A DNA stretch of 64,000 bases, taken from Stegostoma tigrinum (lineage: Eukaryota). The position numbers and the translations under genes were made by a program. The notes beneath the pieces were generated by a model. That model saw only the letters and a list, made by a program, of their open reading frames with translations. It searched no databases and was not told the origin of the DNA. Location of the stretch: positions 56,902,864-56,966,863 of the forward strand of contig NC_081373.1 in the NCBI RefSeq assembly GCF_030684315.1. The letters are read 5' to 3'. Below are positions 1-64,000 of the stretch, piece by piece (position 1 is the stretch's first letter; the number at the start of each line of letters is the position of its first letter).

Positions 1-106
1 TTTGCTATTTCAAATTTCCTTTTCCCCTTTACCTTTTCACAACACTTAATTACCAAGGAGTATGTGACCTCCTTGTTCTTTCCAAAACACATCAGGTAGT
101 GCCAAG

Positions 107-1515
107 GTGGGTGGTACAGTGGTTAGCACTACTGCCTGTCAGCACGAGGGACACAAGTTCAATTCCAACAAAGGATGACTGTATGGAGACTGCCCTTGTC
201 TGCGTGGGTTCTCCCTGGGTGCTCCAGTTTCCTCCACAGTCCAAAGATGTGCAGGTTAGGTGGCTTGCTATTCTGAAATTGTCCCGTAGTGTTTAGGGTT
301 GTGTAGTCTGGGTATAGAACATAGAACAGTACAGCACAGAACAGGCCCTTCAGCCCACAATGTTGTGCCGACCATTGATCCTCATGTATGCACCCTCAAA
401 TTTCTGTGACCATATACATGTCCAGCAGTCTCTTAAATGTCTCCAATGACCTTGTTTCCACAACTGCTGCTGGCAACGCATTCCATGCTCTCACAACTCT
501 CTGCGTAAAGAACCTGCCTCTGACATCCCCTCGATACTTTCCACCAACCAGCTTAAAACTATGACCCCTCGTGCTAGCCATTTCTGCCCTGGGAAATAGT
601 CTCTGGCTATCAACTCTATCTATGCCTCTCATTATCTTGTATACCTCAATTAGGTCCCCTCTCCTCCTCCTTTTCTCCAATGAAAAGAGACCGAGCTCAG
701 TCAACCTCTCTTCATAAGATAAGCCCTCCAGTCCAGGCAGCATCCTGGTAAACCTCCTCTGAACCCTCTCCAAAGCATCCACATCTTTCCTATAATAGGG
801 CGCCCAGAACTGGACGCAGTATTCCAAGTGCGGTCTAACCAAAGTTTTATAGAGCTGCAACAAGATCTCACGACTCTTAAACTCAATCCCCCTGTTAATG
901 AAAGCCAAAACACCATATGCTTTCTTAACAACCCTGTCCACTTGGGTGGCCATTTTAAGGGATCTGTGTATCTGCACACCAAGATCCCTCTGTTCCTCCA
1001 CACTGCCAAGAATCCTATCCTTAATCCTGTACTCAGCTTTCAAATTCGACCTTCCAAAATGCATCACCTCGCATTTATCCAGGTTGAACTCCATCTGCCA
1101 CCTCTCAGCCCATCTCTGCATCCTGTCAATGTCCCGCTGCAGCCTACAACAGCCCTCTACACTATCAACAACACCTCCGACCTTTGTGTCGTCTGCAAAC
1201 TTGCTGACCCATCCTTCAATCCCCTCATCCAAGTCATTAATAAAAATTACAAACAGTAGAGGCCCAAGGACAGAGCCCTGTGGAACTCCACTCACCACTG
1301 ACTTCCAGGCAGAATATTTTCCTTCTACTACCACTCGCTGTCTTCTGTTGGCCAGCCAATTCTGTATCCAAGCAGCTAAGTTCCCCTGTATCCCATTCCT
1401 CCTGACCTTCTGAATGAGGTATGGGGCTGGGTATGGTTGAGATGCTCTTCAGAGAGATGGTACAGACATAATTGGGCCAAATAGCCTCCTCCTGCACTGT
1501 AGGGATTCTGTGATT
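107..1515 (+). mobile_element. HE1-type tRNA-derived SINE split by a CR1 insertion (pieces ~107-315 and ~1418-1515)
   Basis: tRNA-like head (GGTACAGTGGTTAGCACT...GTTCAATTCC), conserved body shared with other copies in the window, CR1-like tail CTGTAGGGATTCTGTGATT. Confidence 0.8.
316..1417 (-). mobile_element. Young CR1 (HER1-like) LINE, 5'-truncated, with uninterrupted RT C-terminal ORF (396-1334)
   Basis: ORF has GVPQGSVLGP, FADDTK and RPHLEYCVQFW motifs; (CTATGTT)n tail; GGTAT flanks both ends (311-315, 1418-1422). Confidence 0.95.
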
Positions 1516-2043
1516 GAGTTGCCTGCTTCCATGTAGTAAATCAGATAGTTCCAAAGACATGAGGAGGCAGACTGAACGTAACAAGTATGTAATAGAACAA
1601 CAGCTGGGACAGGTCTGGGAGCTTCAGACATTAAAACCCCACCTCAAGTGGATAAAACTATAAAAAAATGCTCAATAAATTCTGAATTTTATGAGAAGAG
1701 ATATAGGATATAAGAGTAAAGATGTAGTGGCAAATTCATGTCAGCCTCAGTAAGATGGCAGTTGGAAATATGGTGCCCAGTATGCATCTCTCACTGTATA
1801 CAGAATGTTGATCCGATAAAGATACAGAACAGATTTGCTGGGCAGTACCAAGAATAAGATTAAAATAAAGATAGACTTGGAATCAGAGCTGCTTTGGTTC
1901 AAAGAAATGAAACAAAAGCTAAAAGTTTATGAATAGATAGGACAGGGCAGATAGAAACATTGATTAAAAGTCTAGGTGAGAAGAATGCTGTAAATAAGGT
2001 AAAAACAGATGCTGGATTGGAAGACAGTGGATGTTATGACCAT

Positions 2044-2420
2044 AGAGATAATGGGAACTGCAGATGCTGGAGAATCCAAGATAACAAAGTGTGAAGCTGG
2101 ACGAACACAGCAGGGCAAGCAACATCTTAGGAGCACAAAAGCTGACATTGCGGGCCTAGACCCTTCATCAGAGAGGGGGATGGGGAGAGGGTTCTGAAAT
2201 AAATAGGGAGAGAGGGGGAGGCGGATCGAAGATGGATAGAGAAGAATCCGCATCCTTGATCTGTCCGTCCTCCCCAGACTGACCTATCCCCTCCCCACCT
2301 ATCTTCTCCTCTATCCATCTTCGGTCCGCCTCCCCCTCTCTCCCTATTTATTTCAGAACCCTCTCCCCATCCCCCTCTCCGATGAAGGGTCTCGGCCCAA
2401 AGCTTCAGCTTTTTGTGTCT
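2044..2420. mobile_element. Penelope-like element derivative in inverted (fold-back) arrangement, with degenerate hammerhead cores
   Basis: Same sequence family as 31699-33065; left part minus, right part plus; cores mutated (GCAA for GAAA; CCGATGA). Confidence 0.8.
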
Positions 2421-2481
2421 GATCAATCAAAACATATTAAATGATGCAGAAGGCAGGGAGCACAGCCCTGCACCTCGTTAC

Positions 2482-2546
2482 CTCAGTCTTCGCTGCATAC
2501 AGTGGGATGTCATGAAATGGAGATAGGAACTGACCCTGGGCATTGC
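2482..2546 (-). CDS. Inorganic pyrophosphatase (PPA1/PPA2 family), coding exon 2; gene continues beyond the left edge
   Basis: tgttgcag|GC AAT...ACT GAG|gtaac; translates (S)NAQGQFLSPFHDIPLYAAKTE, with the family SPFHDIP motif; phase matches exon 1. Confidence 0.92.
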
Positions 2547-2689
2547 CTGCAACAGAAACACAGCAGTCAAAAACACACTCGAAGCAGTCAGTCCACGAGA
2601 AATCTCCACACCTAAATACCTGACTGCCACAGCGCCACACACGCTCACCCAATTAATCAACCTATTACCAGCCATCTCCCACTATCAAA

Positions 2690-3240
2690 TACCCCAATCA
2701 AACCCTAACCTCCTGAAAGACCAACTCCAACACCCTCAACTAGCCCAGTCACCCTCTTAAATCCTGACACCACTGTCCCACCTTGCAATCTCAGTCTTTT
2801 CCCCACTCGCACCTCCAGAACAGGTACTCTGCAAACCAGCCTGTCAGGTACACTCAGTATCCCCACCCTCACTCAGGAGGGAAACCCACCCCCTACATTC
2901 AATCTCCCCCACCCCGACCGCCCCTCCCCCCAACACGCTCGAAACCACCCCAACACCCCCCCAAAATCTCAGAACACTCCCCCCACCTCGCGCCCAACAC
3001 TCTCGACCCCCACCGCACCCCGAGCCCCCCCACAATCTCGACCTCCACCTCACCCTGACTCCCCCAGCACACTCTGGAACCACCCACACTCTCAACCCCA
3101 CCTCACCCCGACCACCCCACAGTCTCAACTCCCCTCACACTCTCGACCCCGACACCCACCCCTCCCATTCTCACCCCACTCACCTCCACCTTCCCAGCCC
3201 ATCCCACCCACTCTTCCCCACCGTGCTCTCTCTCCTCACT
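2690..3240. repeat. C-rich degenerate tandem/low-complexity tract in pyrophosphatase intron 1 (G-rich on the transcribed strand)
   Basis: Repeated CACACTCTCGACCCC/CACCCCG-like units. Confidence 0.7.
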
Positions 3241-3243
3241 CAC

Positions 3244-3307
3244 TCAGGAACAGGCGATAGGTGCCGGTATGCTCCCGGCCACGCTCTTCCCTGCCATACC
3301 CCGCCAT
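3244..3307 (-). CDS. Inorganic pyrophosphatase (PPA1/PPA2 family), coding exon 1
   Basis: GCG ATG G Kozak context; MAGYGREERGREHTGTYRLFL + A|gtgagt; 64 nt; resembles the PPA N-terminus (EER...YRxF). Confidence 0.9.
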
Positions 3308-3530
3308 CGCTGCACAGACCCTGAACCCGCCTCCGCTACGTCAGTGACACACCCCTCCGAGTGCACCGTCCAGGCCACGTCACGGACACACCTCCGTACG
3401 GCCAAACGTCACGACGCCATGTCTTATACCCACCCCCCTATGCACTGCGTCCGCCGGCATCTCGCGCGTGCACCGTCATGACGTAACACGCAGTAACGGC
3501 CAAGTTGTTGGGGTTCTGGGTGCGGGAAAG
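3308..3530 (-). promoter_or_regulatory. CpG-rich 5'UTR/promoter of the pyrophosphatase gene, with several CRE/ATF half-sites
   Basis: High CpG density; repeated TGACG/CGTCA motifs (~3338, 3377, 3406, 3479). Confidence 0.7.
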
Positions 3531-3984
3531 TGTTTTATGGAAAGATGGTGACTTACTTGAGAGATGTAGTTAGAACATAGAACCATACAGCGCAGAACAG
3601 GCCCTTCAGCCCTCGATGTTGCGCCGAACTGTGAACTAATCTAAGCCCCTCCCCCTACATCATCATCCATATGCTTATCCAAGGACTGTTTAAATGCACC
3701 TAAGTTGGCTTGGGGATACGCAAGCAGAAGCTGACAGCCAGATGTGATACCTGTGAGAACTTCCTCAACTGGGATCGTGCGTTCATGTCACACTGCAGGT
3801 GACCCCACCACAATCTACACTCCAAACACACACACAGTTGTCTTGGCCTGTAGAAATAATCTGCGTGCGGTATGTTTGCAGACCAGCGTTACGATGAAGG
3901 GTTAATCAGCCGTGCCATAGTTTACATCTGTGTGTGGCGTGCAGCCCGGAGGTTGATGGAGAAAAGCTGCAATGCAAAAACAAA

Positions 3985-5150
3985 GGTGGAAAGGCAGGTT
4001 GACAGAGGGACACACGGTTTACAGAGAGTTATTGATAGGTTAAGTAAATGGGCAAGAGGTTGGGAAGGATATGGATGCACTGGAAAGGGTGCAGAGGAAA
4101 TTTACCAGGATGTTGCCTGGTATGGACGGCTACGAGGAAAGGCTGAGGGACTTGAGGCTGTTTTCGTTAGAGAGAAGAAGGTTAAGAGGTGACTTAATTG
4201 AGACATACAAGATGATCAGAGGATTAGGTACGGTGGACAGTGAGAGCCTTGTTCCTCAGGTGGTGATGGCTAGCTTTAAATTGAGGTTTGATAGATATAG
4301 GACAGAAGACAGAGGTAGGTTCTTCACTGAGAGAGTGTAAAGGCGTGGAATGCCCTGCCTGCAACAGTAGTAGACTCACCAACTTTAAGTAACACTAGTG
4401 AATAGTGCTTAAATAATAGGAAGGCAGAATACTGGGTCAATGGAAAGATTCTTGGTAGTGTGGATGTGCAGAGGGATCTTGGTGTCCATGTACATAGATC
4501 CCTGAAATTTGCCACCCAGGTTGATAGTGCTGTTAAGATGGTGTACGGTGTGTTAGGTTTTATTGGTAGAGGGATTGAGTTCCAAAGCCATGATGTCATG
4601 CTGCAACTTACAAAATGCTAGTGTGGCCATTCTTGGAATATTGTGTACAGCTCTGGTCGCACCATTATAGGAAGGATGTGGAAGCATTGGAAAACGTGCA
4701 GAGGAGATTTACCAGGATGTTGCCTGGTCTGAAGAGAAGATCTTATGAGGAAAGGCTGAGGAACTTAGGTCTGTTCTCATTGGATAGAAGAAGGCCAAGA
4801 GGGGATCTAATAGAGGCATATAAGATGATCAGAGGATTAGATAGGGTAGATAGTGGAGTCTTTTTCCTAGGATGATGACATCAGCTTGTACGAGGGGGCA
4901 TAGCTACAAATTGAGAGGTGATAGATTTAAGACAGATGTCAGAGGCAGGTTCTTTACTCAGAGAGTTGTAAGGGTGTGGAGTGCGCTACCTGCCAATGTA
5001 GTTAACTCAGCCACATTAGGGGCATTTAAACAGTCCTTGGATAAGCATATGGATGATGATGGGATAGTGTAAGGCTTAGATTAGTTCACAGATCGGCACA
5101 ACATCAAGGGCTGAAGGGCCTGTTCTGCGCTGTATTGTTTTATGTTCTAT
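3985..5150 (+). mobile_element. Two tandem CR1 LINE 3' fragments
   Basis: ORF pieces ALERVQRKFTRMLPG, LEYCVQLWSHHYRKD, RGRFFTQRVV; ATGTTCTAT tail. Confidence 0.9.
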
Positions 5151-5159
5151 AAATGTTAC

Positions 5160-7500
5160 AAGAGAATATGCCTTCCTATTCACCCTGGTCCATTTGTTCA
5201 TAATCTTATACACCCCTATCAATTTCCCCTCAACCTTTCTGCTTCAAGGAAAGCAACACTATACCATCCAGTATTTCGTCATAGCTCAGATACTCCAGGC
5301 AGCATCCTCGTTAATCTCCTCTGCACACTCTCAATGTGATCAGATCCTTCCTGTATGTGGTGATGGAATTGCATGTAGTTCTGTAACCAGCATTTTGAAC
5401 AGTTCTAGCACAACCTCAACCTGTATTCTGAACCTCAGCTAATAAGGTCAACTATCCCATATGCGTACATAATCACCTTATCTACCTGTCCTGCTACCTT
5501 CAGGGATCTGTCGACATGCACATCAAGGTCCTCTGATCTCCGAATCCTACTATACATAGTGTAACGCTGTTTCTTATTAGCCCTTGCCATGCGCATTTTT
5601 GGGTTGAATTCCATTTACTACTGCTCTGTCCAGCTGACCAGTCCGTTCTTTTGCAGTTTAAGCCTGTCCTTCTCATTATGTACCACTGTACCAATTTTCA
5701 TGTCGTCCTGAAAGTTATTGATCAGGTCCCCTTCATTTAAGTCCAAATTGTTAATTTACAACATTAACAGAAAGGCTTCCAGTCACAGAAACAATCCTCT
5801 CCAATCACTTCTACTTCTTGCCTCTTAGTCAATTTTGGATCTAATCTATCATTTTGCCTCAGATCTCAGGAACTGTTCCTGCTTTGACTAATCTGCCGTG
5901 AGGGTCCTTATTAAAGCGGTGCTAAATACCACATGGACCACATCAAATCCACTTCAATCCTTTTGGTTACTACCTCAAAAACTTTGATTAAACACAGTGG
6001 TCCCTTAAATTCATGCTGAGTATCCCTGATTAACCTATGTTTCTCAAAGTGCACATCTGTTGTGTAGCTTGGAATTCTTTCTAATAACATACTCATCACT
6101 GGGGTTAGACCGACTGGCCTGTGAATTCCAGTTCTATCCTTTCTTTTTAAAGAATAGGACTGTGTTAGCTGTCTTCCATTCCCCTTGCAGCTCATCTGTA
6201 ACCAGAAAGGATTTGAAGTTTACTGCCAGGTGCCCTGATATCTCTCCCTTTGCCTCCGTTAACAGCCTTGGTAGATCTCATCCAGGTCTGTGGATTTATC
6301 CACTTTTAAGGCTGCAAAAGCGGCTAGAATCTCATTTCTCTATGTTAATTTCTTCTGTTATGTCACAGGCCTCCAACCTGATGTCTGTATCTGCATTGTC
6401 CTTTTCTATTGAGAAGATCAATGCAGAATATTCAGTGAGGACTGTGCCCCTGCCTTCTGGATCCACACACACATTACTTTGATAGTCTCTTAATGAGCCC
6501 TACTCTTTCTCTTGTTATTCTCTTGCTCTCTATATGTCTAAACGGCCTCTTTGGGATCTGCTTTATTCCACCTACCAGTGCTTTCTCATGCACTTCCTTT
6601 GATCTCCTAATTTCCTTTTTAAGCTCCCCCAGGCACATTATGCACATCTAGGGACTCTGCCATCAGCTCTTTTTTTCTTAATCCTATCCTTATGTCACAT
6701 GTCTTCAAGATTTTCTGGTCGTGGACCCACCCTTTTTCTTAATGGGAGGAATTTGTCTTTTATACTCACTATTTCCTCCTTCTATGTCTTTAATATATTT
6801 TTATATGCAAATAGCTGCTGCCAGTCCACTTGGGCCAAAATATATCTTAGTAAAAATAGCTTTTTATTCCCGTCCCGTCCTATCCTTTTCCATAACCATC
6901 CTAAATCTAACAGAGCTGTGGTTACTATCTCCCAAGTCTTCTCCCTACTGATCTGCCTTCCATCTGCCTAGGCTTATTTCCAAATATTAGGTCCAGAACT
7001 GCCCCTACCGTCTTATGCTTCATGTACGGGTGAGTAAAGCACTCCTGGATGCATTTAAGAATTTTGTTGCCTCCCTACCTTGAGCACACAAACTGTCCCA
7101 GTTAACATTTGGATGGTTAAAATCTCCTATTATTATTGCCTTATTATTCTTACATTCCTGTGAAATTTGATTACATATTTGATCCTCTAGATCTCTCTGA
7201 TAGTTTGGGACCCTATAATAGATGTCAAACAATGTGTTTGCTTGTTTATAATTTTGAATTTTATCATATGGCCTCGTTTGATGATCGTTACTGCTATATG
7301 ATTCATTCCTTGATCAATGTTTCAAAATCCAAACCCCCATCCATCTCATTACCTCATCTGAATAACCTGTAAATAGTGATATTGAGCTGCCAAACCAGCC
7401 CATCTTTCAGCCAAGTCAAATAACAATCTAGGCCCTCATTTTGCCTATCTTATTCTCCAGGCATCTTGCATTAAAATATATTCCACTTAGCCTTGTTAAA
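5160..7500 (-). mobile_element. Old degenerate CR1 LINE (endonuclease to RT remnants)
   Basis: Minus-strand fragments IIIGDFNHPNVNWD (APE endonuclease) and HRPVGLTPV (RT). Confidence 0.8.
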
Positions 7501-7949
7501 CTCAATTTTTTTTTCTTGGCTAGGTAAGCCTGTTTTTCCTCTGCCTTCTCCTCTACCTTCACTTATTCATTTTTACCTTCTAATTCCATCTCAGCTTGTC
7601 TCCACGCTGAACTATTTATCCCCTATCTACTTAAATCCAACCCTGCATCTTCACCATTGGAATTATTATGAAAGGAGCTAGACCAGAATACCCATTAAGA
7701 AGATAAGCATACAAAGCTTCAATAAAAATGTCTGGCTTCACATTCTTTTGGGTTATCAGGGTCCACCTTCAGTGATCCAAGCCTGCAATCTTCTACATCT
7801 TTTAAAAATCTTTTCATGTTCTGTGGGCAATGACAGAAAGGCCAAGGTTGAGCAACTTTTGTCCACCTTGAACCTGTGCAATCCATGCGGTATTGGTACA
7901 CCCACAATATTGCTAGGAAAGAAGTCCTGGATTTTGATACTACAACAAT

Positions 7950-9540
7950 GAAAGAACAGAGGTATTGTTTCAAGTTACAATGATGTATGCTTGGAGGAGA
8001 AATTGCAGATGGTGGTGTCCTCGGTATCTGTTGCCATTGTCCTTCGATGTGGGAGAGGTCTCAAGATTGCTAGGTACTGTTGAAGGACCCTTGACGAGTT
8101 GCACGGTGCAATTTGTAGATGGTGTACACTGCTGCCACTGTGTGGCAGTGGTGAAGGGAGCAAATGTGGAATAGGGTGTCAATCAGCAGACCTTGCTGTG
8201 TTGGAGAAGTACTCTCCAGACTATCTTGATGTCTGCTTTGAGATGGTGAACAGGCTCAGAGAGTCAGCAGTTGAGTTATTCACTGAAGGATTCATTGCTT
8301 CTGATCTGCTTTTATAGCCATAGTATTTATATAACTGTTCTAGATAAATTTTTGGAGAATAGGAATTCCAGGATGTTGATAGGGAGGATTTCAACAATGG
8401 TAATGCCTTTAAATGTCAGAGGAAGATGGTTATTGCCTGGCTGTTGTGTGGTGCAAATGTTACTTGCCTCTTATCAACCTGATTGTTGTCTAAGTATTGC
8501 TGTGTATCAACACAGTCTTGTATATTATCAACACAGACTGCTTCAGTATCTGATGAGTTGCCAATTCTACTGAACATTATGCAGTCACCAGCAAACAACC
8601 CCACTTTTTATGATGGAAGGAAGATCTTTGATAAAGGTGTTTGGGCCTTGGGCAGTATCCTGAGGAACTTCCACATTTCCTGGGACTGAGATGATTAGCA
8701 TCCAATAACCACAATTAATCTGTCTTTGTGCTAGGTATGTCTCCAGTGAATGGAGAATTCTGCCCATTTTAAAAAATGAATTCATGGGATGTGCACAACA
8801 CTGGCAGTGCCAGTATTTATTGCTCATTCCAGCTGCCACTGAGAAGGATCTGGTGCAAAGCCTTCTTGAACTGCTGAAGTTCATTTGGTGTAGGTTGACC
8901 CACAGTGTTGTCAAGGAAAGATTTTCAGGATGTTGACCCATCAACACTAGGAGTGGTGATATATTTCCAACTCTTGACGGCGAGTGACTTGGCAGGGAAC
9001 ATGCATCTGGTGGTGCTCCAATCTACCTCTACCTTTGTCCTTCTCAATGGCACTGGTCATGAGTTTGGAATTTGGTGATGTAATTGAATATCAAGGAGTG
9101 ATAGTTAGATTCTTTCTTGTTGGAGGTGGTCATTTCTTGGTCTTTGCTGGGGTGAATACTACTTGCCACTTGTCAGCCCAAGCAAGGCTGTGGTTAGGTC
9201 TTGCTGCTTTTATACATTGACTGCTTCGGTATCTGAGGAGTTGTGAATGATGCTGAGTATTGTGCAGTCATTGGCAAATATCCCCGCTACTGACCTTATG
9301 AGGGAAGTTCATTGACGAATAAGCAGAAGGTGGTTGGGCCAAGGACGTAACCCTAAGGACTCCTGCAGAGAAGGAGTTGAGGTGACTGACCTTCAACCAT
9401 CTTCCTTTGTACTAGGCATGATTCCAATGGGCTGAGAGTTTTTTCCCCAATTCCCATTGACTCCAGTTTTGATGGAGCTCCTTAATGTCAGAGTCAGTTA
9501 AATGTGATGTTTAGAGCAGTCATTCTTATCTCCCTTGCCT
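7950..9540 (-). mobile_element. Degenerate non-LTR retrotransposon fragments (CR1/L2 group)
   Basis: Minus-strand GPNTF...DLPSII...GLFAGDCIMF (decayed FADD); two overlapping copies. Confidence 0.7.
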
Positions 9541-10007
9541 GCAAAGGTGAGCTAATAAAAGGCAAATTAAAAGTATTTTTGTTGCAGAAAATCAGAATTT
9601 TCTGGAGGTACGGGATATTAGATTCTATTGGTTAATTATTTTAAGTGAGATTCTGTGCAATGGACATACTGAAGATAGTACACCCATTGAATACCATGTG
9701 GATGATTGTTCTTTGTTAGATGATTTACACTTTGCAAAAACTGTAGACAAGATGGGCTACAGATTGCTGGCCTGACAACAAATACTGGAAAGAAAGGAAA
9801 TCTCTAAAATTAAATGAATGGATTTAAGTCATCAATTGCCTGTTTTACAAAAGTAAGTGCATGCATAAAGAAGGCTTCTAGATTAGAGACATCTTATGAT
9901 GTAATATTTTGTACAGAAAATGAAAGTTTTGCATTTAATATATTTCATCATTTTGGCTGTACGTATGAACTTTATTTTTTATTTAATGGGGGAGGAAGGA
10001 ATCTTAC

Positions 10008-11205
10008 TGTTGAGAGAAGTCTTGAGTAGGTGGGACGAACTCAGGTCTCTTGGCTTACGGGCATTACAAAGCAGAGGTTGATCCCTCTCCTCTGAGAACC
10101 AAAACTGAAAGACTCAAAGAGGAGCACCTTGTCCTATAATCTGTTAAAAGGAGTGTGAAAAGGGGTATAAGAGGCAACACAGTATGGAGCTGGAGGAACA
10201 CAGTTGGCCAGCCAACATCAGAGGAGCAGGAAAGTTGACATTTTGGGTTGGGATCCAAGTTCAGAAGAAGGGTCTTGACCCGAAACATCAACTTTCCTGC
10301 TCCTCTGATGCTGCATGGCCTGTTGTTTCCCCCAGATCGATACTGTGTTGTCTCTGATTCCAGTATCTGCAGTTCATGCTATCTCTGAAAAGGGGTGTAA
10401 CCTGTCTTTCAGCAACTTATAGTGATTAAATCAAATAAATCCCTGACACTTACTTTGCAATCAACAAATAACAATTTATTTATCTAACTCTAACAGTGAA
10501 CAAATTAACTAAACTATTAACAAAGCGAACAAATCCCTTCTAACTACTAACAATCCCCGAATAATACAAGATGCTAATCTATGATGTCCCAATAAATACA
10601 AGTCCCACTTAAATAACAGAACAATAGAATTTAATCTTTCAAAATTACAGCCAGGTTACGTCTTCTGGAATGTTCTGTATCTTCTCCGTCAATTCTTCTG
10701 TCAGGAATCTTAGTTAAGAGTCCCATATTACCCTTGTGATGGATAGTGCTTTCTCTAAGAGCTGAGAGCTATTATCTCCAGAAAATGACAGTTAACTCTA
10801 CCTTTTTTCCAACAGTCCCCCTTCTTTGATACCCTGATGACATATCAAATTCTGACAATCAGATTGCTCCTAGGATGTCAAAACCATCAGATTCAAATTC
10901 GATATGTTTTTGGTATCTAAGTACCTGGTTCAAATTGATTGGCTAAATTCAAAAACCTGTTGTCTTTGTAAAAATGCTGCTTGTCCTGATAATGATGTGG
11001 CCATTTGATACAAATGTTTCAATTCAGATGCTCTCTGTTGATGCAAATTTTCAAGCTGCTCACGGACATCTCCAAGCACAATCTTTTAAAGGGATGATTG
11101 AATACTCCCCCCTCCCCCAACATTATACAAACACCAATATTTTCAAACACCAAATTCCAAAGTCCTGCCTCCCAATCTATAAATACTGTACCCAACTTCA
11201 CAACA
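10008..11205. mobile_element. Possible solo LTR, interrupted by a Penelope-like insertion
   Basis: Ends TGTTGAGA...TCACAACA form an imperfect inverted repeat; no clear TSD. Confidence 0.4.
10171..10385. mobile_element. Penelope-like fold-back insertion with 15-bp TSD
   Basis: TSD TGAAAAGGGGT(A/G)TAA at 10156-10170 and 10386-10400; inverted arms; degenerate hammerhead core CAGAAGAAGGGTCTTGACCCGAAACATC. Confidence 0.8.
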
Positions 11206-11676
11206 CAGATGAGGTTGCTACCATGCACCACAAGAGACCTCTTAATCTATTAATTGTATACAAATTGTGTGCAGATGGCGATCATCAATCTGGGACAGGG
11301 ACTTGCTTGAACTAGAATATACAAATAAGAAAAAAAATTCACAAGTTGGAGGGGTCATGGTGTGCACTGGTAGTATCCCTGCCTCTGAGCTGGAAGACCT
11401 GGATTCAAGTCCCACCTGCTCCAGCAGTGAGTGCTGCCATCTATGAACAGGCTAATTAGAAAATAGAGAAAAGATTCACCTGAACTGGAAAACATAGGTA
11501 ATTCACTGGAGGTGGTGAATAGATGAAAAATATCATGTGTGATTTGATGGTGGGAAGGAAAGCCAGTCAGTTGTACGTGGTAACACTTCTGGATGTTTAA
11601 AAAAAAGCTTACTTTCCATTGGTAATTACTTCAGAAACACAGGTGATTTAGTTGTTGAGGATGAAGGAGAAAAGAG

Positions 11677-12288
11677 GTGGCACATGGCTCAGTGGTTAGC
11701 ACTGTTGCCTCACAGCAATGAGGACCTGGGTTCAAATCCAGCCTCTGGTGACTGTCTATGTGGAGTTTGATTAGATTACCTACAGTGTGGAAACAGGCCC
11801 TTTAGCCCAACAAGTCCACACTGCCCATTTAAGCATCCCACCCAGACCCATCCCCCTATAACCCACACACCCCTGAACACTATGGGCAATTTAGCATGGT
11901 CGATCCACCTAGCCTGCACATCTTTGGACTGTGGGAGGAAACAGGAGCACCCAGAGGAAACCTACGCAGACACGGGGAGAATGTGCAAACTCCACATAGA
12001 CAGATGCCCGAGGCTGGAATCGAACCCGGGTCCCTGGCGCTGTGAGGCTGCAGTGCTAACCACTGAGCCACCATGCCGCCCCTTGCGCATTCTCCCTGTG
12101 TCTGCATGGGTTTCCTCTGGGTGCGCCAGTTTCCTCTCACAATCCAAAGCTGTGCAGTTAAGTGGATTAGCCATGGGAAATGCAGGGTTACAAGGATAGC
12201 ATGGGTCTGGCTGGGAGGCTATTCAGAGGGGTTGGTGTGGACTTAATGGGCCATATGGCCCACTCCCACACTGTAGGGATTCTGTGAT
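11677..12288. mobile_element. Nested HE1-type SINEs: a minus-strand copy (~11771-12081) inside a plus-strand copy
   Basis: Outer copy breaks after GTGGAGTTTG and resumes at GCATTCTCCCTGTG; inner copy is a full reverse-complement SINE. Confidence 0.85.
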
Positions 12289-12842
12289 TACAAAATTAAC
12301 ACTGTTGATTTGGTGGTGGGGGGAAAAATGTTCAGTCGTATGTAATAGCACCTTCCAGAAAATAAAAAAATCTCTTGAGCTTGATGGCTTTTATAGCACT
12401 GTGGTAGTACCCCTACCTGGGTCTGGGTTGAAGTCCTACCTTCTCAAGAGGTGGTGTCATAACATCTCTGAACACTTTGATCTGAAAAAAAAATCAATTC
12501 ATTCGAACTGCTATAAATAAAGATTAACTTCTTTATTATTGAGTTACCATACTCGAAAGGTACAACTCTAAATAAATATATAATTGGAGAAAGAAAGGCT
12601 CCAGTTCTATCACTCACCAGTTTCTGGAATGCAGAGGCTGGAGCAGGTGGGACTTGAATCCAGGTCTCCCAGCTCAGAGGCAGGGATACTAACAGTGCAC
12701 TCCAAGAGCCCTCCAACTAACATCTAACCTATACTGGACGCATTCCTGTCACTGTCTGATGAGATATTGTCAAAAGAGTTTTATTTTGGTATTGATGTAC
12801 CCCCTTTTGGAAATGCTTGATTTATTGGTTTGGAGAATTTTA

Positions 12843-13200
12843 TTCGGGAGGTAACGGCCTGGTAGCATTATCACGGAACCATTAATCCAGAGAGCCAGAT
12901 AATGTCTGGGGGCCCGGGTTCGAATCCTGCCAAAGCAGAAGGTGGAATCTGAATTCAACAAATATCTGGAATTAAGAATCCAATGATGACCGTGAATCCA
13001 TTGTCGATTGTTGGAAAAACCCATCTAGTTCACTAGCGTCCTTTAAGGAAGGAACCTGCCTTCCTTACCTGATCTGGCCTAGACATGACTCCAGACCCAC
13101 AGCAATGTGGTTGACTCTTAACTGCCCTCTAGGCAGTCAGGGATGGGCAATAAATGCTGGCCTAGCCAGCAACGCCCGCATCCTGTGAATGAATAAAAAA
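12843..13200 (+). mobile_element. tRNA-derived SINE, second family
   Basis: B box GGGTTCGAATCC; tail GTGAATGAATAAAAAA; inverted copy at 57040-57395. Confidence 0.8.
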
Positions 13201-13559
13201 ACTTCGCGCCTTGTCTGAGTCATCCCTGCCCTTGAGGTTGTTTTCACCCTGCCTGGGGAGTCTGGAAGATGGGAACACACTCTCAGGAAAAGGCAACCAC
13301 CATTTACAACTGGCATGGGAAGAATTTTCTTCATTGAGGATTTTGAATCTTTGGAAATTTCCACCCTAAAAAATTGTGAATGCTGCAATGTTGAGTCTAT
13401 TTAAGGCTGAGATTGACAAATTTTTTGGTCTCTCAGGGAATCAGAGGAGTGGCTGGGAATATACATAGTTGAGGGATGAATATATTGAATGGTGGACCAG
13501 GATCAAGAGCAGTTTAGTCTACTCCAGTCCCAATTGCTTATATTTTTTATATTAGTTAG

Positions 13560-14690
13560 AGGAAGCTTTATTCTATGTCACATGAAGGCCATACATGCCC
13601 TGTGATTGTTTACTGGAGACAAAGCCAACGGAGTTTTACTCTGTATCTAATGTTACACTGTACCTGTCCTGGGAGTGTTAAATTGGGACAGTTTAGAGGG
13701 AGTTTTTCTGTCTATATGTTTACGCATATTGTACCTGTCCTAGGAATGTTTGATGGGCAATTGTCATGACTGTTTGCTCGGCAAAGGTCCCAAATTTATT
13801 ACAATTCCAGATGGGAGACCTCCAAATTAAACCCCTCTCTTGGTTTGTTGCTGCAAGGTCAATTTAAAATGGATGCCTCCCCTTGTGTTTATCTTTTCCC
13901 AATTAAAATGTCCTAATAGTTTAAAAGGAGCTAATTTTACCAGATTTTCTTGAGTCAAAGAATGAGGTTATTAGCTACTCAATGTGAGAAATGATAATTA
14001 AACATGACATACATACACACAGATTAGAAATTGAGTCAAGAGATAAGTTAAAAGGATATATACATCAATCCTGGATTCCAGGAAGAGTGGATGGCAGAAC
14101 ATTGTGGCTATTAAATTGGCTGATAGAACACAGATAGCGGTAAATGCTGCTGTTTGTCGCGAAGTGGTTGATTTTGAGACTCTTGACTCTACAGATTTGT
14201 TGACAGGTCTTTTTCCTGTTTCATTTTTGATGGTGACTTCACTGGCTGACCTGCTTTTAACAATCAGCGAGAGAATTTTCTTTACCTTTGCAGCACAAGG
14301 GTGTCTAGTAGCTGTCCTCAAAAGAATACATTTGCAGATCCATAAGTAATTCAGGACTATGATCTGCTGTCATAACACAGGGTCCAATGAGATATATTCT
14401 ACACCTAAACCCCTGATGTACCTGTCTTGGGACTATTTGATGGAAACAGTGTGGAAGCAGCTTAAGGATTCCAGTTTAAAAGAGTAGGGGAAAGCTTTAC
14501 TTTTTATTTAATCCTGCGCTCTACCTGTTCTGGAGGGCATTGGATAGGGACAGTGGCAAGGAAGCTTTATTTTTCGTTTACCTTCAGTTTAAAAAAGTAG
14601 AGCGAGCTTTACTCTGTATCTAACCCTGTGCTGCCCCTGTCCAGGGTCTGTTTAATGGGGACAGTGTCGAGGGTGCTTTACTCAGTATTA
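13560..14690. repeat. Degenerate ~60-bp tandem repeat interrupted by a candidate solo LTR (13762-14377)
   Basis: Recurrent GAGCTTTACTCTGTATCTAA...CCTGTCC...GATGGGACAGTG units; insert bounded by TGTCATGAC...GTCATAACA. Confidence 0.6.
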
Positions 14691-14862
14691 AACTTTAACA
14701 CAAGTGTCAAGGCTCCAAAAATCATGAAAATTCACCAAATCAACATTTCAAATAATGAAACTCACATAGCTGAATAAGAATGTATAAATTTAATGGTAAA
14801 TCAGATGATGAACAGTTTAGTCCCATCTCACAAGTCAGAGTTGAGTTGGACCACTTAATTTT

Positions 14863-14946
14863 TCAGGATTTCTCCTCAGCTTCTTCTATGGGTTCTTCTG
14901 CATGTTTGGATTCTTCCTTAGTTGGCAATGTATCCTGATTTTGAGC
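14863..14946 (-). CDS. DYDC1: DPY30 domain-containing protein, last coding exon
   Basis: ttcttctag|AQNQDTLPTKEESKHAEEPIEEAEEKS*; phase 0; ATTAAA (minus strand) at 14789-14794. Confidence 0.65.
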   Translation of the reverse strand, partial: AQNQDTLPTKEESKHAEEPIEEAEEKS

Positions 14947-15570
14947 CTAGAAGAAATCATATCACCAAGTAATTTCCCTGTGAAATATCAGCAAACTGTA
15001 CATCATTGTTATTATTTCTGACCCAGCTGTTTGCCAGTTATTTTCTTCTGATCGCGGAGAACAATATGGCGATTGCTGGAATTTCTCCAGTTCACATTGG
15101 AAGTTAGGGAGGGACATGGCAACTGAATGAATTTATGACCATTCAAAAGGAGTAGGCTAATCAATCAAATGATAAAGACGGGATTAATTGATCAATTACA
15201 AGGAGATCAGTGAGGAGAGATGATTGTTCAGTCATTGAGGAGAGGATCGGTTGTTAAGTTTGAAGATTAGTAGGTGAAATGATGATCAAGCTAGCAATGA
15301 AGGGATGATCAATCTAACAGTGAGGAGAGGATCAGGTATCAGTGAAGAGACGAGTGGATCAGTTAGTGAGGAGAGGAGCAATTGATTCATGAGGAGAGGA
15401 TTGGGCAGTGGGAGAAAATCAGGTACCAAATCAGTGATGAGAGAATCGATCAGTGAGGAAAGCATCAATTGATCAGCAAGAGTTGATCGATTGGTAAAGA
15501 TCAATCAGTGATGAAAGGATCGACGTACAGTGAAGACAGGATTGATTGAACAGTGATCAGTAAAGAGGAT

Positions 15571-16310
15571 CATGCGAGGTGCTTCACTTTGGAAGGAGTA
15601 ACAGAAATACAGAGTAATGGGCTAATGGTAAGATTCCTAGTAGTGTGGTCGGGCAGAGAGATCTCAGTGTCCGTGTGCAGAAATCGCTGAAAGTTACCAC
15701 CCAGGTTGACAGGGTTATTAAGAAGCCATATGGTGTGTTAGGTTTTATTGGTAGAGGGATTGAGTTTCGGAGCCATGAGGTCATGTTGCAGCTGTACAAA
15801 ACTCTGGTGTGGCCTTACTTGGAGTATTGCATACACTTCTCATTGCTGCATTATAGGAAGGATGTGGAAGCATTGGAAAGGGTACAGAGGAGATTTACCA
15901 AGATCTTGCCTGGTATGAAGGGAAGGTCTTATGAGGAAAGGGTGAGGGACTTGAGGCTGTTTTCATTAGAGAGAAGAAGGTTAAGATGTGACTTAATAGA
16001 GACATACAAGATGATCAGAGGATTAGATAGGGTGGACAGTGAGAGGCTTTTTCCTCGGATGGTGATGGCTAGCACGAGAAGACATAGCTCAGAGGTAGGT
16101 TCTTTACTCAGAGAGTAGTAAGGGCGTGGAATGCCCTGCCTGCAACAGTAGTAGACTCGCCAAATTTAAGGGCATTTAAATGGTCATTGGATAAACATAT
16201 ATATTATAATGGAATAGTGTAGGCGAGATGGGTTTCAGATTGGTTTCACAGTTCGGTGCAACATCGAGGGCCGAAGGCCCTATCCTGCGCTGTAATGTTC
16301 TATGTTCTAT
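15571..16310 (+). mobile_element. CR1 LINE 3' fragment
   Basis: ORF 15645-16118 with LQLYKTLV...LEYC...ALERVQRRFT; ATGTTCTATGTTCTATG tail. Confidence 0.92.
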
Positions 16311-16420
16311 GATTAGTGAGTAGAGAATCAAGTGATCAGTAACAAGAGGGTTGATCAATTAATCAGTAACGAGAGTGTTCATCAATCAGTGGAGATGATC
16401 AGTGAAGAGGTGATTGACCA

Positions 16421-16752
16421 GGGCGGCACTGTGGCTCAGTAGTTAGCATGCTGCTTCACAGTGTCAGGAATCCTGGTTCAATTCCAGCCTCAGGCAACTA
16501 TCTGTCTGGAGTTTACACATTGTCCCACATCTGCTGGTGCTCCAATTTCCTTCCACAATTCAATGATGTGCAAGTTAGGTGGATTGGCCATGCTAAATTG
16601 CCCATAGTGAACAAGGATGTGTAGGTTAGGTGTGTTAGCCATGGGAAATGCACAGTTACATGGATAGGATAGGGGACGAGTCTGGATGGAATGCTCTTTG
16701 GAGGGTTGGTTGTCGGGCGAAATGGACTGTTCCCATACTGTGGAGATTCGAG
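16421..16752 (+). mobile_element. HE1-type SINE
   Basis: tRNA-like head GGCTCAGTAGTTAGCA...GGTTCAATTCC and conserved body. Confidence 0.8.
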
Positions 16753-16810
16753 AAAATACAATTATAAAAAAGATCAGCCAGTGGAAACAGGATTGATTAA
16801 GTATGCATTT

Positions 16811-17578
16811 AGGTGATGCATTTTGGAAGGTCGAATTTGAAAGCTGAGTACAGGATTAAGGATAGGATTCTTGGCAGCGTGGAGGAACAGAGGGATCTTG
16901 GTGTGCAGATACATAGATCCCTTAAAATGGCCACCCAAGTGGACAGGGTTGTTAAGAAAGCATATGGTGTTTTGGCTTTCATTAACAGGGGGATTGAGTT
17001 TAAGAGTCGTGAGATCTTGTTGCAGCTCTATAAAACTTTGGTTAGACCGCACTTGGAATACTGCGTCCAGTTCTGGGCGCCCTATTATAGGAAAGATGTG
17101 GATGCTTTGGAGAGGGTTCAGAGGAGGTTTACCAGGATGCTGCCTGGACTGGAGGGCTTATCTTATGAAGAGAGGTTGACTGAGCTCGGTCTCTTTTCAT
17201 TGGAGAAAAGGAGGAGGAGAGGGGACCTAATTGAGGTATACAAGATAATGAGAGGCATAGATAGAGTCGATAGCCAGAGACTATTTCCCAGGGCAGAAAT
17301 GGCTAGCACGAGGGGTCATAGTTTTAAGCTGGTTGGTGGAAAGTATCGAGGGGATGTCAGAGGCAGGTTCTTTACGCAGAGAGTTGTGAGAGCATGGAAT
17401 GCGTTGCCAGCAGCAGTTGTGGAAGCAAGGTCATTGGGGTCATTTAAGAGACTGCTGGACATGTATATGGTCACAGAAATTTGAGGGTGCATACATGAGG
17501 ATCAATGGTCGGCACAACATTGTGGGCTGAAGGGCCTGTTCTGTGCTGTACTGTTCTATGTTCTATGTTCTATGTTCT
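16811..17578 (+). mobile_element. Young CR1 LINE 3' fragment, near-identical to 316-1070
   Basis: ORF 16813-17484 differs from ORF 396-1334 only at a few residues near the C-terminus; (CTATGTT)n tail. Confidence 0.95.
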
Positions 17579-19688
17579 AAGACGAATGATTGATAATTAA
17601 GGAGAGGATTGATCCTCTCCTCAATGATTGATCAGTAAAGACAGAATGAATCGGTGAGGAGTGGACCAACTCATGAAGAGGGGATTGATCAGTGGCAAGA
17701 GGATGGATCAATCAATCAATAAGGAGAGAATCAGTTATCAGCAAGGAGAATGTCAATCAGTGGAGAGGATGGACCAATCAGTGAAGAGATAATCAATGAG
17801 GGGAGAATTGACTAGTAAGGAAACAAATGACAAATCATTAAGGAGAAGATCAAACATAAGGAGTGCATTGATTGCGCTGCAAGGAGACAATCGATTGATC
17901 AGTGAAGATAAGACTGAACAGTGATCAATTCATGAAGGGCGATCAGTGAGGAGAGGAAAACTCAATCATTAATGTGTGGATTTATCAGTAAAGACAGGAT
18001 CGAATAGTGAGCAAAGATAAAATCAATCAATCTGTAAAGAGAGGATCAATCGGTGTGCAGAATGTCAATGGTGATGAAAATATGAGGAGAAGATCGATCA
18101 GGAGAGGATGAAGTTATGAATTTTGCCTGTAGATTTTTTGGGACTTTGTGAAACTAAGTACATTTTGATGTAGGATGTAGCATAGTGCTGCTCCTGTAGG
18201 TTCATCAATGCCAGACGGTAAACGATTTGGCATAATCTATTTTGTAGGAGCTGATTGATTGTTAGAGCTGATGTGCCCTGTTCAATTGAATGTCACAGGG
18301 CAAATGTTAATATTCTCTTTGAATCATTTTGATTGTTACCTGGGACTTGGTATGGTGTAAATATTACTTGCCACTTAACAACCCAATACTGGAAATAAAA
18401 TTTGACCTTGGAAGGAGATATTACCAAAGTAAGGATGTAAATGTTTTGGAAGCAGTTCAGAGATTTACCAGCCTAAAACATGGAATGGACAGATTATCTT
18501 ATGACAAAAGGTTGGACACACTGGCTTTGTAACCACTGAAGTTTAGATAAGAAATGACTTGATTGATACTTGGAAAATCCTGAGTTGTCTTGACAGGGTA
18601 TTTGCAGATAGCTTGTTTCCTCTTGTGGGAGGATCTAGAACTGGTGGTCGCCCTTTTAAGCTAGAAATGAGGAGATTTATTTTTCTTTCAGAAGACAGTG
18701 AGTCTTTGGAATTCTCTTCCTCGAAAGATGGTGGAAGCAGACTTCCTGAATATTTTTAAGGCAGTGGTGCATAAATTTTTAAGCAAGCAGTTGAAAGGTT
18801 ATTAGGGGTAGGCAGGATTGTAGAGTTATCAGATCAGTCACAATCTTATTGAACAACAGAGCAGGCTTGAAAGACTGAGTGGCTTATTCCTGTTCCTAAT
18901 TTGTATGTCCATGTGTTCACAGGTGACCAAAGATTGTGCATGGTGGTTTTAATGATGTCTAGATAGTTTTAAAGACGTAGAAGCAAGCCATCATGGTCAT
19001 GGTGAGAAGCTTATCTCCATTCTTGACAGGAAACTAAGATTATGAATAATCTGGTTCAGTCTCAGACAGTTGCCAGGAAGAGGGATGGAGTCATTGTTTA
19101 TGCAAAAGAATTTGTAGTTGGGACCGAAGAAGTTTTTAATCTTCTTAATGTTTAGTTGCTTATCTGATATTGGACGTTGGACCAGCATCATGACCAATTA
19201 GAGATACAGCGGTGGTCAAGAGAGATAATGAAAGAAAGATCCGTGAAAGTCACCAGAGGGAAGAGGGGCTATTACAAAGTGATTCACTGACTAAAATTAG
19301 TTAGATAACAATGGAACCAGGTGAGAACAATTCTACCCAGATGAGACAATGCTCTTGAATAATCATTTGTATTTTCAAGCTATGGCCGGCACAGTCCTCA
19401 ACCATTCAAGACACTGGAGTTGCTACCCAATGCTCCTTAACATTTCCAGTCTCTGTTCACTGACCCAATGTTTCCAGAACCAGGAAACAATCCTACCATT
19501 AAGTGCTTTTCTTTTACCCTTCAGGACTTTACAAGTCTCCTTGTCTACAGGTAAGCTCAAATACCTTCTTGATCTTTTTCTGGCTTTTTTGGTCTTAAAA
19601 GGGTGAAGTTAGGTTAACACGTAATCAGAAAGGGAAGTTGAGTAAGGTTAAATTAAGTTCAGAATATGAAGCCGAATAGGTTACTCAC

Positions 19689-19802
19689 CTGCACAACAAC
19701 ATTTGTTTCATCTTTCTCTTCCACAGTTTCAAGTTCAGGTTCCCCAAACCATTCAGGTGGCACTAATGAAGATGAACTTGCCATAATAGCACGCTCAGCA
19801 TT
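19689..19802 (-). CDS. DYDC1: DPY30 domain-containing protein, coding exon 4
   Basis: ttttattag|NAERAIMASSSSLVPPEWFGEPELETVEEKDETNVVVQ|gtgagt; FGEPELETVEEKDE resembles the recalled DYDC1 C-terminal motif YGAPNLSRVEELDE. Confidence 0.8.
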
Positions 19803-22008
19803 CTAATAAAACAAGACAGTTCATGATCAGGGAGAACCAAGACAAAGAGAGAGAGAAGAATCACATAGGGACGGATGACAGCGAGAGATGTACCACAGAG
19901 AATGAACACTTGAGAAAGACCCTGAGTGGGACAAGGGGGGAGAAAATGGAAAGACAGAGGCCATGATAAGATAACAGTGAAAAAGAAGGAAAAAGGAGAC
20001 AAGGGTAAACAAGGTGTGAGAAAAAGAGAAGAAGGGAGGAGACAGAACAAAGGAAGAATGTTGAAAAGGAAAGAAAGTAAGGAGAAATGATAGAGTCAGA
20101 GGAAGAGGTAAAACAGAGATATATGAAGGAAATGCAAAAGAGAGTGAGTGATAGTCAAATAAAGAGAGAAATAAAGCTGAGAAAAAGGGAATGGATAAAG
20201 AAATGAGAGAAAAGATGAGATATTAAAAAAAGGTGAAAGAGAATGTCAAAGTAAAGCAGATAGAGAAACAGAAAATACATATTTGAATGCTATAAGAGAA
20301 TGGGAGAAACACAAAGAGGAGAGATAAATAACCAAGACAGTGTAAAGAACGACAGATAAAAGATTGGGTAGAGATCAAAGAATCACAATGACAGAATATC
20401 ACACCATTTGACCTGTGGTGTCTGTGCCAGCACTCTGCAAGAAAAATTGAGTTAGACCTGCAGTCTTACATTTTCCCAGAAGCATTGCCATTCTTCTTTT
20501 CAGATAAAGATCCAATTCCCAATTGTCGATATCCATTGAATCTGCCTTTACTACATTCAGGTATTACTTTGCAGATCCTAATCACTCTGTGTGTAAGAAC
20601 ATGTGGTAGCGTGTATGGGTGTGAGAAAGAGAGAGTCACAGACACAAGTTTGTTAGTTTGGCCGATGCCTCTGGTGTTAACAGTGCATTTGTCGTGGGCA
20701 GTGTGCTTACTGTGGCCAGTTCAGTTGGTGCTTTCGGTGCATTCAGCACAGTTATCACAATCGGTGCTTTTAGGTTAGTCATTACGTTTGGGGTATTCAA
20801 ACTGTCAGTCCCTTTTCTGTAGCCAGTGTGGTCAAATGCTGTCAGATTGTTTGCATAATTGGTGCATATAGCACAGTCAGTGTGTTTGACGTGGTCAGAA
20901 TCATTTGCATGATCAGCGTGGTCAGTGTGCTACCTGTCACATGTTGAAATGGAAGCCAGTAATTGAGTAGATTTGTGTTCAGATTCTTTGCTGTGATTTG
21001 TTGAGTTCAGAATGAAAAGTGTCAGGGGAAAATGTGAAAGAGCATAGGTGAAAGGAAAAATGGAAAGAGAGGTGAAAAATCAAAATGGGTCACAAACAAA
21101 TATGGTGGCAAAAGAGATAGTTCAGAGAAAGAATGTGAAAGAGGCAGCAATTTTTTAGGTAAAGAGGGAATTAAAATGGCAGTAACAATCAGAAAAAGAA
21201 TGCAGTCAGAGTGAAAGGAGGGAAAAGGGACAAAACGAGAGGAGAGATAGGGTTAAAGAGAGAGCATGAGAGAAAAAGATGGGAAGTCTAGTGAAAGCGT
21301 GGCAAAGTTGGATTCTGAAGGATGGCTGGAACAGGAGAATCACAGAGATAGAGAGAGAAAATGGGGTAATGATAGAAGAATGGAGAGAGAGAGAGAGAAG
21401 GAAGACATCCTGAGAGACAGCAAAGAGTTAAACAGTGACCTAGGTCATAGGAGAACGGGAAGAAAAAGACAGGAACTAGTGAGAAAAGAGATTGAGAGAG
21501 AAGGTTAAAAAGAGAGAAACTGAAGATAGTCAGGAGAAAGTATGAGTCAATAAAGCAAAAGGTCAGTGCGATTTGCTGAGATTCCCATTTCTAGCCAGCA
21601 GATCATCCCAACCAGAAGATCCCTGTTCTGATCAACCCCGGTTGTATCTATACTATTTTTGTTGCTCACAATAATGTGGGTCCAGAGTTAAATTTGGCCT
21701 TGTCTCGGTACGGATGGCAGGTGCTCCTTCCCAAACGACAGAAGTGAACCAATGGGCCTTTTTACAGTAATCAATTTGGTCACCAGCACAGATCCCAGCT
21801 ATTTAAAGCAAAGTTCAGATTCTCAAATTGTCCTGTCATGATTGTCCCCTTGAATTGAGAAATGAGGGCACATTGCATTTCACTGAGGCTGGAGTCAAAT
21901 GTAACAAGAAGTGCTGGGGATTGATTACATGGTCATGTGACTCTGTCATCCCACACACACTCAGTGAACACACACAGGCAGTGAGTAAAGTGCTGACGTA
22001 GCATTGAC

Positions 22009-22119
22009 CTGCATGTCCAGTTTCTGCAAGACCATTTCTTGCTTTTCCTTCAGTGTATCAAGAGCAGCCAAAATCTGAAGCTGCTGCTTCTCAAGCTCAA
22101 GATTCGTTATGTCGAGTTT
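22009..22119 (-). CDS. DYDC1: DPY30 domain-containing protein, coding exon 3 (coiled coil)
   Basis: Strong acceptor ttttctttcctctttacag; KLDITNLELEKQQLQILAALDTLKEKQEMVLQKLDMQ; 111 nt, phase 0; donor gtcaat is weak. Confidence 0.7.
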
Positions 22120-22559
22120 CTGTAAAGAGGAAAGAAAACAGTTTCAGTTCATTACTCCTCACTCTATTAAAAACTCTTCCTCACCTTCCCACAGCATTTT
22201 TTGCCAAAAGCTTAAATCTACATCCCTCGTCCTGGCAATACCAGCTAATGGGAACAAATTTTCCTGGTTTACCTTATCCAAATGTGTCATAATCTTTTTT
22301 CCCTCTATTAAATTGCCATGCAATCTCCATTGTTCCAAGGAGAATAACCTCAGGTTTTGCAACCTAACCTCGTAGCTAAAATCCCTCAGTCCCTGAACCA
22401 TTATGCCCCTGCAAAGTGATACAAACTATTGAAAAAAATTCCTATTCATAGGAGGGGCAGGTTTAAAAAGGACAAGAAATATAACAAACAGCAGGAATAT
22501 CACCTATAGCTGGAGCCAATACAATTATGACATCTTAGTGGCCATGAACAAACTAGAAG

Positions 22560-24341
22560 TTAATAAAAGATGCGGAACAACAAGAACTACAAGGATGTGT
22601 AGAACTTAGGATGTGCATGGAGGTGCCTGATAGGAACATCTAGCCTTTTCATATAAGTGCATATGCACTGAAAAGGGGTCTCCTGACGGGACTTATAATG
22701 CCAAAGCAAGGCTAGTGGATCAAGATTTTGAAGTAAAACTGGGGTATCATGGTAAAATGGGATATCACTGATGGTAGGAAAAGCAATTTTGTAAATTTTC
22801 ATTTAGCTTTGTTAGCAACAAATGGTTGGCCGTTTAGATCAATTGATATTAAAACTGCATTTCTGCAAGATCAACTTATGACACAGGCAAATCTTTGTCC
22901 CTCAAGAGGTACCAAATGCAATGGATACAGTCTGTACGCTAAATAAATGTGTATATGACTTAAAGGATGCTTCTAGCATTTGGTATTTCTCAGCAAGGTC
23001 TGCAATTTTAAAGTTGAGTTATTTTCAATTGATAGAAAACACTGCCATGTTTTTTCTGATATCATAAAGAGCAGCTTTCAAGCATCTTTATAATGTATGT
23101 AAAGACTTTTTGTGTGGTGGGAGCAGTGAATTTGAAAACCTTGTCATAAATGGACTTAGAAGTCAAAATTGGAATTTAGGCTTCTGATGCTTTTAAGCAT
23201 GCTGGATTGAATATCAGGTAGAATGGATCAAGTAGCACTTTTGCATCAACAATCTTATTTGGAAGGTGTTAACCTCATTGTTATTAGTCAAAGTTGGGTC
23301 GCCCAAAATGATTCAAAACTGAATTGGTGCTATTGTGAAGTCTAATAGGACATCTGAATTAGCAAAGCATCTAAACAAGGCCAAATTCATGTTTTGAAAT
23401 ATTAGAGATGAACACAATATGAAAAATCCCATGATGAAAGATATTATTTGGGCGAACTAATCATTGAAAACATTGAAAATGGAACATTGTAATTTGAAAT
23501 TTCCCTCATTGGGAAATGCCAGGAACATGATGCTTTTTATGCAAATCTCTGATGGTTCTCAAGTGCAGAACAGCGTATACTTTATCTTGTGGGAAAGGGA
23601 CGTCACTATTGCGCTTCAGCTTCAGAAGCTGAAAAGATCAGAAGAGTGGTTAAAAAAATACTTTAGTGGCATAGACTCTAATTCTTGATGCGGTGGCACG
23701 ATTCTTAGTGAAAATACTTGGAAAAATTTTATAAAGGTTTTCAACAGTAATACCTACAGAGTGCTACATTGATTAGAAAGTCACTATGACATAACATACA
23801 CTCAACGAAAAGTGTAAGTGAGAAAAGATTGAGGATTGATATTGTAGTTTTAAAACTGATTGTGGAGAACAGAGAGATCTCTAAATTGAAAAGGGGAGAT
23901 AGCAGTAGTCAGCTGTTTTACAAAAAAAAGTAGTACGTTCTAAGAAACTGTTGAACATGCTGGGGAAAAAAAACTTGGAACTTTACTTATTGTTTGATTT
24001 GTCTAAGAAGAAAAGATAAATCCATTATCATGCAATATTGTCTGAAGAAATGCCTGAAACTTTACGAAATTAGCATTCTCTTAACGTTACTGATGGAAAT
24101 TTGGAGGTCGATGAAGCAGTCTGAAATGTTAGATGAAGCATTGGAGGGAGCAGATGTTCATTGTTCAGATGTTCATAATTCAATGTTCATTGAATTAATT
24201 GGGTTTTACATAGTTGTATAAATATAGGGAGCCAATAATCAGTAGGGTGTAAATTTTATCGAGAGTAACTGAAATAAAGCTCTCGCCTAAAAGTACAGAC
24301 TTGAATTCTGTTTAAATGTAGTTAAGTTTTGGATTATAACA
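22560..24341 (+). mobile_element. Decayed Ty1/copia LTR retrotransposon remnant (RT-RNase H plus candidate 3' LTR 24155-24341)
   Basis: Broken frames give KARLV, SIDIKTAFLQ, NKCVYDLKDAS-IWY and HSTKSVSEKRLRIDI; purine tract, then a TG...CA segment containing AATAAA. Confidence 0.75.
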
Positions 24342-25009
24342 CCAATGATGTTGAATTGATTGGCTGTTTGTAAAAATACTTCAAAAAAAAGGCTGATCTC
24401 ATCTTGGCTTCAACTCCACTTTCCTGCCACCTCCCATAATCCTTTAACAAATCACTAATTAAAAAATCTATCTCCTTCTTAAATTGACTGAATTGTCAAG
24501 AGGATTTCTGTCCTAATATCTATTCACTACAGTTCTCCTTTCATACTGTCATCAAACAGGGTAAGGATGGCTTATTAAGGATGACCTGAACATCCATTTA
24601 AATTTACCATCTCATGTGGTCCTCCTAGTCCCCATAGTTTTAATCACAGGTAAAGCCACCCCTGATTATTCCTTGGTATCACTCTCCAACAACATACACT
24701 TGCTAAGCCCCAACTTGACCTAATTCTATATTTTACCCTGAAAAAAACCTATCCTCTAATTTGCTAACAACTTCACTTCCAACATCTCAGTTCTCTAGCT
24801 TCTAGACCTCCATTCACCAGGAATATTTCAGTACCTACGGATTTACTAAACTGCCTTCATTGCCACTTTAGATATCCTTCTTCCATTAAAACCACGGCAA
24901 TCTGTCTCACACTGGCCACTCCTTGCTGTGCCCCTTATCTCTGTTCTATTGAGCCCAAGTGAGTCATATTTCAAAGAATGTGGCTGAGTGCTGGTTCAGT
25001 CAATCATCT

Positions 25010-25345
25010 AGAATCATAGAAACCCAATAGTGTGGAAACAGTCCTTTCGGCCCAACAAGTCAACACCGACCCTTGGAGCATCCCACCTAGACCCATCCCC
25101 CATGACCCACCTAATCTACACACCCCTGAACACTACAGGCAATTTGGCATGGTCAATCCACTTAACCTGCTCATCTTTGGACTGTGGGAGGAAATAGGAG
25201 CACCTGGAGGAATCCCACACAGACACAGGGAGAATATGCAAACTCCACACAGACAGTCACCCAAGGGTGGAATCGAACTGGGTCCCTGCTGTGAGGCAAC
25301 AGTGCTAACCACTGAGCCACCATGCCACCCCCACCCCTACTGAGC
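25010..25345 (-). mobile_element. HE1-type SINE
   Basis: Reverse complement of the HE1 head and body. Confidence 0.8.
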
Positions 25346-25619
25346 CATCATGCAGCCCCAAATCTACTGACCAGATTTGGCGCAATTCACATAACACTGA
25401 CTAAGTGTCTGAATTGCTCTGGCAACCTGCACTTTTATATGCATGTTGCAGTCTGGAACTGTTAATAGTGATGACCATAAGAAATAAGAACAGGATTAGA
25501 CATTCAGTCCCTTGAGCCTTCTCTGCCATTCATAAGATTATTGTCTTATGAGCAAAGATTAAACAGTTTGGAATCTGCTTATTGGAATTTAGAAGAATGG
25601 GAGGTGGCCTCATTGAAAC

Positions 25620-27830
25620 ATAGAATCATACTGCATAGAAACAGGCCCTTTGGTCCAACCAGTCCATTCTGATCATAATCCCAAACTAAACTAGTCCCAT
25701 CTGCTTGAACTTGGCCCAAATCCCTCCCAAGATTTCTAATACATGTACTTATCTAAATGACTTTTAAACATTGTAACTGTACCGTCATTCACCACTTCCC
25801 CTAGAGGTTCATTCCAAACACAAACCACTTGGTTTAAAAAAATTATCCCTCATGTCTTTTTAAAACCTTTCTCCTTTCACCTTAAAAAAAATGCCTCCTT
25901 GTCTTGAAATCCACCACCCTAGGGAAAAGACCATTTACCTTATCTATACCCCTTATGATTTCATAAAACTCTATAAGCTCACCTCTCAACCTCCTACACT
26001 CCAATTAAAAAAAATCCTGGCCTATCCAACCTCTCCTTATAACTCAAACCCTCCATTCCCAGCCACATTGTGGTAAATTTCTTTAGAACCCTTTCCAGCC
26101 TAATGATATCCTTCCTATAACAGGGTGACCAGAATTCCAAAACAGACCTTACCAATATCCTATATAACCTCAACTTAATATCCCAACTCGTAAACTCAAA
26201 GGTCTGAGAATTGATGGCAGGCATCCTGAAACATCATCTTAACCCCCTATGTGTGATGCAAACTTCAACGAATTGTGTAATTGGACCACTAGGTCCCTCT
26301 GATCTACAATACTACCCAAGGCCCAACTTTTAATTGCATAAATCCTGCCCTTGTGTGTTTTACCAAAATGCAAAATATTACCTTTATTCAAATTAAACTC
26401 CATCTGCCGTTCCTCAGCCTGTTGACCCAATTGATCAAGATCTCTTTGTAATCATAGAAAACCTTCTTCACTGTCATCATCAATTTTGGTATCATCTGCA
26501 AACTTACTACCCATGCCTTCAATATTCTTATATAAATCATTTATATAAATAACTAATAAAAGTGGACTCAACATCGATCCCTTTGAAACATTGCTGGCCG
26601 CACGCCTCCAGTCCAAAAAACAACCCTTCGACATCATTCTGTTTCCTGCTGTTAAGCCAATTTTGTATCCAATTGGTGAACTCACCTTGAATCCCATGTG
26701 ACCTATACTAAATAGTCTACCATTCAGGACCTTGTCAAAGGCTTTACTAAAGTCCAAGTAACCAATATCTACCTCTCTGCCCTCAAATCTTCTTAGTTAC
26801 TTCCTCAAAAAAACTCAATCAAGTTTGTGAGACGTAATTTCCCTCTCACAAAACTATGCTGACTATTCCTAATCATGCCTTGCCTGTCCAAATGCATATA
26901 AATCCTATCTTTCAGAATCATCTCCAATAACTTACCCATCACCAAAGTCAGACTCACAGGTCTGTAGTACCCAGGCTTCTCATTACATCCCTTCTTAAAC
27001 AAACAACATTAGACACCCCAGTCATCCAGCATCTCACCTGTAGTTATAGGTGATACAAATATTTCTGGAAGAGGTCCCGCAATTTACTCTCTGACTTCCC
27101 ACAACATCTTGGGATACATTAGATAAAGTCCTGGAGATTTTTCCACCTTTATACTTTCTAAGATCTCCAGCACATCCTCTTCTGTAATGTGAACAGTTTT
27201 CAAAATATCTATACTTATTTCCCTGAGTTCTGTAGCCTCTGTTTCTTCCCCCACAGTAAAAACAGATGCAGAATATTAAAGCTTTTGTGCTCCTGAGATG
27301 CTGCTTGGCCTGCTGTGTTCATCCAGCCTCACATTTTGTTATCTCAGAATATTAATTTAATGTCTTTCCTAACTCCTGAGGTTCAATACGAAAATGACTA
27401 CTTTGATCCTTAGGGGGCCCTACTCTCTCTCTCTCTCTCGTTGCTCTCTTGTTCTTAATACACCTGTAGAATCTCTTTGGATGATCTTATTTGCCAAGGC
27501 TATCTCATATCCTTGCTTTGCCTTACTGATCTCCCTGTTAAGAATGCCTCTACGCTCTTTATACTGTTCAAGAGATTCATTTGAACACAGTTGTCTAAAT
27601 CTATGTATGATTCTCTTTTATTCCTGACTAAAAACTCAATATTTTTATTCAACCATTGTTCTCTTAATCTTACCAGCCTTACCTAACACTCTAATATAAT
27701 GACTCTGAACTTTCATTGTCACACTTTTGAATGCCTCCCACTTATCAGATATCCCTCTACCCATGAACAGTCTACTCCCAATCAACTTTTGAAAGTTCTT
27801 GTCTCATGCCATTAAAATTTGCTTTATTCC
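25620..27830 (-). mobile_element. CR1 LINE fragment (RT), degenerate
   Basis: PGYYRPVSLT, DFSKAFDKV and SKFADDTK in minus-strand ORFs. Confidence 0.9.
27280..27344 (+). mobile_element. 65-bp Penelope-like mini-insertion with 11-bp TSD
   Basis: TSD CAGAATATTAA at 27269-27279 and 27345-27355; insert matches the sequence just downstream of the hammerhead core in other copies. Confidence 0.85.
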
Positions 27831-27929
27831 AATGAAACAAAATCATGTTGGATTCATAAGGAGCTGATGCTTCCCGTTACGGAAGAGTCTAGGACCAGAG
27901 GGCATAGACTCAGAATAAAGTGTGCCAAT

Positions 27930-30810
27930 TTGAAATCATGGCTGATCCAACATTCCTGACGTCTACTTTCAGTACTTTTTCTGCATAACCCGCAATTCCA
28001 CTCCTGATCAAAAATCTATCTATCTCAGCCTTAAATATACACAAGCACTCTGTCCCCACAATTTTCTGTAGCAAGGAGATCTAAAGACTCACGACTGTCA
28101 AAGAATTCCTCCTCATCTCAGTCTTAAATTTATTCTGAGACTATGCCCTCTGGTCTTGGACTCTTTCATGAAGGGAACCATCAACCCCTTAAGAATCCAA
28201 CATGTTTCAATGAGATGACCTCCCATTCTTCTAAATTCCAATCAGTAGAGTCCCAAACTGTTTAATCTTTGCTCATAAAACAATCCTGCCATACTTGAGA
28301 TTATCTTAGTGAACCTTCTCTGAATTGCCTAAAATAGAATGATATCATTCCTTAAATAACTTCTGACTATACTTTAGATGTGGTCTCACCAGCACCTTGT
28401 ACTGTTGCAGTAAGACTTACCTACACTCATATTCCAACATAACTATGGGCCAACATTCCATTGGCATTCCTGATTACCTGTGGCACCTGCTTTGTGTTTT
28501 GTGCACAAGTACTCCCATGTCCGTCTGTGTTGCAGCTTTCTGCAGTTTTTCTCCATTTAAATGTGTACTATCCTTTTGTTCTCCCTTCCAAAATTAAGAA
28601 CTTCACACTTTTCTACATTATACTCTATTTCCCAACTTTTAAAAACTCCCTTTCTGTCTCCTTATCCCCAATTGTTGTTTCCAGCCCATTATTCAATTCT
28701 CTAACCATACCAGTATATCACCGCCAACTTCATGGGCTGTTATGACATGCCTTTTTTGAGGTTCCTTGTTAAACACACTCTGGAAATCCAAATATATCTA
28801 TTGTTTTTCCTCTATTCACTCTGGTTGAGATTTCCTCCAAACACTCTAATAAATTAGTTAAACACAATTTCCCTTTCATGAAGCGAAGCTGACTCAGTTT
28901 AATTAGGTTATGATTTTCCAAATGTGTTGCTATTCTTTAATAATTAATTCCAACAATAGAATTTGGGCTAATCAGCCTATAGTTATCCACTGTTGTCTCC
29001 CTTTTTGAATTGCCAGTTTTCCAATCCTCTGGAATTGAATCCTCCAATCCAGAATGGAAGGATTTTTGGGAAATTACAACCAATGCATCCACTATCTCTG
29101 TAGCTACTTCTTTTGACATCATTGAATGCAAGCCGTCATTGCCAGGGAATTATCTATCTTTAGCCCCAGTAATTTGTCCAATGTACTTTGCTAATGATGG
29201 TGATGGTACTTACTTCCTGTCCCATATTCTTTAGTGCTAATGGTATATTCGAAGTATCTTTCACCTTAAAGATTGATGCAAAATATCAGTCTAACTCATC
29301 TGTCTTGTTCCTCATAATTAGCTCACCAATTCTTCTTCTGAGGGCCTACATTCACTCTGACCTCTTTTCTTTTCTTTCTTTATATATCTTTATATATCTT
29401 TATATATTTAAAGAAACCACTTTGACAATATTTATATTTCTCTCTAGTTTGTTCTAGTAGTTTATTTTCGCTCTATTATCTTTTTAGCCCTCCTTTACTG
29501 GATTCAGAATTTATCCCATTCTTTGTGGCCAACACTAACTCTTGCCTTCTTACATGTGTTTTCTTTCAAACTTAACTTCCTTGGTTAGCGATGGTTAGTT
29601 TATCCAAAAGCACAATGTCAATTTTCACACATGCTCTGATGACACCCAGCTTTACCTCACCACCATCTCTCTCAACTCCTCCATTGTATCTGAATTATCA
29701 AATTGCTAATCTGAAATCTGGTGCTGAACGAGAAGATATTTACATCATTTGAGTATTTGGAAAACTAAAACCGTTGTTTCTGCTACAATTCTATTCCGTA
29801 GCTACTGACTCCAATATTCTTACAGTCTGAGTTTAAGCAGATCTATTTGCAACCTTGATATCACATCCAATTTGAGATGACCATGAGTCCTCCTAATGGT
29901 GCAATCACTAAAACCGCCTGTTCTCACCTCCATAACAGTCCAATTTCACCTCAGTCTGAGCTCATTCGTTTCTTAAATTCACATGCCTTTGTTACCTCTT
30001 GACTCAACAATGCAAAACAGCCTTGGATGGTGTCCCACATTCTACCATCTGTAAACTCGAGGTTACCCAAAGCTCAGCTGCCCATGTCTTAAATTGCATT
30101 AAGTCCTATTCCCATATCATCCCTGTACTTTATGACTATTGATTTCTTGCTCACTAATGTTCTGATTTTAGACTTCAAATCCCTATTTTCAAATTCCTCC
30201 ATTACCTCAAAGAAGAAGGAAGACTAGAGCATGAGGACAGGACCTTTGGTCCATCAAGCCTTTCTAAATGAAAAACCTTTGGCCTCCACACAATCTGATT
30301 ATGTCTATTCCCTGTCTATTCATGTATTGGTCGAGATGCCTCTTAAATGTTGTTACTATTCTTCTGCCACCTCCTATGGCAGTGCCCACCCTCTGTGTAA
30401 AAACACCTGCCTCTCATCTCTTTTAAACCTTTTCTCTTTTACTTTAAATCTGTGTCCACTGGCTACTGACACTTCTACCCTGGGAAAAAGATTCTGACCA
30501 GCCATTATATCTGTGCCTGTAATAATTTTGTAAACTTGTATTAGGTCACCCTTCAACCTCTGTTTCAGTGAAAACAAACCTCAAGTTTGTCCAATCTCTC
30601 CTCATAGCTAATACCCTCCACCAGGTAACATCCTGCTAAACCTTTTCTGTGCTGTCTCCGAAGCCTCCATATCCTTCTGGTAGTGTGGTGACCAGAACTG
30701 TACACAATGTTCCAAATGTGGCCTGACTAAAGTTCTATACAGCTGGAACATGACTTCCCAATTGTTATACTCTATGCTCTGATCAACAAAGGCAAGCATG
30801 CCATATTCCT
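27930..30810 (-). mobile_element. Cluster of old CR1 fragments (with an L2-like plus-strand piece at ~29610-30210)
   Basis: PEDWKT..NYRLIS, LYRTLVRPHLEHCVQFWSP and RLKGDLIQVYKI remnants. Confidence 0.75.
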
Positions 30811-31740
30811 CGATAACAAGGTGTAGAGCTGGATGAACACAGCAGGCCAAGCAGGAAAGCTGACATTTCGGGCCTAGACCCTTCTTCAGATTTTCTGTTC
30901 TGTCTCTCTGAACCAAGATTTTCTTGGTTATGGACCTGTTTGGGGGGTCCATAACCAAGAGACACAGTCTTAGGACACAGTGTAGACCATTCAGGTTTGA
31001 GATGGCAAAACGTTTCTTCACTCAAAGAACAGTGAACCTGTGGAATTTTATACCACAGCGGCTGTAGAGGCTAAATCAGTGAATATATGGAGAGAATGCA
31101 GGATTGTGGTTCAAGAAAGAGGATCAGCCATGACTGTATTCAAGTCATAGAGATATACAGCATGGAAACAGACCATTCAATCCAACCCATCCATGCCCAC
31201 CAGATATCCTACATTAATCTAGTCCCATTTGCCAGCATTTGGCCCTTGTCCCTGTACACCCTTCCTATTCATATACCCATCCGGATGTCTACAAATGTAG
31301 TGATCATACCAGTCTCCAACACTTCCTCTGGCAGCTCATTCCATACATACATCACCCTCTGAATGAGAAAGTTGCCCCTTATAAATCTTTCTCCTCTCAC
31401 CTTAAACTGTTGCCCTCTAGTTTTTGACTCTCCCACCCCGGGGAAAAGACCTCGCCTGTTTACCCTATCCATGCCCGTCATGCTTTTATAAATCTCTATA
31501 ACGTCCGCTCTCAGCCTCTGATGCACCAGGGAAAATAGCCACAGCCTATTCAACCTTTCCCTAGAGCTCAAACTCTCCAACGCTGGCAGCATCCTTGTAA
31601 GTCTTTTCTGAACCATTTCAAGTTTCACAACATCCTTCCTATAGCAGGGAGACCAGAATTGCAAGCAGTATGCCAAAAGTGGCCTAACCAATGTCCTGGA
31701 TGAACACAGCAGGCCAAGCAGCATCTCAGGAGCACAAAAG

Positions 31741-31772
31741 CTGACGTTTCGGGCCTAGACCCTTCATCAGAG
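31741..31772 (-). ncRNA. Minimal hammerhead ribozyme core (Penelope-associated)
   Basis: Minus strand CUGAUGA-A-GGGU(CUAG)GCCC-GAAAC-GUC; all conserved core nucleotides present. Confidence 0.75.
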
Positions 31773-32933
31773 AGGGGGACGGGGTGAGGGTTCTGGAATA
31801 AATAGGGAGAGAGGGGGAGGCGGACCGAAGATGGAGAGAAAAGAAGATAGGTGGAGAGAGTATAGGTGGGGAGGTAGGGAGGGGATAGGTCAGTCCAGGG
31901 AAGACGGACAGGTCAAGGAGGTGGGATGAGGTTAGTAGGTAGATGGGGATGCGGCTTGGGGTGGGAGGAAGGGATGGGTGAGAGGAAGAACAGGTTAGGG
32001 AGGCAGAGACAGGTTGGACTGGTTTTGGGATGCAGTGGGTGGAGGGGAAGAGCTGGGCTGGTTTAGGGATGCAGTTGGGGAAGGGGAGATTTTGAAACTG
32101 GTGAAGTCCACATTGATACCATTAGGCTGCAGGGTTCCCAGGCGGAATATGAGTTGCTGTTCCTGCAACCTACGGGTGGCATCATAGTGGCACTGCAGGA
32201 GGTCCATGATGGACATGTCATCTAAAGAATGGGAGGGCGAGTGGAAATGGTTTGCGACTGGGAGGTGCAGTTGTTTGTTGCGAACTGAGCTCTTTAGATG
32301 ACATGTCCATACTGCACCTCCCAGTCGCAAACCATTTCCACTCCCCCTCCCATTCTTTAGATGACATGTCCATTCCGCTCAGTTCGCAACAAACAACTGC
32401 ACCTCCCAGTCGCAAACCATTTCCACTCCCCCTCCCATTCTTTAGATGACATGTCCATCATGGGCCTCCTGCAGTGCCACAATGATGCCACCCGTAGGTT
32501 GCAGGAACAGCAACTCCTATTCCGCCTGGGAACCCTGCAGCCTAATGGTATCAATGTGGACTTCACCAGTTTCAAAATCTCCCCTTCCCCAACTGCATCC
32601 CTAAACCAGCCCAGTTTGTCCCCTCCCCCCACTGCATCACACAACCAGCCCAGCTCTTCCCCTCCACCCACTGCATCCCAAAACCAGTCCAACCTGTCTC
32701 TGCCTCCCTAACCTGTTCTTCCTCTCACCCATCCCTTCCTCCCACCCCAAGCCGCACCCCCATCTACCTACTAACCTCATCCCACCTCCTTGACCTGTCC
32801 GTCTTCCCTGGACTGACCTATCCCCTCCCTACCTCCCCACCTATACTCTCTCCACCTATCTTCTTTTCTCTCCATCTTCGGTCCGCCTCCCCCTTTCTCC
32901 CTATTTATTCCAGAACCCTCACCCCATCCCCCT

Positions 32934-32965
32934 CTCTGATGAAGGGTCTAGGCCCGAAACGTCAG
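32934..32965 (+). ncRNA. Minimal hammerhead ribozyme core (Penelope-associated)
   Basis: CTGATGA A GGGT CTAG GCCC GAAAC GTC; predicted cleavage after 32963. Confidence 0.75.
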
Positions 32966-33626
32966 CTTTTGTGCTCCTGAGATGCTGCTTGGCCTGCTGT
33001 GTTCATCCAGCCCCACATTTTATTATCTTGGATTCTCCAGCATCTGCAGTTCCCATTATCTCTCTCTAACCAATGTCCTGTATAGCCGCAACATGATTTC
33101 CCAACTCCTATACTCAATGCACTGACCATTAAAGGCAAGCATAACAAATGGCTTCTTCACTGTCCTATCTAATTTTAACTCCACTTCCAAGGAACTATGA
33201 ATCTTCACCCCAAGGTCTCTTTGTTCGGCAACACACCCCAGTACCTTACCATTAAGTGTATATTGAATGCAAAGGAGGCTCAAATAAAAAGGCTGAAGGG
33301 CCTATTCCTGCTCCTAGTTTGTACATACATGTTTTTATCAATTAATGGTTAATAGTCCAAAAGAAGAAATGAAACCAAAACCAAGATTAAATGTTTTCTT
33401 TAGGTCTTGTAGTGGTTGAATTATTTCAGTGCCAGTATACATGTAGCTCCAGGATTTGAAGCTGCATTGCGGTCATTATCATCTTCAGCTCTCTGCTTAA
33501 AGTCAGCTCTGATGCATAGTGTTTTGAATTCTACCACCAGCAGGGCAAGAAGGCAGGTCTTAAATCCACCCAGAACATGGATCCAACCACATGCTGTTGG
33601 CACAAATCTGATCCATGGCTAGCAGT

Positions 33627-33868
33627 TCAGGTGGGATGAGGTTAGTAGGTAGATGGGGGTGCGGCTTGGGGTGGGAGGAAGGGATGGGTGAGAGGAAGAA
33701 CAGGTTAGGGAGGCAGAGACAGGTTGGACTGGTTTTGGGATGCAGTGGGTGGAGGGGGAAGAGCTGGGCTGGTTGTGTGGTGCAGTGGGGGGAGGGGACG
33801 AACTGGGCTGGTTTAGGGATGCAGTTGGGGAAGGGGAGATTTTGAAACTGGTGAAGTCCACATTGATA
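33627..33868 (-). mobile_element. Internal fragment of the same Penelope-like family
   Basis: Near-identical (reverse complement) to ~32548-32787. Confidence 0.85.
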
Positions 33869-34406
33869 ACTGAATCAACCAGACTATTAAAGTCCCTGAA
33901 TTGCTGGAGAAATGTGCACTTTTATATAGATGTTGCAGTTTGGAGCTAATGTTGATGGAGGCTCCAGTTTCTTTCCAGGAATTTGTTTTGCTTTTACTGC
34001 CTGTCAATGGCATGTATGGGATGGACTTACAAGCTATGAACGCACCTTCCTTGGTCATCATGTTCTGAGGTGAGACTTGAACCCGGAGCCTCTGACTTGG
34101 TGGCAGGGACACTAACTCTCCCAATCAAAATCTATTAACGCTATGGTGATGTTGCACCAATTTCTTGGGCAGTGCCCTTACTGAGGTTTACATGCTGCAG
34201 TGATGCAACTCTCCTGTTCCCCTAGAAGAAACTGAAGAAACCTTAGTAGGAAAGCCTCTGGCTCTACATTTCAATTATTTCTTCAGCCACTATCTGGGAT
34301 TAAAATGGGAAACCCTATTCAAGTATCCAAGTGCAAAGCAATAGTGGAGAGGACCTGTGAAAATATCAGTATACAAAACACTGGAGTAGTGAGATGGATC
34401 ACTTAC

Positions 34407-34526
34407 CAACTTCCTTTCATATGCCTGTTGAATTTCGAGTAGTTCCTCTTGTAGCTGTTCCTGCGTAGCTTTCTCCTTCAATGCTGCTTGTGTCTCAATG
34501 TCCAGCTGCTTAACCTCCAATTGACT
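34407..34526 (-). CDS. DYDC1: DPY30 domain-containing protein, coding exon 2
   Basis: tttcaag|SQLEVKQLDIETQAALKEKATQEQLQEELLEIQQAYERKL|gtaagt; 120 nt, phase 0, coiled-coil composition. Confidence 0.85.
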
Positions 34527-34570
34527 CTTGAAATAATTGAAAATGGTCAAACAACAATACTTGATTTACA

Positions 34571-34792
34571 GAGATAATGGGAACTGCAGATGCTGGAGAA
34601 TTCCAAGATAATAAAATGTGAGGCTGGATGAACACAGCAGGCCAAGCAGCATCTCAGGAGCACAAAAGCTGACGTTTCGGGCCTAGACCCTTCATCAGAG
34701 AGGGTGATGAAGGGTCTAGGCCCGAAACGTCAGCTTTTGTGCTCCTGAGATGCTGCTTGGCCTGCTGTGTTCATCCAGCCTCACATTTTATT
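34571..34792. mobile_element. Penelope-like mini-element forming a perfect 90-bp hairpin, 14-bp TSD
   Basis: TSD ATACTTGATTTACA at 34557-34570 and 34793-34806; arms 34608-34697 and 34705-34794; 7-nt loop. Confidence 0.9.
34669..34700 (-). ncRNA. Minimal hammerhead ribozyme core, sense to the DYDC1 pre-mRNA
   Basis: Minus strand CUGAUGAAGGGUCUAGGCCCGAAACGUC, intact. Confidence 0.72.
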
Positions 34793-34934
34793 ATACTTGA
34801 TTTACACTTGTTTAAACATCAAAGGCTTTGAAACAAACTATTTCTAACACTCATACAGACACATAGACCAATTCTTTGGTACTAAAATAATGGAATACAG
34901 ACCAATAAATTCTCATTTGATATTCAACAGAATC

Positions 34935-35745
34935 TCTCTTTATATCATGCTTTGTCCCTCTCAGTCACTCACTCACTATTTCTGAGTTGTGTGCTTTCAG
35001 TCTCTGATTCATATCTCTGCTGGTACCTTTTTGAGTTATGCTCCCTTTCTGTGTCTCTAAATCATGTTCTCTCACTCTGCATCCCATGCTGTCTCTGTGT
35101 TTTCCTTTCACTCTATCTCGTGCTCTTGTTCTCTGCATGTTGCATTCTCCCTCTCTATCTCTTACGTTTACTGTCTCTGCGCCTCATGCATGTGCTGTTT
35201 CTCCATGCCACATGCATAATCTCTCTTTGTGTCTTGCGATCTCTCTATCTTGTGTTCCTTCTCTCTGTGAGTTTGCTTCTTATTCTGCGCCTCATGCAAA
35301 CTACTGTGTTTTCTCCGTCTCTCAATCTCTCTGTCTGCACCTTATGCCTCATGCTCACACTCTTTCTGTGTCTTGTAATTGCACTTTCTCTGTGCCTCAT
35401 ATGCATTCACGCTCTATTTCATGCGCCTTCTGCCTTCCACAGTGCCTTTCTTGGTGTCTCCTTGCCTGTGCTCTCTTCTCCCTGTATGCCTCTTGCACTC
35501 TCTGTGCCTCATTCTCTGTCTGTGCATTGTGTTCCATGTGTCTCACACTCTTTTCACAGCGTCTCGCATTCTCACAGTCTGTCTTTGTGTTTCATATTCT
35601 CTCTCTGTCTTGTATTCTGTCTTGCCTTCTTTTTCACTATATCTTGCCTGCTGTCTCTGTCTCATGTTCCCTACCTGTTCAGATTTTCTCTACCTCACAT
35701 TCTGTGTCTCACGTTCTCTCTTTCTATGTGTTTTCTCTCTCTGTG
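34935..35745. repeat. Pyrimidine-rich degenerate low-complexity repeat
   Basis: TCTCTGTG/CTCATG-like units; produces spurious Leu/Ser/Cys-rich ORFs in all three frames. Confidence 0.75.
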
Positions 35746-36129
35746 TGACCAGAAAGGCAAATCCTTCACAGATGCTGCCAGACCTGTTGAGCTTTTCCAG
35801 CAACTTTGTTTTTGAACCATAGAGGTTGAAACTGGAGTGACTACAGAGGCTGAAGCCAAGAAATAGTTGCTGAAGGAATCTGAGTGAGTAACTGGAGAGA
35901 GTAGAATGCCTAATTCACAGGCGTGGAATTACAGGAAGGGTCAGAAACAGCCACTAAAATGAGCTAAAGTGAGTCACAAGCTACAGATGCTTGTCCTACA
36001 CCAATTGTACGGCTGGTTCCAGACAGCTGCTATTTTCTTTAAGGGGCTGAGCTCCTTGTAAGGAAACGGTCAAATTAATGTGAGTAATGGGATGGATCAG
36101 TTGGTAATGATGAAGATCAGTAAACTAAC

Positions 36130-36276
36130 CTTTCTCTCTAAGTCAAAGTTGTCTCTGTATTTATACAGCCAGTATGCCAGGTATTCAATAGGATCAACTG
36201 GTCGATGCTGTGCCACTTCTGCCAGACCCTCAGTCAAACAATCGCCCAAAACAATTCTCAGATAGTTTGAATCCAT
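36130..36276 (-). CDS. DYDC1: DPY30 domain-containing protein, first coding exon (Dpy-30 motif)
   Basis: [49 protein letters not shown]|gttagt; matches the DYDC motif LTxGLAEVAxxRPxDPIEYLAxW; adjacent to PRXL2A as in mammals. Confidence 0.93.
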
Positions 36277-36599
36277 CTTCTGCTGAGAGACTTTCAGATA
36301 TGAATATGAGAGAATGCAAAAACATTATCCTTTCCACAGGATTTTAGACACAAACACAGCAAACTCAAGCACACTCAAATCAAGGTAAATCAACGTGCGC
36401 TGAACACATCTACGTTCTCTCTCACTATTGACCCAGAACAGTCAAACTAGACTCAAATTATGAAGTGTTTTTCTCTCTATCCAGCTCAGTTTCTTCAACA
36501 TTCTCTGTGTTTGGTTCAGATTTTCAGCATCCACAATATTTTACTTTCACTAGTCTAGAACATGCACTATTCATGCACAATCTCTTGTGAAACTGTCAA

Positions 36600-37175
36600 T
36601 GTCATGGATCAGACCAAACCTCCCTTATTTAAAGGCAAGTGTAAGGTGCTGTGTTTCAGATGTAATTTAATTGATTACACTGCTTGGCTCTAAACAAAAC
36701 ACACTTTATTCTTATCCCACAGTGAAAATACAAATAATCAAAAGAAGAATTGATATAACTAACTCTACTGGAGGACTTAACAGAATGATAAATTATTTAA
36801 CTACTAAACAGCAACTGTTCCAATATTGTAATATGCCATAAACACACCCTTGCAAAAGCAAGTTCTCACATCCGATTCTGACAGTAAAGCGAACTCAAGT
36901 TTGTTGCTGTGGCCGAGAGAGAGATGTAACAACTTCCACAGTTCTTTCAAACACCAACAACTACTGAAAGCTAAACTAAAACCCTAGTTCTTTGGGAACC
37001 TGACTCTACCCATTTATGGTACTTTTTTGTTTCAACTTTTTAAAAAAAAACCTGAGGCCTCACAAGCTGTTTACTTTATCGGCTTTGAAAAGATAGCTTG
37101 ATGCCTCGGTCTTAAAACCTCCTTGGGAAAAAAGCCAGGACAAAATAAACCACTTACAATCGTAGTATTGTCACA
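36600..37175. mobile_element. Solo LTR with 4-bp TSD
   Basis: TGTCA...TCACA ends flanked by TCAA on both sides (36596-36599, 37176-37179). Confidence 0.7.
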
Positions 37176-37249
37176 TCAATAACTTTAATGGATCCACACA
37201 TTTTGTGTAGACTAGTCTGTGTACAATATTAACTACAGTATCCCTGTAT

Positions 37250-38850
37250 TAATCATTCTGTCTGAATTGGTCACTCTTTCTCTGCAATTTGACAGTTTTT
37301 GTCTGTAATAGTCACAGTGTCTACAGATCACTCCCTGGGATTATATCCATATCTCTGCTTTGATTACATTTTCTTTTGGTCACTTTCTCTTTCTGCACTG
37401 GATACTCTCTCTCTCTGCAATTTGTCACACTCTCTCTGTACTGGACAATGTCTTTCTCTCTGTCCATAATGGTCTCCCTGTCTCCCCCTCCGTCTCCATC
37501 TCCCTTTCCATCTCTCTCTCCCTCTCCGTCCTCCTCCTACCCACCCCCACTCTCTGTAGCAGACTCTCTTTCTCTGTATTGGTCACTTTGTCTCTGTATT
37601 GGCCAATCACTAACTCTGTCTAATAGTCAGTCTCTGTATTTCGTCATTAGCTCTTTGTATTGGCCAGTTCTTCGCTTTGTTTATACTGAAATAAGGAACT
37701 GCAGATGCTGAAGATCTGAAACAAAAACAAACTTGGTAGAAAAGCTCAGTACGTCTGACAGCACCAATGAAGAGAAAACTGAGTTAATGTTTTGAGTCCA
37801 GTGACTTACTCATTGTCAAATGGTTGCATATTTGCATTGGTCACTCACTCTGCAATGGTCACACTCTCTCTGTATTGTGACTGTTTTTCTGTTGTAGTAA
37901 CAATTAGTAATAGTAATGGACTACTAGTATTTAGTAATAGTAACTAGTAATAGTAATGATTAGGGTAGTGCAGTAGGTTGGTGGTTAGCACAGCTGCCTC
38001 ACAGCACCAGGGACCCAGGTTCATTTCCACCCACAGGTAAATGTCTGTAATAGAGTTTGCACATTCTCCCAAGTCTGCATGGATTTCCCACCAGGTGTTT
38101 CGGTTTCCTCCCACAGTCCAAATACATGCAGGTAAGGTGGCCATGCTAAATTGCCCATAGTGCCCAGGGATGTGCAGGCTTAATGGATTAATCATGGGAA
38201 ATGCAGGGTATAAAGGATGGACTGGATCTAGATGGGATGCTTTTTGGAGGTTCAGTGTGGACTCAATGGGCCCAATGGCCAGTTTCCATTCTGTAGGGAT
38301 CTAATGATTCTATGAACTCATGCTGTTTGTGCTGGACTCTCTCTCACTATACTGGATACTTCCTCTCCCTTTCTCTGTATTGGACATTCCCTCTGTATTG
38401 ATCCCTCTGTCTCACTTGCACTCTGTGTAATAGTTACATATTCTGTATTGGTTGCTCTTTCTCTCTAATAGTTATCCTTTGTGTGTATATTAGTCCGTCC
38501 CTGTCTAATGATGACTCGCTCTCACTCTCTCTTTACTGGTCACGGGTACTCTATTAGTCACTAACTCTGACATGGTCCCTCTCTCTTTCTCTATTGCTCA
38601 TTCACTCACATTCTGTATGTAATGGTCCCTTTTCTGTCTTGTTCCCTTTATTGATCACTCTCACTCTCTGTAATGGTCACTCTTGCTCTCTGTCTCTGCA
38701 TTGCACACTCTTTCTCTTTCTGTGAAACCAAACCTGATCCAAAACGTTAACTCTGTTTTTTCTTTCACAGATGCTGCCAGATCTGCTGAGCTTTTCCAGC
38801 AACTTTATTTTTGTTCCCTCTCTTTCTATATTGGTCTCAGTCTCTCTCTC

Positions 38851-38896
<46 letters not shown>

Positions 38897-39077
38897 GGTC
38901 ACCCTTTCTCTTGGTGTAAATGGATCACACTTTCTGTATTGGTCACTGACTGTGTATGTAATGGTTACTCTCCCTCTCTTTGTAATGGTTATTCATTCTC
39001 TGTAGAACTCACTCTCTATTAGACTTTCTCTCTTTCTTTCGCTGTATTGGTCACTCACTCTGTAATGATTTCTCCCC

Positions 39078-39153
<76 letters not shown>

Positions 39154-40110
39154 AACATGGTCACTCTCTCCCAAATGCCCGCACTGTCTGTTTCTGTGTT
39201 GGCAATTTACTCTGTAATGGTCAGTCACACTATTCCTGAATCAGCCACTCTGTTTGTACTGGTCATTCATCCTCTACACGGGCCCACTGCATTGGTCACG
39301 ATCTCTACCTGTATTGATTACTCTGCCTGTAACGGTAACTTTCTCTTTATTGTCCTCTCCGTATTGGTCGCTCACTCATGCTGTAGTGACCACTCATTAT
39401 CACTCCATCTATTGATCACACACTGTGTAGATCACACACTGTGTTGATCAGTCTTTGCATTAATCACTCATCGTTACTGTCTCTATAATGATCTCTCTGT
39501 CTCTCTCTTTCCCTCACACACACCCTTTTTAAAGGTCACTCACTTTCTCTGCATTGTTTGCTCACTTGCTCTGTATTGATCACTTTCTCTCTGTATTAAT
39601 CACTCTATCCTCTATTGATCGCACTCTCTATATTGATCGCACTCTCTATATTGATCACTCTCTCTCTCTCTCTACGTCGTTCACACTTTATCTCAGTATA
39701 GATCTTTCTTTATTGATCGCTCATTCTCGCTGTTTGTATTGATATTTGCAGCTAATCGCTGGGTCCTTCGGTTTCCACCTACAGTCCAGATGTGCAGGTT
39801 AGGTGGATTGGTCATGGGAAATTGCCCACAGTGTCTAGGAGTAGTGGGTGAGTCTGGTTGGAATGCTGTTTGCAGGATCGGTGTGGACTCGATGTTTGCA
39901 CACTGTAGGGATTCCATATGATTCTATGATCTGTCTCTCAACTGATCTCACGCTCCATAGATCACACTCGCACTTTCTGTATCACTCTCTATATTGATCA
40001 CCTACTCACTCTGTAGTGATCATTCATTATCGCTCAGCCTATTGATTACTCTCTCTGTATTAATCACGCTTTCGCTCTATATTGATCACTTTCTTTCTAA
40101 ATTGATCACT
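37250..40110. repeat. Degenerate TATTG(G/A)TCACTCTCTCTG tandem array with embedded SINEs (~37981-38315, ~39760-39930) and microsatellites
   Basis: Recurrent short unit; (CT)n at ~38841-38890 and (CA)n at 39088-39151. Confidence 0.7.
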
Positions 40111-40113
40111 TAC

Positions 40114-40225
40114 CCTGTCTCTGTTGCTATGGTCCTTTTCTCTCGCTGCAAGCGTCCGGTAACCAAGAAGAGCCGGAAGTGACGATTGGATGAGCAGCGA
40201 GCACCGCCCCCCGGGGGGGGCGGAG
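40114..40225. promoter_or_regulatory. Candidate bidirectional promoter and non-coding first exon of DYDC1
   Basis: Minus-strand donor CAGG|GTAAGT at 40114/40113; X-box-like GTTGCTATGG (40123-40132) and GGTAAC; ETS-CRE CCGGAAGTGACG (40173-40184); inverted CCAAT; GC boxes. Confidence 0.7.
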
Positions 40226-40226
40226 G

Positions 40227-41154
40227 CACACGGTGTGTGGGACCCCGGGACAGTGAGGCCGGGACGGGGTTACACAGTGTGCGTGGGGACCCCGGGACAG
40301 TGAGCCCGGGAGGGGGTTACACAGTGTGCGTGGGGACCCCGGGACACTGAGCCCGGGAGGGGGTTACACAGTGTGCGTGGGGACCCCGGGACAGTGAGGC
40401 CGGGACGGGGTTACACAGTGTGCGTGGGGACCCCGGGACAGTGAGCCCGGGAGGGGGTTACACAGTGTGCGTGGGGACCCCGGGACACTGAGCCCGGGAG
40501 GGGGTTACACAGTGTGCGTGGGGACCCCGGGACAGTGAGCCCGAGACGGGGTTACACAGTGTGCGTGGGGACCCCGGGACAGTGAGCCCGGGACAGGGTT
40601 ACACAGTGTGCGTGGGGACCCCGGGACAGTGAGCCCGGGACAGGGTTACACAGTGTGCGTGGGGACCCCGGGACAGTGAGCCCGGGACAGGGTTACACAG
40701 TGTGTGTGGGACCCCGGGACAGTGAGCCCGAGACGGGGTTACACAGTGTGCGTGGGGACCCCGGGACAGTGAGCCCGAGACGGGGTTACACAGTGTGCGT
40801 GGGGACCCCGGGACAGTGAGCCCGGGACAGGGTTACACAGTGTGTGTGGGGACCCCGGGACAGGGTTACACAGTGTGCGTGGGGACCCCGGGACACTGAG
40901 CCCGGGAGGGGGTTACACAGTGTGCGTGGGGACCCCGGGACAGTGAGCCCGGGAGGGGGTTACACAGTGTGTGTGGGGACCCCGGGACACTGAGCCCGGG
41001 AGGGGGTTACACAGTGTGCGTGGGGACCCCGGGACAGGGCTACATAGTGTGTTTGGGGACCCCGGGACAGTGAGCCCGGGAGGGGGTTACACAGTGTGTG
41101 GGGACCTCGGGACAGGGTTACACTGTGTGTGTGTGTTTGTGTGAGACCCCGGGA
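40227..41154. repeat. GC-rich 47-bp minisatellite, about 20 units
   Basis: Unit GGGGTTACACAGTGTGCGTGGGGACCCCGGGACAGTGAGCCCGGGAG, period 47, with a few shorter variants. Confidence 0.97.
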
Positions 41155-41499
41155 CATTCTCTGTGGCTCGGGGTCAATGAGACTGGTACCAGAACATGCT
41201 GTTATCCCAGTCGATGAACCTGTTTTTAACAATCTTCTTAGGCTTTCCTTTCCTCAGTATTTTCCTCTGCATTACCCCGGATTCTGGCGTGAGACTGTAC
41301 TATTAGTACCCACTGCAGTGGTAAACGTACTTGAAAGGACCTTGAATTTATTGATCCTGCCAGCTCTGTGAGAATAATCTGGCAGCCTGTCTGTGTGGCG
41401 TTGTATAAGACTGTTTGAGGCTCAGTGCTGAACCGCTGTTGGGAGGATTCCGTGTGTGTGTGTTTGGGGTGGGTGCTGTGATTATTCCCACACCGAGTG

Positions 41500-41615
41500 C
41501 GATTGGCTGCCCAGCACTGACCTGTGGCCCAGTTACTAGGCTGCCGGAAGCTGGAACTCAACGGAAAAACAGCTCCGAATCACAGTTTGGTAGTGCATCA
41601 TCGGGAAGGAGCAGC
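41500..41615 (+). promoter_or_regulatory. Candidate promoter and non-coding first exon of PRXL2A/SelU
   Basis: GATTGG (inverted CCAAT) at ~41501; CCGGAAG; donor C|GTGAGT at 41615/41616. Confidence 0.5.
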
Positions 41616-42354
41616 GTGAGTATCAGGAGAGGGGAGAGAAGAAACCCACATAGTTCGAGATTGAACCCGCATCTCTCTTTCTCTCCCCTTAGAGAGAGAG
41701 AGAGAAAGAAAGATTTTTGAGGGACAGAGAAGCAGAGCGTGGCGACAGTGAGGTCAACTGAATGTGGGAAGCAGACAGTAGGAGAGAAGAATTTCCAGAG
41801 CGAGACAGATAGTAGAACAGATGGGAATGGTCAGAGGATAACAGAGGCAGGTAAACAGGCATCGGAGATTACAATGGGAAGCAGTGGCTGAAAGAGGTGG
41901 CAAAATTAAGCTGGAGGGAGGGAGACAGCAGTAAAGAAGGGACATGAAGAGCCAGGGGAAAATAGGGAAAGGGAGATAGAGTGTAAAGGGAAGAAAAAAG
42001 GAGGGAGCGAGATGGTGGCAGTCTGACCGATAAATGAAGCCAAGGAATCAGGAAGTAAGAAAGGGAGGCAGACAGATGGAGGGAATGAAAGAGATGGGGA
42101 GAGAGAAGGAAAGGAAATGGGGGGCACAAAGACAGGGGAATAGGAGAAGCAAGGAAGACGCGCATATTAGCATGCCAGTGAGAGAGAGGGTGATAGAGAT
42201 CAGGTGACGGAAGGAGGGAGGCGGGCCATTTGAGTGAACTGAATGCTGCTGTTTTTAAGTTGCTTGTTTGACTGTGAATGGGATGTCTATCCTGCCGGTT
42301 ATTGCTGTTTGATCTTGTGTTCCAGGAAGTGTTGTGGAAGCTGAAGATTCTGAG

Positions 42355-42499
42355 ATGGGTTTGTGGCCGTTGGGCCTTGGAGCCTTGGGAGCAGCAATCA
42401 CCAGCGTGCTCCTGGCAAACACTGATCTCTTGCTGTCCCAAGCTGACACTGCAACACTCACATACCTGTCAGGGGCTTCACTGAGAACCTTGGATGAAG
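42355..42499 (+). CDS. PRXL2A: Selenoprotein U (peroxiredoxin-like 2A/FAM213A orthologue), first coding exon
   Basis: Acceptor ttccag at 42325; MGLWPLGLGALGAAITSVLLANTDLLLSQADTATLTYLSGASLRTLDE; ends at GC donor AG|GCAAGT, phase 1. Confidence 0.9.
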
Positions 42500-42639
42500 G
42501 CAAGTTTACAAGTCAAAGTATAAGAAACAACAGTGGTCTAATCACTGCCATGACTCATCTGGTATCTCTCTAAGTCTGGGTCAGAAGGTAATGGATACCA
42601 CCACCTCACCCTGCCTCTATCTAACCCAGGCAAAGACTT

Positions 42640-43050
42640 GAGTAACATAATCTAGGGCAGTAAGAGGAAATGCTGAGGGGCTCTTATTTGGGTGGGACAT
42701 TAAACCAAGACACTACCTAGCATCTCTGGTATGTGTGAAAGATCCCAAGGCACCATTTCAAAGAAGTGCACCCTCCCCATTGTCCTGGCCTGTATCTATT
42801 CCCCAATTGCAGAAAGAGATTACTTGCTCATTTCATATTGCAGTTTGTGGGAGCTTGCTGTGTGAAATGTGGCCACTACATTTTTTTATTTATTCAATCA
42901 GCAGAATATGTCATCCCTAATCTTCTTTGAGAGGGTGCTGGTGAGCTGCAATTCATGATGTTTAGGTATGTACACTGCAGTAAGGGAGGTGACTCCAGTA
43001 CATTATAACAATGACTATATTTAGAAAGTACTTTGCTTGCTGTAAACATG
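42640..43050 (+). mobile_element. Deu-domain SINE (SacSINE1/AmnSINE1-like); a second copy at ~61600-61905
   Basis: GACATTAAACC...AAAGATCCCAAGGCAC...TGTCCTGGCC...GTTTGTGGGAGCTTGCTGTG resembles the recalled Deu domain. Confidence 0.65.
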
Positions 43051-45090
43051 ATGTGATTGTTATTCACATTGCAAGGCTTTCAGTTCTTATTCATTCTCTT
43101 CCCTTCAACTTGCTTCTTTGTTGGCATGAGAATGTCTGTCTGAATGTTAATTGTTTTCTTGCTCAAGACATTCATTTGTGGTGCTGTCCTGTTATCCTTT
43201 ACTGCCGGTGTTTCATGGCCTTTTGTCTTTTCGTTGATGATGATATTGACTTTCAGGTTTGCAATGCTCACTTTTAAAGGTGGCAACAACATTTAATTGT
43301 AAATTAGATCAAATTTTTAAAAAAGCATACCCAACTGGAGCCTCATCGAAATCTTGCATTTAATTTAATTTAACCCTTTATCATTTATTGCATGGTGCAT
43401 TGGTGCTTAAGATCCTTTTTTCTTTTCTCAGAATTTTTCTTGTCTCACCATCCACCTATCTGTGTGCAATATCTGTGCTGCTAGTGAAACTGGCTGCAGT
43501 CACTATTGAACATCAAACTGAAAATGAACTACTTCACTGAGATCGTCTGTATCCTCACCCCATTCACTGCCTTGGCTCAATATTCCTTACCATACTTAAT
43601 AAGGAAAAAGGTATCAATTTTGGGTTTGAAATAATATAGCTAACCTCTACTGCTTTTAAATAGAGAGAAGTTTGGCCATTTTCTCTATATGGCCCAGCTG
43701 CAATTTTTGTAGACTCTCACACCAGCAGGCTTAAGTTTTATCAGTCCTGTCATAATCCTAAGACCCTCAAACAAGCCACCTCATAACGTTCTGAATTCAA
43801 AATTCTGTGATTTCTCCACACAAATCAACCTGTGGATTGCAGTGGTCAATACAGTATATCCTGCCAAAAAAGTGGTGCCCAGCAAATCCTCCAGGTGTAG
43901 CCTAATTAGGGCTTTGCAGACATTTTTACTCACCCTGGTCAGGGATGTTATTACACACCTCTGGAGCAGGTGGGATGTGAAGGCAGACTTCCTAGCTCAG
44001 AAGTAGGGATACGACCACTGAATCACAAGAGCTCCTTACCAGAACTTTGTATAACTTCAAAGTATTCTATTCCTCAAGATACAAAGATGAACAAGTGATT
44101 ATTTCCTGAATCTGTTTCTGACATTTTAATGATCTATGTGCCATGATGCTAAATCCCAGTGAATGTCCCCTGTCCGTGGCTTCAGAGCGTTTGAAAAGTG
44201 CTCTCTTTTATCATATTAATTCCAAAATAATTAACCTCATACATGCCACCCTTGAAATTCATTTGCCACAATTTTGCCCCTTTATGTAATCTATCAATAT
44301 CTCTTTGTAATATTACGCTTACATCTAAACTGCCTAAAATGCTGCCTGCCTTTGTATCACAAATAAACTTGTCCCATCATTTTAAGCCACTAATGAATAC
44401 AGTAAGTAGTGGAGACCCCAACACACACCCTTATGGGACGCTATCCTTCACATCTTGTGATTAAAGTATTCCTTTATTCCTGCCTCTCCTAACCATGTCA
44501 TTTACCCTCACTTCCACAAACTTCAACTTGAGCTAACAGTATCTTCTGCAGGACTATATCACATTCTTATCTAAGTAGCATTTCCTAAATGTTTCACTTG
44601 TAACTTGCTTAAAAACAGTTATTCAGTGCCTTAGGGTGAGAATTCATTCATCCTACATAATTGCCTTGTCCATTCTCTTGAACTTTCAATATTTACAGAC
44701 AATGATGACCAGAATGTGACAGAAAGGGACAATATACAGACCTAAGAGTGCTCTGGCAAATAGGCCAGCATAGAGAAAAATGGTGAAGAGGTGGAATTAA
44801 AGGCTGTTTATTTGAACACATGCAGCATCCATCTAAGATGAATGGATTGACAACACGAATATAAATAAATGGGTATGATATAATAGACATCGCAGATGGA
44901 CAGTTGCAAAATGACCACGGCTGTGAACTGAATATTCAGTAGATTTTTTGACATTGTGGAAAGATAGAAAGGAGTGAAAAGGGGTGAAAGAAATGTGTAT
45001 GTTTTCTGTATTCACCAAACGTCTCCCTGAACGTTCCTTCCACTCACTGTTCAATAATTTTAAACTGATTTCATCTCTTTATCTTTCTAG

Positions 45091-45182
45091 AGAAAAGGAG
45101 ATTTGAGGCAGCCGAGCTGTGGATGCAGACTGGTGCAGTCATCATGGCAGTGCGGAGACCCGGATGATTCTTGTGCCGAGAG
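45091..45182 (+). CDS. PRXL2A: Selenoprotein U exon with in-frame TGA (Sec) at 45165-45167, UxxC motif
   Basis: tctttctag|(E)KRRFEAAELWMQTGAVIMAVRRPG-U-FLCRE|gtactg; TGA aligns with the first Cys of mammalian RRPGCFLCRE. Confidence 0.95.
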
Positions 45183-46877
45183 GTACTGGAATAAGAGTTT
45201 GCTTCAGAATAACAATTGTCCCTATCAGTGTCCAAGGCTGTTGCTTCACTCTCCAGGCAGAGATGCTTCTGTGAGAACTCCTTCCCTCTCCCATCACAGT
45301 CATATTTCTACACTAAAAGCATTATATGAATGGGGATTGTAATTGGACCAGAAGTGGTGACCGAAATAGAGAGGGGTGAGGTAATGAAGGGATTTGAAAA
45401 CAAAAATTAGAACTTCAAAATGAAAGAATTGTTTGTCCAAAAACCAGTTAATAAAGGATCATAGTGATGTGAATCAGGATGTGGGGATAAGCTTTATACA
45501 GGCTGGAGATTGAAAGGCCAGTAAGGAGAAGGTTTCATCAATCCAAGTAGATTGAGAGGTAACACGTGTGGATGAACTCTGAGGCAGAGAAGCAGTCAGA
45601 TAGCGTGACTATGGAACGCTGTTGCTCCTGATACTGGAGCGGATGTGTGCTTAGAAACCCAACACAGGGTCGATGTTAGAGCAAGACAGTGCACAATTGG
45701 GCTTAATCTCAGCCACTTGACAGGAGGGGATGCAGTTGGTAGCAGGGCTGGAAAACAACGATTTAAATTTTCCTCATATTTAATTGGAAGAAATTTCCAC
45801 TCCTGCACCAGATGTCAGATGAGCAGTCCGATAGTTTCACGACAATGGAAGAGTTAAAAGAGGGGGTGCTCGTGAGGCAGGAGCTGGTGTTCATTGTTTG
45901 AGTGTGAAAATTAACACTGTACTTTCAGATGATTGCACCCTGGGGTAAAGTGTAGGGTGAGGTGGGAGGAGCTGTGGATAACTCCTTGGGGAAACACCAG
46001 TATTGGTGCAGCAACTGGAGGAGAAATCAGTGATGTTGGTTTTCTGTCTACGATCTGCTAAGAATGGAACCAGGAGTGAACAGTTTCGCCTGGTTGGAGA
46101 GGTGTTGCAAAAGGTAGGGGATTGACTGGATCAAAGGACAAGAAAGCCACGGAAAGCAAGTTTACTTTTGTCACATTCATGTAGGATGTCACTTGTGACA
46201 TTTGATAAGAGCTGCTTCAGCTCTAATTTAGGGACGGAAACCTAAATAAAGGGTTTCAAACATGGATTTGGAAGTGATAACATATTCAAAGGTTTTGAAA
46301 TGGAACAAGAGGTTAGATGTGAAGCATTAGCTTTTCCCCTGGAGACCAGAAGGTCAAGTTGAGGGAGAACAATTTAGTGGAAATAGCATTAAAAGGCAGT
46401 ACAAGGTGAGACTTTTGGACAAAGATGTGTTTTGGAGATGGCATGAGGGGAAATCGGGTGGAAAATAGGTTTGAGGTCTGAGAATTAAAGTCTCAAGTTA
46501 CTGGAAAAAAAGTCATTATTCATAAGCAATTTGAAAATATTTCATGTTTACTAAGAAGTGGTAGTGTAGATATGATATAAAGGCTAAATATCCTGTAAGT
46601 GACAGTTGACAATAGTTCAATGATATCAGAAGACAGGCAGAAGTTGTTACAGACTGTTGATTTCTATATTGACTTGCAAAGTCAGGAACTCCAGTTTGCT
46701 CCTCCAGCTTGAGGTCAGCTTTATCATTCACGTCATACTGCGGATCAATTCCTGGAGCTTTCAAAGCACTTGCAAAGATAAACAGGTCCAAAGGCGCCCT
46801 CCTATCAACATAGGAATGTCAACAGGGAAACTGAGCTGACAGACCCTGACTTTTCTGGGCACTGTTTCTGTACACTT

Positions 46878-46879
<2 letters not shown>

Positions 46880-46921
<42 letters not shown>
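46880..46921. repeat. (AG)n microsatellite
   Basis: Direct reading. Confidence 0.95.
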
Positions 46922-46923
<2 letters not shown>

Positions 46924-49259
46924 CAGTTTCTGTACTCAGGTGGCCGTAAACTGTGGTAGAAATTCTAAATGTCTTTCTATATTAGCACTAAAAACTATCA
47001 TCTAATAAAGATCCAATTTCTTACCAGGGGAAGCTTGGCCTCGTGAAAGATAGTGGAGTAATGGAGGCAGCTGAACAATGGCCTCCCTCTATGTTAGAGG
47101 TGAAGGTATATATGTTGAAGGGTTGGTTGGACAGGAATGTATGGGTGTGGGCAGAGTGAGTGGGGAATGGGTGGGATGAGGAGACAACGTATGGAGAGAT
47201 GGGTGTGGGGCTATCCAGAGCTGACCTCTACCTCAGAGCCTCTGGATCTGATAAGATAGCGTCAATGATTGTTGTCTTCTACAATTATGGATCTCATAGT
47301 GTTGACAAAGAAATATCTGCAGAGTCTAGTGAGGTTGGGGAAAGAGTTAACTTTTTTGAAGAACGTAATGATCAGTAGCCCTATATCTAACAAGTGCGAC
47401 ACCTTATTAAGAGGCTATAAGAGAGAGAGCAATATACTTTCTGAATACTGCTCACTTCCTGTAATCACATTATTTGCATATCACACAATAACTCGTTTAC
47501 AATTTAACCACAAGCATTTCCCCTTACTGTTCCCTGACTGGACACCATTTGTTCCTCATCTATCGCCAAATCAGTCAAAGGACAACCAGCTGTTTCTGGG
47601 GCTGATTGTCCTGGAGAGACTCATTAAAGCATGATTTCCCGCACCGCACCCCAAGCCTGATGAGGATGAACCTGAACACCTCCCCTTGCTTCCAAGACTT
47701 GAGCTGTCAGGACTGGATGGGGTGAGGTTTGAGCCCCAGGCCCAGACAGAGAGGCCTGAGTCCCTGCGGCGGAAGCCATATGTGACTTCTGATTTATGTG
47801 CCATGCACTCCATTCCCTGCTTCGCTGTCTTTGTTGCCCTGGTGAATCCTCACAATCAGTTCCTGTCTCTGTGCCATTCCTTAAATTTCACTCACTGCCA
47901 GAGTCTGAGGTCAGTGTCTTGCTTCTCTTTTCTTTTATGGTCCCACATCAGTGCTTGACCAGGTGGCTGCTCTTGGGTATTTGAAAGGAGAGAGAGGCAT
48001 AAGCTGGTGAGAGGAGGTTGGTGCCATCTGCAGCTTCTGAAGCCTTGTAGCTGAAGGAATGGGTTCCTCAGGGAGGCCAGCACCAGTGCAGAGACAGAAA
48101 GGAATGCACACCAGACAGGCTGTGCATGAACCAAGCTGAGAATAGAATGATCATGAGGCTTCAGACTAATGGATGGGGTAGCTGTTTGCCTGATGGACAA
48201 AGTTATTTTAAATAATAGCTCAGTAAACAAACGGAATAAAATTGAGTAACTTACACAATGTCAGTGGAAAGTAGACAGTTTAGTTAAAGCAGGAGAGAGA
48301 AATCAGAGAAATGCAAGTAGGACATTACAGTTGAGTAACAGCTTTTGGTGTATAATCCAAATGAATGTTCTTTATAGATATAAATAGTGATGAATAGGTT
48401 GCAGGCCCAAATTTAACTTGAATACAGCATGGTTGGACACTGAATTATAAGATTTACAAGAAAGAGAGAGAGGGTCGAGGGAGGGACACAACCTTTAATG
48501 ATTAAAGATGTTATCACTTTGTTGATATGAGAAGCCAAAACCCAGTCCTGGTCACCATAAGTAGGGGAGGAAGTATAGGCTGCTTGGACACCAAGAGTTA
48601 AGTTCCTAGGCACGATTAAACAAACCAATGTACTCGCTGGGATTTTGAAGATTAAAGAGAGATTTGAGCACGTTTTTCCAAGTATTAAGGAGCAGAGACT
48701 ATGTGCGGAGAGAAACAATTAGGATGGGGAATCTAGTACCAGGGAACATAATCTAAATCTCTGAGCCAAACCTTTCAGGAGCAAAATTAAGAAGCCCTTC
48801 TATGCACAAAGGGTGATAAGTACTTGGAACTGTCTACCACGGATGGCAATTGATGTTTGATCAGTTTATAATTTTCAAACTGAGATTGAGAGAATTTTGT
48901 TATAATCTGTCCTGTGTAAATGTAGTTGAGTGTGAAGTACATAGACACATACTTTGTGAGCACCATGCATGGTGGTTTCAAGGGTGTTTGTCTCCTGGGA
49001 TGTAAGTTGTTCTTCTACAGACAGCAGCATGGAGGAGGTATGTGACTGCTACTCCTGCTTTTTGACTTTACAAAGCAGAGTCACAAAATGCTCACTTTCA
49101 TAAAATTACCAATTACATTTACAACATGTGATTGGCACCCTATTCACTCCCTCCACCACCAACACACGGTGTGTGCCACCTACAAGATGTAATGTGGAGA
49201 TTGATCAGGGCTCCACAGACAGTACTTTCAAAGACCTTTCAGACGTGAACATAGAAGTG

Positions 49260-52170
49260 TTGTATAAGACCACAGTAATAGGAAAACAAGTGAGCCATTC
49301 AGATCTTTGAATCTGCTCCGCTTTTCAATAGGATCATGACTTATCGAACATTCTTCACATCCACTTTCCTGTTTTTTCCCTGTTACCCTTGATTCCCTAC
49401 TGACCAGGAATCTATTTCAGCCTTAAATAGACACAAAGATTGTGGTCCCAGAGCTCACTTTGACAAGGAGTTCTAAAGACTCAATCGTCAGGGAAGAAAT
49501 ACACCAACAAATACTCATCTCAGTCTTAAATTGGCACCTCTTTATTCTGGGACTATGCCCTCTGGCCCTAGATTCTGTCATGAAGGGAAACATCCTCTCA
49601 ATGTTTACCCTGTCAATCCCCTTAAGAATCCAAATTGTTTGATTGAGATTATCTCTCATTCTTCTAAACTCCAGTCAGTAGTGTCCCAACCTGTTTAACC
49701 TTTGCTTATAAGGTAATCTGTCCACACTTGGGATCATCCAAGTAAACCTTCCTTGAATTGCCTCCACTAAAATGATATCTTTCCTTAATTAAGTGGGTCC
49801 AAACAAGTCCAGAAGTGGTTTCACTTAGCACCCTGTACGTTTGCAGTAAGAGTTCCCCTCTTTTTACACTCAACCATCAAAATGTTGTCCCTTACTCCAT
49901 TAGACTTCCTGATTATCTGCTGTACCTGTGTGCTAACTTATTGTGTTTTGTGCACAAGTATCCCCAAGTCCCTTCATGCTGTAGCTTTCTGCAGTTTTTG
50001 TCCATTTAAATAATATTCTGTTCTCTTTTCTTCTTTCCAAAATGAACATGGTTACATTTTCCTCATGTTCTCAATTTGCCAACTTTTTGCCTACTTACTT
50101 AACCGTAACTAATCTCTGTAAACTGTTCGTATTCCTCTTGCAACTTGCCTTTTCAGCTATTTTTGTGTCATCTGCAAATTTGGCTGCAGGACATTCGTTT
50201 CCTACCTCCAAGTCATTAATATATGTTATAAATAGTTGCGGTCTCAGCAATGATCCTTGTGAAACCCCACTGCTCACAGGTTGCCAAACTGAAAAAGAAC
50301 TAGCTGTCTCCTGACCATTAGCCAATTCTCAATCATGTCAATATGCTACCTCCAGCACCATGGGCTGTTATCATATGACTTCGTCCTTTGTGAGGTAACT
50401 TGTTGAATGCTTTCTGGAATACCAAGTACAATACACCTATTGGTTTCCTTCTGTTCACTTCATTTGCAACTTCCTCAAAGAACCCTAATAAATTAGTTAG
50501 ACATGATTTTCCTTTCTGAAGCCATGCTGACTCTGCTTGATTAGATTATGATTTTCCAAATGTGCTGCAGCTACTTCCTTAATGACTGATTCCACATCCT
50601 TCTAACAATAGATATTAGGCTAATCAGCCTATACTTACTTTTTTGTTTTTTTTTCGTTTTTCTCCCTTTTTGAATAGGTGTGTCATGTTGGCAGTTCTCC
50701 AATCTTCTGAAACTTCTCTGGAATCCAAGGATTTTTTGGAAAATCACAGTCAATGCACACACTTTTTTTCTTTCAGAATCCTAGGATGAAAGCCATCAGG
50801 CCGAGGGGACTTATCTACCATTAGTTTGTCTAGTACCATTTCTCCATTGATAGTGACAGTGTTTAATTCCTCCCCGTATTCTTTAATATTAATGGGATTT
50901 TCAATGTATCTTCCATCCTAAAGTCTGATGCAAAATATCTGTTTCATTCCTTTGCCATTTCCTAGTTCAGCATAACTACTTCCCCAGATTCATTTTCCAA
51001 GGGGCTTACGTTCACTTTGACCTCTTTCTTCCGTTCCATAAATTTAAATAAGCTCTTATTGTCAGTTTTTATAATCCTCGCAATTTATGTTTTCTCTCTT
51101 TATTATCTTTTTAGACCCCTCTGCTAGATTCTGAATTTATCCCAGTCTTCAGGGCTATCACTGACTCTTGCCTCTTTATGTACGTTTGTTTTCAGCTTAA
51201 TCTTAGAATTCCTACAGTGTGGAAGCAGGCCCTTCAGCCCAACAAGTCCACTCTTACTCTTGGAGCATCCCACCCAGAACCATTCCCCTATAACCCATAC
51301 ACCCCTGGGCACTATGCGCAATTTAGTTTGGCCAATCAACCTAGACTGCACATCTTTGGACTTTAATCTCTCCTTCACTTCCTTGGTTTATCCCTCACTT
51401 AGAATCTTTCATCGTTACTGGAATATATTTTTGCTGAGAGTCCTTAAATTTCTGCCGCTTCTTGTTATTGTTATTAACCTCCCCACCCAGCCTATTTTAG
51501 CTAACTCTGTTTATTTCATTGCAATTCCTTTTGTTTAAGTTAAACACAGTTGTTTACAACCTAAGTTTCTAACTCTCAAACTAAATATTAAATTCTGTCA
51601 TCTTACGATCAGTACTCCCTCAGGGATCTTTGACTGAGGTAATTTAATAAACTTGCCTCGTTACTAGTTCCAAGATAGCCTGCTCCCTGGTTGGGTCAAT
51701 GACATAACCCTAATACACTCTATGAATTTGTTGTATCTACTTTTTCCAGTTTTACTAACCCCTTCATCATGAAGATTAAAGTTACCCATAATTATTGCTC
51801 TGTTCTTTTTACGTGCTCTTTTATTTGTTGATTTATAGCTTTTCCTGCAGTGTCACTACTGTTATGCACAAGTCCTATCAATGTTTTCATTCCCTTGTTT
51901 TCTTAAACGTACACCCAAATGGACTGTATATTGTCCAAGCTTAGATCACCTGTCTCAACTGTCCTAATTTCACCTTTTATTGTCATTACTACCCCACCAC
52001 CTTTTATTTTCCTCTTGCCTTTCCAAATGGTTAAACATCCCTGACTGTTAAGTTCCCAGTTTTGGTCTTGTTGTAACCATATCTCCATAATAACAATGAG
52101 ATCATATCCATTTCACTCGATTTGCACCATTTTTCTACCTTATTCCAAATGCTTCATGTGTTAAGATACA
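49260..52170 (-). mobile_element. Long degenerate CR1 LINE with an HE1 SINE fragment at ~51205-51362
   Basis: SGVSQGSLLRPQLF...AKFADDTK and endonuclease-region remnants on the minus strand. Confidence 0.85.
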
Positions 52171-53298
52171 AAGTATTTAAGTTAGCAAATTTTATATTAT
52201 CAAATTTTCCTACTCTTCTATGATTTATTGGTGCACATATTGTTCGCACATTCTATTCTTTCCTTTTATTTTCTGGAAACTGTCAGCTCCATCACTAACT
52301 TGCAATCCTACCCTCTTCTTTAACTTTGATTTTCTAGTTTTCCATGAAATTGAACACAATGTTTAGTTCTCCAGAGGTAGCGAGTATTATCACTGAGTGA
52401 TATCTCCTTAAGAACCTCAACATGCGAAAGAGCCAAGTACTCTGATGTCATCACATTACCAGGAGCCATGTCACCCCATATTACCACACCCCAGGAAAAA
52501 GCCCTGTCTGAGCATGATTATCCAACTTTGTCTTTCACTCATTAGGCTAGTGAATAAAGTTTAAAATGATAAAGTTTGGCACAATATTCAACAGAAATTT
52601 CATTTTTTAAAAAAGTTGTTGGCAATAAATTGATTATTCGCATAATTACCAAATAGGATCATTAGAAAGATCAATGTAGCAAAGCAAATTAATCAAACTT
52701 CTTTTTTTGCCTTTTTGATTAAGAAACAGAGTTAGAGACACTCAGACAGACTAGGCCTAAATCCTAATTTCCAGGGAAGGGGGAGGGGACCAGGACTGAA
52801 CTAAGGAATTTGGTTTACGCGTCATTGACCATAGTTTACTGCTGGCAATGCACACTCTGAGCTGGTTGTAACCAAATTTATGGGAAAGTGAAGTGGAAAA
52901 CGGGTCGGATTTCCTCCTCTTCCAGCAGTTTTGTAAATAAGTTCTTGGGCAGAGAAAAGGAAGGCTGTTTGTGTTAACCTCAGTTTCATGTTGCACCACC
53001 CCCTCCCCCTCCCCCCCCCCCGACCACCAAAACATTAGAATTTCAGAAACGGTAATGTTTGCTGATGACTGTACAATGTTCAGCACCATTCACAATCTCT
53101 CTGGTATTGAAACAGCAAATGCATCAAGGCTCGGGCGAATCTAGGTTGTGCTGACAGGTTAAAAAGTAACATTTGTGCCATATAAGTGCCAGGCAATGAT
53201 AACTCCAATGAGAGAATTTAACCACTGCCCCTTGATATTCAGTGGTATTACCATTGCTGAATCTTCAGCTACCAACACCCCGGGGGTCGAGACCTATT

Positions 53299-53415
53299 TC
53301 TGAAGAAGGGTCTAGGCCTGAAATGTCACCTTTCCTGCTCCTCTGCTGCTTGGCCTGCTGCGTTCATCCAGCTCTACACCTTGCTATCTCAGATTCTCCA
53401 GCAGTTCCTACTATC
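53299..53415 (+). mobile_element. Penelope-like fragment with variant hammerhead core
   Basis: CTGAAGAAGGGTCTAGGCCTGAAATGTC followed by the family 3' sequence. Confidence 0.75.
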
Positions 53416-53569
53416 TGTAGCTTTAAATGTTGCTAGCCTCACTCAGTGTGAGTAGGTGTGGTTGATGGTACACCGCAATTCCCGGACTCTCTCTCTAGCC
53501 TTCCCTTAGAGAGGTTGATACGTTCTGGAAACATGATACTTGAATTGATGATTCCTCCTTCTGCTGCAG

Positions 53570-53710
53570 GAGGCCAATGACATCTCCTCTCTGAAACCCC
53601 AGCTTGATGAGTTAGGGGTCCCTCTGTATGGAGTCGTCAAAGAAGATATCAATAATGAATTAAAGAGCTTCCAACCTTTTTTCAAAGGCGAGATTTTTCT
53701 AGATGAAGAG
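53570..53710 (+). CDS. PRXL2A: Selenoprotein U, coding exon 3
   Basis: ctgcag|EANDISSLKPQLDELGVPLYGVVKEDINNELKSFQPFFKGEIFLDEE|gtaggt; 141 nt. Confidence 0.95.
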
Positions 53711-54036
53711 GTAGGTGCCAAGTTGTGGCCTGTGAGAGCGAGTGGTGATATGTAAATATTTAATCTGCAACTGCTGTGCGTGAGAGACCGAGCGAGCGTG
53801 TGTGTGTGCCCACACCTGTGCCTAGCAGTGTGTGTCTGATCGATGTGTGGTGTTCACAGAGTGTTGTTTACGTGGAAGGTATTCATTGGAAGGGTTAATT
53901 TGTGTGTTGATGGTATCGGGCCAGCAATGGAATGTGTTCTATGGATTGAATGGGAGTGAATATTTTGTGGGGTTCATTTGTTGCCAGCATCAGTTTGCCA
54001 TTCAGCTAATGTCTGCCTGGCTCCCTCCATCTTTAG

Positions 54037-54201
54037 AAACGCTTCTATGGACCAAACAAACGCACCATGGGACTCCTTGGCCTTTTCCGTCTGGGTGTTT
54101 GGAGGAATTTTTTGAGAGCCTGGCGAAAAGGATTCAGCGGGAATACAGACGGAGAAGGATTCATCCTTGGAGGAGTATTTGTTTTAGGAGCTGGAGATCA
54201 G
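54037..54201 (+). CDS. PRXL2A: Selenoprotein U, coding exon 4
   Basis: ctttag|KRFYGPNKRTMGLLGLFRLGVWRNFLRAWRKGFSGNTDGEGFILGGVFVLGAGDQ|gtcagg; 165 nt. Confidence 0.95.
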
Positions 54202-55014
54202 GTCAGGAAATGCAGTGCCTCCTTCTCAAGCTTCACAAACAGGAACCACTTTTTGCCCTGCTGAACTGGTTTCTTCTGATCTCACCTCTGTTTCTTTCTC
54301 CCTTTGTTATTGCATCAGTGTCACTTGCCACAGTTTGCTGACTCTAACCATAGAAAAGTTACAAACAAGAAAGAGACCATTAGGCCTATCATGCCTATGC
54401 TATCAGTCACTATGGATGCCTCATCCCTCTACACCTCCATTTCCCCCTAAGGAGAGCTCAGCACCACTTCACTGAATGCATAGTCCATTTCTTCCTCCAT
54501 TTCTGCTGGTAGGCATCATAAGCCCAGTGCATCCACAATTACTTTCAATGCACTTTCTGAAAACCTCTCTTCTATTTTAACCAGTTACTCAAGTCTGTTA
54601 CGTTTGTTTGGACAATGCAGCCTTCCATATTCATATTTCTGCAATGTCTGTCTTTCTTTGCCCGTAACAAACAAATTTGTCCACCATGATTAACAGGGTG
54701 CCCTACTGTGCCTACTCTGTTTTAATGCTGTTCTGTTCTCGCTCTTCCCCTCAATTCCAGGAGCTTTATCCTATCCACTCCAAACACATCTTCCCATCCT
54801 CTCTCAGAATTCTGAAAGGATTGTTGCCTCCCTGATTGCCTGGTTCTCTTCTCAATCAACCCAAAGCTGCCATTTCTTTCTCTGTGGAGTGCAGGACATG
54901 CAAGACCTCTCCCACCTCCTCCCTTCTCACAATGCAATGCTTCAAACATATTTTACAGTGAAACAGAAATTTATTTCTATTTTTTTCAATGTTGTATGCT
55001 GTATTCTCTGCTCA

Positions 55015-55180
55015 TGATGTGGTTCCCTCTACATTAGGAAGGCCATTCGCAGACTGGGTGACTGCTTTGAGGAACACATCCATTCAGCCCATAAGCATGT
55101 ATCTGAGCCCTCTGTGACCTGTCATTTTAATTCTCAATCTCACTTCGCACTCTGACCTTTCTGACCTGGAATGCCACTGG
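55015..55180 (+). mobile_element. Old Penelope-like GIY-YIG endonuclease remnant
   Basis: Translates CGSLYIRKAIRRLGDCFEEHIHS...VTCHFNS (decayed YIG...R...EH). Confidence 0.65.
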
Positions 55181-57039
55181 CAAGAGACAGAGTTGGGGGA
55201 ATTGTGGAATGGGCAGGGGTGCTCCAAAGGTTTAACTTGTCATTGCTCACTGCATTCTCCCTTGCCCGCCACAGCTGAGGAATAAAGACCACATCATTCT
55301 GCCTGACTGACTATATGTTATTGCCCCCTTAACCCAGTGGGCAAGGCAGCTGGGGCTAATAAGGGGCAAAGAAGGAAAGTGGGAACTGAAGTGACAGGCT
55401 TGTCTCTGCCAATTGCCGACTGGAATGAACTGAAACAAATTCAAATTATGTATCAAGATACGGATGGTATGACCCTGTAATAAAGGTAGAATAGTAAGGA
55501 GATAAAAGCAGGACATCAGTGATAAGGTCAGAGATCACAGTTGATGGAGTATGAAATTGGCATGAACTATCAAAACTCTCATCCAGGTTTGTATTTGGAT
55601 GTAGAGGGCAAGGTTGCTAGAAGCCATGTGACACAAGGAGGAACATATTCCTGTTGGAATGTGGGTCTAGGAGTGTGTAGCAATGGTCAGGGGGCAGAAA
55701 ATAGTGGAAGGTTGCCCAGCATTACAAAATTCAGAGACTGGAGACAAATATTGAAAGACGTGATGTCCTAGCTAGGAATCGGAGGACAGCTGATCTGGAA
55801 AACATGGTTTACAAGTCGTAGACCCAACAGATGACAGGAGTGTCGATGGATGAGGGTAAATTAAGTCACTTTAAGATATAAGCAATAGAGCAGCTGAGCC
55901 TAGTGAGGCCCCAGTAAAACCCAATGCAGACTAGTGTATTTCAGTGCACCCCAGCCTAGTCCCATGTAGGCCTGTGCAGTTCAGTGCTATTCAGTGCCAC
56001 CCATTATAACCCTGTGCATTCCAATGAAGTTGAGTGCAGTCCAGTGCAGAAACAAGCTTGATTCCCAGACAAATCCAGAAATTTGAAAGCCAAATTTGAG
56101 CAAAGATTGAAAGTTTAATGAAATCAAAATCAAAGAAAAGAAAGCATTTTTGGCAGTTGGCCCAATTAATTTTAAGCTAACAGTTTGAAAGCCTTTGGTT
56201 TTGATTAAAAGGCATCTGGTTTGGAGCCAGGGGAATATAAACAGTGTCAATGAGGAGAAGAGAGAAAAAAAGAAGGATGATGGTTGATGGATAGGTTTAG
56301 AGATGAATAGTGAGTTGCCCGGATGACAGTTGCCTGGCTCAGAGTTATCTGTGAAGCAAGTCCTCTATTGCAATACAAACTATTGATGTCATTGTCCATG
56401 GATATTTCCCTAACCCCACCCATACAGCTCTTCTCTCAGCTTCCAAGTTCAAGGGCGATCATGTAAGATTCTAAGGAGCAGGAGTAGACCATTCAGACCC
56501 TTAAACCTGTACCACTACTCAATAAGTTCACAGCTAAAACGAATGTGGCCTGAACTCCACTTCTGCAGGGTCCCCATTACCTTTGGCTCTGCTGTTGATG
56601 GGAAATCTGTCTCAATCAGCGTTGAACATCTCCAATAATCAGTCCACTACTGTTCTCTGAGGAAGAGAAATTCAAAAATTAATGACCCGCTGAGAGGACA
56701 GATTTATCCCCAGTCATTCATCTTCAGTGGAAGACCCCTTATTTTTAAACTGTTCCCTTTCATTCTAGATATCCCATGAGGTTATTCCCTCTAGGTATAT
56801 ATCCTGTCATTCTCCCCCCCCCCCCCCCCCCATCAGTTTCTTAACGGTTTTAATAAGCTCACCTTTCTAAACACTAATCAGCATTGGCCCAAACTGCTCA
56901 ACCCTTTCTCATAAGACCATGTCTTCATCCTGGGAATAAGTGTCACGACCCTGCTATGAAATATCCTGTACAATTGTAGCAAACCTTCTCTCCTGTATAC
57001 ACTATCTCCTTGCAATTATGGCACCTGTTCCATTTTGTT

Positions 57040-57395
57040 TTCTTTATTCATTCACGGGATGAGGGTGTCACTGGCTAGGCAGCATTTATTGCCCATCTCT
57101 AATTGCCCAGAGGACAGTTAAGAGTCAACAGCATTGCTATGGGTTTGGAATCGCATGTAGACCCAGGCCAGATAAGGATGGCAGTTTCCTTCTCTAAAGG
57201 GCATTAGCGAACCAGATGGTTTTTCCAACAATTGACAATGGATTCATGGTCATCATTAGATTCTTAATTCCAGATATTTATCACATTCAAATTTCACCAT
57301 CTCCGTAGTGGGATTTGAACCTAGGTCACCAGAACATTATCTGGGTCTCTGGATTAATAGTCCAGCGATAATGCCACTAGGCCATTGCCTCCCCC
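57040..57395 (-). mobile_element. tRNA-derived SINE, same family as 12843-13200
   Basis: Reverse-complement similarity along the full length. Confidence 0.8.
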
Positions 57396-57693
57396 CGTCT
57401 TGCCAAGTGCTTTACTGTATCTGTGTTCCATCCTTTGTTGAGGATAGTGGGTGAATATGAAGGAAGATGGTAAGAGGAGGGTTGGTGGGAGTGAGGGAAA
57501 TGATGGGGAGTGGGAGAGGGCATTGAACAAGGAAGGGTGATGGGTGAGGGGAGTGGGTTGGTCAGAGATGTGAGGAAGGGGGAGTTTGATGGAGAGATAA
57601 GGAAAGGGGTTAGGAAGAGGAGAGGAGTAGTGGGAGGAACCAGATTGTCTCCTGCTCTTGGCCTTGGTCTCAGCTGCTATTGTATTCACACAG

Positions 57694-57801
57694 GGAGTCC
57701 TCCTAGAGCACCGTGAGAAGGAGTTCGGTGACGCTGTTGATATCCACTCTGTCCTTGAAGCAGCCAGGAAGGTCAGGCCTCCGAGAGTCACTGAAAAATA
57801 G
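57694..57801 (+). CDS. PRXL2A: Selenoprotein U, last coding exon
   Basis: cacag|GVLLEHREKEFGDAVDIHSVLEAARKVRPPRVTEK*; true stop TAG at 57799-57801. Confidence 0.93.
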   Translation, partial: GVLLEHREKEFGDAVDIHSVLEAARKVRPPRVTEK

Positions 57802-58159
57802 ACTGCCAGAAACTGAGAAATCAAAAGGAAATGCCACAGTGAAACTCCTGTTCAGTATCAAGTAATCACTGCACAGCGCTGGATCCCCAACCACTGCTCC
57901 ACTGATCCCTCTTCCTCTTCCCCCATATCCAGACTGTACTCCTGACTCCCTAGAATCCCACCCAAATCCTGCTCCCTACGTGAACCCTCCCACTCTGCAT
58001 TCAAATCCTGCCTTTCTCTTCCTGAACCACACCTCTCTGCTCCCCCACCCCACTCCAGAACCCTGCCTCCCTCCCCCTGAACCATACCTCTCTGCCCCCA
58101 AACCTACCTCACTAGCCCCTAGAACTCTACCCTCTCTTTCCTGGGGCTGCTCTGTGTTG

Positions 58160-58235
58160 CTGACCTGCACTGTATTAATGAGGGTCTGATCCTAAAGCTA
58201 TTGGCTCATGGCCTGATATTTACAGAGTTGGTCAG
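58160..58235 (+). promoter_or_regulatory. SECIS element in the SelU 3'UTR
   Basis: ATGA (58178-58181), 12 nt, AAA (58194-58196), TGAT (58214-58217); helix II GGTC-TGA-CC pairs with GG-TCA-GGCC; helix I CTGTA/TACAG and CTGACC/GGTCAG. Confidence 0.88.
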
Positions 58236-58293
58236 GAGTGAAATTCTGACATGGAATTGAAGTGGAAACTGTTTGTAACCTGAACCTAATCAC

Positions 58294-58299
58294 AATAAA
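58294..58299 (+). terminator. Polyadenylation signal AATAAA for SelU
   Basis: AATAAA about 60 nt after the SECIS. Confidence 0.7.
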
Positions 58300-61257
58300 A
58301 GAATACAAGACAATGATATTGCTATTAATTTCACCTTAATCTCACTTCCCAGCTATCGATTCTTTTCAAATTCTAAACAGCCCTCCATCTACAGATTAAC
58401 CCCCAGTGTTGAAACTGTTGGGGAACCACTGGGGCACTGTGCCAGAACATCCTGAATGCCCCATGCTTGAAAGAGTATTCACTGGTCAGTGGCAGCTTTT
58501 TTTATACTTAAGTGGGATGTAAGCATCAGTGACAAGGCTCATCCCTAAATGCTGTGGACCTGAGTGGCTCACGTGGCTGAGGGTCTGGAGTTGTATGTAG
58601 ACCAAACCGGATAAGGACAGCAGATTTCCTCCCCTAAAGAGCATTAGTGAAACAGGAAAGTTTTGAACAGTAATCGATGATAACTGTCATGGCCACTGTT
58701 ACTGAGACTAGCTTTTTAGTTAGGTGTTCATTAATTCAAGTTCCACTTGAGGTGGGATTCGAGTCTGTGAACTCGTGGACATTACCGCTACACCTTAGCT
58801 CCTTTGGGAATGGTGTTCCTGCTGGGGTGTTCTCTACACATTGCCCTATTCTGGGAATGGAGCATCTCCTGGACAATGCCATGTGCTGGGAATAATGTTT
58901 GTGAAGGTAATCACTGTGTGCTGAGAACCTTTACTGTCATTTAGTCTGACCTGTAGGTTTGATGTTCTATTTGCAAACTTGGACCACATTATCCATTCAA
59001 ATTACTCTTCACTTATCACTTGCCAAACACTATGTACTCAGCTCTAAGAGGGGCCAGCACTGTGTAACTATGATCATTTAGATTAACTGCAGCAAAGCTC
59101 CATAAAGTACTGTGGAATATTTTTGGCAGGTGCTTGGGTGAGTACAATTGAAACCACTTGTGCAATCTTGTAAACAGAGGTATCGAGTACCATAGCAAAG
59201 AAGTTCTGTTCAATCTTTAGAAACACTGGTTCAACCTGAGCTGGTGGAATGGGTCCAGCTCTGGGTGATACATTTCAGGAAAAGTGAGAACTCATCAGAG
59301 AGGGATGTGGATAAGATTCATGAGAACGGTCTCCAGGGATGAGGCGCTTGTTTACTTGGATAGGTTGGAAAAGTTGGGACTGTTAACTGTCAAATGAAAT
59401 TTGAGCCAAATGCAATGCCAAACTTAAATTCTTTGAATTTAAAAATAAGACATTTTTGCAGGGCTCAACTGCAGCATTGCAGACTGTTGATATTCCCAAC
59501 CCCACACAGCCTGTGGTTCAAATGTGTGCCAAGGTGCTGCCAACATGCTGGAGAGGAGACACTAGTGCCTCCCTGCAGGGCAATGCCAAAGTTTCTCTTC
59601 CCAAGAAAAGTGCCTCCTGTCCCCAATGAGGCAGCTTGGATGGAGATTGCAGGTGAGGCTAATAGGGAAAAAGATCACTCCCAGATCCTGGGTGCGTGTG
59701 CTGGAAAAGGCGCAGCACGCTGCCAGAGGGCATCATCCACATAGTTGGGATAAGCCTAATGATAATGGATTAAAGAGGACAGCCTTCACAAAATACATCT
59801 GCCCTCAGAGGCCCACTGAGCCAGAGGGGAAAAAAACCTAGGAAAATAACCAGTAATACTTTGGAAATGTTTGCACTGAGCACACAAAGCTCCACTTTGA
59901 AATGTACAAGACAGGACAAAAGCTTTACTGTCTTGTTCTTCTCTGTTAAATCCCAGTGATGAAGTAAACAATGAGGGAATGATGGCTGAAACTCTGGCCC
60001 AGCCACAGAATCTGATTCTACCCCAAACTTTAGGAAGGATGTGAGGAAATCAAAGAATAAAAATGACTACAAGGATGAGGAACTTGGGCATGTGGATTAT
60101 TTGGAGAAGTTGAGGCTATTTTCCTTGGAGAAGAGTGTGTGAGGAGGTTTGTTCAAAATTAGGAGTGATGTGGAGACATGATAGGGAGAAATGTTCCCAT
60201 AGGTGAAGGTGTCAAAAACTAGTTGCACAGGTTGGCAAAATAGTGACATGAGAAATATTGTTTAGAATAAAGAGCGTTTAGGACATCGAATACAGTATCT
60301 GAGAGTGTGGTGCAGGCAGGTACAATCAGGGCTTATAGAAGGATTGCATTAGCAATCAAGCAGGGGTAAACCAAAACATATTTGATGGTTTTAGAGAAAA
60401 GGATTGACTCGCTTTAGCATATATTGAGAGCAGAAAATGCTGCAGAACTCGTTTCTGACAGCATACGTGGAGAGAAACCAAGGCAACATTTCGAGTCTAA
60501 TGACTGTTTATGAAAACTGAAGAAAGGGGTGCAAAAGTGATGGAGATCATGCTGAGGAAAGCAAGTCGTCCACGGCCAAGATGGCTACCACTTGACGGTG
60601 CAGATGGCAACAATGACGTGACAGACCCTTCTGCCAGACCCCCTGCCTCCTATCCCTGCCTCTGCTCTGACCATTGCCCTACCCCTCCACCTCCCCACTC
60701 AATTCTCCCCTGGATACTGCTACCACTTTGAGCTCTTTCTGAGCATTTTACAGAATTTTTGCCACCCTGCAGCACTGGTAGTAAATCAACAGGCAGTCTT
60801 CACACTGTTGGAAATGAGAAGGAGCAAGTGAAACATGAAGTTCAAAAAAAGGTGAGGGGAGATTAGCGATCAGAGGTGTCACATAACAAAAGGAGTGGGA
60901 ATGTTTGTAGAGAAGACTTGGAATAGATCCAGAGAAGGAACAGAATGAAACTGAATTCCGATTGAAAGCAAAACAATGAAAAACTGTAAATTACAGACAC
61001 TGCGGATGGGAGGAGGCTGAAGTATCACAATGCAGGAAAGTGTTCATAGTTTGATGTTGTTTAATTGTCCTGACGCACTTAAACAGAAAATAAACCACTG
61101 TTTCTGCAGCTTATACTGGGCTTTGCTGGAACATTGCAGCAAATGCAGGACAGAAACATAAGCCTGGGAATTCAGGATTTCCAGACAGCCAGCACCAATA
61201 GCCTTTTGCTGTTGCTAGAACCACAATTTCAGAAGCCACAGTGGGCTCTGAAAGCCT

Positions 61258-61341
61258 AGATAACGAAGTGTGGAGCTGGATGAACACAGCAGGCCAAGCA
61301 GCATCAAAAGCTGACGTTTCGGGCCTAGACCCTTCATCAGA
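61258..61341 (-). mobile_element. Penelope-like fragment with intact hammerhead core (61311-61341)
   Basis: Reverse complement reads CTGATGAAGGGTCTAGGCCCGAAACGTCAG. Confidence 0.8.
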
Positions 61342-64000
61342 AAAAATTATTTGACTAGATTACCAATTTAATGCAAAGTATCCACGATAACATCATCACA
61401 TTGCATCTGAGAGACAAGGTTCTGTTTTACACAATACACAAGGGTGAAAGACAATCCGAATAACTGGGGACTGCACAGGAAACTGATCTATGGGCTGTTT
61501 CTCGTTTGAGGAAGTTGTACTGTTTCCCAGTTATACCAGAGTATTCCCTGACTCCTGTGTTCGGTGAGCCTCAGGAGGTTACGTACTACCAGTGACCCTG
61601 TATACGCCAGAGGCAACTCTGGGCTCTCTTGCCTCTGGGTTCTTGATTCAAGACCCACTCTCTAGGGTTTAGGCACAAAGATTAGAAATTAACGTCAGTC
61701 AGATGAATGTAGAAAATCTTGTAGTACTGCTTGAAGAAGTGCATGTCTCTAAATTGTTAGAGCAAGGATATTATCATGTTGCTGACTGCATGAGCCTGAT
61801 ATGAGCAAATTCCTACTTTACAACAGTAGCAATAATTCAGACTTCAGTAACTGTAGAGCACTTTGAGATGGCTAGTATTATGAAAGGCAATATATAAATG
61901 CATGACTTTTAAAAATATCAATCTGTTGCTTTTTGCCCGACTTGTTTAATTCGCCCTCCTGAGGTGCATTTTCCTGCGTACTTCAGCTCGTTGTCTGTAA
62001 CCTTGTCAGGTTTTACCATCATAGAATTGAGACAGGCCTCCGATGGCCTGTAGTTATGTTTTAAAACTGGAAAGCCATTCCCTCAGTGAACCTTCTAATA
62101 TTGATGTGACTAATTTTGGTGGTGATTTGCAAATCAGACTCTACTTCTCTGCAAGACTTGATGATGAGAGATGGGCTCTTATGGCAACTTCCAAACATCC
62201 CCACTGTTCTTCAGTAAACAAAACTTAAAGGCCCGTGAGAATTCATGTAACTCATGTAGATGGCCCATAATTCTGGGAACATAACCTCCTGATACTCACA
62301 GAACACAGGAGTCAGGGGACACTCTGATTTCAACTGGGAAACTGTACAATTTACTTGGGTAAGCAACTCATAGCATTAGACCCAAATATAAGCAGCAAGC
62401 AGAAGGCAGCTCAAGGCCACCTTCTCAAGGGTGGTTAGGATGGGCTGTAATTGCTGGCTCACAACCTATAAGTCAAAAAAGAAAGGTGAACTGGGGCACA
62501 AGGTGAAATTGTTAAAAGTGAATTCTTTAGGGTGGATCTCAGGAGAATGGTAGGATTAGATTGCGCTCTGTGAATCAATGTTGACCAATATCTGTAAATT
62601 GCTTGGTTCATTAGCCTCTGGAGAAGGAATGTGATAATAATCTTAATTAAACAAATTGGGTCTTATGAAATAATGCCAAGGTTCAGGGTAAACTAGTCAA
62701 ACGGGGCCAAACCACTCCAGAAACAGCAGTGGGAAAGGTCAACGTACAAGATTGGAACTACAACTTAACAATTAGACCTTCAGTCTCAGTTATTATGCCT
62801 TCCTTTTGTCCTGCCTTCATTCCTTCCTTTAGGGTCAAGTTTCGTCTTTTCACAATTCATAATGCTCCATTGTTCAGTGTGCCTATGCTAGTTCTCTTGG
62901 TATTTTCTCTCCAAGAGCCTATGGTAGTGTTGTGGCAATATCTTAGTAATCCAGATGCCCCAGCCAGTGCCAGATGGTAGAAGTCACATGACCACAGTGA
63001 TACCAGAGGGCACTTTTGTCCAGTGTTACATTTCTCTCCCCAGCAGCACTCAACTGATCTCATTACTGTCACTCGCTTGGTCTCTTGCACAGTTTGTGAA
63101 ATGTGCTGTCAGGACTGTGCCACATATGTAGGGCAGTCCCGATGTTTAAAAGCTGAGCTGAAGTAAAGAAATTGACAAAATGTTATGCCTCAATGAGATG
63201 CTGCACTGAAAATCAAGATCCTCTAATCTCAGAGTCATCGCAAAAGTTAAATATTTAATAAAAGTACGCAGAATTCTCCAAATGTACCTTTCTTTTAGAG
63301 TTGGTTGGCAGACAGAAATTCTGCACCTAAACAAGAATTACTACTATGTCCCTGATTTACTTGCTTAGTTACTGGGAATCATTTTCCACTAATAATGAGA
63401 CATTGTGTATCATGAGATGTGGTTTATTGTCATTGAAACACAAGATTTATACATGCAATTCTATGAAACCTGTCTTTACCTCTGATTTCCTGAGTAACCT
63501 TGCAATTCTTAAATTACTATGTTCTTACACTGGTTTAAAATTTGCTTTGTAAGTGCGAGATGGTAAAGAAGTTGATGCTACTCTGGTTACAGCAGCCAAA
63601 CTGAAGCTGAGTCTGTTCTCCTAAAAACAAAGAACAAAGAAAATTACAGCACTGAGACAGTCCATTTGGCGAGTTCACATTTGGAAAGTCTCTGGCTTAC
63701 TGGTTAAGAGAGATAGCAATTACTGAGGGAAAATATAAACTGGCTTTCTTCAGATTGAAGATGGATTTTGATGCAGAGCAAAAAAACCACTTCTTCCTTT
63801 CCGGATGTCCAAATGTTTCTCATTCAAATAATTACACACCTAAGCTGTTCAGGTACCTGGGAGCAAATCACATAATGATTGGTTGGCAGGCAGGAATTAT
63901 TTCATTCATAGCTGGTAAATATTCTGCAGACCAATCAGCCATTTGTTGCTGGCCAAAGCTTCATTTGTACATATCCCAGTTTATCTGTAGCCAGGCTTCC

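What the first reader, a model, noticed from the sequence alone, without database searches (positions are those of the whole stretch)
27269..27355. Mini-insertion whose 5' end is exactly the predicted hammerhead cleavage site
Seen: a 65-bp insert between perfect 11-bp TSDs begins AGCTTTTGTGCTCC. In full copies this sequence follows ...GAAACGTC directly (32963/32964). Knowledge: hammerheads cleave 3' of the NUH triplet (GUC). Inference: this is a genomic fossil of the 3' self-cleavage product being reverse-transcribed and integrated. That would be in vivo evidence that the minimal ribozyme is active and defines the RNA 5' end. Caveats: one example only, and the first A abuts an A-ending TSD.
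Basis: partly seen in the sequence, partly recalled or inferred. Interest (0 to 1): 0.7.

Follow-up and report, generated by a model that had tools for sequence, protein, structure and literature searches.

The report
Fossil footprint of Penelope ribozyme cutting
This 65-base scrap of a Penelope-type jumping gene starts exactly where the element's small self-cutting RNA is predicted to cut, and sister copies across the genome carry scars at that same spot, which together suggest the ribozyme likely cuts in living animals, although most copies were likely made from uncut RNA that starts 32 bases earlier.

Summary
It is a stub of a Penelope-like element with about 180,000 copies, ending at one of the two known internal RT start sites.

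Genome-wide tests support cleavage at this site. Duplication-flanked stubs starting there are about 9-fold commoner than at three upstream control positions, but not clearly commoner than at +16. Perfect fold-backs centre there 709 times versus 23-110 at other palindromes. Of 61 copies with bases inserted at GTC|AGC, 39 carry A-rich runs, versus 0 of 102 at two control sites, as a tailed 5' cleavage product would give.

An RT pause at a hairpin remains a rival. No RNA or in vitro test was possible. The scan noted the site-0 footprint and the cap G before on other DNA; the A-runs were not in the notes shown.

The parts
27269..27279 (+). Left target-site duplication, 11 bp
27280..27344 (+). 65-bp Penelope-like pLTR stub, from the first base after the predicted hammerhead cut (0) to the first internal RT start site (+65)
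27345..27355 (+). Right target-site duplication, 11 bp; its first base also matches the element's next base (1-nt microhomology)
26452..27520 (-). Degenerate host LINE carrying the insertion (RT-like frame at 26452-26796); CR1/L2 type by recalled motifs
32936..32965 (+). Minimal type I hammerhead in the long reference copy: CUGAUGA, extra A, 4-5 bp helix II, GAAACGUC, 2-bp helix I; predicted cut between 32963 and 32964
   Evidence: features compared with PMC4209133
32932..32932 (+). Position -32: main 5' start of family copies, likely the capped transcription start
32361..33063 (+). Long 5'-truncated reference copy: end of the endonuclease frame, pLTR, hammerhead and tail to +100, with an inverted arm at 31696-32167
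34570..34799 (.). Head-to-head sister insertion whose arms stop near -33 and -27, the common outcome

Best explanation
The insert is a 65-bp stub of a Penelope-like retroelement flanked by an 11-bp target-site duplication, likely made when reverse transcriptase primed at the nicked target, started inside the RNA at +65 and ran off the end of an RNA that the hammerhead had likely already cut at GUC|A. Shown by sequence and counts: the duplication, both ends, the family, the excess of junctions at site 0, the A-rich runs bound to GTC, and the larger G-marked edge at -32. Inferred: transcription gives a capped RNA starting at -32; a minority of molecules are cut by the hammerhead (as a dimer or with protein help, since the monomer folds into an inactive rod); the upstream product is end-healed and oligoadenylated; RT that runs off at 0 either integrates at once (this stub), pairs with a twin cDNA through the AGCT end (fold-backs), or jumps onto a GUC(A)n end and continues (long copies with an A-run scar).
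For: Junction counts under one filter (four mismatched bases upstream): -14: 849, -2: 120, -1: 282, 0: 1,001, +1: 315, +2: 413, +16: 659. Duplication-flanked direct stubs: 9 of 92 at 0, versus 0 of 50, 1 of 30, 2 of 30, 3 of 30, 1 of 30, 5 of 50; site 0 over the three upstream controls 8.8-fold (95% 2.9-32), over all six 3.7-fold (1.6-8.1). Perfect fold-backs: 709 at AGCT versus 50, 23 and 110 at ACGT, GGCC and CTAG. Free ends of 153 inverted arms: 17 at 0..+4, none at -5..-1; 123 unselected arms: 8 (one is this insert) versus 0. Inserts of 3-12 nt at the site: 39 of 61 at least 60% A, 22 pure A, up to 12 (counted by eye); controls 0 of 94 and 0 of 8. GTC followed by AAAA: 34, control 2. In 9 of 30 such loci the A-run is not followed by this family's AGCTTTT but by internal element sequence (4), flank (3) or a sister tail (2). 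A sister subfamily repeats the pattern: 17 of 41 inserts A-rich, 3 of 11 in the variant without the AGCT palindrome. R2 RT adds mostly A to cDNA (PMC8857657, passage), which would read as T on the sense strand.
Against: Raw counts at two other AG starts are close to site 0 (849 and 659 versus 1,001), and direct stubs at +16 are not separable from site 0. Five of the 9 direct stubs at site 0 have 2-4 nt of microhomology, so their true cDNA end is not fixed. The monomer prefers a rod that pairs CUGAUG with CGUCAG (-11.4 versus -3.6 kcal/mol), helix I has only 2 bp, and Rfam lists no hammerhead among 24 matches at E<=1. A-runs also occur at inversion junctions at other offsets. A distant hammerhead family gave 0 A-rich inserts of 4. 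The A-run scars are rare, about 40 in 180,000. In Anolis PAc no RNA-seq reads began or ended at the site and ribozyme mutants inserted normally in vitro (PMC11167929).
Confidence: 0.66

Rival explanations
1. No cleavage: RT pauses at the base of the rod hairpin (CUGAUG paired with CGUCAG), which lies at +1; paused cDNAs end near AGCT, fold back on the palindrome, or stutter on A0 before continuing on the same intact RNA.
For: The rod is the preferred fold and its base coincides with the site. AGCT is a palindrome, and three-A inserts perfect a 12-bp palindrome (5 of 61 rows). Telomerase-related RTs can copy reiteratively (recalled). Self-priming at palindromes was proposed for rotifer Penelopes (PMC3846280, passages).
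Against: It does not explain A-runs attached to GTC but followed by internal element sequence or flank (7 of 30), nor A-runs in the AGCC variant with no palindrome (3 of 11), nor that all 19 A-rich loci of the 30 run upstream to -40 or beyond when only 51 of 105 unselected arms that pass -1 get beyond -34; 2 of 30 loci do stop at -28 and -35.
Confidence: 0.16
2. The family does cleave or not, but this particular stub is an ordinary 5' truncation (random, or a trimmed -32 product) that landed on the site by chance.
For: Direct stubs start at every offset tested except -14, about 66 at +16. AG starts are favoured in raw counts.
Against: The junction is blunt with no microhomology. Background just upstream is low (estimates 0, 4 and 19 against 98), which puts the chance share at roughly 10-30%, higher only if +16 is the fair background.
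Confidence: 0.14
3. The RNA is broken at this bond by a host nuclease, or the DNA is nicked there by the element's endonuclease, rather than by the ribozyme.
For: The genomic data show a break, not its chemistry. PAc can nick its own pLTR (PMC11167929).
Against: The break falls on the exact NUH bond predicted beforehand. PAc prefers AT-rich DNA, which GTC|AGC is not, and its RNA cleavage was lost with core mutations but not with endonuclease mutations.
Confidence: 0.04

Closest known systems
Poseidon element of Anolis carolinensis, PAc (Frangieh et al. 2024, PMC11167929; parts 1-2 of 4 read, supplements not seen)
   Same: RT plus C-terminal GIY-YIG frame, pLTR hammerhead, two internal RT start sites about 35 nt apart downstream of the cut site, AT-rich target.
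   Different: [quoted passage not shown] Here unprocessed RNA also dominates, but genomic scars point to a cleaved minority, to a tailed GUC end and to a capped start 32 nt upstream.
Minimal hammerheads of metazoan Penelope-like elements (Cervera and De la Pena 2014, PMC4209133; parts 1-2 of 4 read)
   Same: Conserved core, extra base before helix II, G10.1-C11.1 pair, palindromic helix III stub, location in the pLTR.
   Different: Helix I is 2 bp (as they report for D. virilis) rather than 4-5 bp. They state there was no in vivo evidence and proposed circles; A-run scars fit a tailed linear product with an RT jump better than clean circular ligation, though seamless ligation would be invisible here.
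R2 retrotransposon HDV-like ribozyme and 5' junctions (Eickbush et al. 2013, PMC3774820; abstract and outline only)
   Same: Genomic 5' junctions record where the ribozyme cut the template RNA.
   Different: In R2 cleavage makes the standard template end; here it marks about 2% of arms, and RT starts internally near the RNA 5' end.
Canonical EN+ PLE insertion architecture (PMC8557442 and PMC3846280, passages)
   Same: 5' truncation, head-to-head inverted copy, optional 30-40 bp tail, 8-10 bp duplications, palindromic junctions.
   Different: Those papers call hammerhead function unclear and read palindromes as self-priming, possibly on an antisense template; the extra G at -32 argues for a capped sense template.

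Membership tests
EN+ Penelope-like element | RT domain upstream of the pLTR | tested here: met
   Pfam RVT_1, E 6.5e-6, 26.4 bits, below the 29.6 cut-off, in long copy L396
EN+ Penelope-like element | C-terminal GIY-YIG endonuclease | tested here: inconclusive
EN+ Penelope-like element | Optional 30-40 bp tail from two internal RT start sites | tested here: met
   243 of 272 copies end at +61..+70 or +95..+100
EN+ Penelope-like element | Inverted 5'-truncated copies and target-site duplications | tested here: met
   43 of 92 inversions and 9 of 92 duplication-flanked at site 0
EN+ Penelope-like element | Clade (Poseidon versus Neptune) by RT phylogeny; full pLTR-ORF-pLTR unit | not tested
   No tree built; 20 long loci examined reached at most about 1.6 kb of shared upstream sequence and none was full length
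Minimal type I hammerhead | Core CUGANGA...GAAA...UH with helix II, extra base after position 9, palindromic 15.2-16.2 | tested here: met
   32936-32963; core bases nearly invariant in 79 long copies apart from CpG decay
Minimal type I hammerhead | Helix I of 4-5 bp | tested here: not met
   Only 2 bp; the monomer folds as a rod
Minimal type I hammerhead | Match to an Rfam hammerhead model | tested here: not met
   None among 24 matches at E<=1
Minimal type I hammerhead | Self-cleavage 3' of C17 | not testable with these tools
   Only indirect genomic support
Non-LTR retrozyme | Tandem non-coding units each with a hammerhead | tested here: not met
   The insert is single and lacks the core; long copies are tied to an RT frame

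The most novel reading that the evidence does not exclude
Penelope-like elements replicate by a retrovirus-like strand transfer that the hammerhead makes possible: the RNA runs from a cap at -32 to the hammerhead cut in the downstream pLTR, so it carries a 32-nt terminal repeat; RT starts internally near the 5' end, makes a short strong-stop cDNA, and transfers to the cut 3' end to copy the whole element. The masses of stubs at -32 and at 0 are failed transfers, and GTC(A)nAGC copies are transfers that lacked the repeat. For: internal priming near the RNA 5' end, two sharp edges, A-run copies that are nearly always long. Against or neutral: the cap G is not carried into long copies (197 versus 247 at a control base); end-to-end joins of a -32 start onto GTC are rare (2 of 30, none with an A-run); read-through of an uncut tandem explains long copies equally well; Naiads thrive without hammerheads (PMC8557442).
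Probability: 0.3. Interest if true: 0.85.

Novelty: new variant of a known kind. Interest (0 to 1): 0.65.

Why it matters
The role of hammerheads in Penelope-like elements is stated to be unclear in the papers read (PMC4209133, PMC8557442), and the one biochemical study found no trace of cleaved RNA in RNA-seq (PMC11167929). A family with 180,000 copies gives a fossil readout that RNA-seq lacks: it places both RNA ends to the base (likely cap at -32, cut at 0), suggests the upstream product is healed and tailed, and indicates that the RT can jump across the cut. That turns an open question into exact predictions for 5'-OH, cyclic-phosphate, 3'-end and cap sequencing, and for the existing in vitro PAc system. 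The stub itself is an ordinary truncated insertion.

Tried and rejected
RNA evidence: no RNA holder listed among 9 runs, so no reads were laid; no evidence either way. Rfam: no hammerhead match; its miRNA hits are hairpins of inverted copies. Raw junction counts alone: rejected as a test, because AG starts at -14 and +16 are nearly as high and are dominated by inversions. Single-base loss of C17 (6 of 92 loci): rejected, since loss of G at +1 is as frequent (5 of 30 of 413). Cap-G carry-over into long copies: not seen. End-to-end jump of -32 cDNA onto the cut end: 2 of 30; the control overlapped the site and is not clean. Replication in a distant hammerhead family: 0 of 4 inserts A-rich, underpowered. 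Search for a full-length element among 20 long loci: none. Splice acceptor at -32: rejected, the genomic bases before it are CC, not AG. Class fractions rest on the first listed loci of each search (mainly contigs 1-2): 92 hits of 1,001 at site 0, 50 of 849, 50 of 659, and 30 each of 120, 282, 315 and 413; larger samples at -1 and +1 were not obtained. Literature: no paper describing Penelope insertion ends at the hammerhead cut or oligo(A) scars was found in searches; the library lacks most subscription papers, and Lunse et al. 2016 was not held.

Full report
Observation. The duplication cannot be extended on either side, so the first A belongs to the insert and the 5' junction is blunt. The five other matches of the first 14 bases in the window follow GTC. 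I number positions from that A (0 = window 32964 in the long copy).

Family. The first 25 bases occur 179,596 times exactly in the 3.2-Gb genome. Long copies lead upstream into a frame with an RT hit (E 6.5e-6) and a weak GIY-YIG hit (E 0.0073), both under Pfam's cut-offs. Of 272 sampled copies, 243 end at +61..+70 or +95..+100, matching the two internal RT start sites and the optional tail described for Anolis PAc (PMC11167929, parts 1-2 of 4). The stub therefore runs from the first RT start site to position 0. That the host is a shark is my inference from the repeat and from earlier scan notes, not from a call that names it.

Ribozyme. Positions -28 to -1 hold the minimal type I hammerhead of Cervera and De la Pena (PMC4209133, parts 1-2 of 4): core, extra base before helix II, palindromic helix III stub. 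Helix I is only 2 bp, the monomer prefers a rod pairing the core with the cut site (-11.4 versus -3.6 kcal/mol), and Rfam finds no hammerhead. Activity would need a dimer or protein help, as reported for PAc.

Test 1, junction counts. Copies whose four upstream bases all differ from the element: -14: 849; -2: 120; -1: 282; 0: 1,001; +1: 315; +2: 413; +16: 659. Site 0 is a local peak, but other AG starts are close, so I classified loci. Direct, duplication-flanked stubs were 9 of 92 at site 0, 0 of 50 at -14, 1 of 30 at -2, 2 of 30 at -1, 3 of 30 at +1, 1 of 30 at +2 and 5 of 50 at +16 (false-positive rate 1 of 600 shuffled pairs). Scaled estimates are 98 at site 0 against 0, 4, 19, 32, 14 and 66. 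Site 0 exceeds the three upstream controls 8.8-fold (95% 2.9-32) but not clearly +16 (P 0.78). Five of the nine have 2-4 nt microhomology.

Test 2, inversions. Perfect fold-backs centred on the AGCT at the cut number 709, against 50 (ACGT, -5), 23 (GGCC, +27) and 110 (CTAG, -16, longer pattern). Free ends of 153 inverted arms fall 17 times at 0..+4 and never at -5..-1 (these arms come from selected loci). In 123 unselected arms the numbers are 8 (including this insert) and 0. These show an edge at 0, but an RT pause at the rod's base would also give one.

Test 3, scars at the bond. Sixty-one copies have 3-12 bases inserted between GTC and AGC; by eye 39 are at least 60% A and 22 are pure A, up to 12. 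At two control bonds none of 94 and none of 8 is A-rich; by eye they are local duplications or variants of them (Fisher 3e-22). GTC followed by four A occurs 34 times against 2 at a control bond. Of 30 such loci, 21 continue into the family's own tail, 4 into internal element sequence, 3 into flank and 2 into a sister tail, so the A-run travels with the GTC end. All 19 A-rich loci among the 30 extend to -40 or further, while 5 of the other 11 start at -29..-32; two of 30 stop at -28 and -35. A sister subfamily gives 17 A-rich of 41 inserts of 2-12 nt (three rows are one repeated locus; the 2-nt cases are weak; no matched control), including 3 of 11 in the variant lacking the palindrome. A distant family gave none of 4. 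Non-templated additions by R2 RT are mostly A on the cDNA (PMC8857657, passage), which would read as T here. The simplest reading is a free RNA 3' end at GUC that was healed and oligoadenylated, onto which RT jumped. That tailing step is inferred from general knowledge of RNA decay.

The main 5' end. Under the same filter 7,022 copies start at -32. A G precedes the start in 27 of 30 loci, against 19 of 92 at site 0 (p 1e-11); by eye 83 of 100 listed rows, and 31 of 48 after dropping the 52 rows that the inverted arm could supply. The genomic base there is C. Among 123 unselected arms, 30 end at -28..-34, 24 at -6..-27, 3 at -35..-60 and 48 run further. I read this as RT running off a capped RNA (cap copying is recalled from LINE-1 and retroviral work; one search gave no paper that I read). 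The lack of an extra G at site 0 fits an uncapped end.

Mechanism. Shown: duplication, ends, family, two 5' edges, A-runs bound to GTC. Inferred: capped sense RNA from -32; hammerhead cleavage of a minority; internal priming at +65 or +100; run-off at 0 resolved as a stub, a fold-back or a jump. I put this at 0.66, an RT pause without cleavage at 0.16, chance truncation of this copy at 0.14 and another nuclease at 0.04. The bolder reading, strand transfer through a 32-nt terminal repeat made by cap and cut, is not excluded but got no direct support.

Prior knowledge. R2 junctions are known to record a ribozyme cut (PMC3774820, abstract). For Penelope-like elements the papers read call the hammerhead's function unclear (PMC8557442, passages; PMC6765202, passages) and report no reads at the site (PMC11167929; its supplementary Fig. 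S2 was not seen and bears on this). The D. virilis start site lies 46 bp before an intron (PMC2377424, passages), not directly comparable. The retrozyme preprint 10.64898/2026.07.22.740005 (parts 1-2 of 5) did not address insertion ends in the parts read. Nine searches found no paper on these scars. Earlier scan notes reported single stubs at the site, a footprint of a few percent, front-edge starts and the cap G in other windows; I read them after my own counts, and they are unchecked.

Verdict. Real feature; ordinary as an insertion, useful as evidence. New variant of a known kind, interest 0.65.

Noticed in passing
window 32932 and genome-wide: 7,022 copies start at -32 with a G upstream in most; the start sits in a pyrimidine run resembling a TCT initiator (motif recalled). 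Likely capped transcription start four bases before the hammerhead core.
   Followed up: yes
L051, L287, L038, L059: Site 0 is joined directly to RT-coding sequence (L051, L287) or to one shared unidentified sequence (L038, L059), as if RT jumped from the cut end to internal RNA ends.
   Followed up: partly
L265, L281, L283, L125, L005 and others: An older hammerhead family (CUGAGGA, GUU cut, 4-bp helix I) occurs mostly as short solo copies that begin a few bases before the core with unrelated flanks.
   Followed up: no
L115, L156, L210, L233, L057: A distant hammerhead-bearing family with a long helix II and 3-bp helix I; four inserts at its cut site were all duplications.
   Followed up: partly
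L331, L341, L350, L441, L447, L450: Several scars have T next to GTC before the A-run, or are T-rich, which could record uridylation before adenylation or non-templated additions by RT.
   Followed up: no
window 2044-2413, 31696-33063, 34570-34799, 10185-10386: Head-to-head pLTR insertions forming long hairpins; those near 2160-2390, 10200-10320 and 34650-34750 cause spurious Rfam miRNA hits.
   Followed up: partly
genome-wide: A recurrent 12-bp tandem duplication of the hammerhead core and 5' helix II arm makes up most of 94 inserts at -15/-14, probably a slip through a TCT microhomology.
   Followed up: no
window 33629-33868, minus strand: A 240-bp internal pLTR fragment, 98.8% identical to the reference copy, without hammerhead or tail.
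   Followed up: no

Follow-up and report, generated by a model that had tools for sequence, protein, structure and literature searches.

The locus considered here raises the question of whether a TGA triplet lying inside an otherwise open coding frame ends translation, is an error, or encodes selenocysteine (Sec). It lies in a 64,000-nucleotide stretch of Stegostoma tigrinum DNA, the whole of which we refer to as the window, and a first-pass annotation made from the letters without database searches placed it at the catalytic site of the selenocysteine form of PRXL2A (selenoprotein U). Our analysis leads to the same reading, and we hold with high confidence that the gene is an intact SELENOU1 (PRXL2A) in its ancestral selenoprotein form, this confidence applying jointly to the gene and to the whole explanation developed below, Sec insertion included.

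Structure and identity of the gene

Five coding exons on the forward (+) strand of the window join in phase to give 217 codons and 216 residues, and the only stops in the joined frame are at codon 74 (TGA) and codon 217 (TAG). Coding exon 1 (42355-42499, 145 nt) opens with the ATG at 42355 and encodes a hydrophobic N-terminal leader or anchor, with a Kyte-Doolittle maximum of 1.76 over residues 3-21. Coding exon 2 (45091-45182, 92 nt) is flanked by a pyrimidine tract and AG on its 5' side and by a GT donor on its 3' side that matches five of nine consensus positions; its in-frame translation contains AVRRPG-TGA-FLCRE, such that the TGA (45165-45167) occupies the first position of a U74-F-L-C77 redox motif. 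Coding exons 3 (53570-53710) and 4 (54037-54201) encode the first and second parts of an AhpC-TSA_2 domain, and the coding part of the last exon (57694-57801) ends with the TAG. The exon lengths of 145, 92, 141, 165, and 105 nt are those of the published Hemiscyllium ocellatum model, reflecting a conserved exon structure, and a 92-nt exon 2 is found in four of the nine published elasmobranch models. No second lesion, whether frameshift, extra stop, or lost splice site, is present in the five exons.

The family assignment is supported by several comparisons. A search with exon 4 gave whale shark PRXL2A (98% identity) and Chiloscyllium punctatum PRXL2A (95%) as the best named matches, over the 141 residues following the Sec site the identity to PRXL2A of the whale shark (Rhincodon typus) is 94%, and identity to named non-shark PRXL2A proteins is 58-71%, with the full-length ones aligning on both sides of the TGA. 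Exons 3 and 4 score 31.8 and 28.1 bits respectively against Pfam PF13911 (AhpC-TSA_2, Prx-like2; cut-off 27), and the RRPG-(U/C)-x-x-C motif of the SELENOU1/PRXL2A family is present. The first-pass annotation had described five exons, 216 codons, and RRPG-TGA-FLC with U74 and C77, all of which we recover on joining the exons in phase; it was also right about the PRXL2A/selenoprotein U identity, the strong conservation beyond the TGA, and the cartilaginous-fish origin, the nearest named PRXL2A sequences being those of whale shark and bamboo shark, which makes a carpet shark close to the whale shark the most likely source.

The likely start of exon 1 is 42326, following an AG. The PRXL2A proteins of therians, frogs, and turtles (FAM213A, PAMM, adiporedoxin) share about 62-69% full-length identity with the window protein, the position of the motif, and a hydrophobic N-terminus, but have CFLC in place of UFLC and often carry 10-16 more N-terminal residues for which exon 1 here has no ATG. 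We found no in-frame upstream ATG for such a tetrapod-like extension in positions 42327-42354, and any such extension may start from an ATG in an upstream exon. We also note a good donor site at 41616 (+) that may close a non-coding first exon of PRXL2A.

Intron 1 is a GC-AG intron with a non-canonical donor at 42500-42505 (+). This GC donor matches nine of nine consensus positions compared with five of nine for the next GT, 12 nt downstream, and it is supported because the open reading frame (ORF) of a spliced relative crosses the exon 1/2 junction without insertion; its weaker consensus and this uninterrupted junction led us to discard the GT donor at 42512. Five published genewise models from sharks and rays extend 'GK' into intron 1, and the exonerate model of H. 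ocellatum ends at 145 nt, as here, which suggests conservation of the GC donor among elasmobranchs and a slight error in those five genewise models.

Selenocysteine in published SELENOU1 models

The closest published comparisons are the SELENOU1 models of H. ocellatum, Chiloscyllium plagiosum, and C. punctatum (PMC13134290), all of which have in common with the window gene the motif RRPGUFLCREE and exons of 141, 165, and 105 nt. The 92-nt exon 2 is shared with H. ocellatum and C. plagiosum, and in H. ocellatum the agreement extends to the 145-nt first exon and the total of 216 residues. The departures are scattered residue changes, judged by eye, in all three models, an overrun of the GC donor by 12 nt in C. 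plagiosum, and a missing exon 1 in C. punctatum. By eye, none of the ten published chondrichthyan SELENOU1 models is identical to the window protein. The whale shark PRXL2A database entry is labeled 'partial', and both it and the published model are without exons 1-2, such that the Sec site is not visible in either.

Tico et al. (bioRxiv 10.1101/2025.05.29.656587) describe an analysis of nine NCBI chondrichthyan genomes, with Sec confined to the SELENOU1 branch and four Sec-to-Cys conversions, in Theria, Anura, Testudines, and parrots. In the supplement to Tico et al. 2026 (PMC13134290), SELENOU1 is listed with selenocysteine in eight of those nine and in Callorhinchus milii, and thus in nine of ten chondrichthyans, with RRPGU in the Selenoprofiles models; the tenth, whale shark, is given as 'unaligned' because exons 1-2 are missing. 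The same supplement has U at the site in three independently assembled species of the same order, selenocysteine in six of the seven lamprey SELENOU1 entries examined (the other being pseudo), and U in three amphioxus species and sea urchin. The examined part of this supplement contains no match to 'Stegostoma'. Mariotti et al. 2012 (PMC3316567) count SelU1 as one of 28 selenoproteins of the ancestral vertebrate, Sec SelU is reported from invertebrates (Jiang et al. 2012, PMC3473315), and a cDNA of the turkey ortholog is reported to contain both the UGA and a SECIS (PMC4466519).

The Sec state of SELENOU1 in sharks and rays is ordinary and already published, and is not new; as the first-pass annotation recognized, the family is known. 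The window gene is one more shark for the published list and carries little biological weight, although there is a small annotation value in a complete model with the UGA, the GC-AG intron 1, the SECIS candidate, and the poly(A) signal, where the Sec exon is missing from the whale shark model. The earlier proposal that Sec is ancestral in jawed vertebrates is supported, but it was already in print and understates the matter, with lampreys, amphioxus, and sea urchin having it too. Similarly, a division into UxxC in fishes and birds and CxxC in mammals holds for Cys in therians but is too simple, Cys also being found in frogs, turtles, and parrots. Cys in related sharks, named at the outset as one observation that would count against Sec, is not seen in these models.

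Database proteins and the alternatives to selenocysteine

Database searches listed 124 proteins, with one listing containing the best 120 of 422, and our analysis covers the 92 that are named, the other 32 being left out. Among therians, frogs, and turtles, the Cys lineages, 53 of 59 named homologs have an intact G-C-x-x-C; in the Sec lineages (sharks, ray-finned fishes, birds, squamates, and tuatara) the site is broken or missing in 28 of 33. None of the 92 contains U, and the TGA falls opposite the leading Cys of CFLC in the Cys lineages, and opposite U in the shark and ray models. A break exactly at the site in entries from Sec lineages is the usual sign of a skipped UGA. Five of the 33 Sec-lineage entries have C at this position, four of them cyprinid and one from a grouse (P0059, P0068, P0084, P0094, and P0102), and these would reflect either replacement of U by C in the records or Cys forms that have gone unreported.

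Both shark database entries that were found, from whale shark and C. punctatum, are wrong at the Sec site. In the C. punctatum model exon 2 is translated in a frame shifted by one base, with D-D across the site, and there only TGA or CGA is possible, such that a Cys codon is ruled out. A relative is represented by two ORFs, one of 73 residues that stops at RRPG and one of 141 residues that begins just after the site; the two agree in contig count and length, and so probably derive from one transcript. We note that misannotation of selenoprotein genes in general is the topic of PMC12822975.

Gene callers evidently follow the TGA as a true nonsense codon, leaving whale shark 'partial', C. punctatum mis-framed, and one relative split into two ORFs, and if they were correct then the window would contain a recent pseudogene or a gene for a 73-residue peptide only. 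This is extremely improbable given that there is no other lesion across 216 codons, that the 141 residues beyond the site are so similar to those of whale shark, that U is also modelled in nine of ten chondrichthyans and in lampreys (PMC13134290), and that a SECIS-like element is present in the UTR. We attach just as little credence to a sequencing or assembly error in a Cys codon. A single base distinguishes TGA from TGC and TGT, and tetrapods are reported to have converted Sec to Cys independently at least four times, but the three independently assembled species of the same order all have U (PMC13134290), a Cys codon is incompatible with the mis-framed C. punctatum model, and the SECIS-like element is retained.

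A further set of models has the UGA bypassed, either through insertion of Cys, Trp, or Arg in ordinary read-through, or by splicing out of the end of exon 2. Several database models omit 6 to 11 residues at the Sec site, the exon 2 donor is a poor match to the consensus, and the hairpin predicted after the UGA (see below) is of a kind that can raise generic read-through, as reported for SELENON (PMC6844570). However, the skipped forms lose the entire catalytic motif and come mainly from Sec lineages, which points to annotation artefacts, and generic read-through does not account for the SECIS. We therefore regard bypass as very improbable, and the reading of the TGA as a Sec codon is, from these sequence comparisons, almost certainly right.

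A SECIS candidate in the 3'UTR

The 3'UTR contains a SECIS candidate at 58160-58236 (+), on the same strand as the gene and just upstream of a predicted poly(A) signal, the earliest AATAAA motif after the stop (58294-58299, +). It has a canonical core and two helices, with AUGA (58178-58181) located 377 nt after the stop and followed by 12 nt, AAA (58194-58196), and then UGAU on the opposite arm, with its GA at 58215-58216. An 88-nt region including these elements folds as one long hairpin of -30.3 kcal/mol (z -3.49), and none of 200 shuffles is equally stable. The minimum free energy structure is type I-like with a 10-nt apical loop, and a type II form is also admissible.

At the Rfam gathering level there is no SECIS match anywhere in the 64-kb window. 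A relaxed search of 57700-58500 gave five matches, of which the top two, SECIS_1 (21.8 bits, E 0.17, gathering score 35) and SECIS_5 (18.5 bits, cut-off 50), both lie at the candidate and span the full model, and both are sub-threshold. Scanning both strands of the 64 kb for the core pattern gave 280 matches, and the single one that passes a stem filter is the SECIS candidate, although the filter was chosen after the candidate was known and looser settings let through 4 to 38 matches; the filter was passed by 0/2000 UTR shuffles. The full-hairpin energy of the candidate is the lowest among all 280 matches. On the strength of its sequence and predicted fold we take 58160-58236 to be a real SECIS despite the sub-threshold Rfam score, and the downstream SECIS of the first-pass annotation stands with respect to its core and stable hairpin while falling short of the gathering score.

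A candidate hairpin following the UGA

Folding of the spliced mRNA predicts a 9-bp hairpin beginning 10 nt after the UGA. The first part of its 5' arm is at 45178-45182 (+), at the end of exon 2, and the arm continues across the exon 2/3 junction, with the rest of the candidate hairpin at 53570-53591; because the 5' arm is split between the two exons, the hairpin could form only in correctly spliced mRNA. The predicted pair probability is 0.93-0.94 in eight of the nine pairs. Synonymous recodings are as stable in 63/5000 cases with uniform codon use and 105/5000 with CDS-based codon use (about 1-2%), and 7 of 188 CDS windows score as low as the hairpin, six of these being in one GC-rich 5' stretch. 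The raw hairpin energy is unremarkable, ranking 43 of 201 CDS windows.

The comparative data are similarly mixed. Between C. punctatum, read in its shifted frame, and the window, changed codons number 0/6 in the stem, 2/3 in the loop, and 7/35 in flanking sequence, a comparison with one relative that is not significant. The amino acids encoded by the 3' arm are conserved in 31/31 Sec-lineage sequences, 12/12 from turtles, 27/29 from therians, and 8/18 from frogs, where the frog sequences are not independent of each other, and protein-level conservation under the hairpin gives no clean split between Sec and Cys lineages.

Elements following a UGA have been described for SELENON and SELENOT (PMC6844570, PMC8704476), and the Sec redefinition element (SRE) of SELENON is, like the hairpin here, a coding-region stem-loop located soon after the UGA-Sec codon; the hairpin here, with 9 bp, a 10-nt spacer, and an arm that spans an exon junction, is a weak candidate. 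Literature searches, in which the original SRE paper was not covered, returned no report of an SRE in SELENOU. That the hairpin is a Sec redefinition element assembled by splicing, slowing termination and favoring Sec insertion, is a tentative idea that we consider unlikely. If it were true, the element would be kept in Sec lineages and decayed in the four Cys lineages, providing a natural test with four independent losses.

Proposed recoding, product, and mRNA fate

In the mechanism that we propose, a ribosome translating the spliced mRNA would reach the UGA at codon 74, and the SECIS in the 3'UTR, about 800 nt downstream, would act through SECISBP2 and eEFSec bearing Sec-tRNA to direct insertion of selenocysteine. 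This pathway of recoding through SECIS, SECISBP2, and eEFSec is an established one (PMC8704476). The expected product has 216 residues and a thioredoxin fold, a hydrophobic leader or anchor at its N-terminus, and U-F-L-C at the start of a helix. The structural view comes from a model of the turtle ortholog rather than the shark protein (66-sequence alignment, mean pLDDT 70.8), in which an N-terminal helix is predicted at 11-36 and the motif is at the start of the helix following a core strand. The modelled fold is thioredoxin/peroxiredoxin-like, with human prostamide/prostaglandin F synthase as the closest structure (E 1.9e-9) and thiol-disulfide oxidoreductases and peroxiredoxins as the next matches. 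That synthase, PRXL2B (SELENOU3), has the same fold and motif position and is the only solved relative by sequence, but it is a paralog with 27-29% identity to the turtle model, and vertebrates are without a Sec form of it.

The Cys form in mouse is reported to be an ER membrane protein that acts upstream of protein disulfide isomerase (PDI) in a CXXC-dependent manner (PMC4632174), and also to be secreted by way of residues 1-32 (PMC12267542). By analogy with this mouse adiporedoxin, the shark protein would most likely be located in the ER membrane or the secretory path, where a U74-C77 selenenyl-sulfide cycle could pass oxidising equivalents from peroxide to PDI, with Sec74 presumably the attacking residue and Cys77 the resolving one.

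At low selenium some ribosomes would be expected to halt at codon 74, and the mRNA may then be degraded. The UGA is upstream of all three later junctions, at distances of 15, 156, and 321 nt, and the earlier remark that junctions lie more than 50 nt downstream is borne out by the second and third. Selenium-dependent nonsense-mediated decay (NMD) of the shark PRXL2A mRNA is plausible, but the 50-nt rule discriminates little because most Sec codons are upstream of junctions and outcomes vary; GPX1 is described as a strong NMD target, and GPX4 mRNA as not selenium-dependent (PMC8704476). In selenium-deficient chickens, SELENOU mRNA is said, at second hand, to drop in six tissues, testis and brain being exceptions (PMC5981252), and SELENOU protein is reported to be reduced in the pancreas (PMC9516478).

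Genomic neighborhood

A coding exon with a Dpy-30 motif (36130-36276, minus strand, E 9.4e-15) that begins at an ATG belongs to a DYDC-type gene arranged head to head with PRXL2A, and the first exon of that gene may run to a strong donor on the minus strand at 40113. A seal entry (P0054) has fused Dpy-30 and PRXL2A domains, which suggests that the DYDC/PRXL2A neighborhood is the same in mammals, and we presume the two genes to be syntenic in human. A CpG-rich stretch at 40130-41115 (observed/expected 0.64) may be a shared promoter; within it is a GC-rich tandem array of a 47-nt unit with at least 13 copies at 96% identity.

The Pfam scan covered 175 of the 178 stop-to-stop frames of at least 75 codons, the three in or beside the tandem repeat being left out, and its matches are confined to retroelement remnants, the Dpy-30 exon, PRXL2A exon 4, and one weak TetR_C_13 match that falls below the cut-off and was taken as chance. 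The remnants are LINE-type, at 399-1448, 7023-7313, and 26455-26796, all on the minus strand, with reverse transcriptase and endonuclease matches. A second CpG-rich stretch, at 3001-4000 (observed/expected 0.69), contains C-rich tandem repeats and is possibly another promoter.

Follow-up and report, generated by a model that had tools for sequence, protein, structure and literature searches.

The window analysed here is a stretch of 64,000 nucleotides (64 kb) from the carpet shark Stegostoma tigrinum and contains, on its forward strand, five coding exons (42355-42499, 45091-45182, 53570-53710, 54037-54201 and 57694-57801) which give 217 codons when joined and are bordered by AG acceptors and GT or GC donors. 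A single internal in-frame stop interrupts the joined exons, a TGA at codon 74 (45165-45167) in the context RRPG-TGA-FLCRE; it is separated from a hairpin in the 3' UTR by 13.0 kb of DNA, as the first-pass annotation had said (13 kb), and by 805 nt in the spliced mRNA. The exon with the ATG at 42355, which fits the conserved MG(L/M)W start, extends over 42326-42499 and ends in a GC donor, and the following one (45091-45182) carries the TGA within a UxxC motif (RRPG-U-FLC). The third and fourth exons each match part of the AhpC-TSA_2 domain (Pfam PF13911, E 2e-07 for 53570-53710 and 2.8e-06 for 54037-54201; two of the five exons tested), and the last exon (57694-58310) is coding down to a TAG at 57799-57801 and continues into a 3' UTR of about 510 nt. 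No neighbouring gene usable for synteny was found by Pfam in 35 of the 107 stop-to-stop frames, which gave two reverse-transcriptase fragments only (RVT_1; 396-1448 and 26452-26796, both on the reverse strand, probably from LINEs). Other repeats of the window include an inverted repeat at 2137-2413 (110-nt arms, 92% complementary, 57 nt apart) with many sub-threshold microRNA-family matches, which is probably a MITE-like or other inverted repeat element, smaller hairpin-like matches around 10205-10321, 32238-32344 and 34651-34749, and high-copy interspersed repeats recognised by very high contig depth (about 57050-57390, 58540-58790, 53290-53420 and 51200-51370). The copies at 57050 and 58540 flank the last exon and resemble the shark HE1 SINE.

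Splicing of these exons is seen in assembled contigs of 4 of 13 runs that were aligned to 42250-58800; the four come from three organisms and four studies, and none of the 13 is on record as RNA. All four coding joints are present in every one of them, and in two (X13 and X7) one contig joins all exons through the hairpin. X13 corresponds to the window's organism by its share of words, and may stem from the same project as the window; its contig of 1212 nt spans 42326-58310, has 92 letters across the TGA exon and shows no difference in the four pieces listed. X7, from another organism, provides a contig of 1385 nt that passes through the hairpin to 58307. The contigs of the other two runs (X1 and X2) break at a C-rich stretch, resume at 58075 and end at 58303 and 58313 respectively. 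This stretch (about 57900-58140), an imperfect repeat whose length varies, directly precedes the hairpin within the 3' UTR; the sequence of one relative (organism A) has 12 nt inserted there and skips 55 nt. The bin of contig depth that includes the hairpin shows no repeat-like pile-up. Further upstream, the intron before the TGA exon (42500-45090) is of the GC-AG type and its joint is present in all four runs. There is also a likely first exon at 40130-40235, suggested by an X1 contig with 103 letters upstream of 42326; from an ATG at 40190 and a GT at about 40233 it could splice in frame to 42326, adding about 24 N-terminal residues. A GC-rich minisatellite with a 47-bp unit (at least 13 copies, 96% identity) lies directly behind this presumed exon, at 40239-41115.

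By similarity, the encoded protein belongs with PRXL2A (FAM213A), also named SELENOU1 and known as a selenocysteine (Sec) protein in fishes and birds. Over the 54037 exon, identity to PRXL2A is 98% for the whale shark and 95% for the bamboo shark. A search with the whale-shark model (P0001) returned 422 relatives, and the named ones among the 120 listed are almost all PRXL2A/FAM213A; PRXL2A proteins of tetrapods and fish are 62-68% identical to the gene product in the best matches listed (65.7-68.1% in the homolog records described below). Sequence searches give both the AhpC-TSA_2 domain and the closest similarity to PRXL2A, and the (U/C)xxC redox motif that follows RRPG in SELENOU1/PRXL2A is present as RRPG-TGA-FLC, with the TGA at the position of the first residue of the family's CxxC. 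Among 124 homolog records, this position is C (RRPG-C-xx-C) in 69 records; 19 unnamed records begin at MCREE just past it, one record is without the residue and 35 are without the CRE motif. U appears at the position in none of the 124, a count to be read with care since such records may write U as C, so that the 69 may include Sec proteins. Among eight homologs that were aligned, three fish or reptile models are gapped across the site. P0001 is marked partial and begins at the exon after the TGA exon, which it omits, and the bamboo-shark model (P0002) reads the TGA exon off-frame; the DD that it shows there corresponds to TGA or CGA, which rules out a Cys codon at the site in the bamboo shark. 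Judged from their sequences, these two public shark PRXL2A models mishandle the UGA exon. A metagenome scan for homologs gave two loci, of which one (L001) is a single exon at a contig end without 3' UTR and the other (L002) is a distant homolog (37% identity) on a 1017-nt contig, with a TGA at the same position. L002 has a SelU-like reading frame at 258-800 and, by eye, a type II-like SECIS candidate at about 870-925 in its 3' UTR; no Rfam SECIS model matched L002, which folds with a z of -1.56, and the locus is too distant to be suitable for a SECIS alignment with the shark hairpin. Searching the PDB by sequence gave no PRXL2A, the only structure being that of the paralog prostamide/prostaglandin F synthase.

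The features of eukaryotic SECIS elements, with a G at +1 and a U at -4 for type I, are defined in the available text of PMC2647825, and the shark hairpin can be read against them. It is a candidate type I-like SECIS element at 58170-58225 on the forward strand, which in the predicted fold consists of helix I, an internal loop, the non-Watson-Crick quartet, helix II and an apical loop of 10 nt. Helix I, beneath the internal loop, is made of five Watson-Crick pairs (58170-74/58221-25) with pair probabilities of 0.63-0.69 when the whole 3' UTR is folded. The 5' strand of the quartet with its preceding unpaired A is AUGAG at 58178-58182 (AUGA at 58178-58181, aligned to the AUGA of the Rfam model, A58178 being the unpaired residue and UGAG occupying 58179-82), and the 3' strand is UGAU, a KGAW sequence, at 58214-58217. 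The four pairs are U.U, G.A, A.G and G.U, so the UGAN/KGAW quartet has the tandem G.A/A.G core and the 5' unpaired A of eukaryotic elements. Helix II and the apical loop occupy 58183-58213; the helix has 9 bp, a bulged U58209 and one U.C mismatch, with pair probabilities of 0.90-0.95 in the whole-UTR context, and the loop (58193-58202) begins with UAAA, whose unpaired AAA (58194-58196) follows the AUGA after 12 nt (58182-58193). The nine pairs and the mismatch stand above the four-pair quartet, and this agrees with a helix II of about 11-16 positions followed by an unpaired A run if the quartet is counted within the 11-16 bp of PMC2647825, as we assume. The extras of the type I consensus, a G at +1 with a C opposite and a U at -4, are present as well. 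A type II-like apex is possible and is predicted to be 3.2 kcal/mol less stable than the type I apex.

The first-pass annotation had described a canonical SECIS hairpin at 58160-58299, about 360 nt after the stop and just before the poly(A) signal, and much of this description stands. The quartet, the apical AAA and the AATAAA are found at 58178, 58214, 58194 and 58294 with the 12-nt spacing it gave, both helices that it had paired by eye are in the predicted fold, and 358 nt separate the end of the TAG (57801) from 58160, or 376 nt from the AUGA. All these motifs fall inside its interval; the element proper is confined to 58170-58225, since the outer stem that would begin at 58160 (58160-68/58227-35) is disfavoured in the UTR, with a pair probability of at most 0.03 there. 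Folded in isolation that outer stem reaches a z of -3.78, but its bounds were chosen post hoc and it is gone in the UTR context, and it was not retained. The AATAAA (58294-58299, forward strand) is the first one after the stop, lies 68 nt beyond the end of the element at 58225 and is likely the poly(A) signal. The contigs of all four runs end at 58303-58313, that is 4-14 nt past it, which is a weak hint of a poly(A) site there, contigs being unable to prove an end; three of these 3'-end contigs carry 18-23 extra letters whose content was not displayed.

The term canonical was a little generous: all core features are present, but the Rfam score is low. In a scan of 1 kb, Rfam SECIS_1 (RF00031) covered the hairpin with its whole model at 21.8 bits (E 0.21), below its gathering cut-off of 35 bits, and was the top one among five Rfam rows, with SECIS_5 at 18.5 bits; the apical part of the hairpin is shorter than in the consensus of the model. 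Scanning the whole window with Rfam gave no match at gathering thresholds, and SECIS was not among the 36 matches at E<=10. The covariance-model check that had been proposed for the hairpin thus returned a full-length match together with, in part, the poor score that had been named as refuting it, at least with the Rfam model. The folding energy is equally modest: the 140-nt interval of the first-pass annotation has a z of -1.76 (11 of 200 shuffles as good) and the hairpin core a z of -2.05 (6 of 200). A home-made SECIS pattern, designed with the candidate already in view and used in a loose form (motif) and a strict one (motif plus energy filter), found seven sites on both strands of the window, two of which pass the filter (58178 and an intronic one at 41177). 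Shuffled 64-kb strands contain on average 2.4 loose and 0.33 strict matches (30 shuffles). The intronic look-alike (41167-41226; AUGA at 41177, AA at 12 nt, then GA) was rejected as it lies outside the joined exons and folds with a z of -1.30 (22 of 200 shuffles as good), and it served as a chance control. Consequently the claim that the hairpin independently corroborates Sec decoding did not hold: with a sub-threshold Rfam match and chance matches of this kind expected in 64 kb, the hairpin alone is unremarkable and constitutes no independent proof, and the case is carried by its context. The available text of PMC3753652 attributes high false-positive rates to SECIS predictors and sees the strong argument in a UGA that aligns with an established Sec position.

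The same numbers could be taken to mean that the hairpin resembles a SECIS by accident and the gene is a pseudogene, or that an assembly error turned a TGC or TGT into the TGA: motif-level matches are expected by chance in 64 kb at 2.4 per strand, Rfam has no match at its cut-off, and the letters of the contigs at the TGA were not displayed. This explanation is extremely improbable and already largely refuted. Among 3000 shuffles of the 509-nt 3' UTR a loose match arose in 4 and a strict one in none; the frame is otherwise intact and as similar to tetrapod and fish PRXL2A as given above, spliced contigs exist in three organisms, the codon is bypassed in the other shark models too, and L002 has the same TGA. 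The TGA and the hairpin support each other, the latter being located in the 3' UTR of an mRNA whose in-frame UGA falls on a conserved Sec/Cys site. What the first-pass annotation proposed in substance, a SECIS serving the Sec decoding of that TGA, is supported by the core features, the position in a spliced 3' UTR, the single TGA at the redox position and the presence of both on the same contig in two of the four runs.

Comparison with a relative also favours a functional element. Over the segment 58075-58303, organism A has 5 differences in 229 letters (2.2%), against 17 of 686 in the exons and 128 of 1959 (6.5%) in seven listed intron pieces, a background that may include paralogous repeats and comes from a list of 40 of 427 entries. 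The segment with the hairpin differs at a rate like that of exons (Fisher p 0.003 against the intron pieces), as measured by difference counts, the positions within the hairpin not being displayed. Conservation like that of coding sequence speaks against another explanation, in which the selenoprotein gene is real and the hairpin acts as a SECIS that is weak or degenerate, with low Sec insertion and most translation ending at the UGA. Its arguments are the sub-threshold Rfam score, the shortness of helix II and its bulge and mismatch, and a competing type II-like apex that is only 3.2 kcal/mol less stable; however, the core motifs are all intact, the pairs of helix II have probabilities of 0.9 or more, and L002, with the same TGA, is also without an Rfam SECIS match, which suggests limited sensitivity of the models (the L002 element being itself unproven). 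A weak element is thus very unlikely in our estimation. By its anatomy and context, and despite failing the Rfam cut-off, the hairpin is a probable type I SECIS, and that cut-off appears to miss what is very probably a SECIS.

We are therefore highly confident that the mRNA of shark SELENOU1 (PRXL2A/FAM213A) has its functional type I SECIS in this hairpin, a reading that joins the gene structure, the single in-frame UGA and the hairpin on the same spliced contig. By analogy with known elements, its tandem G.A/A.G pairs would form a kink-turn bound by SBP2 (SECISBP2), and SBP2 with eEFSec and Sec-tRNA would lead the ribosome to insert selenocysteine at UGA 74, 805 nt upstream of the SECIS. These SBP2 and eEFSec steps of Sec insertion at UGA are established Sec biology, which PMC2647825 and PMC3753652 describe in part. 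The product would be a peroxiredoxin-like oxidoreductase of 216 residues (or N-terminally longer) with a UxxC site, and reading the UGA as a stop would leave a fragment of 73 residues. Termination would then occur 321 nt upstream of the last exon junction, so that nonsense-mediated decay is probable when selenium is low. A more speculative and unlikely proposal is that the compact, low-scoring SECIS is a tuned element of low efficiency that flips between type I and type II apices. If so, the SELENOU1 transcript would be selenium-sensitive and coupled to decay, and the shark element would represent the relaxed condition that gave rise to the recurrent replacement of Sec by Cys in tetrapod SELENOU1.

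SelU1 is counted among 28 ancestral vertebrate selenoproteins in the available part of PMC3316567, where mammalian UGA-to-SECIS distances range from 207 to 5207 nt, a range that includes the 805 nt of the shark. PMC13134290 and its preprint, as far as their text is available, include nine cartilaginous fish genomes and assign every Sec gene of the family to SELENOU1; the Cys conversions named in that portion of the article are those of therians, frogs, turtles, parrots and pike, with none in sharks. An earlier description of a shark SelU SECIS was not found in the literature searched, parts of which were available only as excerpts, and the supplement of PMC13134290 may list the SELENOU1 of this or a sister species. 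The present locus contributes the SELENOU1 of a cartilaginous fish, including its SECIS and the layout of its exons, which is of modest value, mainly for fixing shark gene models; knowledge of Sec recoding and of the ancestral Sec state of SELENOU1 is unchanged. SELENOU1 was already known as a selenoprotein of fishes and birds, and the shark hairpin is very likely its ordinary Sec signal. As in SELENOU1/SelU1 (PRXL2A, FAM213A, C10orf58) of those groups, the shark gene has the PF13911 domain, the RRPG-(U/C)-xx-CRE motif and PRXL2A/FAM213A as best named matches; it differs from the known SELENOU1 in species only (a carpet shark), whereas, in the available text of PMC13134290, therian, frog, turtle and parrot orthologs carry Cys. 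Like eukaryotic type I SECIS elements (RF00031), the hairpin has the unpaired A, the UGAN/KGAW quartet, helices I and II and the apical A run, is located in the 3' UTR within the stop-codon exon and aligns to the full-length model; unlike their consensus, it stays at 21.8 bits where the cut-off is 35, and has a compact 10-nt loop and a helix II interrupted by one bulged U and one U.C mismatch.
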